Shown in pieces: positions 1 through 64,000 of a DNA stretch of 64,000 nucleotides. Position numbers and translations under genes: made by a program. Positions within the stretch are counted from its first letter, which is position 1. Each line of letters opens with the position of its first letter. The notes under the pieces were generated by a model. The model ran no database searches and had not been told where the DNA came from. It saw only the letters and a program-made list of their open reading frames with translations. This DNA comes from Macrostomum lignano (lineage: Eukaryota): contig NIVC01000010.1 in NCBI GenBank assembly GCA_002269645.1, positions 992,001-1,056,000 of the forward strand, written 5' to 3'.

Positions 1-66
1 CAGAAATCTGTGAGCAGTCGCCGCCCAGTGGGTGGTCGCATAGTAGCTGATAGGGGGTCCGATCTT

Positions 67-320
67 AGTGCAACCCCTGCCCCAGCACCCACCCCCTCCG
101 GAACCCCTGCCCCAGCACCCACCCCCTCCGCAACCCCTGCCCCAGCCCCCACCCCCTCCGCAACCCCTGCCCCAGCACCCACCCCCTCCGCAACCCCTGC
201 CCAGCACCCACCCCCTCCGGAACCCCTGCCCCAGCACCCACCCCTCCGCAACCCCTGCCCCAGCACCCACCCCCTCCGCAACCCCTGCCCCAGCACCCAC
301 CTCCTCCGCAACCCCTGCCG
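67..320 (+). repeat. 30-bp C-rich tandem repeat (GCAACCCCTGCCCCAGCACCCACCCCCTCC) encoding ATPAPAPTPS ahead of the Pol eta core
   Basis: About 8 copies read directly; two copies each lack one C (near 200 and 241). Confidence 0.9.
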
Positions 321-3300
321 CTCCCCCATCTGGCGGAGACAGAGTCATCGCCCTAATCGACATGGACTGTTTCTACGTTCAAGTTGAGCTGCAGCATTGT
401 CCCGAAAGCATTGGCAAGCCGGCTGTAGTTGTTCAATACACTGGCGCCGGCCTCTTAGCCGTGTCCTACGAGGCGCGTGCACTGGGCGTTCGGCGCCACA
501 TGAGGCTGGCAGACGCGCAGCGCATCTGTCCCAGCCTGAAGGTGTTCCAAGTGCCGGAGAAGCGCGGCAAAGCCGACATCTCGCGCTACCGTCAGGCTTC
601 GGACGCCGTCATGTCCGCGCTGAGCCAGTTGAGTACGCAGTTTCAGAAGGCTTCAATTGATGAGGCCTACGTTGACTTGACCGAACGTGTGGACGGCATG
701 CTTGCTGAGTCCAGCGACTCCTGCTTGGACATGCTGAAGCCGGAGCGATTAAAATCTACCTGCATGGCAGTCGGAGGTCAGGAGGCGCTCTCTGATTGGC
801 TCAATAGTGGCCTAGAAACCGCTGCCGGTATGACGCGGGAACAGCGACTTCGGTATCACGATTTGAGACTAGTAGTGGGAGCCTGTCTGGTTGAGGATGT
901 TAGGTGAGTTGATGTGTATGTGAGCGTGTGTATGATGTGTATGTTCGCTACTTACTAACATGTTAATATTCATCACACCTTGTAGGTCCGAAGTTCGAGC
1001 CCGCCTAGGCTACAACTGCAGCGCCGGCTTGGCTGGCACAAAAACTTTAGCTAAAATTAGCGCCGGCGCTAACAAACCCGCGCGGCAAACGTTGGCGCCC
1101 TGGTCGATGGCGCCGGAATTGATGGCGCCGATGCCGCTAGACCGGGTGCCCCGGCTTGGCGGCAAATTGGGCCGAGCAATCAGCGCCCTGCTCGGCGGCA
1201 ATGCCACCGTGGCCGACGTGCTTGCCGCGTCCGAGGCCTCCGTCCTGTCCGCCGAACTCGACTCGGCCAGTGTCCGGTACGCCAGGGAGCTGTGCCGCGG
1301 TATTGACGGCGGCGAGGCTGTTGTGCCTCGATTGGCGCAGACTTCGCTGGGCTGTTCGAAAAATTTCTACGAACCGATTCGCGATTCGGCTACGCTACGG
1401 CGATGGCTGGGCGAACTGGGCGACGAGCTGTTTGAACGGCTGACGCAGGACCGGGTGGAGCATCGGTTAGTGCGCTGGGTGCTTTTGTGTGCCTTGTCTT
1501 ATTAGCTAGTTACTCATCTGTATACCTGTCTGCTTATCTATCTACCTGTCTGCTTATCTACATACCTGCCTACTTATCTACCTACTTGCGTACTTTTCTA
1601 CCTACCTGCCTACTTATCTACCATCCTGCCTACTTATCTACCTACCTGCCTACTTATCTATCTACCTGTCTGCTTATCTACATACCTGCCTACTTATCTA
1701 CCTACTTGCGTACTTGTCTACCTACCTGCCTACTTTTCTACCATCCTGCCTACTTATCTACCTTGCTGCCTACTTATCTACCGTCCTGCCTACTTATCTA
1801 TCTACCTGTCTACTTATCTACCTTCCTGCCTACTTATCTACCTTCCTGCCTACTTATCTACCTTCCTGCCTATTTATCTACCTTCCTGCTTACTTATCTG
1901 CCTTCCTGTCTACTTTTCTACCTTCCTGCCTACTTATCTTCCTATCTGCCTACCTTCTCTACCTTATCTACCTACCTTATGTACTCGTCTACCTGCATTA
2001 CCTGAAATTATGCTGACCTTATCTACCTATCCGCCTACTTTACCCTGTAAAAAATTCGGCTGCTTCTTCGGCGGATTTTTTTGTGCAAAATAGGAGTGGA
2101 ATCTACCGAAATCCCCCCTATCTCACAAGAGTTAAAGAAACCACCCAGGAAGCAGCCGATGTGATCGTAAATTGTGCGGAAACCACCGAAAAATCACCCG
2201 AACCAGTGGCCCATGGGACAACCAGAGAATTATTTACGGTCGATTCCTCGGCGGTTTCTCAGAAAAGCAGGACTGTGAAATGCCGACAAAAAGATGTTTC
2301 AGTTTGGCTGCTCATGACGTTATAAAATGAATGTCCCGATTCTGACCCCCAGAATCTCGCAAGTATTACCCACAGGATTTTGCAATGGTTACCCACCGGA
2401 TCTTATAATTACACAAGAATCTCCTTCTCTGCTGATAGGTCTACCAGAGTTGCCCAAGAATGTCTTATACTTTGAAAGTTAAAATATTAACAATGCGCTT
2501 CGCTTAAATGTTCACAATAGCTGCAAGTCCAGCAACTCGCCTTGTACCTCCACTGGAGGGCCGTCGTTACTGTCACCGGCGGTGTAAATGATTGCCGCCT
2601 GTTCTGCGTCTTCTTGACCCTCCATCCGAACAGGAAGAGCCTTGCGCAGAACGTTGGGACTTGAGGCCAATGGCATTCTTTTTTTCGCCTTCCACTGTTT
2701 TGTGGCAGCTCGGCGAGCCGCGATGACAGCGGCAGGCTTCGCTTTCATCTTCGCCGTAGCCCGGCATTGCTTGAATCCTAGATGGACGTCCTCTTTACCA
2801 GCTGGGATGCCGATGTCGGCACAGAAGAGCTTCATGGCCCTAATTTTTTCTGGACAAGGCGCGTGCATTTCCTGCTCACCGACGCATCGTCCCGAGAAAT
2901 TGGCTGTTAGCAGCTCGTCGCTGCTGAAAACAGCTCGCAACACGGACCTTAAAACCCGGCTTTCCGCCCTCTTCACTGACTTGGCTACAGCATCCAAGTC
3001 GACGGTGTTGGGGTGCGACAGCTTGACTATCCGCAATTGCTCTACGCGCCTGCGGATATCCGTCTGGGGGTCCTTCCTGATTAGGAGTCGCAGTAGTTCC
3101 GGCCGATTGGTGGACAGTGGGACTTCGACGGCACCATCTACAGCAGCCTCGACGCTTTCGGAGGCAGAAGTCGGCATCCTCCCTTCTGATACAGCACCGT
3201 CGCCTGTGCCAGAAATTCCGTTTCTTATCGTCACCGTCATCGGTTCACTGCCGCTCAGGACAGCATTGGCGGCATTTAATGCGTCAGTGAACTCCGAAAG

Positions 3301-6300
3301 CGGCTGCGCCACAGAGCACAGAGCGGAGCGAGCTTCATTAAGCCGCTTTTCGGAGCTCTGAAGCTGCGCGCGGAGGCTTTCATTTTCGGCCTGCAGCTCC
3401 TGGACCTGCAAATCGCAGGCCATTGCACGGTCTTCGTGTGCAGCAACGGACGCCTCGCATTCCATGCGGAGTCGCACCTCTTGAAGGAGCTCGACACCTA
3501 GCAGACAAATGCGACTAAAGATAATGACTTTGTGATCACGCATAAAGGGATTTTTAACAACAGGAAGTTCACTTACGGACGTTGACAACAACACATTGGT
3601 TTTCAAGCAGACTTCGCCTCATGCCGGTGCATCCGTCGCATGCCGACTGCACTTCGATGTCACCGTAGTCAACGGTGGCACAAAGCCGCACCGAGTCATA
3701 CGAGTAAGCAGCCTTTTCGCTGACAAACGGCCCTTTCAGTAGGATTCTGGAGTACAGGGTGCTTCCGGAGCCCGAAGCGCGCACCTCGACCATTGTGCCC
3801 TTGACAAGATGGCCCCCGGACCTCAACCCGTACGCGAACTTGATCTGGCTCTCAGCAGCCACTCCTGTTTTAGATTAGGGGTACTGTACCCCCCACCAGT
3901 ACGGATTGCCGCCTGGTTGCGGCACGAAGGGCTGCCAGACTTCATCGTACCCATCGAGCGGCGACCTAGCAGCACCTGACTTGGGCCTGGTAGATGCGTC
4001 GTATCCTGCGGAGACGGCTGCAGCACCGCCGCCAGCAACAGCAGCACCGGTAGCGGAAGCACCGGAAGTGCAAGCACGGGCAGTAGAAGCACCGGAAGTG
4101 GAAACACCGGTAGCAGCCGCCGCAGTGCCAGCAGCGGCGAGACGCAGCTTGCCACTAAACGCCGAGCTTCTGGGGATGCAAGCGTCAGTAAAATCTAAGC
4201 CATCCCCGCCGCCAGACGAATCGCTCTTCAGCGAAGCAGGTTTATTTTGTGTGGCGGCGGCAGACTTCAAATTCGAAGTAGTTTTCTTTTTTAGGTCCGT
4301 AGTGACTTTCTTCTTCGGCTCGCGAAGGTTGCGTTTGGGCGGCGAGGACGCACTGGCACTTAAAGCAGCTGGCCGCTTTTCATTTTTTTTGCCCATGGCG
4401 TCAAATGGCTGAAATGGATTGGTATAGACAACATGGGCTGGCATAATTCTGTCTGTGAATTCTTGTCTGTGAATTATCTTCTTGTGATGATTTATGACTC
4501 CGATGAATATGAAATATGAATTGATTCAGTCGGAGGAAAAAACATGGAACTGAGGCGATGAAAGTAAGTGGTGTCTAAAGAAGTGAAAAACTCAATACTG
4601 ACATTAACAAACGTCTTAACAGGTGCTAGATCAAAGAGCACAGTAGTAGGGCTTAATGTCTATGTATATATTGCTTTTTTTTCTACCCAATTGACAACAG
4701 TAAGTGGCCGAGCTGAAATTTCATAATGCAGGTGTCATTTGTCAGCTTTCGGGTCAGCATTAGGCTGACGGTCCTTCGACGGACCGGCCGAGGCTCCTTT
4801 TAGAGGCCGCATTCGTCGCTTTCCAACTTTCATATCCGACAACGGCGCTTCTGGTGGAGTGTCAGGCATGTCAATCCGCCAGAAGTTGGGGTCATGCTTC
4901 ATCCTTGGCTGGTTGCACCTGTGCCGACCATGCTGCTGCAGCCTCCGTCGCCTTGACTCCGAAGACAAGTCCGCAAACCAGGCTTCGCAGTCCGGGCAGC
5001 ACTGCGGAGCAAGCTCCTGGCGGTCAGCACGTCGACAGACTGTCGAGATGTAAGCGTACGATGGCCCTTTTTTCTCGGGGAGACGGTTGAAGTCGGCCTT
5101 CATGGCGGCTGAACGGGAACTTTCCAGCTGGGTCGACTGAGCAGCCCCAGAAAAGCCTGCTTTAGAGCAGGCGGAAGGTGGCGATGGCGACCATCTTTGG
5201 CTGTCGGCCAGCAGCTCCTCGGGTCCCTGTGTTTCTGAACCGACATCGGGGTCAGGTTCGTCATCGTGCTCGTCCTCGTCCCAGGCCAGGCCCGCGAACA
5301 GGGATGGCGACTCTGGGTGGACCTGTTTGCCGCGGCTGGCCAGCAGCTCCTCGGGTCCCTGTGTTTCTGAACCGACATCGGGGTCAGGTTCGTCATCGTC
5401 CTCGTCCTCGTCCCAGGCCAGGCCTACGAACAGGGACGTCGGGACGAGTTCGTCGAATATGCGGGACCAATCGGGAGCTTCATCCATTTGCGGCGTAGTT
5501 GCGTAGTGCGCGCTGAAATGGTTTGTGTAATTGTAACAGACGTGTAAGTGAAAGGAGCATGTCAGGATAATGTATGTATACATAGGACTCCTATAGGACT
5601 ACTACTGCCATGCGCTACTCCATTTTCTGACTATGTAGGACGATTAAATTACGACAAACGACTGAAGCTACTGCACTGCATATAAAAAACACCTAAGAGT
5701 AACCGACAAAGATTCACTGGTTTGATGTTTCGAATTTGTTGCATAATTTACAGATGCATTGTTATGCAGTAGTACGGTAAAACAATGAGGGGAATTATTA
5801 CTATTACGAAAAAAAGTAATGCAACGTAAGCTAGCACAGGACGCATTCTGCACACATCGATTTCCCTAAAGTGAAGTAAGTCCGAGACCAGTTAACTGAT
5901 CGAAGTCAAGACGAAACAGTCTGCGCGTGGGGAAGCATAGCTACGGACTGCTCAGTTACAGCGCAGCACGCCACAATCTGCTCAATAGGCGTCTCGCTTG
6001 TTGTAGCCAAGTTCCCAAACGGGGAGCACGTTAGGCGCCGTACATGACTGAGCCGGCATCCGCGATTATCGGAGTCCGGCAAAACGCCTGCAATTGCCCT
6101 CAAGCTGTCGATCTCGGGTTCCTGAACTTCCAAGTCTCGGAGTGTCAAAGTTACGCGTTCTTCTCCTTCTACTAAGCTAATAGCGTCGACTCTGGCAAAT
6201 CGAAAATTCGTAGGCGAGTTTCCGACCAAGTCGACGAAGCAGGACTGCACAGACTTCCTGGCATTGCAGGGGCGAAACACGTCAAATCGCAGCCCGCATT

Positions 6301-9300
6301 GGCGACTGGCAGAAAACCAAGTGACGACGTCACGCTCGCGTCGACCTCGAAGAGTGACATTCCCGACAACGCGGAGCAGCACGCGTCGCTTTTTCTCCGC
6401 AACACAGGGATGCGGGTCGCCGTTCAGTCTTGCCTGCATCAAAGAAATGCGCGTTTCTACGACATGCACCACTTCAATGTCTATGCTGCGAGATCCGCGA
6501 AGTTGATCGCCGACATGTCGATGGAGTCCCTCAAAAAGCGCCGCCGACTGCCGATGAATAGGCCCACCAATGTACGCATGCGCGACCATGTGGCTACAGA
6601 CTTGGTGGGCGTTGTAGGTTAAGGCCTTGATGGAGTATAGTGCCTGTAGCATGCAGTGGAAATGGCGCAGAGTACGATTCACTGCCGGCAATTCGGACAG
6701 TGGGGTCCGTTCGAAGGTGAGCCAAAATGCGGCGCTGGACAGGAGAATAAAATGGTGCCAATAGTCGGCAGGCAGGAAGTTTTCCAAGGCCATTGGGCCG
6801 TAAATGAGTAACCACATTTTGAACTCATGGCCTCTACTTCAGCTCCTTCAGCGACCTCAGTGGCCTTCGTTGGACGCAATGCGGAACGCAAATTGTAGCT
6901 AAAGCTTCGTCGACGAGGTGCCGCCTTGAATGCAGGTCAGGATTGCTTCCTGCCGGGTCCGGCTTCTCGCGCCTTACGCTGAACAACTGTAGCATAACCT
7001 AGCGGAACAGGCCGCTGAGAAGCTGATGGAGATAGCAGGGAGGTGTGCACCTCATGATGTCTAGCCCATGGAGATGGGATAGAGGCGAAGGGCCTTTAAC
7101 GCCCAACGTGTCGGATGTCCGCTGAAACGCGACGGCTGGTCCAAAATTTGTGACGCGGCTCTCTGCAAGCATCGCAGTGTCAGCAGAACATCGAACGGTC
7201 ACCTGTTCGCAGCCAGAGCTGCGTGCAAGATTTAACGTGGACCTCTTTACTTTCACTGGATACACTCGACCTGAGTCGTTCGGTCAAAATGTAACATTTG
7301 TCGCAGCCGTGCTTCGCGTTGAATAGAAATCGGCGGACTCCAACTTGCAACGCAAGATCGCCTGGGTATCGAATACCCAGAGGCATCCGACATCGTCGGA
7401 ATTACACGACGAGCACGTAGCACCTGGTCCTTGAAATCGACCTAGCGAACTGGAACCGCAAGCGTTGCAGACGCAGTGGCACACTGACGTTCCTGAGAAG
7501 GCGCTCATCGTCTTGAGCAGCTTGTTCAATTTGTAGGGCGTTTTGGGTAGCCTACAAGTTGGCATGAAGCAGTGCAAAATTTGCAGAAGCCTTTCGGTGC
7601 TTTTGACAGTCAGCCTAGCGTCCATAATAAAACCCAGCAAGCTGATCACGGCATCCCTGATGCTGACTTCTGAACCGGGGTAGAGCATGACATCCGGTTC
7701 CTCAGCGGACGAGTCATTTATTGTAGCGCAATTGCTACCATGAACGCCACAGTTTCCAGCCCTTGGTCCGCTGTTGTCTCCTTCATATCCTGTGCCACCC
7801 AGAGAGTCCTCGCTGTCCTGACTGTCACCCTCAGAATCGTCATCGCCTCCGCCGTCGCTGTCGCTGTCCTCGGACCCGCCGTCTTTGCTGCCGTCAGAAT
7901 CGTTGTCACCTCCGCCGTCACCGTCGCTGCCCTCACTATCACCGTCGCCTCCGCCGTCGCTGTCGCTGTCCTCGAGCCGCCGTCTTTGCTGCCGTCAGAA
8001 TCGTTGTCACCTCCGCCGTCACCGTCGCTGCCCTCGCTATCACCGTCGCCTCCGCCGTCGCTGTCGCTGACCTCGGAGTCGCTGCCCCCTCTGCCGTCAC
8101 CTTCGCTGCCCTTAGAATCGCCCCCCGCCGCTGCTATCGTCACCCCCAATGCCTGGCCGGCAGAAGGATCATCTTCAGCGTCGTCGCCAGCTCACCTTCA
8201 TTGGTAACCCTTCGTCGCTTTACAGTCTCACATTGGGCTCTTAGCCGATGTCGCCAGGAGCGCACGTTCCGAGCGTGGACGCACCTTCGGCAGTCGCAAT
8301 TTGCAACCTTGCTGTCGCATGCTCTTTCTCGGCTGATGCTAGGCCGACCAACAGGACGCGCCTGCTGAACCACGCCTTTTTGCCTTCGCGTGAACCAGTA
8401 GTCTGTGCGTGATTTCCTTTCCATGAAACGTCTGGCTGGAATGGTGGACATGAAATGGTATCCTACGTTGACGTCATAAACGTCTGACAGAAACGTCATA
8501 ACCATATGTTGGTCTACTGCCGGCAAACTCGTGGTATGGGCCCCTGTATATGATATCCTATTCTGCACCTGAATATTTACACCACGCGTTTAATTAAGAG
8601 TATTGACTCAACGCATAAGAAGCGGAGGGGGAGAAATTGGCAGCTGAGACTGATGTATATGGCGACTTTGTAACTGCCTATGTTATGCACAGCAATGTTC
8701 GTGCGCTATAGCTAACTAACTATACTGTGTTACTTTTACGAAAAGAAACAAATCCTCCGAATGCCTGGCGGCGGCAAGCAAACTCCGAATTGATATTAAA
8801 GTTTATTTACTGCACACGATAATCTACGTGCAAAAAAGCAAGCAAAAGCAATAATTTACAGACTCGTCGCACACAAAAACATAAGCTTAGTCCAGTCAAG
8901 TAATATGAACGTAATATAAAACTGCCTTAAATATTTGGCTGCTTCCTGGGTTGATTCCACTCTGTTCAGGTGATTCTTCGGTTGATTCCATTTCGCCACC
9001 AAGAAGCACCGAGAAACCGCCCAGTTAGGTAGATTCCAAGCAAGGAATCATCCGATTGGTCTGTTTCCAGCGTTCGGCTGTTTCTTTTTCTGGAAACACC
9101 GCAGATTCCAACTGGAATCACCCAAAGAAACATCCCAATTTTTTAGCGGGTATCTACATTATTTACCTATACTTATCCGTCTGCTTAATAACGTACGTAC
9201 TTATCTACCTCCACCCACCCGCCCGCCCACTGCAGCCGCTGGCCCGGCCTACTGTGCGTGGCATTCGGCTGGGATCGGGGCTCTCGCCGGCTCAGCAAAA

Positions 9301-12056
9301 GTCGCCAATTAGCCACAGACTTCTGGCCGGAGGGCCGCGAGCATTTCCTTCGCCTGCTGGAAGCCCTGGTTGATGCTTCCGGCGTCTCAGTTGGTCCGGA
9401 CTCGCCTCTCGGCCATCTGCACGTGTCTGTTGGCAAGTTCCGCAGCCTGGACTGCAGCCTGGGCGAGAATAGAGATATTAAAAGTCTGCTAATGCGACAG
9501 GGTGCTGCTAATGCAGCTCGGTCCACTGCCGCCGCCGCCTCTGCCGGTGCTACGGAAAGCTGTAATCTTGACTATGACGATGGTGCAGTAGCTGATAATA
9601 ATGAAGACAGTTCTAATAGTTCTACAGCTGCTGCTGATGTATCTGCTGATAAGCCAATCAACAAAACTGCCGGTATTCGAAGCTTTTTTACTGCCAGCAC
9701 GTCTGCTGCTAATAATAAAGTTAACTGTGATATCGGACTAGGTGAGCTTGCTATGCTGTTGCATATATTTCAGATATTTGTGTTGCTAATTTTACCCTGT
9801 CACCATTCTTGTTACCCTTTCCCTGTCACCCTCTCTCCCTGTCACCCCCTCTCCCTGTCACCTCTCTCTGTCACCCTCTCTTCCTGTCACCCTCTCCCTG
9901 TCACCCTCTCTTCCTGTCACCTTCTCTCCCTGTCACCCTCTCTCCCTGTCACCCCGTCTCCCTGTCACCCTCTCTCCCTGTCACCCTCTCTTCCTGTCAC
10001 CTTCTCTCCCTGTCACCCTCTCTCCCTGTCACCCTCTCTCCCTGTCACCCTCTCTTCCTGTCACCTTCTCTCCCTGTCACCCTCTCTCCCTGTCACCCTC
10101 TCTCCCTGTCACCCTCTCTCCTTGTCACCCTCTCTCCCTGTCACCCTCTCTCCTTGTCACCCTCTCTTCCTGTCACCTTCTCTTCCTGTCACCTTCTCTC
10201 CCTGTCACCCTCTCTCCCTGTCACCCTCTCTCCCTGTCACCCTCTCTCCCTGTCACCTCTTCCTGTCACCCTCTCTTCTTGTCACCCTCTTTTCCTGTCA
10301 CCCTCTCTCCCTGTCACCCTCTCTCCCTGTCACCCTCTCTCCCTGTCACCTCTTCTTGTCACCCTCTCTTCCTATTGTTGTGTCACTACACGTGATCGAA
10401 ACAGCCCCTAAGAACGCTCTGCAGTGATCGAGCCTGGAGATGGCGTCAGCCCACTGACCGGACTGACTCCGTAACTGAGCGTGGGGTCGCGTCGAGGTAA
10501 GGTAGTCAGTCCGTCCCTGAGGTGTACAGTACCCACTTCGCACGAGGCCCAAATGAGTAATGAATGCAGGCGCAGGTCTTACTTTGATTTCCAATCTGCT
10601 CGACGATGGGCAAGGCAGCGAATTCGTCAATTTGTAGAACTGAGATTCTTGCTGTTGAAGTTTGTAGGTTCTGAAGAGTAGTCTAGTGTCAGGCGTCAAC
10701 AAGCGCGCTCGCCCTGCCCACCGCCAGCAATTCTCTATTTATTTGGACTGCCTGGCGTCAGCCCTAGGGTCTCACGCCAGACAGCATTATCAAAACCCAA
10801 CTTATTGGCCAATCACCAATTGACAAGGGCTAACAAAAGGGGGAGAGAGGGGCCAGACCAGCCAATCCGGCTGGGTACGCATAAAGAAAAGGGGCAGGGC
10901 ATAAGAGCTGATACACAACTGGGGAGGGGGGGTTAGCGCAGGCAGAAATGGGGGGTTGACACAAACAGAATGGGGGGGGGTGGCGCAGGTACGCGGCCAG
11001 GAGGGGTGGGAGTGCAGTGCCGGGCGCACTTGACCGAGAGCCAGAGATTGCTCATCGGTGCAAGTGCACCCGGGCACAACACTATCACACTCTCTTCTTG
11101 TCACCCTCTCTTCCTGTCACCCTCTCTTCCTGTCACCCTCTCTCCCTGTCACTCTCTCTCCTGTCACCCTCTCTCCCTGTCACCTCTTCCTGTCACCCTC
11201 TCTTCTTGTCACCCTCTTTTCCTGTCACCCTCTCTCTCTGTCACCCTCTCTTCCTGTCACCCTCTTTTCCTGTCACCCTCTCTCCCTGTCACCCTCTCTC
11301 CCTGTCACCTCTTCCTGTCACCCTCTCTTCTTGTCACCCTCTCTTCCTGTCACCCTCTCTTCCTGTCACCCTCTCTTCCTGTCACCCTCTCTTCCTGTCA
11401 CCCTCTCTTCTTGTCACCCTCTCTTCCTGTCACCCTCTCTTCCTGTCACCCTCTCTTCCTGTCACCCTCTCTCCCTGTCACCCTCTCTTCCTGTCACCCT
11501 CTTTTCCTGTCACCCTCTCTCCCTGTCACCCTCTCTTCCTGTCACCCTCTCTTCCTGTCACCCTCTCTTCCTGTCACCCTCTCCCTGTCACTTTGTCACT
11601 GTCTCCATTAGCTCTCTCTGCTTGAGTACTGATAATATGCATAAATAATCTTATATAAAAATTGCAGAAGCCGGGGCGGCACCAACACATTCCGTAGCCA
11701 GTGCCCTAGCAGTGCCAAACGATCGACAACAGCAAACAGACCAGCCCAGCAGCAGCAGTGATGAGCCTCTAACAGTGGAATGCAGCCAGTGCCGGCCACC
11801 CCGAGCGGTACTCATGACCGACTGGCTGGAGCATCAAGATTATCACGCCGCTGTTGACTTGCAACGAAGCATCCAATTGGAGTTCAAAGCTGAACGGGAT
11901 CGAGATGTACAGCTGCAGCAGCAGTCGCGCAAAAGACCCGCAACCAGCAGTTCAAGTAGCGCTGGCAAGAACAAGCGTCGAAGTACAACCAGTACTAATA
12001 ATAACTCTTCGTCCGCTAATGGACCAACTCTTGACAGTTATTTTCGTAAAGTTTGA
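68..12056 (+). CDS. POLH: DNA polymerase eta (Y-family); exons <=68-903, 986-1465, 9236-9741, 11668-12056; start codon not identified in window
   Basis: Motifs RVIALIDMDCFYVQVE, AVSYEARALGV, ASIDEAYVDLT, CSAGLAGTKTLAKI. C-terminal UBZ finger (CSQC...EHQDYH), basic NLS and PIP-like TLDSYF at the end. GT-AG junctions at 904/985, 1466/9235 and 9742/11667 are phase-compatible; total 2211 nt from position 68 is in frame. Confidence 0.93.
1505..2042. repeat. ~20-bp minisatellite (TACTTATCTACCTTCCTGCC) in POLH intron 2; resumes at 9151-9210 after the transposon
   Basis: Periodic sequence visible on both sides of the insertion. Confidence 0.9.
2512..3864 (-). CDS. Transposon passenger: coiled-coil plus BEN-like domain protein; exons 3864-3577 and 3497-2512, with a probable upstream exon 4396-3976
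   Basis: Intron 3576-3498 (GTAAGT...CTAG, 79 nt) joins the two ORFs in frame. Heptad-rich LQVQELQAENESLRAQL; BEN-like RSVLRAVFSSDELLTANFSG...PEKIRAM. Confidence 0.65.
3875..4396 (-). CDS. Lys/Ala-rich low-complexity ORF (MGKKNEK...), probably exon 1 of the BEN-like gene
   Basis: ATG at 4396 lies 12 nt after a CCATTTCAG acceptor. A phase-1 donor at 3975 would join the 3864 acceptor in frame, giving a 564-aa model; the donor is weak. Confidence 0.4.
   Translation of the reverse strand: MGKKNEKRPAALSASASSPPKRNLREPKKKVTTDLKKKTTSNLKSAAATQNKPASLKSDSSGGGDGLDFTDACIPRSSAFSGKLRLAAAGTAAAATGVSTSGASTARACTSGASATGAAVAGGGAAAVSAGYDASTRPKSGAARSPLDGYDEVWQPFVPQPGGNPYWWGVQYP
4735..5487 (-). CDS. Transposon passenger: CtIP/Sae2 (RBBP8/Ctp1) C-terminal-domain protein, 250 aa
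   Basis: YAYISTVCRRADRQELAPQCCPDCEAWFAD...GRHR...PNFWRIDMPDT aligns by eye to the CtIP C-terminus (CxxC, RHR, NFW..P.T). Intact ORF from ATG 5487. Confidence 0.8.
   Translation of the reverse strand: MDEAPDWSRIFDELVPTSLFVGLAWDEDEDDDEPDPDVGSETQGPEELLASRGKQVHPESPSLFAGLAWDEDEHDDEPDPDVGSETQGPEELLADSQRWSPSPPSACSKAGFSGAAQSTQLESSRSAAMKADFNRLPEKKGPSYAYISTVCRRADRQELAPQCCPDCEAWFADLSSESRRRRLQQHGRHRCNQPRMKHDPNFWRIDMPDTPPEAPLSDMKVGKRRMRPLKGASAGPSKDRQPNADPKADK
5206..5436. repeat. Two near-identical ~99-bp copies 132 bp apart, encoding an acidic repeat within the CtIP-like ORF
   Basis: 5206-5304 versus 5338-5436; SLFxGLAWDEDExDDEPDPDVGSETQGPEELLA twice. Confidence 0.9.
5906..8568 (-). pseudogene. Disrupted EnSpm/CACTA (Tnp2-family) transposase
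   Basis: Fragments in order: acidic G/D/S tract; LYPGSEVS...LPKTPYKLNKLL...CxxC...CxxC; FNAKHGCDKC; GVKGPSPLSHL...CYLH; WLLIYGPMAL...TYNAHQ...GGP...SAALFEG. Stop at 6999, frameshifts near 6830, 7240, 7330 and 7975, and an apparent internal deletion near 7330. Confidence 0.82.
9795..10371. repeat. 16-17-bp pyrimidine-rich minisatellite (CCTGTCACCCTCTCTC) in POLH intron 3; resumes at 11086-11592
   Basis: Direct periodicity; the long ORFs here are artefacts. Confidence 0.92.
10376..11081. mobile_element. Solo LTR, 706 bp
   Basis: Termini TGTTGTG...CACAACA (perfect 7-bp inverted repeat, TG..CA). 4-bp target duplication CTAT at 10372-10375 and 11082-11085. Splits a minisatellite. Confidence 0.8.
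11086..11592. repeat. Second half of the CTGTCACCCTCTC minisatellite
   Basis: Same unit as 9795-10371. Confidence 0.92.
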
Positions 12057-12394
12057 TCTTAGGTACAGTTTGAAAAAAACGGTGGTCGCGAGTTCGAATC
12101 TGATTCGATTAATAGTTCAAGCATTTTACTCATAGCAATGCAATTTTTTTCTCTCGAAATATTTTCCTACTTTTTTTACTCGTTAGTACGGTATATTTGG
12201 CTTATAACTTTATTCATGCTTGAGAAGAAAATTATAACGACGATATGTATCGATATACACATTTCTAGCTGACTTTCCGCGTTACGCTGCATGCCTCTAT
12301 AAGAGAAAGCATTTTTCTCTTTTATAGCTCAAGTTAATGTAGTCGTCATTAAGCATTTGCGCCTATTTTTAGTGTTTAGTTAGTTTCTCCTATG

Positions 12395-12680
12395 CCCATT
12401 GAATTGGGCCAGATGTGCAACCGACAGCTCAGCCGCAGCTATTGCGCGGCGCATCTGAAGGCTGCGTACGGCTGTTCAGTCCAAGGACTGGGGGGTCGCC
12501 ACACACAGCCTCAATTACCCCAGCTAATGCTGGCACCCATTTTACAGCTGGGCGAACTGTAGCAATGTAGAGTTATGTGTCTTGCTCAAGAACACAAATT
12601 GTTCCGAGTGGGATCGGGAATCGAACCCCCGACGTTCAAGTCGTGAGTCCGACGCTCTAGCCACTAAGCTAAAAACCCCT
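12395..12680 (-). mobile_element. tRNA-derived CORE-type SINE, copy 1
   Basis: Minus strand: A box TAGCTTAGTGG, B box GGTTCGATTCC, then a MIR-core-like segment; similar to the copies at 35.1, 53.0 and 61.0 kb. Confidence 0.85.
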
Positions 12681-13208
12681 AAGAGTCTCGAAAAAGTAGT
12701 CCAAGAGTTGTTGTGTTAGTGCGCTTAACTTTCTACTCACTCAAGTAGTCTGAATAGATTATGTCGTTAAAAAATTCCTCACTTGGGATTTGTCCCTGGA
12801 AGTAGTGATGTCTGGCAAAACAGCCATGACCCCATAGGGCCATGGTCACCGCCCTGATGTGATTGCGGTTATTTTTAATTATTCCAAATGCCATTATGTT
12901 TGTTGCTAGGGTCATAAATCTGCTAAACTAAATACAGTATTCTTGTTGCCATAGCAACCTATTAAATTTTGTCTCCTTAGCAACCACCTTTAAATTATGT
13001 TTTCTTAGCCCTTGAATTTGATAGATAAATATGCTTTTGTTGCCAGGGTCACCAATAATACAGTTTTATTGTTGCCATAGCAACCACCTTTTACTACTGT
13101 TTTCTCAGTGATTAATATAAAGTCGTTTACATAATCATTGATAAATAGGAAGGCCATGTGGTTGTTGCCAGTTTCAGCAGAGCAGCGACCAGCTCACTGC
13201 AGCTCACG

Positions 13209-16200
13209 ATGGCAGTTGTCTCAACAGTAGCGGATGTCTACGACGCCGCATCGGCCATTGGCAAAGATTTCGAACTATTAATCGATCGCTACGGACCCGA
13301 CTGCGTATCCGGCCTCATGCCCAAGGTCATCGGCGTCCTTGAAGAGCTGGAGTCCGTCACCAGCCAGCGCGAGGACGATGCCAGACGCCTGGCGGAGTTG
13401 GAGCGCTGCCAGGAGCGTCTTGACCAGGAGCGACGAGCCAGGCAGTCGGACCGAGCGAGGCACGAACGCGAGCTCGAACAGTCCGAGGATCTTTGGCGAG
13501 GCGAGGCCAAGGACCTCAGCGACGCTCTGGCCAGATGCCAGGAGGAGAACAAGCGGCTGCTGGCTGCCGCCGCCAGCTCGGCATCTCGGAAAGCGGCGGC
13601 AGAGTCGGAGCTGAGCGATGCTACCATCGCGGCTGAGCGAGATGGCGCGGCCAGGCTGCAGCAGATGCCGGATCTGCAGGTACATCTGTAGTGTCCTTTT
13701 CTGAGTTGTTGAGACTGGTTAGCCAAATTGGTTCTACTAAAGAACCGCCTTCATTAAAGTGCCTTGAAAAAATCGCCTTAGCAAGAGAAAAACATCTCCA
13801 TAGCTAGTGGGAATAATCGCCCCCCCCCCTAAAAAAGATAAAAGGAAAAATTGCCTCCCAGAAAAAGCTAGAAGAAAAAATCGCCCCCCTTCTCAAAGAA
13901 GCTGGAATGAAAAATCGCCCCCCCCTCAAAGAAGCTAGAAGGAAAAATCGCCTCCAAAAAGAAGCTAGAAGGAAAAATCGCCCCCCAGAAGAAGCTAAAA
14001 GAAAAAATCGCCTGCAAAAAGAAGGCAGAAGAAAAAATCGCCCCCAGAAGAAACTAGAAGAAAAAATCGCCCCAAAAAAGAAGCTAAAAGGAAAAATCGC
14101 CTTCCTCCCAGAAGAAGCCAGAAGAAAAAATCGCCCCCAGAAGAAATTAGAAGAAAAAATTGCCTTAAAAGAGAAGCTAGAAGGAAAAATCGCCTTCCTC
14201 CCAAAAGAATCTAGAAGGAAAAATCGGCCCCCAAAAAAGCTGGAAGCAAAAATCGCCCCCCAAAAGAAGCTGGAAGGAAAAATCGCCCCCCAAAAGAATC
14301 TAGAAGGAAAAATCGGCCCCCAAAAAAGCTGGAAGGAAAAATCGCCCCCCAGAAGAAGCTGGAAGGAAAAATCGCTCATTAGAGAAATCGCCGTGAGGAA
14401 AAAAGCGAGACAAACCCCACACTGCGCAGGGCATGGCTAAACTGAAAGCCACCATAGAAGCGCAGCGAGACGAAATCCGTCGCTTGCAACGCGATCTGGC
14501 TCAGTGCCAGGCAGATTCTGAGGCTCTCCAGTCGCAGTCGGACCGATTGGCCCGGGCAAACGCCGAGTACAGGCGACGGCACAGCGTCAGCAGCAGGCAG
14601 GCCCAGCGACTGTTGGAGAGCCAAGCAGATCTCGAAGCTCGCCTGGCGGCCAGCGACCAGGCACTGCGGCTGGCCGCGGAGGCCGGCACCGCTGCGGATG
14701 GGTGCGCCGATGCGGTGAGGCTTTTTCTGGAATGTTTATGGATGGGACTGTTTAGTGACTGTTTATGGGGCTGTTTGTGACTGTTTATGGGGCTGTTTGT
14801 GACTGTTTATGCGGCTGTTTATAGGGCTGTTTAGTGACTGTTTATGGAGCTGTTTATGGGGTAGTTTATAGGGCTGTTTATGGGGCTGTTTATGGGGTTG
14901 CTTATAGGGCTGTTTATGTGACTGTTTATGGGGCTGTTTATTTGACTGTTTATGGTGCTGTTTATTTGACTGTTTATGTGGCTGTTTATAGGACTGTTTA
15001 TGGAATGCTTACGTTGCCGTTTCTGGGACTTTTATGAGGCTGTTTAAGGAACTGTTTATGAGGCTGTTTACCGGTATGGGACTGTTTATAAGAATGTTTA
15101 TAAAAATGGCTTCCCTCTGAGGCTGTTATGAGCAAGTTATTTTGATCTTGATGATGCTGCCGAGCCAAGACAAGTAGAAGAGTACTTCGTAGAACGGAAC
15201 GGCCCGAGGTTAACGCTTGTTGGCCAAACTCCAAGGCTCAGGAGTGTACATGTCCGACAATAAAAGAGTCAGCTGGGCCGCTGTACACTCTGTATGAGCG
15301 AGTATGCGTGTAAGTTATATACTTACGATTTTACATACTTTTTTTCACTTTTTAAGGCCACTCAAACAGCTGGTCAGGATGCATCAGGCGTTGCTGGCGT
15401 CTCAGATTCTCAAACAGAATTGAAGCCTTCTTCTCCTGAAACTGCTGCTGCCAGCAAGGACTCTGGGCAGACTCACCAGGTTTGGTCTTTGACTGCTGTG
15501 GGGGATGAGGAAGGGTGAGATGGAGGTAAAAGAGGAATGAGATGTAGGGAGAAGAGGGGTGAAATTGAGGGAGAAGAAGGGTGAGATGTAGGGAGAAGAG
15601 GTTGAAATAGAGTGAGAAGAGACAGATAGAGGGAGAAGACGGGTGAGATGGAGGCAGAAGAGGCTGAAATAGAGGGAGAAGAAGGTTAAGATGGAGGGAG
15701 AAGAGGGGTGAGATGTAGGGAGAAGAGGCTGAGATGGAGGGAGAAGAGGGGTGAGATAGAGGGAGAAGACGGGTGAGATGGAGGCAGAAGAGGCTGAAAT
15801 AGAGGGAGAAGAAGGTTAATATGGAGGGAGAAGAGGGTGAGATGTAGGGAGAAGAGGGGTGAGATGGAGGGAAAAGAGGGGTGAGATAGAGGGAGAAGAG
15901 GGGTGAGATGGAGGGAGAAGAGGCTGAGATGGAGGGAGAAGAGGGGTGAGATGGAGGGAAAAGAGGCTGAGATGGAGGGAGAAGAGGGGTAAGATGGAGG
16001 GAGAAGAGGGGTGAGATGGGGGAGAAGAGGGGTGAGATAGAGGGAGAAGAGGGGTGAGATGGAGGGAGAAGAGGGGTGAGATGGGGGAGAAGAGGGGTGA
16101 GATAGAGGGAGAAGAGGGCTGAGATGGAGGGAGAAGAGGCTGAGATGGAGGGAGAAGAGGGGTGAGATGGAGGGAGAAGAGGGGTGAGATGGGGGGAGAA

Positions 16201-19200
16201 GATGCTGAGATGGAGGGAAAAGAGGGGTGAGATGGAGGGAGAAGAAGGGTGAGATGGAGGGAAAAGAGGGGTGAGATGGAGACAGAAGAGGCTGAAATAG
16301 AGGGAGAAGAGGGGTAAGATGGAGGGAGAAGAGGCTGAGATGGAGGGAGAAGAGGGGTGAGATAGAGGGAGAAGAGGCTGAGATGGAGGGAGTAGAGGGG
16401 ATGGGTAGGGAAAGAGCGAATAAAGATAGAAAAGGGAAGAGAGATACCATAGTGCAGCAGGAAGGACACACATTACAAGTAAAAGCATTGAATACGGAAG
16501 TAATGTGTATTAATGTTCCTGTCACTCGCAGTCCCCAGAGCCGGCCCTGATGACCCAAGAGCACCTGATGGAGCGGCTGCGCCAGGATGGCAAGCTGGTG
16601 ATTGACAAGTCAGATCCCAACAGGCCCCGGTTCACCCTGTGCGAACTGCGCGACGTTCTAACTGAGCGAAATGAATTGAAAGTTCGCCTGATTGAAGTTG
16701 AGGAGGAACTGGTTGCGTACAAGCAGGCTAGGTGAGTCTTGTGTTGCAGGGACTAGCGTGAACTGAGACTGATCGATTTCATAGGATATCTAAGCTGAGA
16801 TTCTAAGAGATTTCCCGGGGATCTAAGCTAAGATTCTAAGAGATTTCCTCGAGAATCTAAGGTGAGATTCTAAGAGATTTCCTCGAGGATCTAAGGTGAG
16901 ATTCTAAGAGATTTCCCCGAGGATCTAAGGTGAGATTCTAAGAGATTTCCCCGAGGATCTAAGGTGAGATTCTAAGTGATTTCCTCGAGGATCTAAGGGG
17001 AGATTCTAAGAGATTTCCCCGAGGATCTAAGGTGAGATTCTAAGAGATTTCCCCGAGGATCTAAGGAGAGATTCTAAGAGATTTACCCGAGGATCTAAGG
17101 TGAGATTCTAAGAGATTTCCTCGAGGATCTAAGGTGAGATTCTAAGAGATTTCCTCGAGGATCTAAGGTGAGATTCTAAGAGATTTCCCCGAGGATCTAA
17201 GGTGAGATTCTAAGAGATTTCCCCGAGGATCTAAGGTGAGATTATAAGAGATTTCCTCGGGGATCTAAGGTGAGATTCTAAGAGATTTCCTCAAGGATCT
17301 AAGGTGAGATTCTAAGAGATTTCCCCGAGGATCTAAGGTGAGATTCTAAGAGATTTCCCCGAAGATCTAAGGTGAGATTCTAAGAGATTACCTCCGGGAT
17401 CTAAGGAGAGATTCTAGGAGATTTCCACGGGGATCTAAGGGAGAGATTCTAAGAGATTTCCCCGAGGATCTAAGGACAGATTCTTTACAAATGATTTAAA
17501 CTCCTAAACGATATCAAAGAGTTCATAAATATCGAAGATGAGGCTTTTACACATATTTACAGCTTTTGACAGATTCTGTCTAGAAAGCTGAGGGATTTCT
17601 TTACTTAGTTATATTTTGACAAGACTGAGATTCAACGTTTCTTCTTCTTTGACTAACAGCGAAAAAGCGGCTGCGGCGGCTGCTGCAGCTTCGGCAGCGA
17701 CTGTCGCTCCCGAGGACGCTCCAGTTCAGGGGCCCATCAACCGGGAACCGGACGAGAAACTGTTTCCGCAGGATGTCGGCTCCAGGATAGGAATTAAGCA
17801 CTTGTGAGTTTTGGGGGCCACATTCAACCCTGCATGGATGTTATTTCTATTGCAGTTTGTTTCTTTTTGACCTCTCTGAAGAGTTTTGTTCAGGTCAGTC
17901 AGTATCTATCCCTTAGCAACCCTCCCTGAGGATTTTTTGTTCAGGTCGGTCAGTATCTATCCTTAGCAACCCTCCCTGAGGATTTTTTTGTTCAGGTCAG
18001 TCAGTATCTATCCCTTAGCAACCCTCCCTGAGGATTTTTTGTTCAGGTCAGTCAGTATCTATCCTTAGCAAACCTCCCTGAAATTTTTTGTTTAGATCAG
18101 TCAGTATCTTTTATTAGCAACCCTCCCTGAGAGAGAATTTTTTTGTTCAGATCAGCCAGTATTTATCCCTTAGCAACCCTCCCTGAGGATTTTTTTGTTC
18201 AGATCAGCCAGGATCTATCCTTAGCAACCCTCCCTGAGGATTTTTTGTTCAGATCAGCTAGTATCTATCCTTAGCAACCCTCCCTGAGGATTTTTTGTTC
18301 AGATCAGCCAGTATCTATCCTTAGCAACCCTCCCTGAGGATTTTTTGTTCAGATCAGTCAGTATCTATCCTTAGCAACCCTCCCTGAGGATTTTTTGTTC
18401 AGATCAGTCAGTATCTATTTTTAGCAACCCTCCCTGAGGATTTTTTGTTCAGATCAGCTAGTATCTATCCTTAGCAACCCTCCCTGAGGATTTTTTGTTC
18501 AGATCAGCCAGTATCTTTCCTTAGCAACCCTCCCTGAGGATTTTTTGTTCAGATCAGCAGGTATCTATCCTTAGCAACCCTCCCTGAGGATTTTTTGTTC
18601 AGGTCAGTCAGTATCTATCCTTAGCAACCCTCCCTGAATTTTTTTGTTCAGATCAGCCAGTATTTATCCCTTAGCAACCCTCCCTGAGGATTTTTTTGTT
18701 CAGATCAGCCAGGATCTATCCTTAGCAACCCTCCCTGAGGATTTTTTGTTCAGATCAGCTAGTATCTATCCTTAGCAACCCTCCCTGAGGATTTTTTGTT
18801 CAGATCAGCCAGTATCTATCCTTAGCAACCCTCCCTGAATTTTTTGTTCAGATCAGCCAGTATCTGTTCTTAGCAACCCTCCCTGAGGATTTTTTGTTCA
18901 GATCAGTCAGTATCTATCCTTAGCAACCCTCCCTGAATTTTTTTGTTCAGATCAGCCAGTATCTGTTCTTAGCAACCCTCCCTGAGGATTTTTTGTTCAG
19001 ATCAGTCAGTATCTATCCTTAGCAACCCTCCCTGAGGATTTTTTGTTCAGATCAGTCAGTATCTATCCTTAGCAACCCTCCCTGAGGATTTTTTGTTCAG
19101 ATCAGCAGGTATCTATCCGTAGCAACCCTCCCTGAAATTTAATTAAATATAAAATTTTGTTATTCCTCTTTCAGTTTTCAAGGCCTGTTGGATCGCGTGC

Positions 19201-19208
19201 AGAACTAA
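13209..19208 (+). CDS. RILPL1: RILP-like protein (RH1 and RH2 domains), 430 aa; exons 13209-13679, 14430-14714, 15357-15479, 16532-16731, 17624-17803, 19175-19208
   Basis: RH1 DVYDAASAIGKDFELLIDRYG...LMPKVIGVLEELE; LKATIEAQRDEIR; RH2 DPNRPRFTLCELRDVLTERNELK; C-terminal GIKHFF. All junctions GT-AG, 1293 nt in frame. The symbol denotes the family; the exact paralogue is uncertain. Confidence 0.88.
13818..14375. repeat. ~30-bp minisatellite (AAAAATCGCCCCCCAAAAGAAGCTAGAAGG), RILPL intron 1
   Basis: Direct periodicity. Confidence 0.88.
14745..15075. repeat. 12-bp minisatellite (GGGCTGTTTATG), RILPL intron 2
   Basis: Direct periodicity. Confidence 0.85.
15208..15300 (+). mobile_element. Fragment of a second SINE family (body matches 35627-35966 minus strand)
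   Basis: Shared CCAAGGC.CAG..GTGTACATG...AATAAA...GGGCCGCTGTACACTC. Confidence 0.5.
15510..16400. repeat. 21-22-bp purine-rich minisatellite (ATGGAGGGAGAAGAGGGGTGAG), RILPL intron 3
   Basis: Direct periodicity. Confidence 0.92.
16790..17480. repeat. 34-bp minisatellite (GATTCTAAGAGATTTCCCCGAGGATCTAAGGTGA), RILPL intron 4
   Basis: Period 34, e.g. 17101/17135. Confidence 0.92.
17885..19137. repeat. 50-bp minisatellite (TTTTTTGTTCAGATCAGCCAGTATCTATCCTTAGCAACCCTCCCTGAGGA), RILPL intron 5
   Basis: Period 50, e.g. 18241/18291. Confidence 0.93.
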
Positions 19209-19635
19209 CTAACAGGTTCGCCCAAGTTCATTATGTACTTTTAGTAACACTTCTTGATAGTTGTTGTATTGTTGCAGAAAATTGACGGATATTGATTTTC
19301 AGTATCTATAATACTGTTGGACTGTCTTTATTGCAAGCTGCTGCATAGCACGATGATGTATTATATATAATAGATTATGAACTATTTATGTAGATCCTCT
19401 AGTTTTGTTGTGGCTTCAGGAGCATTTGTTGTTGTTATTATTATTTTTAAAACAATTTCAGTTTTATCATTCGAAATACCTCTCTTTGCTCTCCTTTTTG
19501 TTTTCATTGCTTTGTTATTTAATTATATTATTCTAGTCTGAGTACCTCTGAGCAGATTCTGTGTCTCATTTGTTTAACCCGAGAATCTCTACGAGTTTTT
19601 TTTCTCTTTTTGTGATGTCTATAGACACATATTCC

Positions 19636-19641
19636 AATAAA
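19636..19641 (+). promoter_or_regulatory. Putative poly(A) signal of the RILP-like gene
   Basis: AATAAA about 430 nt after the stop, in AT-rich sequence. Confidence 0.35.
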
Positions 19642-20134
19642 ATACATATGATTATGAATTATGTTACGTTCGAAGAATCATTTTAACAAAATGCGAGTGG
19701 CCTCGAAATCAAGCATGCTCATTTCCTTCTGACGCAGTGGCCCGAGAGAGAGAGAGAGGCTGCACATCATTGCATACCGGACTTCCCGCAAAGGGTCCCA
19801 GCTCAATTAAAAAATTCGAGTCCCCATCCCCCTGCTTCTTTGATTAGAAATTTTTCTCTGCTCACAATTAGGCATCTCCCAGGATCGCTGGACTCTGTGT
19901 TCCCCTTTTCCTGGTTAGCCTGCATCTCCTATCTGCATTTTTTACAAAGCGTGCATAGGGCATATTTTTCTGGCTATGCGCGTTCGTATGCTGATGCTTG
20001 AACCCTGAAACTTAGTCAAGTACATTCTTTTCTGCTGTCTAATTTGTTTGTTCAAAATGCAGCTTATGATATTAACTATTGCACTCAGTTCTGTAGCTGG
20101 CAATTTTAACTTTTTGGTTTATCTACTGGCGGGA

Positions 20135-21485
20135 ATTATCAGTGACCTACTATAATGTCTGGGGTTGGGTAGTTTATCTAATGGCGGGGAATGTCAGTGA
20201 CCTATAATGTCTGGGGTTGGGTAGTGTATCTACTGGCGGGAAATGTCAGTGACCTATAATGTCTGGGGTTGGGTAGTTTATCTAATGGCGGGGAATGTCA
20301 GTGACCTATAATGTCTGGGGTTGGGTAGTTTATCTAATGGCGGGGAATGTCAGTGATCTATAATGTCTGGGGTTGGGTAGTTTATCTAATGGCGGGGAAT
20401 ATCAGTGACCTATAATGTCTGGGGTTGGGTAGTTTATCTAATGGCGGGGAATGTCAGTGATCTATAATGTCTGGGGTTGGGTAGTTTATCTAATGGCGGG
20501 GAATGTCAGTGATCTATAATGTCTGGGGTTGGGTAGTTTATCTAATGGCGGGGAATGTCAGTGACCTACTATAATGTCTGGGGTTGGGTAGTGTATCTAC
20601 TGGCGGGAAATGTCAGTGACCTATAATGTCTGGGGTTGGGTAGTTTATCTAATGGCGGGGAATGTCAGTGACCTATAATGTCTGGGGTTGGGTAGTTTAT
20701 CTAATGGCGGGGAATGTCAGTGATCTATAATGTCTGGGGTTGGGTAGTTTATCTAATGGCGGGGAATGTCAGTGACCTATAATGTCTGGGGTTGGGTAGT
20801 TTATCTAATGGCGGGGAATGTCAGTGACCTACTATAATGTCTGGGGTTGGGTAGTCTATCTACTGGCGGGAAATGTCAGTGACCTATAATGTCTGGGGTT
20901 GGGTAGTTTATCTAATGGCGGGGAATGTCAGTGACCTATAATGTCTGGGGTTGGGTAGTTTATCTAATGGCGGGGAATGTCAGTGATCTATAATGTCTGG
21001 TGTTGGGTAGTTTATCTAATGGCGGGGAATGTCAGTGACCTATAATGTCTGGGGTTGGGTAGTTTATCTAATGGCGGGGAATGTCAGTGACCTACTATAA
21101 TGTCTGGGGTTGGGTAGTCTATCTACTGGCGGGAAATGTCAGTGACCTACTATAATGTCTGGGGTTGGGTAGTTTATCTAATGGCGGGGAATATCAGTGA
21201 CCTATAATGTCTGGGGTTGGGTAGTTTATCTAATGGCGGGGAATATCAGTGACCTATAATGTCTGGGGTTGGGTAGTTTATCTAATGGCGGGGAATGTCA
21301 GTGACCTATAATGTCTGGGGTTGGGTAGTTTATCTAATGGCGGGGAATGTCAGTGATCTATAATGTCTGGGGTTGGGTAGTTTATCTAATGGCGGGGAAT
21401 GTCAGTGACCTACTATAATGTCTGGGGTTGGGTAGTGTATCTACTGGCGGGAAATGTCAGTGACCTACTATAATTTCTGGGGTTT
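20135..21485. repeat. 52/55-bp G-rich minisatellite upstream of the GPCR
   Basis: Unit TATAATGTCTGGGGTTGGGTAGTTTATCTAATGGCGGGGAATGTCAGTGACC; period 52 (20281/20333). Confidence 0.93.
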
Positions 21486-21691
21486 GGTGAATAATAATCA
21501 GTAAATAGTAAGCTTGTCAAAACGGAGAAAGCATGGATGGAGCAGGATCAACCAATCACAAAGCAGCTTTGTTCTCAGGTGTGGACGATTGGTCCAGTGG
21601 AAGCGGCAGCTCTATGGAACAAAGTTCTCTTTAACACAGCAGTTGCATGTAGAGCTACACGCATCCTGTGAAAGTTGTCCGAGAACACAAC

Positions 21692-24600
21692 ATGGCAAGC
21701 GACAGCAGCGGGATCAACATCTCCGGTCGCGACTGCACCAGCGATGCATTCAACGACAACGACTATTGCTTGACAACGGATGAGTACATTGGCGAGATTC
21801 TGGCCTACCTGAGGCCCACAGTCTATGAGATTGTGTTGCTATGCCTGTACTGCATTGTACTGCTAGCTGGCCTGCTTGGCAACGCCCTGGTGATAGCGGC
21901 TGTGCTGCGCAAGCAGACAATGCGGACAGCCACTAATATGTTTCTTGTGAACTTGGCGCTGGCCGACTTCCTGGTGATTCTGTTGTGCCTGGTGCCAACC
22001 GTCATTGAGGATGTGATGGAGAGCTGGTTGTTTGGAGACGCAGCCTGTCGGGTGCTTAAATACTTGCAGGTAACAAACTCCCTTTTTAAACAGAATGTCA
22101 ATTCAGAAACTGATGCAGACGCAAGGGGTGACGACTGAATGCTTGAGAGACCACACCAGCTGAAGGTCCAGAAGCTCCAACGTGACGAACGAAGTCAGAT
22201 CTGATGCAGACACGTGATGGGCGTTCTATGAAATTTTGAGGCTTTACAAGACCGCCCTGAGGCCGCAGTCGTATTGAATACACTGGCGCTTATGGGAAAA
22301 ATGTGACCTGGCAGAATTGTTGAATATCTCGACGATTCGGAGGGCTGGCGACTTGATTGGCTCGTGTTTGTGTGCCTGCATTGCTCCGTTGATCCGGCGC
22401 AGCAAAAACGTCAGGGAGGGGAGGGTTATTCCCCTCTGGTAGTTCTATTCTTAGAAGCCTCTCAGCTTCTAGAAAGTCCTTTTAGTACGGGGTTTTCTTT
22501 GGGAGCACGAGAATTTCTTGCAGTGAGGTTTTCCCGGATGGTTTCTTGCCAGTTGGAATTTCAAATCAAATCCAGTCTATAGACAATGCTGGACTAGATT
22601 AGAACTAGACTAGACTAGACATAAACTAGACTAGATTAGAACTAGACTAGACTAGACATAAACTAGACTAGACATAAACTAGACTAGATTAGAACTAGAC
22701 TAGACTAGACATAAACTAGACTAGACTAGTCATAAACTAGACTAGATTATAACTAGACTAGACTAGTCATAAACTAGACTAGACTAGTCATAAACTAGAC
22801 TAGACCAGACATAAACTAGACTAGATTAGAACTAGACTAGACATAAACTAGACTAGATTAGAACTAGACTAGACTAGACATAAACTAGACTAGATTAGAA
22901 CTAGACTAGACTAGACATAAACTAGACTAGATTAGAACTAGACTAGACTAGACATAAACTAGACTAGATTAGAACTAGACTAGACTAGACATAAACTAGA
23001 CTAGACTAGTCATAAACTAGACTAGATTATAACTAGACTAGATTAGAACTAGACTAGACTAGTCATAAACTAGACTAGACTAGTCATAAACTAGACTAGA
23101 CCAGACATAAACTAGACTAGATTAGAACTAGACTAGACATAAACTAGACTAGATTAGAACTAGACTAGACATAAACTAGACTAGATTAGAACTAGACTAG
23201 ACTAGACATAAACTAGACTAGATTAGAACTAGACTAGACTAGACATAAACTAGACTAGATTAGAACTAGACTAGACTAGACATAAACTAGACTAGATTAG
23301 AACTAGACAAGACTAGACATAAACTAGACTAGATTAGAACTAGACTAGACTAGACATAAACTAGACTAGATTAGAACTAGACTAGACTAGTCATAAACTA
23401 GACTAGATTAGAACTAGACAAGACTAGACATAAACTAGACTAGATTAGAACTAGACTAGACTAGACATAAACTAGACTAGATTAGAACTAGACTAGACTA
23501 GTCATAAACTAGACTAGATTAGAACTAGACAAGACTAGACATAAACTAGACTAGATTAGAACTAGACAAGACTAGACATAAACTAGACTAGATTTGACTT
23601 GAAATTCCGACTGAAAGAACCTTGCGGAAAAACCTGCGGGAAAGACCCTTTTCTTTTTGAGTTGAATCGGTTAAATGTAAGGAAAATTAGTCTATTAGAA
23701 ACTTCTGGCTCCGTCAACTGAGTTTTAAAGGTTCTGTTCAATGTAAAAAAGTGTTTATCTTCAAATTGCATTTCTGAAACTCAATTAAGGCAGCTCTATG
23801 AATTGTATGAACTCAAAAAAATCAATACCGTTTAAATTTAGAGATAATATCTACTCGCATGAGAGAGATTGCCGCAGACAGCGCACTCTCGGTACAACAG
23901 ACAGCTCATTCGATGACTTACGTTGACTTTCCTATCGTCAGTCAGACATGAGAATTAGCATGTCAGAATATGTCAGAAACAGACTCTCTTCCTAAAGCTA
24001 TACATAGTGCAGCATTAGCTTTCTATTTGTTCGGGCAGGTCCCAATGCAAGGACCACAAAAAAATAGAGCTGTTGCAAAAGGATCTTGTCAGTTTTAGAC
24101 TGAAACTTCATTTTTCACAGACATGTCCCTGTAATTATACAAACTGCAGCACGCATCAGATCTTTTTTATACTCAGCTCCGTACTGGAATGCATTTAGCT
24201 ATACTTTTGGCTTCCTGTGGAAAAATTTCTGCAGAAATTTCTTTTGCCTTCTTTCTCATACTGCAGCGGCAACTGGATCAAAATACTAGCAGTTTTACGG
24301 GCATATTTTTGATGAAGCCACTATTTAGGCCATGTCCCACATTTAGCGAGGAAAAAATTCTAGACCTTTTATAGTGTTAATCCGCAAGACTGGTTCGCTT
24401 TCTGCAACACCCACGGCTCTTGCTTGTAGCTATCTGAAGCGTAAATACAGAGACACAACCAGTCTACCCAGCTTTCAACCACAAAGCCATTGCAAATTGA
24501 AGGCCTGAAAATTTACTAATCTTCTCTGCGCTAATCCACCACTCACGGCGGGCGGTTCGTTTTGATGCCGCAAACTGCCGCGATTTAAGCGCTGGCAACG

Positions 24601-27600
24601 CAGTAGCGAGAAAGTTAATGTAATAAGATGACGCGATTATGGCTTCCTGTAAACAAATTAAATCGTTCGTTCCATCTCATGACCCATTCGCAGAGGACTT
24701 TTGAAAGGGTTTAGGGGACACAGCGGGAAGGCGCGGACGCAGCTGTGCTGTTCTCTGAAGAGGATTGAGTTGAGCCCTTGAGCGCATGTGCTGATGATTC
24801 GAATTTTCCGGTTTGCACGCTTCGGTAACTGATAATAAATGTGTGCAGCCCCGAAGGTCATTTAGTCCGGATCGCAAAAAAGTAAAATGCTGACAAAATA
24901 CTTGGCGGTTTCGTCACCTGAGTTGCAACAACTGCAGGGAAAATACACGTTCACGTTCGTACACCAGGATGTTATATTTCATATTTGTGCTTTATTGCAA
25001 CTGTTTTAGTAGTTGCATATGTAGGCAGCAGTTTTATTACTGGAGACCCCCCACGGGTCTCCCATTGTGCACGAGTTGTTTACGGCTTGTAAATTGCTGT
25101 TATTATAACTTTATTAAGCGCTCTATTTGATTATTATTGGTATAGGCCAAGTCAAGGCTCATATGTGGGTAATTGCTCAGATTTAAGGCTCATGGGGGAT
25201 TGCTGAAATGCTTCAATCCTATTATACAGAGACTAACAAAATTCGTAACTGTAAGTCTTGTGAGCTGTAAATATCGGTGCCAAAATCATAACATACTTTT
25301 TAGCTACCGTACACGCACTTAATGTAATTTTAGGTCAAGTTTTATTGTTACAAAATTTTAGTTCATGTAGACGGGAAATCCTAGCCCCTCCCGTTGGGAG
25401 CCAAAAAATGCAAATTTAAGTCTGAATTGACGCTACTGGTTTAGGTATGCTCTACGTTACAGAACGCATCGCGCTGAAAGAGGTTTTGCCTAAGATGAAT
25501 TAATTCGATTAAGAAAGTCTGACTTCTCAAAGCTGAAGTAAAGAATGGCGCAGAGAGGACCGCTAGCAAAAGAGGACAGTGGGAGGACAGTGATTGCAGG
25601 TGACTGACGGTTTGAAGTTTGACGTGATTTCAGTTAATAGTCTATGGTATTTCCACTGCGGCGAAAAAATGAGTGCCTGACTGCGGTGCCAAAATGAGTG
25701 CCTGCGGTGCCAAAATGAGTGCCTGCGGTGCCAAAATGAGTGCCTGACTGCAGTGCCAAAATGAGTGCCTGCGGTGCCAAAATGAGTGCCTGCGGTGCCA
25801 AAATGAGTGCCTGACTGCGGTGCCAAAATGAGTGCCTGCGGTGCCAAAATGAGTGCCTGACTGCGGTGCCAAAATGAGTGCCTGCGGTGCCAAAATGAGT
25901 GCCTGCGGTGCCAAAATGAGTGCCTGACTGCGGTGCCAAAATGAGTGCCTGCGGTGCCAAAATGAGTGCCTGCGGCGCCAAAATGAGTGCCTGCGGTGCC
26001 AAAATGAGTGCCTGCGGTGCCAAAATGAGTGCCTGCGGCGCCAAAATGAGTGCCTGCGGCGCCAAAATGAGTGCCTGCTCCCGGCGCCAAAATGAGTGCC
26101 TGCGGCGCCAAAATGAGTGCTTGACTGCGGAGCCAAAATGAATGCTTGACTGCGGCGCCAAAATGAATGCTTGACTGCGGCGCCAAAATGAATGCTTGAC
26201 TGCGGCGCCAAAATGAATGCTTGACTGCGGCGCCAAAATGAATGCCTGCAGTGCCAAAATGAGTGCCTGCGGTGCCAAAATGAGTGCCTGCGGTGCCAAA
26301 ATGAGTGCCTGCGGCGCCAAAATGAGTGCCTGCTCCCGGCGCCAAAATGAGTGCCTGCGGCGCCAAAATGAATGCTTGACTGCGGCGCCAAAATGAGTGC
26401 CTGCGGTGCCAAAATGAGTGCCTGACTGCGGTGCCAAAATGAGTGCCTGCGGTGCCAAAATGAGTGCCTGACTGCGGTGCCAAAATGAGTGCCTGCGGTG
26501 CCAAAATGAGTGCCTGCGGTGCCAAAATGAGTGCCTGACTGCGGTGCCAAAATGAGTGCCTGCGGTGCCAAAATGAGTGCCTGCGGCGCCAAAATGAGTG
26601 CCTGCGGTGCCAAAATGAGTGCCTGCGGTGCCAAAATGAGTGCCTGCGGCGCCAAAATGAGTGCCTGCGGCGCCAAAATGAGTGCCTGCTCCCGGCGCCA
26701 AAATGAGTGCCTGCGGCGCCAAAATGAATGCTTGACTGCGGAGCCAAAATGAATGCTTGACTGCGGCGCCAAAATGAATGCTTGACTGCGGCGCCAAAAT
26801 GAATGCTTGACTGCGGCGCCAAAATGAATGCTTGACTGCGGCGCCAAAATGAATGCCTGCAGTGCCAAAATGAGTGCCTGCGGTGCCAAAATGAGTGCCT
26901 GCGGTGCCAAAATGAGTGCCTGCGGCGCCAAAATGAGTGCCTGCTCCCGGCGCCAAAATGAGTGCCTGCGGCGCCAAAATGAATGCTTGACTGCGGCGCC
27001 AAAATGAGTGCCTGCGGCGCCAAAATGAGTGCCTGCAGTGCCAAAATGAGTGCCTGCAGTGCCAAAATGAGTGCCTGCAGTGCCAAAATGAGTGCCTGCA
27101 GTGCCAAAATGAGTGCCTGCAGTGCCAAAATGAGTGCCTGCAGTGCCAAAATGAGTGCCTGCGGCGCCAAAATGAGTGCCTGACTGCGGCGCCAAAATAA
27201 GTGCCTGACTGCAGTGCCAAAATGAGTGCCTGACTGCAGTGCCAAAATGAGTGCCTGCGGCGCCAAAATGAGTGCCTGACTGCGGCGCCAAAATGAGTGC
27301 CTGACTGCAGTGCCAAAATAAGTGCCTGACTGCAGTGCCAAAATGAGTGCCTGCGGCGCCAAAATGAGTGCCTGCGGCGCCAAAATGAGTGCCTGACTGC
27401 GGTGCCAAAATGCTTGACTGCGGCGCCAAAATGAGTGCCTGCGGTGCCAAACTGAGTGACTGACTGCGGTGCCAAAATGAGTGCCTGCGGTGCCAAAATG
27501 CTTGACTGCGGCGCCAAAATGAATGCTTGACTGCGGCGCCAAAATGAATGCTTGACTGCGGCGCCAAAATGAATGCTGCGACACCAAAATGAGTGCCTGC

Positions 27601-30600
27601 AGTGCCAAAATGAGTGCCTGCAGTGCCAAAATGAGTGCCTGCAGTGCCAAAATGAGTGCCTGCGGTGCCAAAATGAGTGCCTGCGGCGCCAAAATGAGTG
27701 CCTGCTCCCGGCGCCAAAATGAGTGCCTGCGGCGCCAAAATGAATGCTTGACTGCGGCGCCAAAATGAGTGCCTGCGGCGCCAAAATGAGTGCCTGCAGT
27801 GCCAAAATGAGTGCCTGCAGTGCCAAAATGAGTGCCTGCAGTGCCAAAATGAGTGCCTGCAGTGCCAAAATGAGTGCCTGCAGTGCCAAAATGAGTGCCT
27901 GCGGCGCCAAAATGAGTGCCTGACTGCGGCGCCAAAATGAGTGCCTGACTGCAGTGCCAAAATAAGTGCCTGACTGCAGTGCCAAAATGAGTGCCTGACT
28001 GCAGTGCCAAAATGAGTGCCTGCGGCGCCAAAATGAGTGCCTGCGGCGCCAAAATGAGTGCCTGACTGCGGTGCCAAAATGAGTGCCTGCGGTGCCAAAA
28101 TGCTTGACTGCGGCGCCAAAATGAGTGCCTGCGGTGCCAAACTGAGTGACTGACTGCGGTGCCAAAATGAGTGCCTGCGGTGCCAAAATGCTTGACTGCG
28201 GCGCCAAAATGAATGCTTGACTGCGGCGCCAAAATGAATGCTTGACTGCGGCGCCAAAATGAATGCTGCGACACCAAAATGAGTGCCTGCAGTGCCAAAA
28301 TGAGTGCCTGCAGTGCCAAAATGAGTGCCTGCAGTGCCAAAATGAGTGTCTGACTGCGGTGCCAAAATGAGTGCCTGTAGTGCCAAAATGAGTGCCTGAC
28401 TGCGGTGCCAAAATGAGTGCCTGTAGTGCCAAAATGAGTGCCTGACTGCGGTGCCAAAATGAGTGTCTGACTGCGGTGCCAAAATGAGTGCCTGTAGTGC
28501 CAAAATGAGTGCCTGCAGTGCTAAAATGAGTGCCTGCAGTGCCAAAATGAGTGCCTGCAGTGCCAAAATGAGTTCTAACAAAACCGATTCTCAAATTAAA
28601 GTACATGCAGGAATTTAGTCATGTAAATGTAGAAGTTTTTGCTTTTCCCCCCACCTTAAATTCCATTAAGATAATAAGATTAAAAACTCAATAACAACTG
28701 TGAAAACTTGCTTACAAAAACTTTACCGCCAACTTTGTTCAATTAACAATTATTTAGCACTTCTAGGATTTGAAATCTTCTCTTCCATAATCATGTCTTA
28801 GATCATTTCTCCTGGTTTACCGTCTCATTTTTGTGTAATTCCCTCACAACTCGCCATCTGCAGCCAGTGTCGGTCACCGTGTCCGTACTGACGATGACAC
28901 TGAACTCGGTTGAGCGCCTACTTGCAGTCTGCTTCCCGATGAAAGTGAAAACAACTAAAAAACGAGTAGGCAGCCTCATCATACTGGCCTGGACCACTGC
29001 TCTGGCATCGAAGCTGCACTACCCCTTCACTATGGAGGCGGTCCCGTTCCCCAATCTGCCGAACGACACCGCCTTGCTGACCTCTTGCCGCTCCAATTGG
29101 AAACAGCTGGACCAGAACGGCACCGTCATTATCAATTTTGAAATTGGCGCCAGCATTCTTGATTCCTTGCTGTTCTTTGTCCTGCCGTTCGCATGGATGC
29201 TGGTGGCCTACAGCATGGTGTGTCATCGCCTGTGGCATGCTTCTGTGCCTGGGGAGGCCTCGCGTGTTCAGCAGGGGCGCAGTGAGAAATTTTTGTGCTT
29301 TTCAGTATATTTTATTAAATGTCTTGGCGTGCCCCTGATGCTAAAACCCCTTGGTGCTGAAACCCCTGGTGCTAAAGACCCCTGGTACTAAAGCCCTTGG
29401 TGCTAAAGCCCCTGGTGCTAAAGACCCCTGGTGCTAAAGCCCCTGGTGCTTAAACCCCTGGCCCTGGTGCAAAAGACCCTGGTGCTAAAGCCCCTGGTGC
29501 TAAAGACCCTGGTGCTAAAGACCCTGGTGGTAAAGACCCTGGTGCTAAAGACCCCTGGTGCTAAAGACCCTGGTGCTAAAGACCCTGGTGCTAAAGACCC
29601 TGGTGCTAAAGACCCTGGTGCTAAAGACCCTGGTGCTAAAGACCCTGGTGCTAAAGACCCTGGTGCTAAAGACCCTGGTGCTAAAGACCCTGGTGCTAAA
29701 GACCCTGGTGCTAAAGACCCTGGTGCTAAAGACCCTGGTGCTAAAGACCCTGGTGCTAAAGACCCTGGTGCTAAATTAAGACCCTGGTGCTAAAGCCCCT
29801 GGTGCTAAAGCCCCTGGTGCTAAAACCCCTGGTGCTAAAGCCCCTGGTGCCAATTAAGACCCTGGTGCTAAAGCCCCTGGTGCTAAAGCCCCTGGTGCTA
29901 AAACCCCTGGTGCTAAAGACCCCTGGTACTAAAGCCCTTGGTGCTAAAGCCCCTGGTGCTGAAGACCCTGGTGCTAAAGACCCCTGGTGCTAAAGCCCCT
30001 GGTGCTAAAGACCCCTGGTACTAAAGCCCTTGGTGCTAAAGCCCCTGGTGCTGAAGACCCTGGTGCTAAAGACCCCTGGTGCTAAAGCCCCTGGTGCTAA
30101 AGCCCCTGGTGCTAAAGACCCTGGTGCTAAAGACCCTGGTGCTAAAGCCCCTGGTGCTAAAGACCCTGGTGCTAAAGACCCTGGTGCTAAAGCCCCTGGT
30201 GCTAAAGACCCTGGTGCTAAAGCCCCTGATGCTAAAGCCTGATGCATTTGGTTAATTTAAAAATCATCCCATACGAGCACCTGACGCACTTGCTGTACAC
30301 CAGACACACCCAGCCACCATCGTGCTGGCAGCAGCCGCATCTCCGGATCTGGCCGGAGGTCGACATCCAGCGCTTTGCCAGCTTCCGCGGCTGCCTCGGC
30401 AGCCTCTCCGGACTCGACCCTGGCTCAGCGGAGGCGCACCGCCCTGATGCTGGTGTCCATCGTGCTCATCTTCTTCGTGTGCAACCTGCCTGTGCACATT
30501 ATGCGAGTGGCGTGAGTGTCTTTCGGATCTGTTGTAGATTCGGCTGCCCATGTGCTCACATGGTAGGCATATCAACTCGAATGAGACTCATCTCTATATT

Positions 30601-33411
30601 CAAATGAGAACCGTATTTACTCAGATAAGTACCAATGCCTACTCAGATGAGTACCAATGCCTACTCAGATGAGTACCAATGCCTACTCAGATGAGTAACA
30701 ATGCCTACTCAGATGAGTAACAATGCCTACTCAGATGAGTACCAATGCCTACTCAGATGAGTACCAATGCCTACCCAGATGAGTACCAATGTCTACTCAG
30801 ATGAGTACCAATGCCTACTCAGATGAGTAACAATGCCTATACTTAGATGAGTACCAATGCCTACCCAGATGAGTACAGATGTCTACTCAGATCAGTACCA
30901 ATGCCTACTTATTTGAAACGACATTGGACTCAAACAGTGCTCAAATCTAACGAAAATAAGTTGGACATCTCTCTTTCTCAAATAATTTTCAGAAATGTTT
31001 ACTTTTCGGGCAGGCAGTTCTCGCAGTCTCAGCACCACCTGAAAATTGCCATCCAGCACATTGCTGGCACAGCTCACTGGATTTGCTATTTCAATGCGGC
31101 AATCAACCCCATCGTGTACAACATACTGAGTGGTAGGTGACCAGTATTGCAACAGTGGAAGTGCTTTGGTTTTGTTAAAACTTGAATTCTTCACCTAATA
31201 TATAGGGTGTTCCTGTGAAGTGTCATTCCTGTCAATTGACATTCTTGTGAATTGACATTCTTAGGAATTAAAACTCTTGTAAATTAATATTCTTGTGAGC
31301 TGACATTCTTGTGAATTAACATTCTTGTGAATTAACCTTCTTGTGAACTAAAATTCTTTTAAATCGTCTTTCCTATGAATTTTTAATCATTTGAATTGTC
31401 ATTCCTGCGAATTGACACTGATGTTAGGTGTCACACTTGTGAAATTGAGTTCTGCTTGTGAAGGAGTGATAGATTAATGCCGAGAAGATCGAATGTTGAC
31501 AGTGGGAATCTGGCTGAGCTCGGGCCACATCTGGCACTTCGCGGCTGCATTGGCTTTCATTGACTTTTCATTTTATGCCAGCTGCTCAGACGACTTCATG
31601 TCGCTATTGAAATATTTATAAAAATCCTTAAAACTATATGCTCAATACTCAAGTCTACAGTGCCCAGGATGTGTTCTCATGTGGGACTATGCATCATGCA
31701 GCTTTATACCCAAAGCTCATCTCAGGAGAACTGCTATTAAGTTAAAAGGAATTTTATTATTTAACATTGATGACTTATTTCCATTAGCATGAGATAATTT
31801 TCATAAAGATTCTGTTAATGCCGAAAGAACCGCCCGTGAAGAGTTGGTGGACGAGGCACTGGGGCAAACTCCATGCAGCATTGCTCTGTGCTCACAACCC
31901 TGGATAATTGACAGTTTTAGAATCCGGGATCATTGAAACTTATTTTTAGTACTCTGGATCATTGCCACTTATTTTTAGTACTCCGGATCATTGACACTTA
32001 GTTAGAACTCCGGATCATTGACACTTATTTTTAGTACTCTGGATCATTGCCACTTAGTTAGAACTCCGGATCATTGACACTTATTTTTAGTACTCTGGAT
32101 CATTGCCACTTAGTTAGAACACTGGATAATTGCCACTTAGAACACTGGATGATTGCCACTTAGTTAAAACACTGGATGATTGCCGCTTAGTTAAAACACT
32201 GGATGATTGCCGCTTAGTTAGAACACTGGATGATTGCCGCTTAGTTAAAACACTGGATGATTGCCGCTTAGTTAGAACACTGGATGATTGCCGCTTAGTT
32301 AAAACACTGGATGATTGCCGCTTAGTTAGAACACTGGATGATTGCCGCTTAGTTAGAACCCTGGATAATTGCCGCTTAGTTAGAACACTGGATGATTGCC
32401 GCTTAGTTAGAACCCTGGATAATTGCCGCTTAGTTAGAACCCTGGATAATTGCCGCTTAGTTAGAACCCTGGATAATTGCCGCTTAGTTAGAACCCTGGA
32501 TAATTGCCGCTTAGTTAGAACCCTGGATGATTGCCGCTTAGTTAGAACCCTGGATAATTGCCGCTTAGTTAGAGCCCTGGATAATTGCCGCTTAGTTAGA
32601 ACCCTGGATAATTGCCGCTTAGTTAGAGCCCTGGATAATTGCCGCTTAGTTAGAACCCTGGATAATTGCCGCTTAGTTAGAGCCCTGGATAATTGCCGCT
32701 TAGTTAGAACCCTGGATAATTGCCGCTTAGTTAGAGCCCTGGATAATTGCCGCTTAGTTAGAACCCTGGATAATTGCCGCTTAGTTAGAGCCCTGGATAA
32801 TTGCCGCTTAGTTAGAACCCTGGATAATTGCCGCTTAGTTAGAGCCCTGGATAATTGCCGCTTAGTTAGAACCCTGGATAATTGCCGCTTAGTTAGAACC
32901 CTGGATAATTGCCGCTTAGTTAGAACCCTGGATAATTGCCGCTTAGTTAGAACCCTGGATAATTGCCGCTTAGATAGAGCCCTGGATAATTGCCGCTTAG
33001 TTAGAACCCTGGATAATTGCCGCTTAGATAGAGCCCTGGATAATTGCCGCTTAGTTAGAACCCTGGATAATTGCCGCTTAGTTAGAACACTGGATTTTAG
33101 CTGTCTTGAAAACATAACTGCATCGCACTCAATACTTTCTACTTATCAGTAGACGAACTCTGGCAACCCACGGCAATTTTCTCTGCTACCCCTCATTATC
33201 CACAGCAAAATTTCGCGAAGAGTTCCGACTCGTGATCCGGCGCTGGGTGCCTCGCTTCTGCCGCCGCTGTCGCGAAGACGAAGGCCTCAGCGCTGTCGCC
33301 CAGTCGGAGATTCTGCTGCGGCGCCGGCCCGCAGTGATGCTGCACTCCGGAAACTGGATGCCAATGATGCTAATGAGGAACTCGGCAGCTGGGGCTTCGA
33401 GCTACAGTTGA
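21692..33411 (+). CDS. Class A neuropeptide GPCR, orexin/allatotropin-receptor-like, 449 aa; exons 21692-22069, 28864-29281, 30304-30511, 30993-31132, 33206-33411
   Basis: [13 protein letters not shown] in TM1, [27 protein letters not shown]|[14 protein letters not shown] in TM6, [20 protein letters not shown]. Junctions close in frame (1350 nt). Confidence 0.87.
22590..23593. repeat. ACTAG-based compound satellite (CATAAACTAGACTAGATTAGAACTAGACTAG...), GPCR intron 1
   Basis: Direct periodicity. Confidence 0.92.
25668..28570. repeat. 21/25-bp minisatellite (CCAAAATGAGTGCCTGCGGTG) with higher-order blocks, GPCR intron 1
   Basis: About 2.9 kb; duplicated blocks offset by 611 bp and 690 bp. Confidence 0.95.
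29335..30240. repeat. 15/16-bp minisatellite (CCTGGTGCTAAAGAC / CCCCTGGTGCTAAAGC), GPCR intron 2
   Basis: Direct periodicity. Confidence 0.93.
30618..30905. repeat. 22-bp minisatellite (TACTCAGATGAGTACCAATGCC), GPCR intron 3
   Basis: Direct periodicity. Confidence 0.9.
31925..33090. repeat. 27-bp minisatellite (GGATAATTGCCGCTTAGTTAGAACCCT), GPCR intron 4
   Basis: Direct periodicity, with a degenerate left edge. Confidence 0.93.
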
Positions 33412-33520
33412 CGGATGTAGATATTAAATTGCACTACTAAATTGCACTATATATAGGACTGCTTGTACTTTGTTTTAAGATACTTTTAACAATTGTTGCA
33501 AAAGCAATTACATTATTTTA

Positions 33521-34002
33521 CTATATCTTTTTGCGTTCTAGTTTGGACTGCGGGCTTTTAATTTGGACACAGAGTTGAGCAAAGCCCAGAGAATGCTGGC
33601 TAGTCTATGGCACAAACCGCGAGCACAAATTTGGACACAGAAGAAAAGAAGATCAAAGTTAAGAACGACAGTAATCAGTTTTTGAGGGTAGGTTATGAAT
33701 CTTAAAGACTATGATCCAAAACATTGTACTTATCCAATCCGTTAGATACAATTTTCTAAAACTTTAAACTTTAAGACTCTTGCATTGTCAGAACCAGTTT
33801 CTTCCTTCTAAAAAACTCGTCGTGTACTTTGTTTGCTGGCTCAAGAAAAAACATGCAAGATTGTGCCCGCTGTCGAATTTAAAAGCCCGTCAGTTGCTTC
33901 TGGTTTGTGCCATAGACTAGCCAGCATTCTCTGGGCTTTGCTTAACTCTGTGTCTAGATTAAAAGCCCACAGTCCAAAGCTAGAACGCAAAAAAGCTATA
34001 TA
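33521..34002. mobile_element. MITE/foldback with ~100-bp inverted arms just 3' of the GPCR stop
   Basis: 33521-33618 is nearly the reverse complement of 33901-34002 (shared core AGCAAAGCCCAGAGAATGCTGGCTAGTCTATGGCACAAACC). Confidence 0.7.
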
Positions 34003-34009
34003 GTGCATT

Positions 34010-34104
34010 GTTACTCTGTCTACATGCATCTGTCTGTCTTAGTGTCTGTCTCTGTCTTGTCTGTCTTAGTGTCTGTATGTCTGTCTCCGTCTTGTCTGTC
34101 TCTG

Positions 34105-34136
<32 letters not shown>

Positions 34137-34610
34137 TAGTGTCTGTATGTCTGTCTTAGTGTCTGTATGTCTGTCTCTGTCTTGACTGTATGTCTGTCTC
34201 TGTCTTGTCTGTCTGTCTGTCTTAGTGTCTGTATGTCTGTCTCTGTCTTGACTGTATGTCTGTCTCTGTCTTGTCTGTCTGTCTGTCTTAGTGTCTGTAT
34301 GTCTGTCTCCGTCTTGTCTGTATGTCTGTCTCTGTCTTGTCTGTCTTGTCTGTCTGTCTGTCTTAGTGTCTGTATGTCTGTCTCCGTCTTGTCTGTCTCT
34401 ATCTTGTCTGTCTGTCTGTCTTAGTGTCTGTATGTCTGTCTCCGTCTTGTCTGTCTCTGTCTTGTCTGTCTGTCTGTCTGTCTGTCTTAGTGTCTGTATG
34501 TCTGTCTTCGTCTTGTCTGTCTCATTCTTGTCTGTCTGTCTGTCTGTCTGTCTTCGTCTTGTCTCTGTCTGTCTTAGTGTCTGTCTCTGTCTTAGTGTCT
34601 GTCTGTCTGT
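34010..34610. repeat. (TGTC)n-derived microsatellite
   Basis: Direct periodicity. Confidence 0.9.
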
Positions 34611-35125
34611 TGCTAAGTCCCACTTGTTATTCAAGATTATCCTTTAGTGTAAAAACATGATGTAACAAGTGTTTCGATAGCTTGGTTGTCACTATATTTA
34701 ATATTTACTCGCAAAAGTCTTGCATATTCAAATGTGTTTGTCGATGCACACGGGCACACGTATTTACATGTAGGCGTGAGGTTTTATAAGACCAAAATTT
34801 CAGCTTTGACGAAACCTAAAAATTCGAAAAACTTCAACTCTACAAAGCATTACTTAATTCTTCGTCATATGATTTACATTCGATTTACATTTTCAACAAA
34901 ATTATTAGCTCGCACATTGGGTAACCTAAAACTGCAGTAAGTCTACAATGAAGCATGAATCTATATTTATTGCACAATTTTTAAGTGACCTGTTATTCAA
35001 TGTACTATAAATATAAAATCACAGCTGTTACACTGTATGTTGTTTAATATTTTACTAGCTAAACCTGTTGTTTCATACTTTACAACTACTACTAATAAAA
35101 ATTAATTACACCTGTCCCTTTAGAG

Positions 35126-35384
35126 GCAGCTATGTGCAACCGACAGCTCAGCCGCAGCTATTTGCGCGGCGCATCTGAAGGCTGCGTACGGCTGTCCAGT
35201 CCAAGGACTGGGGGGTCGCCACACAGCCTCAATTACCCCAGCTAATGCTGGCACCCATTTTACAGCTGGGCGAACTGAAGCAATGCAGAGTTGTCTTGCT
35301 CAAGGATACAATTCTTTCGATTTACGACTGGATCGAGAATCGAACTCACGAGTGTCAGTCGTGAATACGACTACAACCCTTAGT
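35126..35384 (-). mobile_element. CORE-type SINE, copy 2 (damaged tRNA head)
   Basis: Body nearly identical to the 12.4-kb copy. Confidence 0.82.
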
Positions 35385-35626
35385 AACTGTTTTCAGTATA
35401 AAAAAGATAATATAGTGTCGTCAGTGCAGATATAGTGCACTTTAAAATGAGAAAAACTACATGTATAATTAAAGCATAGAAAATTTTTTTTGGCAAACTT
35501 TCATCGTACCGATATGTCGGTAGTCACGTGATTCATGTGAATTTACATTAAACTTTTAGAAATCCTTGCATGAACTATACAAATACACTGTACAGTACAC
35601 TAAGACTTTTTTATTACAGGCAGCGG

Positions 35627-35966
35627 GCTGTGTGCACCCTGGCGCAATTTAAGCGACATTGTCACACAACCGGCGAGAGGCATTGCTGCCAATTGCGCCG
35701 ACTCCCCTGAGCAGGCACACAAGCGCGCGGATACGTACGCAGGCACACACTCACACAGGAGTGTACAGCGGCCCTAACTTTATTTTATCGTTAGGCATGT
35801 ACACTTCACTGCGCCTTGGGGGGTTGGCTCTCAAGGCCGTTAATTGCACGAGCAGTGCCAAGCCGAGAATCCAATTCAACCCCAAATTAATGTGACTGCA
35901 CTTGGAATCGAGCCTGGGTCGCTGGCACACCAGAGCAGCTGCGCTGGACCACTGGGCTACGGCCCC
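35627..35966 (-). mobile_element. Second tRNA-derived SINE family, about 340 bp
   Basis: Minus strand A box TAGCCCAGTGG and B-like box GGCTCGATTCC. Body shared with 15208-15300; another head fragment at 36121-36156. Confidence 0.55.
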
Positions 35967-37057
35967 TGCTCTTGACCCTTCCCCCTCCTACTTGCAGGCC
36001 GCATAGCCAACATGGGTTCTAACACTTTGTTGTAAGAGGTTTCTAACAGTTTGAAGTTCAAATCAAAGCTGAAAGACAATCTTCGGAAGTTTAGGCAACT
36101 TGTCAACTTAGTTGACACATCAGAACGCCGCGCTAGACCACTGGGCCACAGCCGCCGTGCAGTACTGATCCTTCATTTTCATTATCTAACCCTAAGCAGG
36201 CAGATAAGAAAGGATTAACACGGAAAATGTTACTAGTGTCATTTAGATTAAATCGCTTTATTTCTATCGAAGGCCTTAAAGAGATGAAGAGAGAAAATTA
36301 ATAGTAGGAATTGGTAACGATATTTAGAAAAGCAAAAAACTTTTTTTTAGTTATTTTTTGCAAATTAATCAAGCTACTAGAGTTAAACAAACTTGAAATT
36401 GCCTGGCGCAAAGCAGTTCCCAGATCAATTGCTACACTTGAATAGGTGAAGAATTGCACAATTATTTTGTCTCAATCATTATCGTGCTGCAGTCACATCT
36501 GAACATTCTTATCAATCGATTCGTACGAAAAATACCGACCGTATTCGATGCGCACTACTAACCAAAATAACAGACCATTCGAGTAGCATAGTGAGGGAGA
36601 GAAAAACGCGGAGATTATCGAAAAAAATTAGAAAAAATAATTATATAAAAAAACAGTGAAACAGCGCGACAAAGCCGGGGTCGGTTTTCTTTAAGGCGAA
36701 GGCAACAACGTTTTCCAAATGTGAATTCACGGGTTCGAGTACAGCAACGCAAAATATACTGATAAAAGAAAATATTAATTATGGATACTTTACGTTGAGT
36801 TTTGTTTTGAGAGATTTTTCAGAAGCATTTAAAGTCGTTACGGATGCAGCTGCAAAATTGCATAAACAAATAAACATTGACAAATAAATGTTTTATTTGT
36901 TATATTAAACCAAGCAGAAGTGAATTGAGTTAAGCACGCCGATGAAACTGAATAAAAAAAGGCAAAATTAAATTTCGTTAAACTGTCCGTTTCGACCGGG
37001 TTTTTACCGTGCGGTGAATACAAAGTCGGCGTTATTGAGGCAAGCGACAACCACATC

Positions 37058-37940
37058 TAGCTGTCACATCTAGCTGTCACACTGCAGCACATCTAACTGT
37101 CACACTGCAGCACATCTAGCTGTCACACTGCAGCACATCTAGCTGTCACACTGCAGCACATCTAGCTGTCACACTGCAGCACATCTACCTGTCACACTGC
37201 AGCACATCTAGCTGTCACACTGCAGCACATCTAGCTGTCACACTGCAGCACATCTAGCTGTCACACTGCAGCACATCTAGCTGTCACACTGCAGTACATC
37301 TAACTGTCACACTGCAGCACATCTAGCTGTCACACTGCAGCACATCTAACTGTCACACTGCAGCACATCTAGCTGTCACACTGCAGCACATCTAGCTGTC
37401 ACACTGCAGCACATCTAACTGTCACACTGCAGCACATCTAGCTGTCACACTGCAGCACATCTAACTGTCACACTGCAGTACATCTAACTGTCACACTGCA
37501 GCACATCTAGCTGTCACACTGCAGCATATCCACCTGTCACACTGCAGCACATCTAGCTGTCACACTGCAGCACATCTAGCTGTCACACTGCAGCACATCT
37601 AGCTGTCACACTGCAGCACATCTAGCTGTCACACTGCAGTACATCTAACTGTCACACTGCAGCACATCTAGCTGTCACACTGCAGCACATCTAACTGTCA
37701 CACTGCAGCACATCTAGCTGTCACACTGCAGCACATCTAGCTGTCACACTGCAGCACATCTAACTGTCACATCTAGCTGTCACACTGCAGCACATCTAGC
37801 TGTCACACTGCAGCACATCTAGCTGTCACACTGCAGCACATCTAGCTGTCACACTGCAGCACATCTAGCTGTCACACTGCAGCACATCTAGCTGTCACAC
37901 TACAGCACATCTAGCTGTCACACTGCAGCATATCCACCTA
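37058..37940. repeat. 23-bp minisatellite (GCTGTCACACTGCAGCACATCTA)
   Basis: Period 23 (37081/37104). Confidence 0.93.
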
Positions 37941-38242
37941 CCTACTACTAATAGAAATCGTACAAGAACTTGCAAATCGCAGGCAAGAGAAACCGATTCA
38001 TACCAACAATAACATCATCAATTAACATAATTATTAATTAACTACTGTACAATACAACTATTGATTATTATTATAATTAGGACAATGGCCCAATACGAAC
38101 TACAATTGGGTGAGTATCTCCGAGAAGTGACTGCTATAAGTAATAAAATAATTAAATAACGATACTGAATAGTCAGCTTAGGCTATTATTGTCTTCTGAC
38201 GGATTTACTGTTCAATTTAATTTCTAGATTAATAAAAATTTA

Positions 38243-40775
38243 TTAATATTCGTCAGGCTCGCCGTTGTCGGCGGCCTCTGGCGGGGCGAAGCCCTCCTCA
38301 GTCTGGTACAGCACGTCCAGAATGCGGTGAATCTGTTCGCTGTCCTCGGACTCCTGGCAGATGATCTCCACGCTGCGCAGCTTGTTAAAATAGAAGTCCC
38401 GCTCCTTCATCAGGCCGTCAATGCTCTGCTGGTCTTCGTTGTGCTGCTGGTTCAGGTCGTCCACCTGGGGAGGGCGGCCCGGCGAATGGGGAGGATTAGG
38501 TGGCTGATGGCCCTGGAGGTGTGGGATTAAGCTTGCTGCTGGATGTGGGATTAAGCTTGCTGCTGGGTGTGGGATTAAGCTTGCTGCTGGGTGTGGGATT
38601 AAGCTTGCTGCTGGATGTGGGATTAAGCTTGCTGCTAGGTGTGGGATTAAGCTTGCTGCTGGGTGTGGGATTAAGCTTGCTGCTGGATGTGGGATTAAGC
38701 TTGCTGCTAGGTGTGGGATTATGCTTGCTGCTGGGTGTGGGATTAAGCTTGCTGCTGGGTGTGGGATTAAGCTTGCTGGTGCTCGTGTGGGATTAAGCTT
38801 GCTGGTGCTGGTGTGGGATTAAGCTTGCTGCTGGGTGTGGGATTAAGATTGCTGGTGTGGGATTAGGCTCACTGGTGCTGGTGCTAACTGGAACACAAGT
38901 ACGCACCTGGATACGCAGTTCGGCCATCTCAGCCTCCAGCCGCTGCTGGTTAGCATTGGGAGCCGCTGCCGGCTGGTGGGCCGGAGCTGGCGGATGCGCT
39001 GGCGCCGGGGCGGCAGCGGCTCTTGTTGGCACCGGCTTCGGCGGCGTCCGATTCGGCTGCCGCATGCCTCCGCCGGCGCCGGCAGGGGCGCGGCCAGCAG
39101 CTGGGCCGGCGGCAGGCGCCCGGTTGTCGCCTCTAGCAGCAGCCGGAGCCGCCGCAGGCTGACTGTGCGCGCCGGCGGGCCTGGCCTTGCCAGAGCCGGT
39201 GATTGGCTCGCCGCCGCGGGCAGCCAGGGCGTCGTATTCGATTCCGGTGTAATTGGCGTCGAAGAATCGTTTGAACCATTGCACGAATTCGAAGTTGTCT
39301 TGGAAACGCGCTTTGACCAGGCGCTCGATTGGTACCTCCTGGGTAATAGTTTGATGGTTGAAATCGTTTTGGTGGAAACTTTTAACTAATTCTGGAGTTT
39401 GGAGGGAATTCCCGCAGTGAATGACCTTGGGGGAACTCTAATCATACTTAGAATGGAAGTCCCGCAGTGAATGACCTTGGGGGAACTCTAATCATACTTA
39501 GAATGGAAGTCCCGCAGTGAATGACCTTGGGGGAACTCTAATCATACTTAGAATGGAAGTCCCGCAGTGAATGACCTTGGGGGAACTCTAATCATACTTA
39601 GAATGGAAGTCCCGCAGTGAATGACCTTGGGGGAACTCTAATCATACTTAGAATGGAAGTCCCGCAGTGAATGACCTTGGGGGAACTCTAATCATACTTA
39701 GAATGGAAGTCCCGCAGTGAATGACCTTGGGGAACTCTAATCATACTTAGAATGGAAGTCCCGCAGTGAATGACCTTGGGGAACTCTAATCATACTTAGA
39801 ATGGAAGTCCCGCAGTGAATGGCCTTGGGGGAACTCTAATCATACTTAGAATGGAAGTCCCGCAGTGAATGACCTTGGGGGAACTCTAATCATACTTAGA
39901 ATGGAAGTCCCGCAGTGAATGACCTTGGGGGAACTCTAATCATACTTAGAATGGAAGTCCCGCAGTGAATGACCTTGGGGGAACTCTAATCATACTTAGA
40001 ATGGAAGTCCCGCAGTGAATGACCTTGGGGGAACTCTAATCATACTTAGAATGGAAGTCCCGCAGTGAATGACCTTGGGGGAACTCTAACGTCTCTAATC
40101 ATACTTAAAATGGAAGTCCCGCAGTGAATGACCTTGGGGGAACTCTAACGTCTCTAATCATACTTAAAATGGAAGTCCCGCAGTGAATGACCTTGGGGGA
40201 ACTCTAATCATACTTAAAATGGAAGTCCCGCAGTGAATGACCTTGGGGAATTTCTAATCATACTTAGAATGGAAGTCCCGCAGTGAATGACCTTGGGGGA
40301 ACTCTAATCATACCTAGAATGGAAGTCCCGCAGTGAATGACCTTGGGGGAACTCCAATCAAACTCACAATGGAATTTCCAAATTGAACGACCTTGGGGAA
40401 CTCCATATCTCACCTTATCAACGCCGTGTTTTTTAAACAGTGCCTGCAGCACTTTGAAATTGCTGATAAACTCGTGCTCTAATTTGGTATTAAATTTCAC
40501 CTTTTTAAAGGGCAGAGTACCTGAATAATGATGAATTTGATGATGTTAGAATAAGTAAAAAACAAAAACACTGCATTATTTAATAAATGAATAATGTAAA
40601 ACGTACCCGGAAACAGCATGTCCATAAATTGGCAATAGACAGCCCCAGAGGCTAGTTCTTCAATTTTGCCTAAATTGGCCTGCAAACAGGTATTAATCCA
40701 ATCCAGGATGTCATGCCTACTCAAATTATCAGTTGTTTGCGATGTCGAGTGAACGTTGACAGCTTGCTGGGCCAT
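38243..40775 (-). CDS. MAPRE1: Microtubule end-binding protein EB1, 309 aa; exons 40775-40607, 40520-40414, 39338-38907, 38464-38243
   Basis: CH domain [12 protein letters not shown]...[33 protein letters not shown]; [16 protein letters not shown]; acidic tail ending EY. 930 nt in frame. Confidence 0.95.
38515..38875. repeat. 24-bp minisatellite (GTGTGGGATTAAGCTTGCTGCTGG), EB1 intron 3
   Basis: Direct periodicity. Confidence 0.9.
39408..40400. repeat. 50-bp minisatellite (GAATGGAAGTCCCGCAGTGAATGACCTTGGGGGAACTCTAATCATACTTA), EB1 intron 2
   Basis: Period 50 (39451/39501). Confidence 0.93.
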
Positions 40776-41762
40776 ACTTATTAATGAAGTTATGCTCTGC
40801 TGCTTCTGCTAGCTGAAAATAACAATTTATGCAGTTTGTGCATACTGTGGCAGTAAAACCTACAGCAGATACCACAGATACTGGAATAACTAGATGGGCT
40901 ACTCAAGCACATTTGCGTGTAAGCTACTTTTAGTTCAGTAGTAGGTTAGACATGCATTTTAATGTATTTGTAAAGCCATGGCTCATTTATTGGCTCTTAC
41001 CCACCTCCCAGCTTAAACCCTCAAACTGTGCCTTTCCCACTAACCCCCCTCCTGCCCTGCCCCAATTTTTATTGCCCAGTGGTCTGGCCAATGTACATTA
41101 CTGCTGAACCAATTAGCTAGTTGTTTACGCCTGCAAGCTTGGGGGCTTCTAAACTTATTTTTTTATTGTCATTTCAGCTGCCTTTATTTTTTTATAAAAT
41201 AGCTTATGTACTCTTCTTTGTTATTGAGCTGAAAGTAGAAAGCTGTTTTACTAAGTTGTATATATGCCTGAGTGGCCCATCTAGTTATTTTAGTATCTGT
41301 GACAGATAGAAAAGTTTACCTAGAAAATTGAACTAGCCTATATGATTGTTAAAGGTAGAGGTTCTTTAAAATGAAATTTTCAATAGCATAAAATTAAGCA
41401 TAGTGATGAAATGCTATTAAATACTTATCAGTAGTATATACTATGATCATGACTAAGTACACAAGAAAAATACAAGAATATAATCAATAAGAACAAACTA
41501 AATATAAATGCTAAATCAGGCCTAGCAACAAAAAATAAACAAAAAACTATGCTATACTAGGCCTAGTTAATCATTATATTTATTATTTCGATTGTTATTA
41601 ATTTCACTTTTTTATAAAAATATCAGGCAGCTTGCACTTGCAGTGCAAAAATTAGAGATCCAAATATCAATGACCTTATCCTTGATTGGTATTGGTATTG
41701 TATACTAGCTTATATATATCCAGGCTAAAAAGCATAGCCTAGACCCAATGGCATTCTTGTTA

Positions 41763-43925
41763 GGCATTTTTGTTATACAATCCCCCCATAAAAGATGCAG
41801 TCAAAGAATAGAAACCAGACAAAACGTTATCTGAGTCAAAGGCACTGCATTAAGGCAGTTTCAATTGATGTCTATTTGAAGTAGAGTTCAACCAAAAAGA
41901 GGCAATCAAACAAAGCCTTGACAAGATTCTTGGCAAGAGGGACATATCTATATTCACTTTCATTATACAATCATTTAAATGGAGGAAATGTATGCAAAGG
42001 GATCAGATAACAAAACTTGGGCTTTTCATCAATTTTGTAATACAATCCCCCAAGTCAAAAATTTGTTTGTAGGGGATTGTATATGTAGTGACTGGCTGCT
42101 AACTGGTTATTCAGCAGCATTCACTAGCTTTCCCTAAGAGTGCTGTGATCTGCTGCACAGTAGCTCAGTCCACCTGATCTAGTAAGAGAGATACTCTGTG
42201 CTGGGCCTATGTGTTTACTGCCCAATGACTCATCGCCTGAGTGGGTGTGGGTAGCCACACTCAATGTCTTCCCACTCGCGCTAAGGAGGCGTTGCAGGAT
42301 GACTCATCACCTGCGCGGAGTGTAAGGGCTGCCTAGAGGGAGTAAACAGGATGATCATCCGCCCACGATTCTATTTTTAGCACAGACTAAGCACGTGACT
42401 GTGCATGCACTCTGTGCGTGGCCACTGACCTTGAGTCACGCCACTGCTGCGTGACAAAGTTGCCTTATTTGGAAGTTGGCCTTGGATCACGCGTCGCCCG
42501 CATGATTCCAATGCCCAAATAAGGAAGTTTCACGCGCTCACCGCATGAAACTCACGTGACTTTTGGGGGTCCGCTTGGCTATAAATACGGAGCATCTGCA
42601 AGCCATTTTTCTCCAGATCGTGTCATCTTGCCTGGGCTCAACCGGAGCTGCTTCTTTGCCTCCGAGCTCTCCTCTCTCATTTCAGGTTTTCAGGTTTTTA
42701 GGTTTGAGCAGAATTCTACTAAGACGATCGACTGTCGGGAAATTTTTCAGATTTGCCTTTGCTCCAAGCAACTTTGTTATTTTTCTTTCAGGTGACGGAT
42801 AGACAACTCTGCCAACGCGTCGAGTCCACACACCAAGGTGGCAGCAACCCTACCAAGTCATGGCTAATGTTTTAGGTTCATTTTCAGGCAAATTGATAGG
42901 TAGTACTGTGGTGCTATCTAGCTTCTTCAGGAGCAGCGGGTTCTAATTTCTAGGAACATCTTCGAGAACCCGAGGAGAGGCACTTTACATGTACATACTG
43001 TATATCAAAAATGAAATCAAGGTATCATACTTATAGATGAAGTAAAGATGGTTCATATTATTGTACTAGTGCTATGCCTTTGTAATAGTATACTCGAATG
43101 TTCTTTCAATGTAATAGCTATATATTTGAATAATATTGTAACCTTTCTTAGAAACTGAATCTACGCGAAACGCTAAATAATAGTTTGCACCAAATGTTTG
43201 TTATAATACAGTAAAATCATTTGTTTTAATGCGGGAAATAAATTAGGGAATTATTTTTTTATAAATATATCGGGAAATCAGGGGTATATATAGGAGCAGT
43301 TTTGCCGCAAATATACTCCAACTGTCCTTTACCCGTGAGCAAATATTGCGAACAAAATAAGCAGTTCAATCTAAACCTTTCAAAGTCTTTCGAGTTGAAT
43401 AGCGACTTATTCATTTGCAAAGTCTGAGAAACAATTCCAAGAGATTTGCTAAGAAAAGGGAATCGGGGAAGGGGGGTTCAAAAAAGAGAAGGGAGGGATG
43501 CCAAAAAAATCACAACTTACTTTTATGGAATCTTTATCAGGTAGCCTAGACAAGGGGTTAGACAAGGTCAAGGTATACGATCCCTTGCAAACAAATTTTC
43601 GACTTGGGGGATTGTATTACAAAATTGATGAAAAGCCCAAGTTTCATTATCCAATCCCTTTGCATACATTTCCTCCATTTGAATGATTGTATGACAAAAG
43701 TGAATATAGATATATGCCTACTTTTGCTAAGAATCGTGGCTTGACTTACTTGACTTAGCTGCAGGGGATGTCAGGCAGATGCAGCGAGGTGGAGGAGACA
43801 GCCCATTCCACTAGCCTTACAATTAAATAGGGTAGGCCTAATTGCACTTCAAATATACTCCACTGGCACTGATATGCAAACAAGACTCCTATCTTTTACA
43901 CAGGGGATTGTATAACAAAAGTGCC
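41763..43925. mobile_element. 2.2-kb foldback element with ~320-bp imperfect inverted arms
   Basis: 41941-42083 is close to the reverse complement of 43575-43718; outer 23-mers GGCA(T/C)TTTTGTTATACAATCCCC match; repeated ATACAATCCCC motif. No clear TSD. Confidence 0.65.
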
Positions 43926-44121
43926 ATGTTCTATAGAACAATTTCTATAGTTTACAATTCTATAGAATACAATTACCCCTTACAATTGCCCCTTACAATT
44001 TCTATAGAACTATAGAACCATAGAACCATTTGTTCTATATTGTAAGGGGATCATAAAATGACAAAAGAATGCTGACCCAACTATGTTGGCCTAGGCCTAG
44101 TCATGGTTTATTATAATGAAT

Positions 44122-44754
44122 CCGGTCCATTTCGGCGACAAACCATTTTGGTGACACCCATTTTGATGACAGGTTGATTTGGCAACAACCATTTTGGCGA
44201 CAATTCTTAAAAAGGATTTTGAATATATTCTTATCTCATAGCTACAAAAAATTTCAGAACTTACACAAATTACAACCTTTGATTAAATGTTGTTAAAACA
44301 AATTATAGTGTAAAACAATTTACATTAAACTTTACAAGCTTTGTTAAAACTATGTTAAAACAATTTTTAATGTAAAACTTAAAACAAATGAATTACAATA
44401 AGATTATAAGAAATTAATGTTCTTAAGAAACAACGAGAAAATTTGAATTCCAATTCAAAATTACAATTTGTGTATGATGTTTACTCTTCCACGGGGGCAT
44501 TCATACCACTGCATGCAAACAGCAACGCCTCAAGAGTTCTGGTGCCGGCCTCGTACTCCGCCCAACAGTTTCAACAAAATGCCTGCTGGGGGGGGGGGTC
44601 ATGTCAGCTGGGGGTAGTTCACTGTACCATAGATACTTGTAATTTTTCTATCATATTTGTCGACAAAATGGTCGTCGCCGAATTGACCTGTCGCCAAAAT
44701 GGGTGTCACCGAAATGGTTTGTCGCCGAAATGGTTTGTTGCCGAAATGGACAGG
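44122..44754. mobile_element. MITE whose ~80-95-bp TIRs are built from 15-bp CCATTTCGGCGACAA units
   Basis: 44122-44205 is inverted at 44658-44754; AT-rich interior. Confidence 0.7.
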
Positions 44755-44769
44755 TACCTATTATAACTA

Positions 44770-47750
44770 CCCTAGTTGACAATTTTACATTTTTGCCTTG
44801 CAAGATCTGACAAAGCTTACAAATCTTGACAGATCTGGGATAAACTGGTAGGAATCTGCGAGTCATAGCTAGAAATTAAATAGCATATGAGTCATTAAAA
44901 CCTGGCTTCAAATAGTCCACAACCAATGAATTTGCATTTGAAGAAGTAATTCTGCCTCTTAATAAACATTTTGCATTGTTTTTTCACCTATAAGATCTGA
45001 CCAAATATGGCAAGACATGGCAATACAAATTTTATCCGAGAAAATTAAAACGATCAACCATAGTGATATCAGCCACTATATAAGAGATATTAATTCATCT
45101 ATATGCAGCTGTTTTCCTGATTTTTTGCACTTTTTGCAATCAGCAAATATTACAAAATCTTATCAGATCTTGTCATTAACAACAATGTAAAAGTTTTTCA
45201 TTTTTACTATAAATAGTAAAAATGGGAAAATTGGCTGCAAATAAATTATAAAATGCATTTGCTTTTCTAAAATTATATAAAATCATGTGCTTAAAGTTTT
45301 AAATATCAGCAAATCTTGTATATTTTTATAGAAATTAATAATTGTGAGAACTGTTACATTTTTGTAGTCTAAATTGTTTTACTTTGCTTTTTTTCTAGCC
45401 TTTTTTCAAATTGTTTTTTTCGCTTTTTGCTTTCTTAGAGACCAGTCTGCCGCTAGCTAAGTGCAAGTTTCATAAGTCTAGTATCCTGGCATTTTTTAAC
45501 TTCCAATTTTAAGAGTTATAGCATTGTTTTATAATTTTGGTTAATTATCTATATCGTAGATCTCTATATCCACTAACTAATAGTCCTATCAACCTATATA
45601 TGAATGTAATTAATAAGAGCTTAAAATGCTTGAGTGGGCTGATCTATTTTAAATGTTTAGCTTGTTAAGTAATGCTTAATAGACCCTTGCATTCAACCTC
45701 GAAATTGTCTGTTTATTTTTAGGTTCAGGCCAGGCTAAATATTATTTATCAAGTTGATGTTGATGGTTATACAAGCGTAGCTTATTTTATATATTATATA
45801 TTCTACTAAGTTATAATTTTAAATTACAAAATAATAAATCCATTCTATTATCTTGTTCATAACTTTAAAGGTTTAGATTTTCCTTGTTTTAGGTTTGTTT
45901 TTTAGGCTAGGCAGTAGGCTTATCAAGTACAACTTTTATCATTTAAATTAAATGTCTAAAGTAAAGACAAAGTGGCTAAAGCCTAGGCAATATTTATATT
46001 TTTGGAATTTATATATTTACTAAACTTTTCTTTAATATACTTTTTATTGTAGCTTTTACTAAAAATTAATTTAAGATATTTCACCTTGGTACCTTGGTTG
46101 TTTGTATATAAAATTAAAAGAATAATTTTTTGTAAAAAATATAACTTATATAACATTTGACATAATCAATGGTATATAAAATTTAGTTTGACTATTTTTG
46201 AAATAAGCCTTGCTCTTGCTTGAATATTTCTTGAATAAATTTTTCAGTTAAAGTTATTTGGAAGCTATATATGTTAATACTCATATTTTTGGTAATAATA
46301 TTATAATAGTCTAAATGCAAATAATATTTTTTCTATTATGAGAAAAAAGTAGGTATTATGGGAAGATTCTATGGTAGAAAAGGGATTCTATAAAAGGAGA
46401 AAGGGTTCTATTGGAAAGAAAAGAGATTTGACAAAGAAAATAGGACTCTATAAAAGGGGACAGATTCTTTAGAATAATGGATATGTTATTAAAGAGAATT
46501 GAGTCCTTATAATTCCAATAATTTTAATTCAATGGGTTTCAATTATACAGGTTTTAATTCTATATGTCTCAATAGCTTGCAACTTTTTAAGGTAGCTGAA
46601 CTTTTAGTGAAAAAGTTGAATTTAGTTATATATATTCTAATTATAATTACTTTATAAATGAAGTTTAATTGGCATAGATTTGGATTCTCGCTCTAAATTA
46701 TTGTACCTTTTTTGCACTTTCAGCTGATGGCAGGCCAACCTATGGCACCCACAACAGTTGTACCTCCTGCAGAGCTTCAGAACAGCCTTGTCCTATAAAA
46801 TCTGGCTGTTTAATTAATTGTACTACTACCAATGCTGTTCATCTTGTTTTTTCATAGCAATTTTTTTATTTAAAGGCTTTCTATATGTAACACTGTAAGT
46901 AATTTTTAGTTTTATTGGTCCTTTGTTTCTGTAAGTGTAGGTTTTCTATTTATTTTATATTAACTTGATATTACTGTGAGTAAAACAAATGTTTAAGATA
47001 TTTAAATATATAAAATATTATTTAGATATATAAAATATTTAAACTTACTTAAAGTGCCAAAAAATGCAATACTGGACTGCAATTTCATCATGCTTTCTTT
47101 GTACTTTATACATATTAATAAAGTACATGTCAAGTTTTTTTTGTTGTTTTAAGTTTTGAACTATGGAAAAAATTATTTTGCTTTACTGATAATTCTTAGT
47201 ATTTTTAAAGTTAAATCCTTTTAGACAGGCCTAAGCTGTGAGTACTGTGAAGCCTTTTTGACTTTGACTTTTTACTATTAATTATATTCTATATTCAATC
47301 CAATAATCATTTAAATTACAATTTAGTTCTTTTTTAAATCAAGACAATTAAATTTTTGGTGCTTTCTTTCACTGTTAATTTTTTTTCTAACAGTTTAATT
47401 CATGAGTAGCTATTTAGTCATAGATAAAGTTTGGATCTTGAATCTATTGGGCATATCAGATCAGATCTTTTGCTATTTTGTGAACCAAACAGGCAAACGG
47501 CATGAATTTATTGAACTGGATTAGACACTAACCATTGAAAAATACATGTAGATGTCTTACGAATTCATTTAAGATCTGGTAGCTATTGTACAAGATCTGC
47601 TAGCTATCTTACAAGATCTGTTGCTATCTTACTAGATCTGACAAAATCTGGCAAGAAAGTCCAAATCAATTTACTTATAAGATCTTAAATGATCTTAAAA
47701 GATAGGTAAGACAGATTCTGCAAGATTCAGTAAGTCATTGTCAACTAGGG
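44770..47750. mobile_element. Non-autonomous CMC-like element, 2981 bp
   Basis: Perfect 14-bp TIR CCCTAGTTGACAAT / ATTGTCAACTAGGG, TA on both flanks, subterminal AGATCT repeats; no ORF. Confidence 0.78.
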
Positions 47751-48749
47751 TAGGCCTGGTATATTTTTTAGGAAATTAGGCCTTATCTCTACTAGGCCTA
47801 ACCTAACCTACTCTAGAATAAAAACCAAAGTTTGCTTTATAGGCCTATGCTAGAGTGTATTGCTAGGCTAATAAAAACAAAACCATGCAATTTGCATTAT
47901 TCATTGTTAAAAATCAATTAGGCTCCATGCAAGCCATAGGCCTAGTCTCTGACTCAGGAGTCAGGTCTACAAAATTTATCTAGGTTTTCCTATGCTAGAA
48001 ATTTATGCAGCACAAATGTGATATATTAACATCTCTGATTAAAAAAACTAAATACTGAAACAACTAAGCTTATCGAATTTAAAATTTATAACTTAACCTA
48101 GCCTTACTTACTATTAAACTGTAAATTGTCTTCAGTTTTCATGTCATAACTGTCATTTGCCTAACATAACATGTCATAACCATAACCGAGTTAAGTTGGA
48201 AATTGGAATGGATCGTCCGCAATAGATAGTTAGATCAATAGATCGGACTTCGAACGTTAAGTCGTCGATGACGCAGCTCGAAGAAGCGGACAAACTTTCA
48301 AATATCGATAAAAGGGTGGCCAACAGTGTATTAAAACTTTTATAAGCTTTTTTCCAACAAAAATGAAGTGTTAAGTTTTAAGATCAGTCTGATCGCATAG
48401 TAAAAAGTTTAAAGTTATGTTTTAGTGTGTTTAAACCCGGAACCTGCTGCTTAATTTGTACATTTGTTTAAAGACTAAAAAATGTTTGATGGGGGGCAAG
48501 CTATACCAAGCACTACAACCCAAAAGTGGAAAGAAAATAGACCTGGCATAGTTGCAGGCCAAAAAAGTATGGCCCAATTTTTTTGGCCGCGGCTGAGGGG
48601 GAAGGGCATATGGCTCTCCAATTGCCCCCCCCTGGATCCGCGCCCCTGAATTTTTGCTGGGTGTGCACAGATTAGAAATGGTTAGAGAAAATTAAACAGT
48701 CATAATTAGGGTACACTCCAGATTATTCAATGCAATTAAGTTGCATCTG

Positions 48750-49260
48750 CTCAAACCATGCACTTGCAGGTCTGGGCTGTAGGAGTAGATCGAGAATGGT
48801 CGTCGCGAGCGGGATCGAGCTCTTGAAGCGCTTGATCCTCCTCTCCGGCCAGGAGTTCCCCACCAAACCTAGCGAGCATTGTACATGTACTTTCCGGGGC
48901 GTTGTGATGATGGAGAATGATGCCCCGAGCTCGAGTCCTTTTTTGCGACGCCTGCTGCAGGAGAGAGCGCACAGAAATTTCTGGCAGGATTAATATGTAT
49001 CGCCATGCGCGCTGCTGCTCTCTCGCCGAAGATTCGATGGTGGGATCCACCAGCTGGAGAGACTAGGCTGCAACTACTTTAATTTTGTTGTTCTCTGAGT
49101 TAACTGAAGATCTAGTAAATATAAAGCTCATTACCGCTGACAATTCCCAGGCTGAGTTTGACTTGGCCACCATTGAATTTGCTGCGGGTACCACATGTCC
49201 ACGAGCCTCCTGATCCAGCTCCGGAGTCAACTGATGGGACACTCATTGCGAGCAGAAATC
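48750..49260 (-). pseudogene. Degenerate mariner transposase fragment
   Basis: Frameshifted motifs in the expected order: SAR..VSHQLTPE, IVSGNE (cf. IVTGDE), RGIILHHHNAP (cf. LHHDNAP), YSPDL. Confidence 0.7.
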
Positions 49261-49898
49261 AATTGCTCAGGTTGAACCTTGAGTACAGGGGTCACAGTCG
49301 CATCGCAACCTCTGTTTCTATTGGGCCACAGTGACTTCAGGCATTTTTCTTACAAAACCGCGCTATTTCATTCAACAGCGCATTTTGATGCAGACGTAAA
49401 AGCAACCCTCAGGCAGCAGTGGTGCAGTACACCATACCTAACATTTTGGGGTCTACTCTCTTTAGTAAAAGTTCATGATTGCCAGCACACACTAGTACGT
49501 CGCATGATACTTGCACCAGTAATAATCATGCGTTACACCGCATTCCGACACCCAGACGCGTCAGAATTAGGAGCGGCAGCACCAAGGGGCCGACCATATT
49601 ATGCAGCTGCACCTGATCTACACTTGACGTAATTGCTGTAGGTACAATAAATGCAGGGTGCACAAGGTCACATGCACATGCAAACTGCTATGCGCATACA
49701 TTTTTGCGAGCAAAATTAATGCAACAGACTGCTATACATTCATTATATCATGTCATGTAAATATCATGTGCATGTAAAACTAAAAGTACATGTCCTGTTT
49801 TGACGCCTAAATATCCGTCGTCTACCGGAAGAAGAAAAATTACTTGTAATTTTTACATCTAAACTGTACTATATGTCTACAGTATATCTAATCACAAC

Positions 49899-50032
49899 CA
49901 AGGACCACTAGAAGTTACCCTTGTATCAAGACGTAGCGTGCTTAGATGCATGCATTGCGGAATTATTTATAGCCGCTTGTTTCAATTGCAGCTGAAGTTC
50001 AATGGTACAACGGTTACTTCTAGTGGTCCTTG
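49899..50032. mobile_element. 134-bp miniature inverted-repeat element
   Basis: CAAGGACCACTAGAAGT 17-bp perfect inverted repeat, extending imperfectly to about 29 bp. Confidence 0.55.
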
Positions 50033-50997
50033 CTCTCAAAAGGTATCATCTAGGTACTAACAAGTAGCAAAAGCTCGGGAACATGCCCCACAAATCGAAT
50101 GGCGCCTAAAGCCCGCCCCCAAAAAATCAATTTCAAGCTATGAAAGAATAGTCGAAGAAAGCTGCACCAGAAAGTCGAGGCACCTGCATTCAAACCTGTC
50201 CTGACCTCCACGGTTGAGAGTAGTTTGTTTTAAAATATTCAAACAATTTAATGTATGAGATGGTTTACGGCAAACATCAGAAAATCTCTGAGAAACTACA
50301 GACCGTATTTGCTTGAGATTTGACAATATTTGCATTCGGCGAACAATCAAAGAAGCCTAAACTGATGACGGCTTGAGCTGTATTTAAGAGTTGCAGTAGG
50401 GCGCCAACGGCAGTACTTTAAACTGCTGCCTCTCCCATTCGACCTGCAGTTGCCGCAGGTTTCCTGAGTTTGTCTATAGTCAGAGAAAATAAGACCGAAC
50501 TCTGCTATAACAGTATACGTCACCGCTACTCTCGTCTTTCTATCTTCTCTATGCGTCTTCTCTTCTTTCCACTTAAAAAAACAGGCCTCAGTGCTCACTA
50601 CGTTTAGCTTGTCCTTTTCTTTAGCATTGGCAGATTAGAACTGATGGAGAGAGAAATTTTCTCACGTGACAATCATATAGATCTACTTTTTCAGCCGACT
50701 GTTCAACGCTGGCTGGCCTAGAGAGCGGGTATGAAATTATGTATAATAATTAATTGCTGCAGCAGCTGATAGAGATGATGGTGCAGCGGAAAAGATTGGA
50801 TAGAGAAAAAACGCAGAAGGAGCTTTCATGACGACAGACGCGGTCAGCTGCACAGTTTTAATTGCCAACTGAAAAGAGCTCACACTCAGACAACTAGTAC
50901 AATTGAGGGCCAAAAAACTTTACAGTAACCATAGTCTAAAACATTGACAGACAAAGCTAGACAAGTTTCCTAATCAGGTCTAATAAGATCAAACGAA

Positions 50998-53900
50998 ATG
51001 TCGTCGCCAGTGGAGTCAGCGAAGCGCGATCTGGCTCGTGCACTTCGCTCCGAGGAGCCTCATCGAGTCAAAGCGATACTTCGGTCGCCAGTTGCCGACC
51101 TGGCTTGGCTAGACAAGCCGCTAGACAGGTAACTGCGGTTAAATGTACATACGCACAATCGGTAGAAAACGTTGGGAGCACTGGATATACTGTACCAATA
51201 CGTCCAATATTTATAAGCTGCAGTACGCACCTCTAACTTTCAGTTCGTTGCAGCTTGAAAGGGGCTGCAGCATTTTCTGGCAGCATGCAGCTTGAAAACC
51301 TGCAGGGTTAAGACCATAGACTATAGCTTCTACTGCTCAAAGCAAAATCTGACTGATGTGGTTGCTATGCTATAATGTCTGTGGCCCCAAGGGGCACCAA
51401 GGGGCACCAAGGGGCCCCAAGGGGCTTTAGCACCAAGGGGCTTTAGCACCAAGGGGCTTTAGCACCAAGGGGCTTTAGCACCAAGGGGCTTTAGCACCAA
51501 GGGGCTTTAGCACCAAGGGGCTTTAGCACCAAGGGGCGCCAGCACCAAGGGGCGCCAGCACCAAGGGGCGCCAGCAACAAGGGGCGCCAGCACCAAGGGG
51601 CGCCAGCACCAAGGGGCTTAGCACCAAGGGGCTTTAGCACCAAGGGGCTTTAGCACCAAGGGGCTTTAGCACCAAGGGGCTTTAGCACCAAGGGGCTTTA
51701 GCACCAAGGGGCTTTAGCACCAAGGGGCTTTAGCACCAAGGGGCTTTAGCACCAAGGGGCGCCAGCACCAAGGGGCGCCAGCACCAAGGGGCTTTAGCAC
51801 CAAGGGGCGCCAGCACCAAGGGGCGCCAGCACCAAGGGGCGCCAGCACCAAGGGGCGCCAGCACCAAGGGGCGCCAGCACCAAGGGGCGCCAGCACCAAG
51901 GGGCGCCAGCACCAAGGGGCGCCAGCACCAAGGGGCGCCAGCACCAAGGGGCGCCAGCACCAAGGGGCGCCAGCACCAAGGGGCGCCAGCACCAAGGGGC
52001 GCCAGCACCAAGGGGCGCCAGCACCAAGGGGCGCCAGCACCAAGGGGCGCCAGCACCAAGGGGCGCCAGCCGCTTTATTTAGTTTAACCCCTTCTTACTA
52101 AAATAGCTTGGTTCTCTTAGTTCGGAATGTACGACTAAACGGATGCATATTGCAATTTAACGTTTTCACAACAGAGACGGCAGCTGCGCTCTGCACATCG
52201 GCTCCTATTGCGGCCAGGAGGTTGGCGTTCACGCCTTGCTAGAATTCGGCTGCGACCCGAACGTCACCAATCAGAACGGAGAGACTCCGCTGCACGTGGC
52301 AGCCGAGCAGCGGTTCGAGCACATGATCGACCTGCTGGTCGATGCCGAGGGAATCCGGCTTGATGCGGCTCGAAAGCTGGACAGGCGGACTGCGCTGCAC
52401 ATTGCCGCCAGTCACGGCTGTTGCGACGGCGTGCGAAGACTTCTGGAAGCCGGAGCTGGCATCGATGTTCGGGATCGGGACGGCAACACACCGGTGTTCC
52501 TGGCTGTCCAGAACAACAAGTGAGGATTTAGTTTACCTGATGGGTAGCCACGCTTTGTACTTTAAGTAGAAGGACGCACCAAAACAAGACACATCTTGAC
52601 AACAATTTCCCGCAGACACCGCGTAGTTCACGAGCTGGTCTCTCAGGGCGCTAATTTGAAGCTGAAGAACAACGGCTTGCAGACTTGCTTGGCATTTGCC
52701 ATGAAGCAGAGCCAGGATAAAGCCATGATCAAACTGCTTGTTGAGCGCAAGTCCACCATGGCTCCTCAGCCTGGCACTAGCAGGCAGGCAGCCGTTCGAG
52801 CTACCCGAATTGACAATGCTGCACAGAAGCAACAGTCGATGGCAGGTAGAGATCTGCCTAATCAGGGTAGATTTTTTATGACCGAGTCGCATAGTAACAA
52901 ACTTGACCGGCCGAATCTCACACCCAGCAGACAGCTATGGCAGCAGCACCCTCAGGTATGGCAGTTTCCAACCGATTGTATAAATCGGTTCTGTAGGTTT
53001 CGATGAGCTTAATTTATTCATTAGCTAAAGGGGGTTGTAGTAGCCCAGTGGTTTGAGCGTCGCCTGCGTCGGAGTCCCGACTTGAAAGGTCGGGGGTTCG
53101 ATTCTCGACCCACTCGGAACAATTTGTGTCCTTGTGTCCTGAGCAAGACACTCAACTCTGCATTGCTTCAGTTTACCCAGCTGTAAAATGGGTGCCAGCA
53201 TTAGCTGGGGCAATTGAGGGTGTGTGTGGCGACCCCCCCCCCACCCCCAGTCCTTGGACTGAACGCTCAATATCTGGGGCTGAGCTGTCGGTTGCACATC
53301 TGCCCATTATTAATATTATTATGACTATCAAATCTCATACCCGCAGACTCGACATCAACAATCGGTCATTCCGGAAGAGCCAACAAAGCATCCTCAAGCA
53401 GCCCAGCACCCTCAGTACCACCAGCAGAAGCAGCAACAGCAGCAACAACAGCAGCACAGGCTTAGCAACGCAAATTACTCGCGCCAACGCGACACGAAAA
53501 GCGCCGGTGTTCAAGCAACCCCGGCCGAATCAGACCAAGAAGATGATGACGAAGAGGATGCATACAGCATGGACAGCAAAATCCGCGGCTTGTGCATCAT
53601 CGTGAACAATCAGGATTACTTCAACTCCGACGATTTCAAAGAACGCGCCGGAACAGATCTGGACGAGAGGCGCTTGGAGCGACTATTTAAATCGTTGCGC
53701 TTTCACGTCAAGATATTCAAGAATCTGGACGCCAAGGATATCTACTGGAACCTCAGCAACTATGCCAAGAGCGATCACAGCGGGTATGACTGTTACGTCT
53801 GCTGCATCCTGTCTCACGGCACTCTCGGTGGGATCTACGGAGTTGATGGACGAGTGCAGAAACTGTCCGACCTCACCGTGATGCTCAGCAGCACCAATTG

Positions 53901-54916
53901 TCCGTCGTTGGCTGGCAAGCCAAAACTGTTCTTTATCCAGGTGAGTTTCACAGCTGTACGGGTCTCGGCAATCCTCTACTTTCGCACGTTTAATTATTTT
54001 TCGAAAAATAACGACTTCCTTAGTTACCGCGAGTAAATATTTGAACTCGCGCGAGTGTAGAACGTGGCAGTGTATCGATTTTATGTCTATGTATACTAGT
54101 TTGAGGTGGCTATTGGCTATGTCTATGGCCAAAACCTGCAATCGCTCTCTGTTCAGGTTTTGGCCATAGACAATCGCTCCCTGTTTATTTGAAAAGGGAC
54201 TGAGGCAAGAGAGGGATGGGCCGTATTCTGAGAGATCTCTTGTCTTACTTGCTTTCTTGTCAATCTTGAGCAACAATGGGCCCATGCTAAGGCCCGGTTC
54301 AGGGCTATGCATGGCACATCTAAGGCCCTGTTCGACACCCACGTAGATGAGTTTCTGTGGCGCCGTTGCCACCCGCGCAACACCTTCGGCAACATACTTT
54401 TCTGGGTGGCGCACTACTACGATGTTTAATGCAACCGAACGTGATGTAACAAACTCGCTCATACCTGAGATGAGTCTCAAAGTCTTGAAGTTGACCGCCT
54501 GAACTTCGAAACCCATGCATCTTTAGGCTTGTCGAGGCCGCTGTCTCCAGCGAGGCGCGCACCATTTCACCGGCGATCGCGACCCGGCCATGATCCCGAT
54601 GGCCAACCACGAGACGGACGCGCTGTCAGCCGGCCCAGACCAAGAGTACATCCTGCCTGATCACGGCGACTTCTTGATTGGCTACGCCACGGTGGCTCAG
54701 CACATCGCCCAGCGGCACCGGGAGCAGGGCTCCGTGTACGTGCAGACCCTCTGCGACGTTATCGAACGCGGCAGGCACAAGGAGGACCTGCTCAGTCTGC
54801 TCACCAAAGTCAAATACCGCGTGTCGAAGCACGTGTTCCACAATGAAGACGGCAGCGTGTTCGTTCAGATGCCCGAAGTAAAGGAAACTCTGCGCAAGAA
54901 GATCTACTTTAAGTAG
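50998..54916 (+). CDS. Ankyrin-repeat caspase, 599 aa; exons 50998-51128, 52175-52519, 52616-52955, 53347-53940, 54527-54916
   Basis: Ankyrin motifs GSCALHIG, GETPLHVAA, RTALHIAA, GNTPVFLA. PolyQ/acidic linker. Caspase RGLCIIVNN, RAGTDLD, CCILSHG, GKPKLFFIQ|ACRG, DFLIGYATV, GSVYVQTLC. 1800 nt in frame. Confidence 0.88.
51385..52070. repeat. 16-bp minisatellite (AGCACCAAGGGGCTTT / AGCACCAAGGGGCGCC), caspase intron 1
   Basis: Direct periodicity; reverse complement resembles the 29.3-30.2 kb unit. Confidence 0.93.
53026..53320 (+). mobile_element. CORE-type SINE, copy 3, in caspase intron 3 (internal 3' deletion)
   Basis: A box TAGCCCAGTGG, B box GGTTCGATTCT, shared core. Confidence 0.82.
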
Positions 54917-55504
54917 CAACTAAAGCACTTCATTTAAAATCTGCTCAACAATTAATAGTCTAGTATACCTTTCAAAATTTCCCTATAATAGCATAACAAA
55001 AGCCAAAACAATTCGTGACAATCAAAGCTATCCTAGAAAAAAAATTTCCCCGTTAAACTTCTGCCATTTACGGATCCCTGTGAGGGTGATATCCATGTAC
55101 CATACAAGCTACTTACAGTCAGCTATGTGAAGCAATAATGAGTAGAAATCGCAGTTACATAACGGCTATGTACATGTATTATATGCATGTATAGACAAAG
55201 CTAGCTAAACTGTCTCAGTTCATGTACTTTTAAAGGACTTATCTAATTTGGTAATGTCAGACTAGGGTGTAAAATTAAAACGAACTTCTATCCCAATTTT
55301 TATATATTATTCTTAGACATTTTAGGGGTTCTCAATAAAAACCCAATGTCTCGGTTGCAGAGAGCATCCATAAGTATCTATTAAAGTAGAATATTGTTTC
55401 ATCTGGCTGCTATGCCGTTGTGTCATTACCAATTTGCTCAATTTCAGTTACATGTATACAAATTTCTTATCATAGCTATTAATATTTATAGAATAGTACA
55501 TTAA

Positions 55505-55672
55505 TTCCTGACCCCATCAGCGACATCTGCATCAATGAGCCTGACAGTCTTCCTGACCCCATCAGTGACATCTGCATCAATGAGCCTGACAGTCTTCCTG
55601 ACCCCATCAGCGACATCTGCATCAATGAGCCTGACAGTCTTCCTGACCCCATCAGTGACATCTGCATCAATG
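55505..55672. repeat. 45-bp tandem repeat, about 3.7 copies
   Basis: CCTGACCCCATCAGYGACATCTGCATCAATGAGCCTGACAGTCTT. Confidence 0.88.
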
Positions 55673-55687
55673 AGATTGTGTCTCCCT

Positions 55688-56780
55688 CAAACACAAACTC
55701 TCTCTCTTAAACACAGACTCTCTCTCTTAAACACAGACTCTCTCTCTTAAACACAGACTCTCTCTCTCAAACACAGACTCTCTCTCTTAAACACAGACTC
55801 TCTCTCTTAAACACAGACTCTCTCTCTTAAACACAGACTCTCTCTCTTAAACACAGACTCTCTCTCTCAAACACAAACTCTCTCTCTTAAACACAGACTC
55901 TCTCTCTCAAACACAAACTCTCTCTCTTAAACACAGACTCTCTCTCTTAAACACAGACTCTCTCTCTCTTAAACACAGACTCTCTCTCTTAAACACAGAC
56001 TCTCTCTCTTAAACACAGACTCTCTCTCTCTTAAACACAGACTCTCTCTCTTAAACACAGACTCTCTCTCTTAAACACAGACTCTCTCTCTCTCTTAAAC
56101 ACAGACTCTCTCTCTTAAACACAGACTCTCTCTCTCTTAAACACAGACTCTCTCTCTCAAACACAAACTCTCTCTCTTAAACACAGACTCTCTCTCTTAA
56201 ACACAGACTCTCTCTCTTAAACACAGACTCTCTCTCTTAAACACAGACTCTCCCTCTTAAACACAGACTCTCTCTCTCTCTTAAACACAGACTCTCTCTC
56301 TTAAACACAGACTCTCTCTCTTAAACACAGACTCTCTCTCTTAAACACAAACTCTCTCTCTTAAACACAGACTCTCTCTCTTAAACACAGACTCTCTCTC
56401 TTAAACACAGACTCTCTCTCTTAAACACAGACTCTCTCTCTCTTAAACACAGACTCTCTCTCTTAAACACAGACTCTCTCTCTCTCTTAAACACAGACTC
56501 TCTCTCTTAAACACAGACTCTCTCTCTCTCTTAAACACAGACTCTCTTAAACACAGACTCTCTCTCTCTCTTAAACACAGACTCTCTCTCTTAAACACAG
56601 ACTCTCTCTCTCTCTTAAACACAGACTCTCTCTCTTAAACACAAACTCTCTCTCTGAAACACAAACTCTCTCTCTTAAACACAGACTCTCTCTCTTAAAC
56701 ACAGACTCTCTCTCTCTTAAACACAGACTCTCTCTCTCTTAAACACAAACTCTCTCTCTTAAACACAGACTCTCTCTTCA
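55688..56780. repeat. ~20-bp variable minisatellite AAACACAGA(CT)nT
   Basis: Direct periodicity with variable CT number. Confidence 0.93.
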
Positions 56781-57163
56781 ACACAGGCAACGCATTTCAA
56801 CATGTGTCAACGACCGTAAGAAATCAAAATGAGATTGGAATGAAAAACTCAAGCTAATTAATAGATATTTTCTGTATGCTTGGAACAATAAGTTGGTGGT
56901 AGAAACTAACGTACAGTAATGAGATTTAAATTGTTTAGCTGTATTTGCCTTTTAGTATCTTTTTAATAAAAACCAAAGATAAACCAATCGATTTTGAATA
57001 AATTGAATATTGAATAAGCTGATATTGATCGAGAACAATGGAGACACTAGCTCGGGGGTCAGTTCAAGACAACTGAGGATAATTTAGACAACGGACAGGG
57101 GGATAGAATTTAGTTAGTTATATAAGCTGTTGATCGGCTGCAAGCCACCACTGCTGCGTTCGC

Positions 57164-57512
57164 TCAATCGTGCATCGGAAACGTGAACTGGAAGTTCTTG
57201 CAGATGCAATGGCAAACACTTCGCTTTGGCGGCCCGGCCATGGCGCAGGTCGGCACCCTGTAGCAGGAGAGCCGGCACACATTCTGCCAGTAGAGCTGCG
57301 TGTTAACTGCAAGGTGAGGCGAAATGAGATTTATTCAAAGCTACTGCATAACAAAAACATCGAATCGGCAATGTCTTACTCCAGTTGATCGGCCAACGCT
57401 TTGTCATCGACAGTTGCGGCACGTCGTTCTTCCCTTTGGCGCTATCCGCACCAGTCAGCAGACAGGCCAGCATGGCCATGCCAGCCAGACAATAGACAGT
57501 AGCAGCCTGCAT
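57164..57512 (-). CDS. Small secreted 6-cysteine peptide precursor, 91 aa; exons 57512-57380 and 57306-57164
   Basis: Signal-peptide-like N-terminus and KR site. A 73-nt GTAAGA...TTGCAG intron gives MQAATVYCLAGMAMLACLLTGADSAKGKNDVPQLSMTKRWPINWINTQLYWQNVCRLSCYRVPTCAMAGPPKRSVCHCICKNFQFTFPMHD. Confidence 0.72.
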
Positions 57513-58884
57513 GATTGCGTTGCTAGAAATTTAGTCAGCAAGTTTTCTACAAAACTGACAAATCTGGGGCTGAATAAAAATCTCCCTGGCTGACGATGTC
57601 TTTTATAGACGATGGTCGGGATTTTCACCAGCCAATCAGAAATTGTCAATGATTTCATCAACGCTTGAAACGTTCAAGGATTCTAAGAGAGTTCTAAGTA
57701 AAAATTGAGAGAAATTTGCTCCAGAAACGAAAAGAATCAGAGAAAGCTCTAGAAAATTCCAGGATATCTTATGAGATTGTGAAATTTTGTTTGAAAGCTC
57801 TCAATAAACCATCAGATTGTTTTATAGTCCTGAGGAATATGCTTAGACTTATATTTAGACATTGTAAGAAGTCTCTAGGTCACATTTGGGGGGAGGTGTT
57901 TCACAGATGTTACAATTAGTGACCAGTGATTAGTGACAAACAACAATTTAAAAGGTTACAAGTGCTACAGTTTCCTTTCGCAGAATGATTTGTAAATCTA
58001 GCGACAAGGTACAAGCTCTCAAAATAGTGACTCAAAATATGTATATGGCCAAATCAACCACTGAGCTCCTGGCTCTGGAAAACTTCAGAGAATGAGCTGA
58101 GACACGGCTTCAGTGTTCAGCGGTCACTGTACCAGTGGAATTCATGGTTCCAAGCTTCAACGTAGCTATACATAGATCAATCCAATATATTTATAATCGT
58201 TTTTACCGAATCTTTTCTTCAATCTTCACGTCGATATCCTAGTCTTCTAGGTCAGAAATAGCCGCAAGTCTGCACAAAAACACCTGTAACCAACTGCTTG
58301 ATTCGTATTCCGTAGGCAACCGAGCATATAACGAGGCCCTAGGCATATAACAAAACACCTGCAAAAACCCTCCTTTACCAGCATCAATTTTTATCCAGAG
58401 AGAGTAGTTACCGTGGGCGTCAATTTTCTGCAATTTTCTGTCCCTTTCTTTACTTCCGCAGTGTCGGGATTTGGGTGTGACAACCATTTTTTCACCTACG
58501 CCGCCTCACAATAATGGCCACCCACGGCTCACAGCTTTTGGACGCTGAAATCAGTTGAAACGGCCTTTCTAAATCCTTAATTTCGTATGACAAGCACAAC
58601 ATTAGACTGTAAAAACTAGCACACAAGCTTACCAGAAGCTCGCTGCGACTTAATTTTATAACCGAACTTTTATTACTCTGTCTTATACTGAATCTCAGCA
58701 ATTTGCTGTCATATTGGACTTGCGGTATCTTATCTACTGTATCATGACTGCAGCTCATATCAATACCGAACCAGCTGTGGGCACAAATGCTCGTACATAC
58801 GAGCTTATAAGTACTCGAGATTTGGTACAGCCCCAGGCATGTCTCTACATTCTGCAACCTGTCTCGCCGTTTGAAAAAGAAAAA

Positions 58885-60801
58885 ATGGTGAATTTCTGCA
58901 ACGCATTTCCGTTGCTTATAGCGCTGAGCTGGCATTTTCTTTCCAGTGCTCTGGGTCAGAAGCTTATCGTGGAAACGGATGACGCAATCTACCGCGGTCG
59001 GGTGCTGTCTCTAAACAACCAACAGCTTCAACAGCAAACTGTTGCCTTCCTGGGCATTCCATACGCTCAGCCGCCGATCAATGAGCTTCGATTCGCAGCC
59101 CCGTTGCCATGGAGACCGACAATTCCCGAAGGAAACTCATCGTTCAAAGCCGAGCTAAACGCCACCAGAGCGGGACCGGCCTGCCTGCAGCGATCAGACC
59201 AGAGTGGCACCCCTGGCCGCATGTCTGAGGACTGCCTGTACCTGAATGTGCACTCGCCTCCTGGAGTTCAAGGACGTCCCAAACCGGTGCTGGTCTGGCT
59301 GCACGGCGGGTTCTTTGAAACCGGTTCAGTCAGCGACCCGGACCAGACTGGCACCTGCTTCGGTTGGGATCTGGTAGCAACGCGCCAGAGCATGCTGCTA
59401 GTTGAGGCCGCCTACCGTCTAGGAGTGTTTGGCTTCCTAGCCGAGCCGGAGCCCGCCAACGGCAATGCCGGCCTGAAGGACCAGCAGATGGCGCTGGCCT
59501 GGGTTGCTAAGAACATCGTCCACTTTGGCGGTAACAATCGCTCAGTGACTCTGGCAGGCCTTGACGCTGGAGCTGCAGCCGTCGGATTTCACATGCTGAG
59601 TCCCGGCAGCAGGGACCTCTTTCAGAGAGTCGTCTTCCTCGGGGGCAGCCCCCTTGCAGGCTGGGCTTTCGTGCGAGATCTTCAAGCGCTGCGTACAGCA
59701 CACGAAGCCTTCTACAATCTGACAGGCTGCACAGACCATGATGAGCTGCTTAGTTGCTTGCGCACTCTTCCAGCGGACGAATTGAACTCTCACCAATCAA
59801 AGTTTAATCAGGTATTTGATCGGGTCGAGTTTCCAGTGATTGTTGATGGCCAGTTTCTACAGTCAGATCCTGTCGAGGCTTTTGAGCGGGGCAATTTCGA
59901 GTCAAAAGCAGTCATCATTGGCGTGACCAGTTTGGAAGGAATTCAGCTAGCCTACAGAGCCCTCGGGGCGTTCAACGTCACGAACCAGTGGAATTTGACC
60001 GGCCAAGTTCACTTGGATTTGCTTGCTGAAGCCTTTCGCTACGTACCTCGTTTTCCAGAGGAGCCAGCGCCTCTGGCAAGCGAGTTTCTGCAGCTGACAT
60101 TGACATCCTATCCGGGCGAAAACTTGGGCGCTCGAAATTTCCGGCTGCTGACGAGCGCTCTATCGGAGCAGGCGGTGGTGTGCGACTCAAACCGGATGGC
60201 CGACCTTCTGCTCCAAGCTGCCAACGGGAGTTCGGACACATTTTTCTACCAGCTCGACGAGCCTGATAGCAACACAGATGAGTACCTGGGCGCCGGGCAT
60301 GGCAAAGACGCCGCCTACTTCACCGGCGAACCACTGCGACGAGCTGACTATGATGCAGAGCAGAAAGGATTGTCTAATTCAATGATGGCCATGCTGACAA
60401 CATTTCTAGACAGTGGGAACGTCACCGTGACTGGCTGGAAGCCGACCAGTCAACAGGGACTGGAGTTTTACAGATTCAGAGCGTCAAGGAGCGCCGATTA
60501 CCGCTCGGAGATGGTCAGTGGCGGATTCAAGCGACAGGACTGCCGTCTGTGGTCTGAAGTCATGCCTCGGCTGAGTGTTGCAACGCCGACTACTTCAGCT
60601 GAACCGGACGTTGACACCGAGGCTAAGTTCTGGGAGCGCTGCAACACAACGATAAACTTGGTGAGCGTCATTGTCATGGGCGTCGGCGGAGGCTTGATCC
60701 TGCTTTTGATCGTCTGCGTTGTCATTGTGGCCAGAGATCGTTACAGTAGTTCGCACGATTTCATTGAGCTTCATCAGCGTGTCAAACCATTGGGAAAATA
60801 G
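58885..60801 (+). CDS. Cholinesterase-like type I membrane protein, probably non-catalytic (neuroligin/gliotactin-like), 638 aa, intronless
   Basis: Signal peptide; FLGIPYAQPP..LRF, SEDCLYLNV, WLHGGF, GNAGLKDQ..AL.WV..NI..FGG; nucleophile elbow reads GLDAG (no Ser); C-terminal TM helix and short tail. Confidence 0.88.
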   Translation: MVNFCNAFPLLIALSWHFLSSALGQKLIVETDDAIYRGRVLSLNNQQLQQQTVAFLGIPYAQPPINELRFAAPLPWRPTIPEGNSSFKAELNATRAGPACLQRSDQSGTPGRMSEDCLYLNVHSPPGVQGRPKPVLVWLHGGFFETGSVSDPDQTGTCFGWDLVATRQSMLLVEAAYRLGVFGFLAEPEPANGNAGLKDQQMALAWVAKNIVHFGGNNRSVTLAGLDAGAAAVGFHMLSPGSRDLFQRVVFLGGSPLAGWAFVRDLQALRTAHEAFYNLTGCTDHDELLSCLRTLPADELNSHQSKFNQVFDRVEFPVIVDGQFLQSDPVEAFERGNFESKAVIIGVTSLEGIQLAYRALGAFNVTNQWNLTGQVHLDLLAEAFRYVPRFPEEPAPLASEFLQLTLTSYPGENLGARNFRLLTSALSEQAVVCDSNRMADLLLQAANGSSDTFFYQLDEPDSNTDEYLGAGHGKDAAYFTGEPLRRADYDAEQKGLSNSMMAMLTTFLDSGNVTVTGWKPTSQQGLEFYRFRASRSADYRSEMVSGGFKRQDCRLWSEVMPRLSVATPTTSAEPDVDTEAKFWERCNTTINLVSVIVMGVGGGLILLLIVCVVIVARDRYSSSHDFIELHQRVKPLGK

Positions 60802-60967
60802 CGACTAACAGTAGAATCGGACTATTGTTACTGTTTTACTGCACCCGAAGGAGTAGCCATTGGCACGCTTAATTCAAGGTCGCTTTACCTGATAATTTCG
60901 TGCAACTTTATACAAAACTCCACCTTGTTGGTTTTTAGGTCCTGTACGACTTTCAGGTGTGTTTAGA

Positions 60968-61272
60968 ATGCTGCAGCCTAGTGGTCAGAGCGTCGTACTC
61001 ACGACCTAAAAAGGTCGAGGGTTCGATTCCCGATCCCACTAGGAACAATTTGTGTCCTTGAGCAAGACACTCAACTCTGCATTGCTTCAGTTCACCCAGC
61101 TGTAAAATGGGTGCCAGCATTAGCTGGGGTAAATTGAGGGTGTGTGTGGCGACCCCCCAGTCCTTGGACTGAACAGCCGTACGCAGCCTTCAGATGCGCC
61201 GCGCAATAGCTGCGGCTGAGCTGATGGATGCACATCTGTCCATTGGGCCAGGTGTAATCAATTATTATTATT
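60968..61272 (+). mobile_element. CORE-type SINE, copy 4 (most complete, ends in ATT repeats)
   Basis: A box, B box GGTTCGATTCC at 61020, core 61051-61111. Confidence 0.85.
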
Positions 61273-61409
61273 GGAATGTCGATACTATACTACATGTGTA
61301 TATATTATACATAGAAAAGCTCAACCAGTCGCTAGTTTATTTTTACGTACTTTTTTGCCTATTGCAGCGAGAATTTCACTCGTACGTGCCTAAATCAAGG
61401 ACTTCTAGA

Positions 61410-61799
61410 CTAAGGTAAACTAGTAGTGGTCCTTGGCCTGAACAGTTTGAAGTGGTCTTTTAAGTTACTCGTACTTCTGTCAAAATGCTGGATTGTAACA
61501 CTATTTTCGCATATTTCGAATGTAAATAACAGTCTTGAGAAATGGCGATGGATTCTGGAATCTTCGGGGCAATACTGACCCCACAGTAATTGTGAGCTAC
61601 CGCGATTAGCAAAAAAGCCTTGCAGACTGTCCATTATTTTCTGTGCAATTAAATGCAAATTTCGTTGGCCAATTACTCGACGAAACTGCAGCTGTTCGCT
61701 GCAAGTTATCAGCGTTTCGAGGCAATTTTGTAATTTGGTTATTAGGCTGTTCAGGCCAGGCGCAGGTGTTCGCACCGCGATGATTGATCGAACAGACAT
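61410..61799 (-). CDS. Hypothetical 129-aa protein
   Basis: ATG-initiated, non-repetitive ORF in moderately AT-rich DNA; no recognised motif. Confidence 0.25.
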   Translation of the reverse strand: MSVRSIIAVRTPAPGLNSLITKLQNCLETLITCSEQLQFRRVIGQRNLHLIAQKIMDSLQGFFANRGSSQLLWGQYCPEDSRIHRHFSRLLFTFEICENSVTIQHFDRSTSNLKDHFKLFRPRTTTSLP

Positions 61800-62109
61800 T
61801 GTTATGAATTGTGAATGCCTCGCTGTTCTGCCTAACTCGCTTTGTCTTTTGTATTCTGTCTCTGTTTGTAAAAAGAATTAATTGCGACTAAATTGCTTTG
61901 CTGCTGATTGAGTCTTCTGTGCAACAATTATTCTCTATTTTTAGAAAAACATACTCGTAAATTGGAATATCCGGATGGTCTGGATTCTAACTTTGAAATC
62001 CTTATGCGAGTCCCAAACTTTCGATTATACCTATGTATTCAACCTACTTCTACAGATATCTTGCCATCGAAAATTTATGAGAGTCCCTTGTGTCTCAGAG
62101 TCTCGTGTC

Positions 62110-62630
62110 TGATCGTACCGTGTCTGAAATGACTTATGTCTGATAGTCCCGTGTCTGAAATGACTTATGTCTGATAGTCCCGTGTCTGAAATGACTTATG
62201 TCTGATAGTCCCGTGTCTGAAATGACTTATGTCTGATAGTACCGCGTCTGAAATGACTTATGTCTGATAGTACCGTGTCTGAAAAGACTTATGTCTGATA
62301 GTCCCGTGTCTGAAATGACTTATGTCTGATAGTCCCGTGTCTGAAAAGACTTATGTCTGATAGTACCGTGTCTGAAATGACTTATGTCTGATAGCACCGT
62401 GTCTGAAATGACTTATGTCTGATAGTCCCGTGTCTGAAATGACTTATGTCTGATCGTACCGTGTCTGAAATGACTTATGTCTGATAGTACCGTGTCTGAA
62501 ATGACTTATGTCTGATAGCACCGTGTCTGAAATGACTTATGTCTGATAGTACCGTGTCTGAAATGACTTATGTCTGATAGCACCGTGTCTGAAATGACTT
62601 ATGTCTGATAGTCTCGTGTCTGAAATGTCC
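62110..62630. repeat. 31-bp minisatellite (GTGTCTGAAATGACTTATGTCTGATAGTCCC)
   Basis: Period 31 (62121/62152). Confidence 0.92.
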
Positions 62631-63923
62631 TACATGTTGTCTGAGAGTCCCTTTCTGAGAATCTCGGGTCTGAGGGCAAAGATCCCAGAGTTGAACTTGT
62701 CGAACCCAAATTTAATAGCAATCTCTTTTCTATTGTCAATTGAAATGGATTAGCCATACACTTTAAGCCTCAGGATCAGTTTTACTGTCAAATGCACCTG
62801 TCTCAGCAGTTGAGCTGGGCCTCCCAACATGCGAAATTGACACCCCCACAGACAGAAAGCTTAGATTGAATTTCAATAAACATATACTCGTAACTGAATT
62901 TGACATATTGACAGTGAAATGCGCAACAGATGGTCCGGGGTAAATGAGGTTTAATCTTGACTGTATTTCACATTAATCGTATTAGTGCGTCAAAAACTTG
63001 TACATATTACCCCCTTCATCTGTTGTGACAAAATTATTTAGCTATGAGAGGTCACGAGCTATTTACTACGGTTCTGCAACCCCTGTCCTCGTATCGTCCG
63101 ACTTGAAACCGCTCTCCCGCTGGTAAACAGTTCAACATAAAGCTGCGTAAACTTCTATAGCGGTCCTTGGGTGTCCACCGGTCAGTGGTTCTGGACAGCC
63201 GAGGACAGGACAGACACCATTAGTGCCCGTTCTGTCAGATGACAGCAGATTGCTGAGCACTAAGGCATCTCAGACCGAATTTTAGGTGGCATGGAAAGTC
63301 CCGTGGAAAGTGATGGCGACCGTGTTTAAGTAATCAATCAATAAAAACTATTCATTCAACTCTTTTATAAGCTATAATTGTCACAACGAAGTAGTGTAGT
63401 AATTTATGACTTGTTTAAGAAAAAAATCATTATAATTTCTTAGGAGTTGCTTCTACACTATTGAACTCAAGGTAGTAAAAGTGTCTGATTTATGCAAATT
63501 TATGCAAGACAAATATTTTATGCATTGTCACATCTCTCTAATATTGCCAGTCAGCGTCGATGAAGGCTACAGGGGAAGAACCGTTCACTCCTTAAATGCA
63601 GCCCGTCTTTTATAGAAAAGCTTAGAAATTTCTTGTTGTTAAAACAAGCTCACTGCTGCCGGCTGATCTGGTTTCTTCCATGTCAAACTTTTAGACTCTG
63701 GACCTGGGTGAATCTCTTTTCTGTAAGTCATCAAGTTACCCGATTGTTCTGGCGCAGATGTTGCCCCCGTTGCGCGGTGTCGCATTTCCGATTCTACCCC
63801 CAGTTCTGAATCGTGTATAAATGACAGCGCTTGTTGAACGTCTCCTGCAAGCTACTCACTAAACTACCCACAGTTCAAGTTGGTATTGAAGCAACCCCCA
63901 GCACTCCATATCGCTCCAAAGCC

Positions 63924-64000
63924 ATGTCCAAGCGTTGCTATCTGCTAGCTCTGGCCCTCTGCGCCCTCCTCGGCCTCGTCTTGGCCAGCGGCGACGCCGA
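63924..64000 (+). CDS. 5' end of a secreted or membrane protein, truncated by the window edge
   Basis: GCCATG context; MSKRCYLLALALCALLGLVLASGDA is a typical signal peptide in GC-rich codons. Confidence 0.6.
   Translation, partial: MSKRCYLLALALCALLGLVLASGDA

What the first reader, a model, noticed from the sequence alone, without database searches (positions are those of the whole stretch)
4735..5487. A DNA transposon carries its own CtIP/Sae2-like end-processing gene
Seen: an intact 250-aa ORF inside the TIR-bounded element whose C-terminus matches the conserved CtIP domain (CxxC, RHR, NFW..P.T). It lacks CtIP's N-terminal coiled coil and has an acidic repeat instead. Known: Sae2/CtIP acts with Mre11 complexes to open hairpin-capped and protein-blocked DNA ends. 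hAT and RAG/Transib transposases leave hairpins on flanking DNA, and CACTA excision footprints are usually read the same way. Inference: the element captured a host repair factor to resolve its excision site, or to divert or block MRN. I know of no described transposon-encoded CtIP module.
Basis: partly seen in the sequence, partly recalled or inferred. Interest (0 to 1): 0.92.

Follow-up and report, generated by a model that had tools for sequence, protein, structure and literature searches.

The report
Transposon copy carrying a mini-CtIP gene
A 7.1-kb cut-and-paste transposon copy sitting in an intron of a flatworm DNA polymerase eta gene carries an intact gene whose tail is a well-preserved copy of the part of the DNA-repair factor CtIP that talks to the Mre11-Rad50 nuclease; this is unusual, but it rests on one copy.

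Summary
The minus-strand ORF 5487..4735 (250 aa) is intact. Its C-terminal ~100 aa are a real SAE2/CtIP domain: Pfam PF08573 scores 27.5 bits against a cut-off of 19.8, and CPDC, RHR, NFW and PDTP are all present. There is no N-terminal coiled coil; two 33-aa acidic repeats take its place.

The ORF lies inside a 7,108-bp insertion (2043..9150). The insertion has CCC-starting inverted ends, shared subterminal motifs and a TA duplication, as in animal CACTA-like "TRC" elements. It sits antisense in an intron of a DNA polymerase eta gene.

The closest relative of the domain is the host CtIP of the flatworm Macrostomum lignano (60% identity, shared derived residues). That gene lies at an ordinary, different locus and has a coiled coil. 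Synonymous sites are saturated, yet the transposon-borne domain has changed no faster than the host gene. It is therefore constrained, not decaying.

Three things weaken the case. I could find no second copy. The transposase-like ORFs lack any recognisable catalytic domain. The source species is inferred, not known.

A role in excision-site repair or MRN diversion is untested. Verdict: partly supported, a new variant of host-gene capture by a transposon.

The parts
2041..2042 (.). Left copy of the TA target-site duplication
   Evidence: TA lies directly outside CCC... at the left end and ...GGG at the right end. Joining the flanks gives ...GCCTACTT-TA-TCTAC..., which fits the 20-bp microsatellite unit TACCTGCCTACTTATCTACC that the element interrupts, apart from one extra T.
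2043..2078 (+). Left terminal inverted repeat, CCCTGTAAAAAATTCGGCTGCTTCTTCGGCGGATTT
   Evidence: It matches the reverse complement of 9115-9150 at 16 of the first 20 positions and 27 of 36. This pairing and its neighbouring registers (offset by 1-3 bases) are the only ones of 1.21 million 36-mer pairs tested around the two ends to reach 27/36. CCC termini with a 2-bp TSD are the signature of animal CACTA-like TRC elements (PMC1636069).
2079..2260 (+). Left subterminal region with motifs shared, inverted, with the right end
   Evidence: GAGTGGAATC(T/A)ACC, ACCCAGGAAGCAGCC (15-mer) and GGCGGTTTCTC (11-mer) occur within about 220 bp of both ends in inverted orientation. GGAATC[ATG][AG]CC occurs only near the ends.
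2512..3606 (-). Last ORF of the element (364 aa): long coiled-coil helix followed by an all-helical region
   Evidence: The frame is open with a coding-like GC1/GC2/GC3 pattern of 0.62/0.44/0.59. AlphaFold predicts a confident helix at residues 20-117 and the rest at low confidence. No Pfam, PDB or CtIP similarity was found. Its function is unknown; a DNA-binding TnpA-like role is only a guess.
3875..4444 (-). ORF of 189 aa, basic and low-complexity; internal ATG (MGKKNEKRP...) follows a splice-acceptor-like motif
   Evidence: The GC pattern of 0.57/0.63/0.53 is not clearly coding. The motif ATCCATTTCAGC lies at 4419..4408.
4735..5487 (-). CtIP-like ORF, 250 aa including start, TGA stop at 4737..4735
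   Evidence: The GC1/GC2/GC3 pattern of 0.66/0.51/0.64 resembles host exons in the window.
4798..5097 (-). SAE2/CtIP C-terminal domain (aa 131-230): CPDC, RHR, NFW, PDTP, KRRMRP
   Evidence: It is 60/100 identical to the last exon of M. lignano CtIP (L002 12737-13036), BLASTP E=9e-34. The Pfam SAE2 hit covers nt 4858-4956. Motif positions are, conservation, and the relative-rate test.
5206..5441 (-). Tandem in-frame duplication (132-nt spacing) encoding two acidic repeats SLF[V/A]GLAWDEDE[D/H]DDEPDPDVGSETQGPEELLA
   Evidence: No significant similarity to host CtIP outside the C-terminal domain.
5512..5523 (-). Splice-acceptor-like motif AACCATTTCAG|C, 26 nt upstream of the ORF's ATG
   Evidence: The pattern AWCCATTTCAGC has exactly two exact matches in the 64-kb window. 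Both are in the element, both on the minus strand, and each lies just upstream of an ATG-started ORF. That it is used as a cis- or trans-splice acceptor is an inference.
5909..6838 (-). Transposase-like C-terminal open frame (310 codons)
   Evidence: The only homologue found is P0001 (E=3e-46, 43% identity), an exon on a 1.4-kb metagenome contig. There is no Pfam hit. Its resemblance to the H..H/GP/FE region of CACTA-type transposases is recalled from memory and was not tested.
7002..7994 (-). Upstream transposase-like pieces (94 and 236 codons) with a CxC..C / C..C zinc-ribbon-like segment and an acidic G/D/S-rich repeat region
   Evidence: There is no Transposase_21 hit, no D-G-x3-F...W-P motif I and no D.MH motif anywhere in the element. 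The pieces are separated by stop codons and a frame change.
8143..8589 (-). First open frame of the element (149 codons), cysteine/arginine-rich, unassigned
   Evidence: no Pfam hit.
8935..9114 (-). Right subterminal region with the shared motifs
9115..9150 (-). Right terminal inverted repeat; its reverse complement reads CCCGCTAAAAAATTGGGATGTTTCTTTGGGTGATTC
9151..9152 (.). Right copy of the TA target-site duplication
68..12056 (+). Host DNA polymerase eta gene whose intron holds the element. Exons include about 335-907 and about 990-1490 (IMS, HhH, start of IMS_C) and 11712-12056 (UBZ zinc finger).
   Evidence: Pfam IMS at 2e-29, POLH-Rev1_HhH and IMS_C; zf_UBZ at 1.5e-6; homologues are DNA polymerase eta at up to 44% identity.

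Best explanation
The region 2043..9150 is one copy of a cut-and-paste DNA transposon of the animal CACTA-like (TRC, CMC-superfamily) kind. It is inserted antisense into an intron of a flatworm (Macrostomum) DNA polymerase eta gene. Among its minus-strand ORFs is a chimeric gene. Its C-terminal 100 aa are a host-lineage CtIP/Sae2 domain, the part of CtIP that docks on RAD50 and switches on the Mre11 endonuclease. This domain is joined to a new, disordered N-terminus with two acidic repeats, in place of CtIP's tetramerising coiled coil. The domain has stayed under about the same purifying selection as the host CtIP, so it probably makes a working protein. My proposed mechanism is inferred, not shown. 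The protein would be a small, probably monomeric, RAD50-binding CtIP mimic, possibly expressed from the element's transcription unit through the acceptor-like site at 5513. It would either locally license Mre11 cutting at ends made by transposition, or compete with host CtIP for MRN. This copy lacks a recognisable catalytic transposase domain and is probably not autonomous.
For: - **Domain identity:** Pfam SAE2 scores above its cut-off. There are 49 phmmer hits, mostly identifiable as RBBP8/CtIP, the best at 3.5e-25. All motifs are present and 9 of 10 highly conserved columns are kept.
- **Inside a transposon:** The TIR pair is the unique best in its neighbourhood, with CCC ends and a TA TSD. 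Subterminal motifs are confined to both ends. The flanks rebuild the interrupted microsatellite. The CCC-plus-2-bp signature is described for SmTRC1 and insect TRC elements, which also carry extra downstream ORFs expressed by alternative splicing (PMC1636069).
- **Host-lineage origin:** The nearest relative is M. lignano CtIP (60/100 identical). The two share derived states: CCPDCEAWFADLS, G before RHR, and M before P.T.
- **Separate host gene:** In M. lignano the CtIP gene, with an N-terminal coiled coil, lies between an acetyl-CoA synthetase gene and an EMP24 gene at two homeologous or allelic loci. There is no synteny with the window.
- **Likely species:** The window shares a tRNA-derived SINE family and another repeat family with those M. 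lignano contigs. Identities between window and M. lignano copies (74-88%) match those within each genome (77-91% in the window, 83% in L002).
- **Constraint:** pS is 0.83 (saturated) against pN 0.32. In the Tajima relative-rate test, 12 changes are unique to the window ORF and 11 to the host gene (outgroup P0003), or 8 against 8 using the family consensus. Mean identity to 47 outgroups is 29.4% against 28.9%. The window ORF passes the Pfam SAE2 cut-off, while the host protein gives no hit at E<=0.01.
- **Plausibility of a mini-CtIP:** The RAD50-binding part of S. pombe Ctp1 is confined to its last 17 aa. It almost coincides with a 15-aa C-terminal peptide that the cited paper's title describes as stimulating Mre11 endonuclease. 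The phospho-acceptor equivalent to CtIP T847 docks on RAD50 (bioRxiv 10.1101/2023.03.25.534200, citing Zdravkovic 2021). The ORF keeps that threonine as T210-P.
Against: - Only one copy was seen. There is none elsewhere in the window, none in 15 billion proteins by exact look-up or as a close phmmer hit, and none in two metagenome scans.
- The transposase-like ORFs have no Pfam Transposase_21 or DUF4218 hit and lack the catalytic motifs. The superfamily assignment therefore rests on the termini, the TSD and a remembered motif resemblance.
- The TIRs are only 75% identical, whereas active SmTRC1 copies have perfect 54-bp TIRs.
- The source species is inferred from shared repeats. If it is a distant Macrostomum, the divergence from M. 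lignano CtIP could simply be species divergence after a recent capture. The constraint would then say nothing about life inside the transposon.
- CtIP's tetramerising coiled coil, known from the literature to matter for its function in cells, is absent.
- There are no expression data.
- In yeast, Ac/Ds excision hairpins are opened mainly by Pso2 (PMC3299998).
Confidence: 0.55

Rival explanations
1. Passive, recent capture of a gene fragment (Pack-type transduplication). The element picked up the 3' end of its own host's CtIP gene not long ago. The ORF is open only because it is young, and it has no function for the element or the host.
For: CACTA-type elements are known to capture and move chromosomal gene fragments (Pack-CACTA, PMC6379663, seen). 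Only the last ~100 aa resemble CtIP. The other long ORFs of the element are also open, which fits a young copy. The source species is not proven to be M. lignano, and no Macrostomum polymerase eta was found for comparison.
Against: If the window is M. lignano or a close relative, as the shared SINE and other repeats suggest, the ORF is saturated at synonymous sites against the host gene. Yet it has changed no faster in protein and keeps every motif. A functionless fragment would not do this. No closer CtIP-like protein that could be the donor exists in the searched collection.
Confidence: 0.22
2. A host gene rather than a transposon gene. The ORF is a host CtIP paralogue, or a domesticated remnant, that now serves the host. 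The surrounding element is an old, dead vehicle, or the apparent boundaries mislead.
For: It appears single-copy as far as could be searched. The transposase looks dead and the TIRs are imperfect, while the CtIP domain is as constrained as the host gene. A possible acceptor site lies directly upstream of the ATG, and in M. lignano this could serve trans-splicing (from memory).
Against: The ORF lies well inside an insertion with TIRs, a TSD and subterminal motifs. The other element ORFs are also long and open, which is not expected if only this gene were kept. It lacks the coiled coil that host CtIP proteins carry.
Confidence: 0.18
3. Chance ORF with a spurious domain match.
For: The Pfam match covers only 33 profile positions. 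The region is GC-rich, and overlapping ORFs of about 100 aa exist in other frames.
Against: phmmer E=3.5e-25 against 1.84 billion proteins, 60% identity over 100 aa to a bona fide CtIP, and all motifs in register. An open frame of this length appeared in 1 of 200 shuffles.
Confidence: 0.01

Closest known systems
Host CtIP/RBBP8/Sae2/Ctp1, specifically Macrostomum lignano Mlig004387 (PAA54340/PAA88737)
   Same: The C-terminal domain has CxxC, RHR, NF(W/F) and P.T motifs and a basic KRR.RPL tail. It is 60% identical over 100 aa, with shared lineage-specific residues, and the stop codon falls shortly after the domain.
   Different: It has no N-terminal coiled coil and no significant similarity outside the domain. 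It is 250 aa against at least 481. It lies inside a transposon in a polymerase eta intron instead of the ACAS-CtIP-EMP24 locus. It has a duplicated acidic N-terminus.
SmTRC1 and other animal CACTA-related (TRC) transposons (DeMarco et al. 2006, PMC1636069)
   Same: TIRs begin with CCC and the TSD is 2 bp. The element is several kb long, sits in an intron, and has extra ORFs downstream of the transposase. In SmTRC1 these ORFs are reached by alternative splicing and resemble nothing known.
   Different: SmTRC1 has a recognisable Transposase_21 domain and perfect 54-bp TIRs. This copy has neither. No TRC element is reported there to carry a CtIP domain.
Pack-CACTA / Pack-MULE gene-fragment capture
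   Same: A TIR element carries a piece of a host gene fused to unrelated sequence (PMC6379663).
   Different: Pack elements are non-coding vehicles whose captured fragments usually decay. Here the element also has transposase-like ORFs, and the captured domain is as constrained as the host gene.
Helitron-encoded RPA-like proteins (from memory: Kapitonov and Jurka 2001)
   Same: A host DNA-metabolism factor is taken up and kept as an accessory gene of a DNA transposon.
   Different: The transposon class is different (rolling-circle), as is the factor. The Helitron RPA genes are seen in many copies and species, whereas only one copy was seen here.
Ctp1 C-terminal 15-aa peptide and RAD50-binding competitor motifs (MIN/iDDR)
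   Same: Short C-terminal CtIP-family segments bind RAD50 by themselves, and such a peptide is reported to stimulate Mre11. Unrelated short motifs that bind the same RAD50 surface block MRN.
   Different: Those are experimental fragments or telomere proteins. Nothing has been measured for this ORF.

Membership tests
SAE2/CtIP C-terminal domain family (Pfam PF08573) | Profile match above the curated gathering score | tested here: met
   27.5 bits against a cut-off of 19.8, E=7.1e-6.
SAE2/CtIP C-terminal domain family (Pfam PF08573) | Conserved CxxC, RHR, NFW and P.T (phospho-acceptor) motifs in register | tested here: met
   CPDC 164-167, RHR 188-190, NFW 201-203 and PDTP 208-211. The ORF keeps 9 of the 10 columns conserved at 90% or more.
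Full-length CtIP/Ctp1/Sae2 orthologue | N-terminal coiled-coil oligomerisation domain | tested here: not met
   No CtIP_N or coiled-coil hit was found and the N-terminus is acidic and proline-rich. The host protein P0051 and P0003 do have a coiled coil.
Full-length CtIP/Ctp1/Sae2 orthologue | Binds MRN (RAD50/NBS1) and stimulates Mre11 endonuclease | not testable with these tools
   This needs binding and nuclease assays.
Animal CACTA-like (TRC / CMC superfamily) DNA transposon | Terminal inverted repeats starting CCC (animal) or CACTA (plant) | tested here: met
   CCCTGTAAAAAATT... and CCCGCTAAAAAATT..., 27/36 identical, the unique best pair. The definition is from PMC1636069.
Animal CACTA-like (TRC / CMC superfamily) DNA transposon | 2-bp (2-3 bp) target-site duplication | tested here: met
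   TA on both sides, and the flanks rebuild the microsatellite.
Animal CACTA-like (TRC / CMC superfamily) DNA transposon | Transposase with a Transposase_21 (DDE) domain | tested here: not met
   No Pfam hit even at E<=10 on joined pieces, and neither motif I nor D.MH was found. This copy is at best a defective member.
Animal CACTA-like (TRC / CMC superfamily) DNA transposon | Subterminal repeated motifs near both ends | tested here: met
   Shared 10- to 15-mers are confined to about 220 bp at each end.
Animal CACTA-like (TRC / CMC superfamily) DNA transposon | Multiple copies in the genome, and empty sites | not testable with these tools
   The source genome is not searchable here. No second copy was found in the window or in the collections.
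Pack-type gene-capturing transposon | Carries a fragment of a host gene between the TIRs | tested here: met
   Host-lineage CtIP C-terminal domain.
Pack-type gene-capturing transposon | Non-autonomous, without transposase-coding sequence; the captured piece evolves without constraint | tested here: not met
   Transposase-like ORFs are present. The captured domain shows no rate acceleration against the host gene.

The most novel reading that the evidence does not exclude
A living CACTA-like transposon family in Macrostomum flatworms has kept, over a long time, its own mini-CtIP as an accessory gene. This would be a monomeric RAD50-binding module, expressed by alternative or trans-splicing from the element. 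It would steer the host Mre11-Rad50-Nbs1 nuclease at the breaks made by excision or integration, either licensing end processing or blocking resection. It would be the first transposon-encoded regulator of DSB end resection.
Probability: 0.15. Interest if true: 0.85.

Novelty: new variant of a known kind. Interest (0 to 1): 0.55.

Why it matters
Cut-and-paste transposons depend on host double-strand-break repair to heal the donor site and often to copy themselves back. Very few are known to bring their own repair factor. CtIP is the switch that commits a break to resection and homologous recombination. A transposon-borne CtIP module that binds RAD50 would be a direct handle on how a mobile element biases repair choice. 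It would also be a natural minimal CtIP for studying MRN activation. If it proves to be a host paralogue born by transposon capture, it is still a clean case of a repair-gene domain duplicated and rebuilt by a transposon. Macrostomum is a regeneration and radiation-tolerance model, which adds interest. My searches of the paper library found no report of a transposon-encoded CtIP. This shows only that the library holds none.

Tried and rejected
- **Word-indexed homologue search with the whole ORF:** no hits, probably because acidic low-complexity words swamped it. The full phmmer search succeeded.
- **Exact look-ups:** ten or more window ORFs were looked up in the gene-position index and the 15-billion-protein collection. 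None is on record, so the source assembly could not be reached.
- **Two metagenome scans:** one used the transposase-like profile and one the CtIP-domain profile. Neither found anything.
- **Contexts of other short CtIP-like hits:** P0003, P0014 and P0001 lie on contigs of 0.9-1.6 kb with no informative neighbours. The short RBBP8-like proteins of scallop, thrips and spider looked like partial models of ordinary CtIP genes, not transposon genes.
- **Could the downstream coiled-coil ORF (2512-3606) be the missing CtIP N-terminus?** No similarity was found.
- **Does similarity to host CtIP extend into the acidic repeats?** An EPD..GSET resemblance is visible by eye but is not significant.
- **Structure prediction of the coiled-coil ORF:** only the long helix was confident, so no fold search was run on it.
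- **PDB sequence searches:** nothing useful.
- **My idea that the C-terminus of the 364-aa ORF is a BEN domain:** this comes from memory only and Pfam does not support it.
- **Synteny between the window and the M. lignano CtIP locus:** none.
- **Rfam:** nothing.
- **Literature search for Academ/XPG as a precedent:** it returned only false matches, so I do not cite that precedent.
Full report
**Observation**

It runs from ATG 5487 to TGA 4737..4735 on the minus strand and is 250 codons long. The open frame is 287 codons stop to stop.

Pfam's SAE2/CtIP C-terminus model (PF08573) matches it at 27.5 bits, above the curated cut-off of 19.8, with E=7.1e-6. A full phmmer search of 1.84 billion representative proteins gave 49 hits at E<=1e-3. 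Of those I looked up or scanned, most are named or recognisable RBBP8/CtIP proteins of animals.

In an alignment with 45 other CtIP-family domains, the ORF keeps 9 of the 10 columns that are at least 90% conserved.

The N-terminal 129 residues have no coiled-coil or CtIP_N match. They contain two 33-residue acidic repeats made by an in-frame 132-nt tandem duplication.

**Surroundings**

All the long ORFs between about 2.0 and 9.2 kb are on the minus strand. The plus-strand flanks are exons of a DNA polymerase eta gene:
- IMS, HhH and the start of IMS_C lie before position 1,500.
- The UBZ zinc finger lies at 11712-12056.
- Homologues are DNA polymerase eta.

The block is therefore an antisense insertion in an intron.

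Its ends are inverted repeats, TA|CCCTGTAAAAAATTCGG… at 2043 and …CCCAATTTTTTAGCGGG|TA at 9150. They match at 16 of the first 20 positions and 27 of 36. This pairing, with its neighbouring registers, is the only one of 1.21 million 36-mer pairs tested around the two ends to reach 27/36. Both ends are flanked by TA.

Joining the flanks rebuilds, apart from one extra T, the 20-bp microsatellite unit that the element interrupts. Within about 220 bp of each end there are shared motifs in inverted orientation, including a 15-mer and an 11-mer. The GGAATC.RCC motif occurs only near the ends.

The combination of CCC termini, a 2-bp duplication, a size of several kb, an intron location and extra downstream ORFs matches the description of SmTRC1. 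That element is from the flatworm Schistosoma mansoni, and related animal elements of the CACTA superfamily share the same features (PMC1636069). The CtIP-like ORF lies in the middle of this 7,108-bp element. I found no sign of a nested insertion around it.

**The transposase**

Three open pieces (7994..7287, 7283..7002 and 6838..5909) look to me like parts of a CACTA-type transposase. That resemblance is from memory and is not a test. Pfam gives no Transposase_21, DUF4218 or other transposase hit, even on the joined pieces at E<=10. The published motif I (D-G-x3-F…W-P) and a D.MH motif are absent from all six frames.

The only homologue found is a single exon on a 1.4-kb metagenome contig. 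I conclude that this copy is probably not autonomous. The superfamily assignment rests mainly on the termini and the duplication.

**Origin of the CtIP domain**

The best hit is a Macrostomum lignano protein: P0002, 395 aa, with a longer form P0051 of 481 aa that has an N-terminal coiled coil. It is 60/100 identical over the domain. The two share residues that differ from most other CtIPs: CCPDCEAWFADLS, G before RHR, and M before P.T. No significant similarity exists outside the domain.

In M. lignano the gene lies between an acetyl-CoA synthetase gene and an EMP24 gene, at two homeologous or allelic loci. Nothing in the window is syntenic with that locus.

The window shares a tRNA-derived SINE family and another repeat family with those M. 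lignano contigs. Identities between window and M. lignano copies (74-88%) fall in the same range as those within each genome (77-91% in the window, 83% in L002). This suggests the window comes from M. lignano or a close relative, but does not prove it. No Macrostomum polymerase eta was found for a direct check.

**Is the domain decaying?**

Against the M. lignano exon, synonymous differences are saturated (pS 0.83) while pN is 0.32. A relative-rate test does not depend on knowing the species, and it shows no acceleration:
- With P0003 as outgroup, 12 changes are unique to the window ORF and 11 to the host gene.
- With the family consensus as outgroup, the counts are 8 and 8.
- Mean identity to 47 outgroups is 29.4% for the window ORF and 28.9% for the host gene.

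The window ORF passes the Pfam SAE2 cut-off, whereas the host protein gives no hit at E<=0.01. The domain has therefore been under about the same protein-level constraint as a bona fide CtIP since the two lineages split.

If the window is M. lignano or a near relative, the ORF is a long-lived paralogue kept by selection. If it is a distant species, the same numbers could arise from a recent capture of that species' own CtIP. This is the main uncertainty, and I could not resolve it.

**Expression clues**

The ORF has the GC1>GC2<GC3 pattern of the host exons in the window. The 12-mer A[A/T]CCATTTCAGC has exactly two exact matches in the window. Both are in the element, on the minus strand, and each lies just upstream of an ATG: at 5513, 26 nt before the CtIP-like ORF, and at 4409, before MGKKNEKRP….

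They look like 3' splice sites. Alternative splicing to downstream ORFs is what SmTRC1 and plant Spm do. Their use here is an inference.

**Mechanism**

The literature read here makes three relevant points (bioRxiv 10.1101/2023.03.25.534200):
- The RAD50-binding part of Ctp1 is confined to its last 17 residues. It almost coincides with a 15-residue C-terminal peptide that the cited Zdravkovic 2021 title describes as stimulating Mre11 endonuclease.
- The threonine equivalent to CtIP T847 docks on RAD50.
- Unrelated motifs that bind the same RAD50 surface shut MRN down.

The ORF keeps that threonine (T210, followed by proline), together with RHR and NFW. My best reading is that it encodes a small RAD50-binding CtIP mimic without the oligomerisation domain. 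Whether it activates Mre11 at transposon-made ends or competes with host CtIP cannot be decided from sequence.

There, Pso2 accounted for more than 95% of hairpin repair. The loss of revertants in mre11 and sae2 mutants could not be separated from their end-joining role (PMC3299998).

**What is missing**

I found no second copy of the element or the ORF:
- none in the window;
- none by exact look-up;
- none as a close phmmer hit;
- none in two metagenome scans.

The source genome itself could not be searched with these tools. The TIRs are only 75% identical, whereas active SmTRC1 copies have perfect TIRs. Against that, four open frames of 236-368 codons argue that the copy is not very old.

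**Comparison and verdict**

The ORF is a member of the SAE2/CtIP C-terminal domain family, because the profile and all motifs were tested and met. It is not a full-length CtIP orthologue, because the coiled coil was tested and not met.

The element fits animal CACTA-like TRC transposons in its termini, duplication and subterminal motifs. It fails the transposase-domain test, so this copy is best called a defective member.

It resembles Pack-type capture in carrying a host gene piece. It differs in having transposase-like ORFs and a constrained passenger.

My searches found no paper describing a transposon-encoded CtIP. I rate it a new variant of a known kind: host-gene capture by a DNA transposon, like the RPA genes of Helitrons (from memory). 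It is of moderate-to-good interest, and a copy census in the source genome is the decisive next step.

Noticed in passing
window 12402-12680, 35102-35371, 53024-53310, 60972-61261: Four copies of a ~280-bp tRNA-derived SINE (B-box GGTTCGATTC). They are 74-88% identical to copies on the Macrostomum lignano contigs L002 and L005. This was my main clue to the source organism.
   Followed up: partly
window 40873-41300 (vs L002 7903-8306, L005 8525-8886): A second interspersed repeat family shared with the M. lignano contigs at 76-78% identity. It was not classified.
   Followed up: no
window 4408-4419 and 5512-5523 (minus strand): The 12-mer A[A/T]CCATTTCAGC occurs exactly twice in 64 kb. Both copies are inside the element and each lies just upstream of an ATG-started ORF. 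They may be alternative or trans-splice acceptors.
   Followed up: partly
window 9150-9260: The right end of the element lies only about 65-110 bp upstream of where the next polymerase eta exon seems to begin, so the insertion could affect splicing of that intron. The exact exon boundary was not determined.
   Followed up: no
window 1523-1984, 9820-10373, 11085-11591: Long 16- to 20-bp microsatellite-like arrays fill the polymerase eta introns. They produce long spurious ORFs in several frames. The element inserted into the degenerate continuation of the first array, about 60 bp beyond where TRF ends it.
   Followed up: partly
window 25563-28606, 32114-33152, 15352-16564, 34020-34634: Large minisatellite arrays give artefactual ORFs of up to 990 aa on both strands.
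   Followed up: no
window 22812-23557 (minus strand): ARAGORN calls five tandem tRNA-like genes (four 'Pyl' CTA, one Ile TAT) about 100-230 bp apart. Rfam reports nothing at gathering score. They are probably a repeat array of tRNA-like units rather than real tRNA genes.
   Followed up: no
window 58885-60801 (+): An apparently intronless 638-aa carboxylesterase-family protein (Pfam COesterase, 2e-99) with a signal-peptide-like start and a C-terminal membrane span. Where the catalytic GESAG serine motif is expected it reads GLDAG, so it may be a non-catalytic, neuroligin-like protein.
   Followed up: partly
window 13158-13691 (+) and 28831-29391 (+): An exon with a RILP-homology RH1 domain (6e-25), and a rhodopsin-family GPCR fragment (2e-13). 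Both are ordinary host genes next to the polymerase eta gene.
   Followed up: partly
window 7701-8191 (minus strand): A G/D/S-rich acidic repeat region (39- and 101-bp tandem repeats, up to 96% matches) sits at the N-terminal side of the transposase-like ORF. The CtIP-like ORF also begins with acidic repeats.
   Followed up: no
P0002 / L002 12737-13036 (M. lignano host CtIP): The host CtIP of M. lignano has NFF instead of the nearly invariant NFW and gives no Pfam SAE2 hit at E<=0.01. The transposon-borne copy keeps NFW and passes the cut-off.
   Followed up: partly

What the first reader, a model, noticed from the sequence alone, without database searches (positions are those of the whole stretch)
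50998..54916. Caspase with an ankyrin-repeat prodomain instead of CARD or DED
Seen: five exons join in frame, linking about five ankyrin repeats, a polyQ/acidic linker and a complete caspase (SHG, QACRG split by an intron, S1 arginines present). The linker has HETD-A, and the small subunit has DFLIGYATV. Known: initiator caspases normally use death-fold prodomains, and caspase-8 self-cleaves at VETD. Inference: a caspase-8-like initiator recruited by an ankyrin-binding ligand, implying a non-canonical activation platform.
Basis: partly seen in the sequence, partly recalled or inferred. Interest (0 to 1): 0.78.

Follow-up and report, generated by a model that had tools for sequence, protein, structure and literature searches.

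The report
Flatworm caspase with ankyrin-repeat prodomain
This is a real gene of the free-living flatworm Macrostomum lignano for a caspase-8-like protease with ankyrin repeats in place of death-fold domains; this type is already described in parasitic flatworms but was reported to be absent from free-living ones.

Summary
Five GT-AG exons (50998-54916, + strand) join into an 1800-nt reading frame. Its 599-aa product is 100% identical to GenBank PAA94436.1 (Macrostomum lignano Mlig019067.g1), a model derived from RNA-seq. The protein has an N-terminal helical cap plus five ankyrin repeats, a disordered Q-rich/acidic linker of about 130 aa, and a complete caspase domain. That domain is closest to human caspase-8 and keeps R372, H429, Q470, C472 and R533.

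"ANK caspases" are a published flatworm clade (Lee et al. 2014, as cited by Horkan et al.; Horkan et al. 2024), sister to DED caspases, and the same "unknown ankyrin-dependent activator" idea has already been proposed.

What is new is modest. Horkan et al. say ANK caspases are restricted to parasitic flatworms. This gene is an orthologue in a free-living, early-branching flatworm:
- NJ bootstrap support of 74-86% for grouping with the parasite clade.
- Two shared derived residues.
- One intron shared in position and phase inside ankyrin repeat 4.

The fusion therefore probably predates parasitism. The mechanism (prodomain-mediated proximity activation, self-cleavage at HETD501|A) remains inference.

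The parts
50998..51128 (+). Exon 1: start codon and N-terminal capping helices (aa 1-43, plus 2 nt of codon 44)
   Evidence: splice model; helices 4-18, 21-29; identical to PAA94436.1
51129..52174 (+). Intron 1 (phase 2). Contains a 16-nt minisatellite at 51417-52070. Not shared with the parasite orthologues.
52175..52519 (+). Exon 2: ankyrin repeats 1-3 and the first helix of repeat 4 (aa 44-159)
52520..52615 (+). Intron 2 (96 nt, phase 2, splits codon K159 in ANK repeat 4). Same alignment column and phase as intron 2 of the Trichobilharzia szidati and Taenia solium ANK-caspase genes.
52616..52955 (+). Exon 3: rest of ANK repeat 4, ANK repeat 5 (ANK domain ends about aa 206 = 52757), then the first 66 aa of the disordered linker
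52956..53346 (+). Intron 3 (phase 0), the only junction between the ANK side and the caspase side. Mostly a SINE-like dispersed repeat. Read-through would hit a stop after 17 codons.
53347..53940 (+). Exon 4: Q-rich and acidic linker (DEED343 at 53548-53559), then the large-subunit part of the caspase up to Q470. R372 lies here; H429 is at 53815-53817.
53941..54526 (+). Intron 4 (586 nt, phase 0), between Q470 and A471 of QACRG. Absent from the parasite orthologues, which instead have an intron at FQ|NR.
54527..54916 (+). Exon 5: ACRG (C472 at 54530-54532), disordered intersubunit loop with HETD501 (54608-54619), small subunit (DFLIGYATV, R533, Q532, V540, PEV motif), stop TAG at 54914-54916

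Best explanation
The locus is a real, expressed five-exon gene of the free-living flatworm Macrostomum lignano (Mlig019067.g1, GenBank PAA94436.1). It encodes a 599-aa 'ANK caspase' made of an N-terminal cap plus five ankyrin repeats, a disordered Q-rich/acidic linker of about 130 aa, and a catalytically complete caspase-8-like protease domain. It is the orthologue of the ANK caspases already described in parasitic flatworms (Neodermata). The ANK-caspase fusion therefore most likely arose before parasitism, at or before the last common ancestor of Rhabditophora.

Likely mechanism (inferred, not shown). It is a long-prodomain, initiator-type zymogen. The ankyrin domain binds a still unknown partner or scaffold and raises the local concentration of the protease domain, which dimerises. 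It then cleaves itself after Asp in the disordered intersubunit loop. HETD501|A is the candidate site conserved in all three genomic copies. It may also shed the prodomain at DEED343|A. Downstream it would process short-prodomain executioner caspases, filling the role of the DED-caspase/FADD axis that flatworms are reported to lack.
For: Shown:
- In-frame GT-AG model identical to the deposited protein. The GenBank annotation of this assembly derives from RNA-seq/transcriptome assemblies (PMC5730564).
- The deposited proteins of the two other full-length copies equal a g1-type transcript.
- pN/pS among the copies is 0.17-0.26.
- Pfam finds ANK plus C14. AlphaFold2 gives confident ANK and caspase folds with disordered linkers.
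- The caspase domain is closest to caspase-8. R372, H429, Q470, C472 and R533 are conserved.

Orthology:
- An exhaustive profile search of 1.84 billion representatives puts this protein with trematode, cestode and monogenean ANK caspases, ahead of all DED caspases. The profile included this protein, so its own rank is partly by construction.
- NJ bootstrap for M. lignano plus the neodermatan clade is 86% and 74% in two gap-trimming runs without the groundwater sequence. It is 82% for the clade that also includes that sequence, under both distance measures.
- Gln before the second S1 Arg, and Val in the C-terminal PEV motif, are shared with all or nearly all neodermatan members. 47 of 48 DED caspases have F/Y/L/W and 42 of 48 have Pro at those columns.
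- Intron 2 is in the same column and phase in M. lignano, T. szidati and T. solium.

Context from the literature: flatworms lack detectable FADD, neodermatans lack DED caspases, and ANK caspases are sister to DED caspases.
Against: - The ankyrin regions are only generically similar: 45.6 bits against a neodermatan prodomain HMM, no better than unrelated ANK proteins.
- The other introns are not shared.
- As a single sequence the caspase domain scores about equally against vertebrate caspase-8 and the parasite ANK caspases. It also scores higher against a 48-sequence DED HMM than against the 7-sequence neodermatan HMM, though the two HMMs differ in depth.
- The trees are NJ only; no ML or Bayesian tree was possible.
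- ANK+caspase fusions also exist outside flatworms: a jellyfish model and an annelid. Convergence is therefore possible in principle.
- Triclads are reported to lack the gene.
- No biochemical or genetic evidence exists for activation mode, cleavage sites, substrates or the binding partner. I did not see RNA reads directly.
Confidence: 0.62

Rival explanations
1. Convergent fusion. Macrostomum joined ankyrin repeats to a caspase-8-like domain independently of the parasitic flatworms, so the gene is an analogue and not an orthologue of the neodermatan ANK caspases.
For: ANK-region similarity is only generic. The caspase-domain introns differ. ANK+caspase also occurs in a jellyfish model that does not group with flatworms and in an annelid. 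Triclads are reported to lack ANK caspases. The pairwise score to caspase-8 is about equal to the score to parasite ANK caspases.
Against: The intron shared in position and phase lies in the same (fourth) ankyrin repeat. Both have five repeats plus a cap, the repeats align in the same order and an acidic Y-x-M-x-S motif precedes p20. Two derived residues are shared. NJ bootstrap is 74-86%. Horkan et al. also recover an M. lignano caspase as sister to the ANK clade.
Confidence: 0.12
2. The ankyrin domain is not a recruitment module for proximity activation. Instead it acts in cis or on substrates. It could be an autoinhibitory or anchoring prodomain that holds the zymogen inactive or tethered until it is removed at DEED343. 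Alternatively it could be an exosite that selects substrates, for example in immune or NF-kB-type signalling rather than apoptosis.
For: Designed ankyrin-repeat proteins bind and inhibit caspases (cited). An acidic DEED|A site sits 10 residues before the protease domain. A fish CARD-ANK protein, Caiap, regulates an inflammatory caspase (PMC5662874, title and abstract only). The residues at the positions of caspase-8 Y412 and W420 are altered, which suggests specificity different from caspase-8.
Against: No direct evidence. The 130-aa disordered linker and caspase-8-like domain fit the usual initiator layout. The AlphaFold2 output gave no information on ANK-protease contacts.
Confidence: 0.2
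3. Annotation artefact. Two adjacent genes (an ankyrin protein and a short-prodomain caspase) have been fused by the reader and by the public gene model.
For: Only one intron (52956-53346) links the ANK side to the caspase side. M. lignano uses trans-splicing and polycistronic precursors. I could not inspect reads.
Against: The model comes from RNA-seq assemblies that were cut at trans-splice and poly(A) evidence. The frame is kept across all four introns. The same structure occurs at three loci under purifying selection. The same architecture occurs in trematodes, cestodes and a monogenean. No start codon is in a plausible place for a caspase-only product, since M347 is an invariant internal residue.
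Confidence: 0.03

Closest known systems
Platyhelminth ANK caspases (Schistosoma 'subfamily C14A unassigned peptidase', Taenia solium 'Caspase-8'; Lee et al. 2014 as cited in, and Horkan et al. 2024, PMC11463336)
   Same: N-terminal cap plus five ankyrin repeats, a long low-complexity linker, and an acidic Y-x-M-x-S motif before p20. QACRG and SHG are present. Gln precedes the second S1 Arg and the C-terminus carries the PEV motif. One intron is shared in ANK repeat 4. The caspase domain is 40-44% identical.
   Different: The host is free-living and early-branching, whereas the clade was reported as parasite-specific. The protein is shorter (599 aa against 700-825). The intersubunit loop is much shorter. 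There is an intron inside QACRG instead of at FQ|NR. The ANK repeats are closer to the consensus.
Caspase-8 / DED caspases (peptidase C14A initiators)
   Same: Best structural-sequence match (E 3.8e-51). Long prodomain, a disordered intersubunit loop with Asp sites, and the same catalytic and S1 residues. [quoted passage not shown]
   Different: No DED domains. FADD is reported absent from flatworms. Y412 is replaced by Q, W420 by V, and the P-x-P C-terminal motif by PEV.
Other non-death-fold caspase prodomains (annelid Alitta virens ANK caspase; jellyfish Sanderia malayensis ANK+caspase model P0145; annelid TIR, Z-binding and ROC caspases)
   Same: The caspase domain is fused to a different protein-interaction module.
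   Different: The jellyfish units do not group with the flatworm clade (0% bootstrap). They have DACRE/NACRE active-site motifs. These look like separate fusions.
Caiap (CARD plus ankyrin-repeat protein of fish and invertebrates) and designed ankyrin-repeat caspase binders
   Same: Ankyrin repeats act as a caspase-regulating interaction surface (title and abstract only).
   Different: In those cases ANK and caspase are separate polypeptides. No homology beyond the repeat type was tested.

Membership tests
Caspases (MEROPS C14A / Pfam PF00656) | Caspase fold with p20 and p10 regions, above the curated Pfam threshold | tested here: met
   PF00656 at 185 bits against a cutoff of 21.4, covering model positions 1-233 of 233. 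AlphaFold2 pLDDT about 90 over aa 340-599.
Caspases (MEROPS C14A / Pfam PF00656) | Catalytic His-Cys dyad and the S1 pocket residues Arg/Gln/Arg | tested here: met
   H429, C472, R372, Q470 and R533 align to caspase-8 H317, C360, R260, Q358 and R413 (caspase-8 numbering from my own knowledge).
Caspases (MEROPS C14A / Pfam PF00656) | Cleavage after aspartate | not testable with these tools
   Needs a recombinant enzyme assay.
Platyhelminth ANK caspases | Ankyrin-repeat prodomain N-terminal to the caspase domain in one polypeptide | tested here: met
   same domain order as P0005, P0009, P0019 and P0125.
Platyhelminth ANK caspases | Caspase domain falls in the ANK-caspase clade, separate from DED and CARD caspases | tested here: met
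   NJ bootstrap 74-86% (82% for the clade that includes a groundwater sequence). Shared Q532 and PEV residues. NJ only, so support is moderate.
Platyhelminth ANK caspases | Common gene structure | tested here: inconclusive
   One of four M. lignano introns (ANK repeat 4, phase 2) coincides exactly with a neodermatan intron. The other three do not.
Platyhelminth ANK caspases | Restriction to parasitic flatworms (as stated by Horkan et al. 2024; a claim about distribution, not a structural feature) | tested here: not met
   The host is Macrostomum lignano, free-living, Macrostomorpha. This contradicts the published distribution rather than the membership.
Caspase-8 / DED caspases | Tandem death effector domains in the prodomain | tested here: not met
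   No PF01335 hit. Only ANK families are found in aa 1-340.
Caspase-8 / DED caspases | Recruitment by FADD | not testable with these tools
   FADD is reported as undetected in all flatworms. I could not search the M. lignano genome myself.
Executioner caspases (3/6/7 type) | Short prodomain; caspase domain closest to caspases 3/7 | tested here: not met
   The prodomain plus linker is about 340 aa. The caspase-8 match is about 40 bits better than caspases 3/7.

The most novel reading that the evidence does not exclude
The ANK caspase is not an adaptation to parasitism. It is an ancestral rhabditophoran initiator caspase, present before Neodermata arose and later lost (or missed) in triclads. 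M. lignano supports transgenesis and is a laboratory model. It would then be the first tractable free-living system in which to find the ankyrin-dependent activation platform that stands in for FADD/DED signalling in flatworms, including the parasites of medical importance.
Probability: 0.6. Interest if true: 0.45.

Novelty: new member of a known kind. Interest (0 to 1): 0.33.

Why it matters
The architecture itself is already in the literature and in public annotation, so it is not a discovery. The useful point is evolutionary and practical.

The only systematic survey (Horkan et al. 2024) ties ANK caspases to parasitism and reports none in free-living flatworms. This locus shows an orthologue, in three to four genomic copies, in Macrostomum. 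[quoted passage not shown]

It also gives a laboratory model in which the unknown activator of this caspase type could be sought. Such an activator is of interest as a parasite-specific cell-death target.

Tried and rejected
- **ANK prodomain HMM.** I tested whether the M. lignano ANK domain is specifically related to an HMM of neodermatan ANK prodomains. It scored only 45.6 bits, no better than unrelated ANK proteins, so ANK sequence cannot decide orthology.
- **Subfamily HMM scores.** Comparing scores against neodermatan, DED and CARD HMMs is uninformative in absolute terms because the HMMs differ in depth. Only the relative ranking is usable: M. lignano is the best non-member hit to the neodermatan HMM by 58 bits.
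- **Groundwater contig L006.** I searched upstream of the P0308 caspase ORF for an ANK exon. The contig is too short, and shows only what looks like an intron end.
- **The 'protein kinase-like prodomain' caspase.** I looked for the M. lignano caspase of that description reported by Horkan et al. It did not appear among the hits. This protein has no Pfam kinase hit and no PROSITE-type kinase signature, with patterns written from memory. The paper's supplement is not held, so whether that sequence is a paralogue or a different model remains unknown.
- **Schistosoma rodhaini locus.** The lookup failed. I used T. szidati, T. solium and S. mansoni instead.
- **Lingula caspase-8 introns.** I tried to learn which caspase-domain introns are ancestral from the Lingula caspase-8 gene. 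The automatic junction resolver failed at one junction and I did not pursue it.
- **Exon 5 in copies g2 and g3.** My first mapping was wrong because of a real 15-nt indel. It was corrected.
- **Intron-3 repeat.** Rfam found nothing on it. The ARAGORN tRNA calls at 22.8-23.6 kb are false positives inside a satellite.
- **Literature search.** No paper mentions Mlig019067.
- **Antisense ORF.** The ORF at 53683-54516 has no family hit and is treated as spurious.
Full report
**What is at the coordinates.** The window is genomic DNA of the flatworm Macrostomum lignano: contig NIVC01000010.1 of assembly GCA_002269645.1, about positions 992001-1056000. Between 50998 and 54916 on the + strand, five exons with GT..AG borders join in frame to 1800 nt, giving 599 codons plus TAG. 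The exons are 50998-51128, 52175-52519, 52616-52955, 53347-53940 and 54527-54916. The product is 100% identical over its full length to GenBank PAA94436.1, 'hypothetical protein BOX15_Mlig019067g1', which UniRef auto-names 'Caspase-8'.

**Domain anatomy.**
- Pfam finds ankyrin families within aa 50-165 (Ank_2, E 5.7e-25) and a full-length Peptidase_C14 match at aa 352-597 (E 1.9e-54). There is no DED, CARD or kinase hit.
- AlphaFold2 on a 14-sequence alignment gives six helix pairs in aa 4-206, that is a cap plus five ankyrin repeats (pLDDT about 80-89).
- Residues 207-339 are predicted disordered (pLDDT below 50). This stretch is Q-rich (28 Q in 136 residues, with a Q8 run) and is followed by the acidic ESDQEDDDEED at aa 333-343, the start of which lies inside it.
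- The caspase fold spans aa 340-599 (pLDDT about 90). Its intersubunit loop, aa 481-509, is disordered.
- Aligned to human caspase-8, the best PDB match (E 3.8e-51, against about 1e-38 for caspases 3, 7 and 9), all catalytic and S1 residues are present: R372, H429 (SHG), Q470 and C472 (QACRG), and R533.
- Intron 4 lies exactly between Q470 and A471.

**One transcript or two.** I could not see reads, but four lines of evidence argue for one transcript.
- The GenBank annotation of this assembly was made from a genome-guided RNA-seq/transcriptome assembly. It was cut at experimentally supported trans-splice and poly(A) sites and then translated with TransDecoder (PMC5730564).
- Exons 3 and 4 each encode part of a folded domain together with part of the linker. 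Only intron 3 separates the two halves, and reading through it meets a stop after 17 codons.
- The same five-exon structure is present at two other loci, L007 and L008. Introns there are 88-97% identical and exons 97.6-100% identical. pN/pS among the three copies is 0.17-0.26, though the counts are small.
- Those two loci carry a 15-nt in-frame insertion in exon 5 that their deposited 599-aa proteins omit. Their models were evidently projected from a transcript of the type encoded in this window. That is indirect evidence that this copy is the transcribed one.

**Is the architecture new? No.** Horkan et al. 2024 (Genome Biol Evol, PMC11463336) describe 'ANK caspases' as a monophyletic platyhelminth clade, sister to DED caspases. 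They say it was first noted in Schistosoma by Lee et al. 2014. They propose that an unidentified ankyrin-dependent activator replaces the missing FADD/DED system. My searches agree. ANK+C14 proteins occur in the following taxa:
- Schistosoma rodhaini, S. mansoni and S. japonicum
- Trichobilharzia
- Taenia solium
- the monogenean Cichlidogyrus

The clade also holds caspase-only or partial models from Heterobilharzia, S. turkestanicum, Mesocestoides, Sparganum and Rodentolepis, for which no ANK prodomain is recorded.

**What is new.** The same paper states that ANK caspases are restricted to parasitic flatworms. It says free-living flatworms lack them and keep a DED caspase. [quoted passage not shown] The gene in this window is an ANK caspase in that free-living species. 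M. lignano belongs to Macrostomorpha, which from published flatworm phylogenomics (my own knowledge) is the sister group of all other Rhabditophora. I tested whether the gene is orthologous to the parasite genes or a convergent fusion.
1. **Exhaustive profile search.** A search of 1.84 billion representative proteins with a caspase-domain profile of flatworm ANK caspases ranks the M. lignano protein inside the block of trematode, cestode and monogenean sequences (scores 363-540 bits). The only exception in that block is P0128, an Anabrus simplex (insect) tandem-caspase protein at 403 bits. Below the block come other insect tandem caspases and the DED caspases, at 325 bits and lower. The profile included the M. 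lignano sequence, so its own rank is partly by construction.
2. **Distance trees.** I built neighbour-joining trees of 85-86 caspase domains reduced to below 60% identity. The neodermatan clade gets 100% bootstrap. Neodermatans plus M. lignano get 86% and 74% in two gap-trimming runs without the groundwater sequence. The clade that also includes that sequence gets 82% under two distance measures.
3. **Shared derived residues.** Two columns link M. lignano to the parasite proteins. Gln precedes the second S1 Arg (Q532) in M. lignano and all seven neodermatans, where 47 of 48 DED caspases have F/Y/L/W and CARD caspases have W. Val sits in the C-terminal PEV motif in M. lignano and six of seven neodermatans, where 42 of 48 DED caspases have Pro.
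4. **Gene structure.** I resolved the exon structure of the T. solium and T. szidati genes exactly and mapped all introns onto a protein alignment. Intron 2 of the M. lignano gene splits codon K159 in phase 2 within ankyrin repeat 4. It falls in the same alignment column and phase as intron 2 of both parasite genes. The other introns are not shared: M. lignano has Q|ACRG, and the parasites have FQ|NR near the start of p20.
5. **Collinear layout.** Cap, five repeats, a C-terminal repeat with a K/AM-x-x-LL motif, a low-complexity linker, and an acidic stretch followed by Y-x-M-x-S just before p20.

Against orthology:
- The ankyrin sequences are only generically similar.
- As a single sequence, the caspase domain scores about the same against vertebrate caspase-8 and the parasite proteins.
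- I could only run distance trees.
- ANK+caspase fusions also exist elsewhere. The jellyfish Sanderia malayensis has a model with two tandem ANK+caspase units, which do not group with the flatworm clade. An annelid case is reported.

On balance I put orthology at about 0.85. The fusion then predates parasitism, and triclads would have lost it.

**How it most likely works.** What is shown is a catalytically complete caspase-8-like domain behind a long prodomain, with disordered connecting segments that contain Asp sites. The rest is inferred from how long-prodomain caspases work in general (established knowledge of caspase-8/-9 proximity-induced dimerisation). The ankyrin domain would bind an oligomeric partner, the protease domains would dimerise, and the intersubunit loop would be cut.
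- HETD501|A is the best candidate site. It lies in the disordered loop, aligns near the second caspase-8 processing site, and is conserved in all three genomic copies.
- FTGD487 is destroyed by the 15-nt insertion in the other two copies.
- D|A sites recur in the loops of relatives, although they are not strictly alignable: SVSD|A in schistosomes, SVED|A in Taenia, and YCAD|A in the groundwater sequence.
- DEED343|A, ten residues before the protease domain, is a plausible site for prodomain removal.
- Q532 and V540 replace caspase-8 Y412 and W420. From textbook structural knowledge these residues line the S2/S4 subsites, so an IETD-type preference should not be assumed.

Rivals: the ankyrin domain could be an autoinhibitory or anchoring module or a substrate-selecting exosite (0.2); the fusion could be convergent (0.12); the model could be an annotation artefact (0.03).

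**Limits.**
- I could not search the M. lignano genome for DED caspases or FADD.
- I could not identify the 'kinase-like' M. lignano caspase of Horkan et al.; the supplement is not held. This protein has no Pfam kinase hit or PROSITE-type kinase signature.
- I could not run ML phylogenies or see RNA reads.
- The word-indexed homologue search is lossy.

**Verdict.** This is a real and correctly read gene. Its kind is already known, so it counts as a new member of that kind. It carries a modest but concrete correction to the published distribution: ANK caspases are not parasite-specific.

Noticed in passing
window 51417-52070 (intron 1): A 16-nt minisatellite (CCAAGGGGCGCCAGCA and a GCTTTAGCA variant), about 41 copies. 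Intron 1 length differs among the three gene copies (1046, 1013 and 2824 nt).
   Followed up: partly
window 53030-53306 (intron 3); also 60990-61158 (+), 12405-12655 (-), 35125-35311 (-): A SINE-like dispersed repeat with a tRNA-like T-arm (GGTTCGATTC) fills most of intron 3. The copies are about 88% identical. There is no Rfam or ARAGORN tRNA call.
   Followed up: partly
L007 5410-5814 and L008 7218-7622 (exon 5 of paralogous copies g2 and g3): Both copies carry a 15-nt in-frame insertion in the intersubunit loop (HHFTG-GRQAS-DRDP). The deposited 599-aa proteins PAA70133.1 and PAA88208.1 omit it. Their GenBank models appear to be projected from a transcript of the window's copy, and the true products would be 604 aa.
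   Followed up: yes
window 22592-23594: A 37-nt GACTA-rich satellite (about 27 copies). ARAGORN calls four 'tRNA-Pyl(cta)' and one 'tRNA-Ile(tat)' inside it. Rfam finds no tRNA, so these are false positives.
   Followed up: yes
window 25681-28573: A 21-nt minisatellite, about 129 copies (2.9 kb). It leaves all three minus-strand frames open (spurious ORFs of 964-990 aa with no family hits).
   Followed up: yes
window 58714-60801 (+): A single long ORF encoding a carboxylesterase-family protein (PF00135, E 2.6e-99). It is the next annotated gene downstream of the caspase.
   Followed up: no
window 68-907 (+) and 4735-5583 (-): ORFs with an impB/mucB/samB (Y-family DNA polymerase) domain and a CtIP/SAE2 C-terminal motif. 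They are probably exons of two DNA-repair genes at the left end of the window.
   Followed up: no
L006 403-1272 (ENA groundwater metagenome ERZ978523, contig k127_1394908): A 289-aa intronless caspase ORF (P0308) that groups with the M. lignano protein (68% NJ bootstrap). It shares the PEV motif and has His at the position of Q532. It is likely from an unsampled free-living micro-invertebrate. The contig is too short to show any prodomain.
   Followed up: partly
protein P0145 (EukProt, Sanderia malayensis): A jellyfish gene model with two tandem units of ankyrin repeats plus a caspase domain (active sites DACRE and NACRE). The units do not cluster with the flatworm clade, which suggests an independent ANK-caspase fusion in Cnidaria, or two fused neighbouring genes.
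   Followed up: partly
window 55505-55674 and 55681-56000: Two tandem arrays (45-nt unit x3.8; 20-nt unit x16) lie about 600 nt downstream of the stop codon.
   Followed up: no
window 53683-54516 (-): A 277-aa antisense ORF overlaps exon 4 and intron 4 of the caspase gene. It has no family hit and is treated as spurious.
   Followed up: partly

What the first reader, a model, noticed from the sequence alone, without database searches (positions are those of the whole stretch)
57164..57512. Unannotated secreted peptide with a defensin/mytilin-like cysteine pattern
Seen: invisible to the ORF track because of a 73-nt intron. Signal peptide, short pro-region and KR, then a 52-aa Trp/aromatic-rich peptide with C-x3-C-x5-C-x10-C-x-C-x-C. 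Known: CS-alpha-beta defensins pair CxxxC with CxC, and the mytilin core has similar spacing. Inference: a new antimicrobial peptide, toxin or cysteine-rich neuropeptide. It lies tail to tail with the caspase gene.
Basis: partly seen in the sequence, partly recalled or inferred. Interest (0 to 1): 0.7.

Follow-up and report, generated by a model that had tools for sequence, protein, structure and literature searches.

The report
Orphan flatworm secreted cysteine-rich peptide gene
This is a real two-exon gene of the flatworm Macrostomum lignano (or a sibling species) that encodes a small secreted peptide with six cysteines; it has no detectable relatives outside that animal, its defensin-like build is plausible but unproven, and its function is unknown.

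Summary
On the minus strand, exon 1 (57512-57380), a 73-nt GT-AG intron (57379-57307) and exon 2 (57306-57164) encode a 91-aa precursor. It has a hydrophobic leader, a short propeptide ending in KR, and a 52-aa cationic, aromatic-rich peptide with C-x3-C-x5-C-x10-C-x-C-x-C.

The gene is real. A second copy in the M. lignano assembly Mlig_3_7 keeps the splice sites, the promoter boxes and the caspase neighbour. It differs by 7 synonymous and 2 non-synonymous changes (dN/dS 0.07, p = 4e-4), none in the mature peptide.

It is not unannotated in public data. That copy is "hypothetical protein" PAA70134.1, and UniParc holds a 91-aa version.

No Pfam family, PDB sequence or protein among 1.84 billion representatives matches it.

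AlphaFold2 on the exon-2 peptide (pLDDT 81) gives helix-strand-strand-strand. CxxxC lies on the helix and CxCxC on the middle strand. That is compatible with a defensin-like helix-to-strand staple, but Foldseek finds no defensin, mytilin or toxin.

My best guess is an extracellular defence (antimicrobial-type) peptide, at about 0.4. A hormone or a gland or seminal secretion remains a serious rival. Interest is moderate to low.

The parts
57632..57636 (-). Inverted CCAAT box (reads ATTGG on the gene strand), about 25 nt upstream of the TATA box.
   Evidence: Read directly from the sequence. It lies in a stretch nearly identical between the window and L001 (alignment A1 columns 23-106). Its function is inferred, not tested.
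57601..57607 (-). TATAAAA box, 89-95 nt upstream of the ATG.
   Evidence: Read directly and identical in L001. One caveat: the public 140-aa gene model starts upstream of it, so the true transcription start is not established.
57380..57512 (-). Exon 1 coding part (133 nt): the start codon, the leader, the propeptide and the first 5 1/3 codons of the mature peptide.
   Evidence: An in-frame TAA lies 7 codons upstream of the ATG. Against L001 there are 7 differences, of which 5 are synonymous.
57447..57512 (-). Predicted signal peptide, residues 1-22 (cleavage after A22, or alternatively after S24).
   Evidence: Hydrophobicity profile and the -3/-1 small-residue rule. This is a heuristic only.
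57396..57446 (-). Short basic propeptide, residues 23-39, ending in the dibasic site K38-R39 (codons at 57401-57396).
   Evidence: The KR is conserved in L001 (KKR), whereas residue 37 differs (T versus K).
57307..57379 (-). Intron of 73 nt, phase 1, GTAAGA donor, pyrimidine-rich tract and TTGCAG acceptor.
   Evidence: Both splice sites are identical in L001, and the intron has 4 differences in 73 nt, against 2 in 143 nt for exon 2. PAA70134.1 and UPI0007A231D6 use the same junction.
57164..57306 (-). Exon 2 coding part (143 nt including the TGA): residues 45-91, holding all six cysteines of the mature peptide.
   Evidence: There are 0 amino-acid changes and 2 synonymous changes against L001. 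The AlphaFold2 model has pLDDT 81, with H2-14, E19-23, E28-34 and E39-43.
56962..56967 (-). Candidate poly(A) signal ATTAAA, 196 nt downstream of the stop codon.
   Evidence: Pattern scan. It is the only AATAAA or ATTAAA within 360 nt after the stop. Not verified.

Best explanation
Shown, with about 0.9 confidence: this is a genuine two-exon protein-coding gene of Macrostomum lignano or a very close relative. It encodes a 91-aa secretory prepropeptide and evolves under purifying selection. No relatives were detected outside this animal.

Inferred processing:
- Signal peptidase removes about 22-24 residues.
- A KR-specific proprotein convertase then removes a 15-17-residue basic propeptide.
- This releases a 52-aa, roughly 6.2-kDa, cationic (+4), aromatic-rich peptide with three disulfides.

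Inferred fold: an N-terminal helix carrying C-x3-C packs on a three-stranded sheet whose middle strand carries C-x-C-x-C.
- The likeliest disulfide pairing is C1-C5 and C2-C6, a cysteine-stabilised alpha/beta-type staple.
- C3-C4 would then close the first hairpin.

Most likely role, at about 0.35-0.4: an extracellular defence effector of the antimicrobial-peptide type, built like a defensin but not demonstrably a member of that family.
For: Gene model:
- One search gives the spliced ORF. An in-frame stop lies upstream of the ATG.
- The second copy, L001 (NIVC01001264.1), shares the same intron, promoter boxes and caspase neighbour.
- dN/dS is 0.07, from 7 synonymous and 2 non-synonymous changes, with Fisher p = 4e-4. 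The 52-aa mature part has no change.
- The proposed frame is the best of all six.

Transcript support, indirect:
- Mlig_3_7 gene models come from a genome-guided transcript assembly plus TransDecoder (PMC5730564).
- PAA70134.1 carries exactly this junction.

Orphan status:
- One cluster only in 5.8 billion clusters.
- Only itself plus one spurious repeat protein among 1.84 billion representatives.
- No Pfam hit and no PDB sequence hit.

Fold:
- AlphaFold2 from a single sequence gives pLDDT 81 for the exon-2 peptide, with H2-14, E19-23, E28-34 and E39-43.
- The whole-precursor model shows the same elements.
- CxxxC (C10, C14) falls in the helix and C31/C33 in the strand.

Lean towards defence:
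- Net charge +4, pI 8.9, 8 aromatic residues in 52.
- From general knowledge, taxon restriction is typical of effector peptides.
- As I recall, insect defensin precursors have the same signal, propeptide, KR and mature-peptide layout.
Against: - No expression, peptide or activity data were reachable. Four supplement searches and a sequence-string search of the literature found nothing.
- Foldseek found no defensin, mytilin or toxin for either model.
- The helix is only weakly amphipathic (hydrophobic moment 0.1-0.2).
- The 64-kb window holds no paralogue, whereas antimicrobial-peptide and toxin genes often sit in tandem families.
- The mature peptide is perfectly conserved between the two copies. 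That fits a hormone at least as well as a defence peptide.
- The disulfide pairing is deduced from secondary structure only. The structure tool returns no coordinates.
Confidence: 0.4

Rival explanations
1. It is a cysteine-rich signalling peptide: a neurohormone, hormone or pheromone. The 52-aa disulfide-locked peptide would be released from secretory granules by prohormone-convertase cleavage at KR and would act on a receptor.
For: - The precursor is short, holds a single peptide and has a conserved dibasic site.
- It is present once in the window and once in L001, with no tandem family.
- The mature peptide has no amino-acid change between copies, while synonymous and intron sites diverge by 5-13%.
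- From general knowledge, known neurohormones such as eclosion hormone, the CHH/ITP family and trissin are also three-disulfide peptides.
Against: - There is no amidation signal.
- It has no similarity to any Pfam family or to any protein of other flatworms in the large databases. Large cysteine-rich hormones are usually conserved well beyond one genus.
- No published M. lignano or flatworm paper in the library prints this sequence.
Confidence: 0.25
2. It is a gland secretion unrelated to immunity, for example a seminal-fluid (prostate) protein, or a product of pharyngeal, rhabdite or adhesive glands. In Macrostomum, such gland products are often taxon-restricted secreted proteins.
For: - It is an orphan secreted protein.
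- The library holds work titled 'RNA-Seq of three free-living flatworm species suggests rapid evolution of reproduction-related genes' (PMC7336406) and an in situ screen that identified putative seminal fluid proteins (PMC5977470). I saw only their titles and abstract openings. Rapid evolution of that kind would explain the lack of relatives.
- A TATA-type promoter suits a tissue-specific, highly expressed gene; this is inference.
Against: - Purifying selection is strong (dN/dS 0.07) rather than the fast evolution expected of seminal-fluid proteins.
- No expression data could be tied to this gene.
Confidence: 0.17
3. It is a small canonical-type serine-protease inhibitor or an ion-channel toxin. 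The exposed 10-residue loop C-AMAGPPKRSV-C would be closed by the C3-C4 disulfide and would present K/R-S as a reactive site, or the scaffold would block a channel.
For: - The model puts GPPK in the turn between strands 1 and 2, flanked by C20 and C31.
Against: - No sequence or fold match to any inhibitor or toxin family.
- As I recall, M. lignano grazes on diatoms, so a prey-capture venom is unlikely.
- The internal KR could equally be a second convertase site.
Confidence: 0.1
4. It is not a functional gene: a chance ORF plus a chance GT-AG, or a decaying pseudogene.
For: - The ORF is short, and no direct read-level RNA evidence was seen here.
- The window's exact product is absent from the protein collection.
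Against: - Frame-specific conservation: dN/dS 0.07 with p = 4e-4, and the proposed frame is the best of six.
- Splice sites, start and stop are conserved.
- Two public models, PAA70134.1 and UPI0007A231D6, share the same junction.
- A confident fold is predicted from a single sequence.
Confidence: 0.03

Closest known systems
Cysteine-stabilised alpha/beta (cis-)defensins of insects, molluscs, nematodes, fungi and plants
   Same: - A small cationic secreted peptide with three disulfides.
- A CxxxC motif predicted on a helix and a CxC motif predicted on a beta-strand that runs parallel to it after one intervening strand.
- As I recall, insect defensin precursors have the same layout of signal peptide, propeptide ending in KR, then mature peptide.
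   Different: - There is no cysteine before the helix, so the canonical N-terminus-to-strand disulfide cannot exist. The third pair must be C3 with C4 or C6.
- The model has an extra C-terminal strand, so the CxC strand is not the final one. The definition in PMC7203481 requires the final strand.
- No Pfam hit and no Foldseek hit.
- I found no report of cis-defensins in Platyhelminthes. The single paper holding both terms does not link them.
Mytilins (mussel antimicrobial peptides)
   Same: The C-terminal C-x(10-11)-C-x-C-x-C spacing and an N-terminal C-x3-C. Both are cationic. The mytilin pattern is recalled from memory, not fetched.
   Different: - As I recall, mytilins have eight cysteines (C-x3-C-x3-C-x4-C...C-x-C-x-C-x2-C), are about 34 aa long, and carry a C-terminal anionic extension rather than an N-terminal propeptide. 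I know them only from bivalves.
- Here there are six cysteines, the third lies after a proline outside the predicted helix, and the peptide has long aromatic N- and C-terminal extensions.
- No sequence similarity was detected.
Disulfide-rich neurohormone precursors (eclosion hormone, CHH/ITP, trissin)
   Same: A signal peptide, a dibasic processing site and a single mature peptide with six cysteines. The mature part is strongly conserved.
   Different: The cysteine spacing is unrelated, and no profile or sequence match was found. As I recall, those families are conserved across phyla, whereas this one is seen only in M. lignano.
Designed helix-strand-strand-strand disulfide miniprotein gHEEE_02 (PDB 5w9f)
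   Same: Same order of secondary-structure elements and similar size. It was a Foldseek match to the whole-precursor model, with TM-score 0.62 normalised to the target over 38 columns (rank 15).
   Different: E-value 4.6 and 10% identity, and the protein is artificial. This is a topological analogy only and has no evolutionary meaning.

Membership tests
CS-alpha-beta / cis-defensin superfamily | A CxxxC motif located in an alpha-helix. | tested here: met
   The AlphaFold2 model of the exon-2 peptide (pLDDT 81) has a helix at residues 2-14 that contains C10 and C14. This is a prediction, not an experiment.
CS-alpha-beta / cis-defensin superfamily | A CxC motif in the final beta-strand, tied to the helix by two parallel disulfides (definition quoted from PMC7203481). 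| tested here: inconclusive
   CxCxC lies on strand 28-34, which is followed by a further strand at 39-43, so it is not the final strand in the model. The disulfide pairing could not be read because no coordinates are returned.
CS-alpha-beta / cis-defensin superfamily | In six-cysteine members, a third disulfide from a cysteine N-terminal to the helix to the first post-helix strand (spacing C...CxxxC...C...CxC). | tested here: not met
   The first cysteine of the mature peptide is the first C of CxxxC, and none precedes it.
CS-alpha-beta / cis-defensin superfamily | Profile or structural similarity to known members. | tested here: not met
   Pfam gives 0 families at E <= 10. The PDB sequence search gives 0 hits at E <= 10. 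Foldseek against the PDB gives a best E of 0.97-1.0, and no defensin or scorpion toxin appears among the 50 matches listed for either model. Foldseek is weak on peptides this small.
Mytilins | An eight-cysteine array with C-x3-C-x3-C on the helix matched to C-x-C-x-C on the strand, plus a fourth pair. | tested here: not met
   There are only six cysteines. The spacing after CxxxC is x5 with a proline, and the helix is predicted to end before the third cysteine. The mytilin pattern is recalled from memory.
Mytilins | A precursor made of signal peptide, mature peptide and a C-terminal anionic extension. | tested here: not met
   Here an N-terminal basic propeptide precedes the mature peptide, and the ORF ends 11 residues after the last cysteine.
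Neuropeptide / prohormone precursors (functional class) | A signal peptide and conserved basic cleavage sites flanking the bioactive peptide. | tested here: met
   A hydrophobic leader, and KR at residues 38-39 conserved in L001. These features are shared with antimicrobial-peptide precursors, so they do not discriminate.
Neuropeptide / prohormone precursors (functional class) | Expression in neurons or endocrine cells and a cognate receptor. | not testable with these tools
   No expression data could be linked to the gene.
Inhibitor cystine knot peptides | Six cysteines with short loops 3 and 5 compatible with a knot (usually an adjacent or near-adjacent C3-C4, and a loop 5 of 4 or more residues). 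| tested here: not met
   Loop 3 is 10 residues and loop 5 is 1 residue. The model is alpha/beta rather than an all-beta knot. The loop ranges are recalled from memory.

The most novel reading that the evidence does not exclude
This is the first defensin-type host-defence peptide of a flatworm (cysteine-stabilised alpha/beta). It would use a previously undescribed six-cysteine framework (C1-C5, C2-C6 and C3-C4) on a helix-strand-strand-strand scaffold with Trp-rich extensions. It arose, or diverged beyond recognition, within Macrostomorpha.
Probability: 0.2. Interest if true: 0.6.

Novelty: new variant of a known kind. Interest (0 to 1): 0.33.

Why it matters
As far as I know and could find here, flatworms have almost no characterised gene-encoded antimicrobial or defensin-like peptides. 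M. lignano is a transgenic, RNAi-amenable model animal.

If this peptide is a defence effector with a new disulfide framework, two things follow:
- It would extend the range of the helix-to-strand stapled scaffold to another phylum.
- It would give an easily testable entry point into flatworm innate immunity.

If instead it is a hormone or a seminal-fluid peptide, it is a lineage-specific signal that could be studied in the same system.

As it stands, it is one more orphan small secreted cysteine-rich peptide. Invertebrate genomes contain many of these. The practical gain is a corrected gene model: 91 aa rather than the public 140 aa.

Tried and rejected
I used the 98%-identical P0001 and the exon-2 translation instead.
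- P0001 itself has no contig on record.
- The only non-self HMMER hit, P0003 (E = 5.5e-4), is a 1318-aa Arg/Glu-rich repeat protein. It matches the leader and propeptide region six times and has no cysteine pattern. Rejected as spurious.
- tblastn of the precursor and of the mature peptide against the whole window found no paralogue.
- Foldseek of the full-precursor model (pLDDT 57) and of the exon-2 model (pLDDT 81) gave only chance-level matches: SH3 domains, ribosomal proteins and a dsRBD.
- Searches for 'Mlig007017' in main texts and in the supplements of four M. lignano expression papers found nothing. The stored files are truncated, so this is weak negative evidence.
- No paper prints any 8-mer of the peptide.
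- The 140-aa public model was rejected as the true product. In the window the extension is out of frame because of a 1-nt indel, and a TAA lies 7 codons upstream of the ATG.
- An alternative internal acceptor (TTATGCAG, inside the intron) was rejected because it runs into a stop after 13 codons.
- Plus-strand ORFs overlapping the locus (72 and 89 aa) were rejected because substitutions are not frame-biased there.

Full report
**1. What is in the sequence**

The feature lies on the minus strand.
- An ATG at 57512 opens a 133-nt coding exon that ends at 57380.
- A 73-nt intron follows at 57379-57307. It has a GTAAGA donor, a pyrimidine-rich tract and a TTGCAG acceptor, and it is phase 1.
- A 143-nt exon at 57306-57164 ends in TGA.

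Splicing gives a 91-aa product: MQAATVYCLAGMAMLACLLTGADSAKGKNDVPQLSMTKR / WPINWINTQLYWQNVCRLSCYRVPTCAMAGPPKRSVCHCICKNFQFTFPMHD.
- Residues 6-19 form a hydrophobic core, with small-residue cleavage candidates after residue 22 or 24.
- K38-R39 precedes a 52-aa region with 6 Cys, 3 Trp, 2 Tyr and 3 Phe. Its pI is 8.9 and its net charge about +4.
- The cysteine spacing is C-x3-C-x5-C-x10-C-x-C-x-C.
- An in-frame TAA lies seven codons upstream of the ATG.
- A TATAAAA box (57607-57601) and an inverted CCAAT box (57636-57632) lie upstream.
- An ATTAAA lies 196 nt after the stop.

**2. Whose genome, and is the gene annotated?**

The word-indexed protein search found a single cluster. It holds P0001, a 91-aa UniParc entry (UPI0007A231D6) that is 98% identical, and P0002. 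P0002 is PAA70134.1, "hypothetical protein BOX15_Mlig007017g1" of Macrostomum lignano, 140 aa.

The neighbouring carboxylesterase ORF (58714-60801, PF00135 at E = 2.6e-99) has its best hits in M. lignano, at 97% and 91% identity. The window therefore comes from M. lignano or a sibling species.

The window's own product is not in the collection.

The 140-aa model is a longest-ORF artefact. Mlig_3_7 models were made by TransDecoder on genome-guided transcripts (PMC5730564). In the window the extension is interrupted by a 1-nt indel and the TAA. Because that annotation is transcript-based, the public model with the same junction is indirect evidence for a spliced mRNA. I did not see reads.

**3. 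Is it more than chance?**

The contig carrying PAA70134.1 was fetched as L001 (NIVC01001264.1). It is collinear with the window. The peptide gene faces an Ank + Peptidase_C14 (caspase-type) gene tail to tail in both.

In the 640-nt alignment the start, stop, both splice sites, the TATA box and the CCAAT box are identical. The coding sequence differs at 9 positions: 7 synonymous and 2 non-synonymous. The non-synonymous changes are G11A in the leader and T37K in the propeptide.

| Measure | Value |
|---|---|
| dS | 0.130 |
| dN | 0.009 |
| dN/dS | 0.07 |
| One-sided Fisher p | 4e-4 |
| Mature peptide | 0 non-synonymous, 2 synonymous |
| Exon 2 divergence | 1.4% |
| Intron divergence | 5.5% |
| Flank divergence | 7-9% |

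Of the six possible frames, the proposed one has the fewest amino-acid changes in both exons. This is a protein-coding gene under purifying selection.

The 3.3% coding and about 5.4% local DNA divergence exceed the 1.1% and 2.2% reported between M. lignano subgenomes (PMC10733133). The two copies may therefore be unusually diverged homeologues, or orthologues in sibling species. Either way the selection argument holds.

**4. Relatives**

None was detected.
- Pfam: 0 families at E <= 10.
- PDB sequences: 0 at E <= 10.
- Exhaustive phmmer against 1.84 billion representatives: only the query cluster and P0003. P0003 is a repeat protein that matches the leader region and is spurious.
- No paralogue in the 64-kb window.

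For a 52-aa domain, E-values against libraries this large cannot reveal distant relatives. "Orphan" therefore means no relative closer than roughly 35-40% identity among annotated proteins. Other Macrostomum genomes could not be reached with these tools.

**5. Fold**

| AlphaFold2 input (single sequence) | Mean pLDDT | Helices | Strands |
|---|---|---|---|
| Whole precursor (P0001) | 57; about 70 in the mature part | 6-20 (leader), 44-60 | 65-67, 75-80, 84-88 |
| Exon-2 peptide, 46 aa (window:57167-57304:-) | 81 | 2-14 | 19-23, 28-34, 39-43 |

In the 46-aa numbering:
- C10 and C14 (CxxxC) are in the helix.
- C20 is in strand 1.
- C31 and C33 are in strand 2, and C35 sits at its end.

With a GPPK turn at 24-27, C20 lies opposite C31. 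Strand 2 runs in the same direction as the helix. The simplest pairing is therefore C20-C31 plus C10-C33 and C14-C35. That would be a cysteine-stabilised alpha/beta-type staple plus a hairpin clamp. This is inference from secondary structure, because no coordinates are returned.

Foldseek against the PDB gave no match better than E = 0.97 for either model. No defensin, mytilin or toxin appeared among the 50 matches listed for each. The only small disulfide-rich match was a designed helix-strand-strand-strand miniprotein (5w9f, TM-score 0.62 on the target, E = 4.6).

**6. Comparison with known families**

- The motif requirements are met at the prediction level: CxxxC on a helix and CxC on a strand.
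- The canonical third disulfide cannot form, because no cysteine precedes the helix.
- The CxC strand is not the last strand in the model.
- Neither profile nor fold search recognises the peptide.

It may work like a defensin, but it cannot be filed as one.

As I recall, mytilins share the C-x(10-11)-C-x-C-x-C tail but have eight cysteines and a different precursor layout, so this is not a member. The loop lengths (x10 and x1) and the predicted helix argue against an inhibitor cystine knot.

**7. Function**

Nothing reachable here says where or when the gene is expressed. My weighting is as follows.

| Reading | Weight | Main reasons |
|---|---|---|
| Defence / antimicrobial-type effector | about 0.4 | Cationic and aromatic-rich; taxon-restricted; defensin-like precursor and predicted staple |
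| Hormone or neuropeptide | 0.25 | Single copy; perfectly conserved mature peptide; conserved KR. Against it: no amidation signal and no conservation outside the species |
| Other gland or seminal secretion | 0.17 | Orphan secreted protein. Against it: the strong purifying selection |
| Protease inhibitor or channel toxin | 0.1 | Exposed loop C-AMAGPPKRSV-C with K/R-S |
| Artefact | 0.03 | No read-level RNA evidence seen here |

The internal PKR|S site might instead be a second convertase site, which would give a two-chain peptide.

**8. Verdict**

It is a new sequence family of a familiar kind, the small secreted disulfide-rich peptides. Its cysteine framework is non-canonical, and its function is still open. 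Interest is moderate to low unless expression or activity data tie it to flatworm immunity.

Noticed in passing
window 55505-56777: The 2.25-kb gap between the converging ends of the caspase gene and the peptide gene is almost entirely minisatellite. There is a 45-bp unit x3.8 at 55505-55674 and a 20-bp unit (TCTCTCTTAAACACAGACTC) x53 at 55681-56777. L001 aligns to this stretch at only 83% identity, against about 95% in the genes.
   Followed up: partly
window 1-64000 (e.g. 17884-19135, 20117-21488, 25681-28573, 31946-33095, 37065-37934, 39405-40403): The window is packed with roughly 25 distinct tandem arrays of 15-101-bp units. Several are longer than 1 kb, and the largest is a 21-bp unit x129 at 25681-28573. 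This may explain the strong local swings in GC content and skew.
   Followed up: no
window 51417-52070: A 16-bp tandem repeat (CCAAGGGGCGCCAGCA x41, 97% matches) lies inside the span of the Ank + Peptidase_C14 (caspase-type) gene. L001 aligns to it in many registers. I did not determine whether it is intronic or coding. Long minus-strand ORFs through it are probably repeat artefacts.
   Followed up: no
window 50772-54916 (+), L001:4445-8258: The neighbouring gene combines ankyrin repeats with a Peptidase_C14 caspase domain (599-aa model in L001). I do not recall ankyrin repeats as a usual caspase prodomain. The domain order was not examined.
   Followed up: no
window 58714-60801 (+): A single uninterrupted 695-aa ORF encodes a carboxylesterase/cholinesterase-type protein (PF00135, E = 2.6e-99) with a hydrophobic C-terminal segment (…LVSVIVMGVGGGLILLLIVCVVIVA…). 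It lies head to head with the peptide gene, about 1.2 kb from the peptide's ATG. Public M. lignano models for it are shorter (467-494 aa, 91-97% identical).
   Followed up: partly
window 57068-57690 vs L001:1508-2130: Divergence between the window and the Mlig_3_7 copy is about 5.4% locally and 3.3% in the coding sequence. That is two to three times the 2.2% and 1.1% reported between M. lignano subgenomes (PMC10733133). No window protein tested is 100% identical to a public M. lignano protein. The window may come from another strain or assembly, or from a sibling species.
   Followed up: partly
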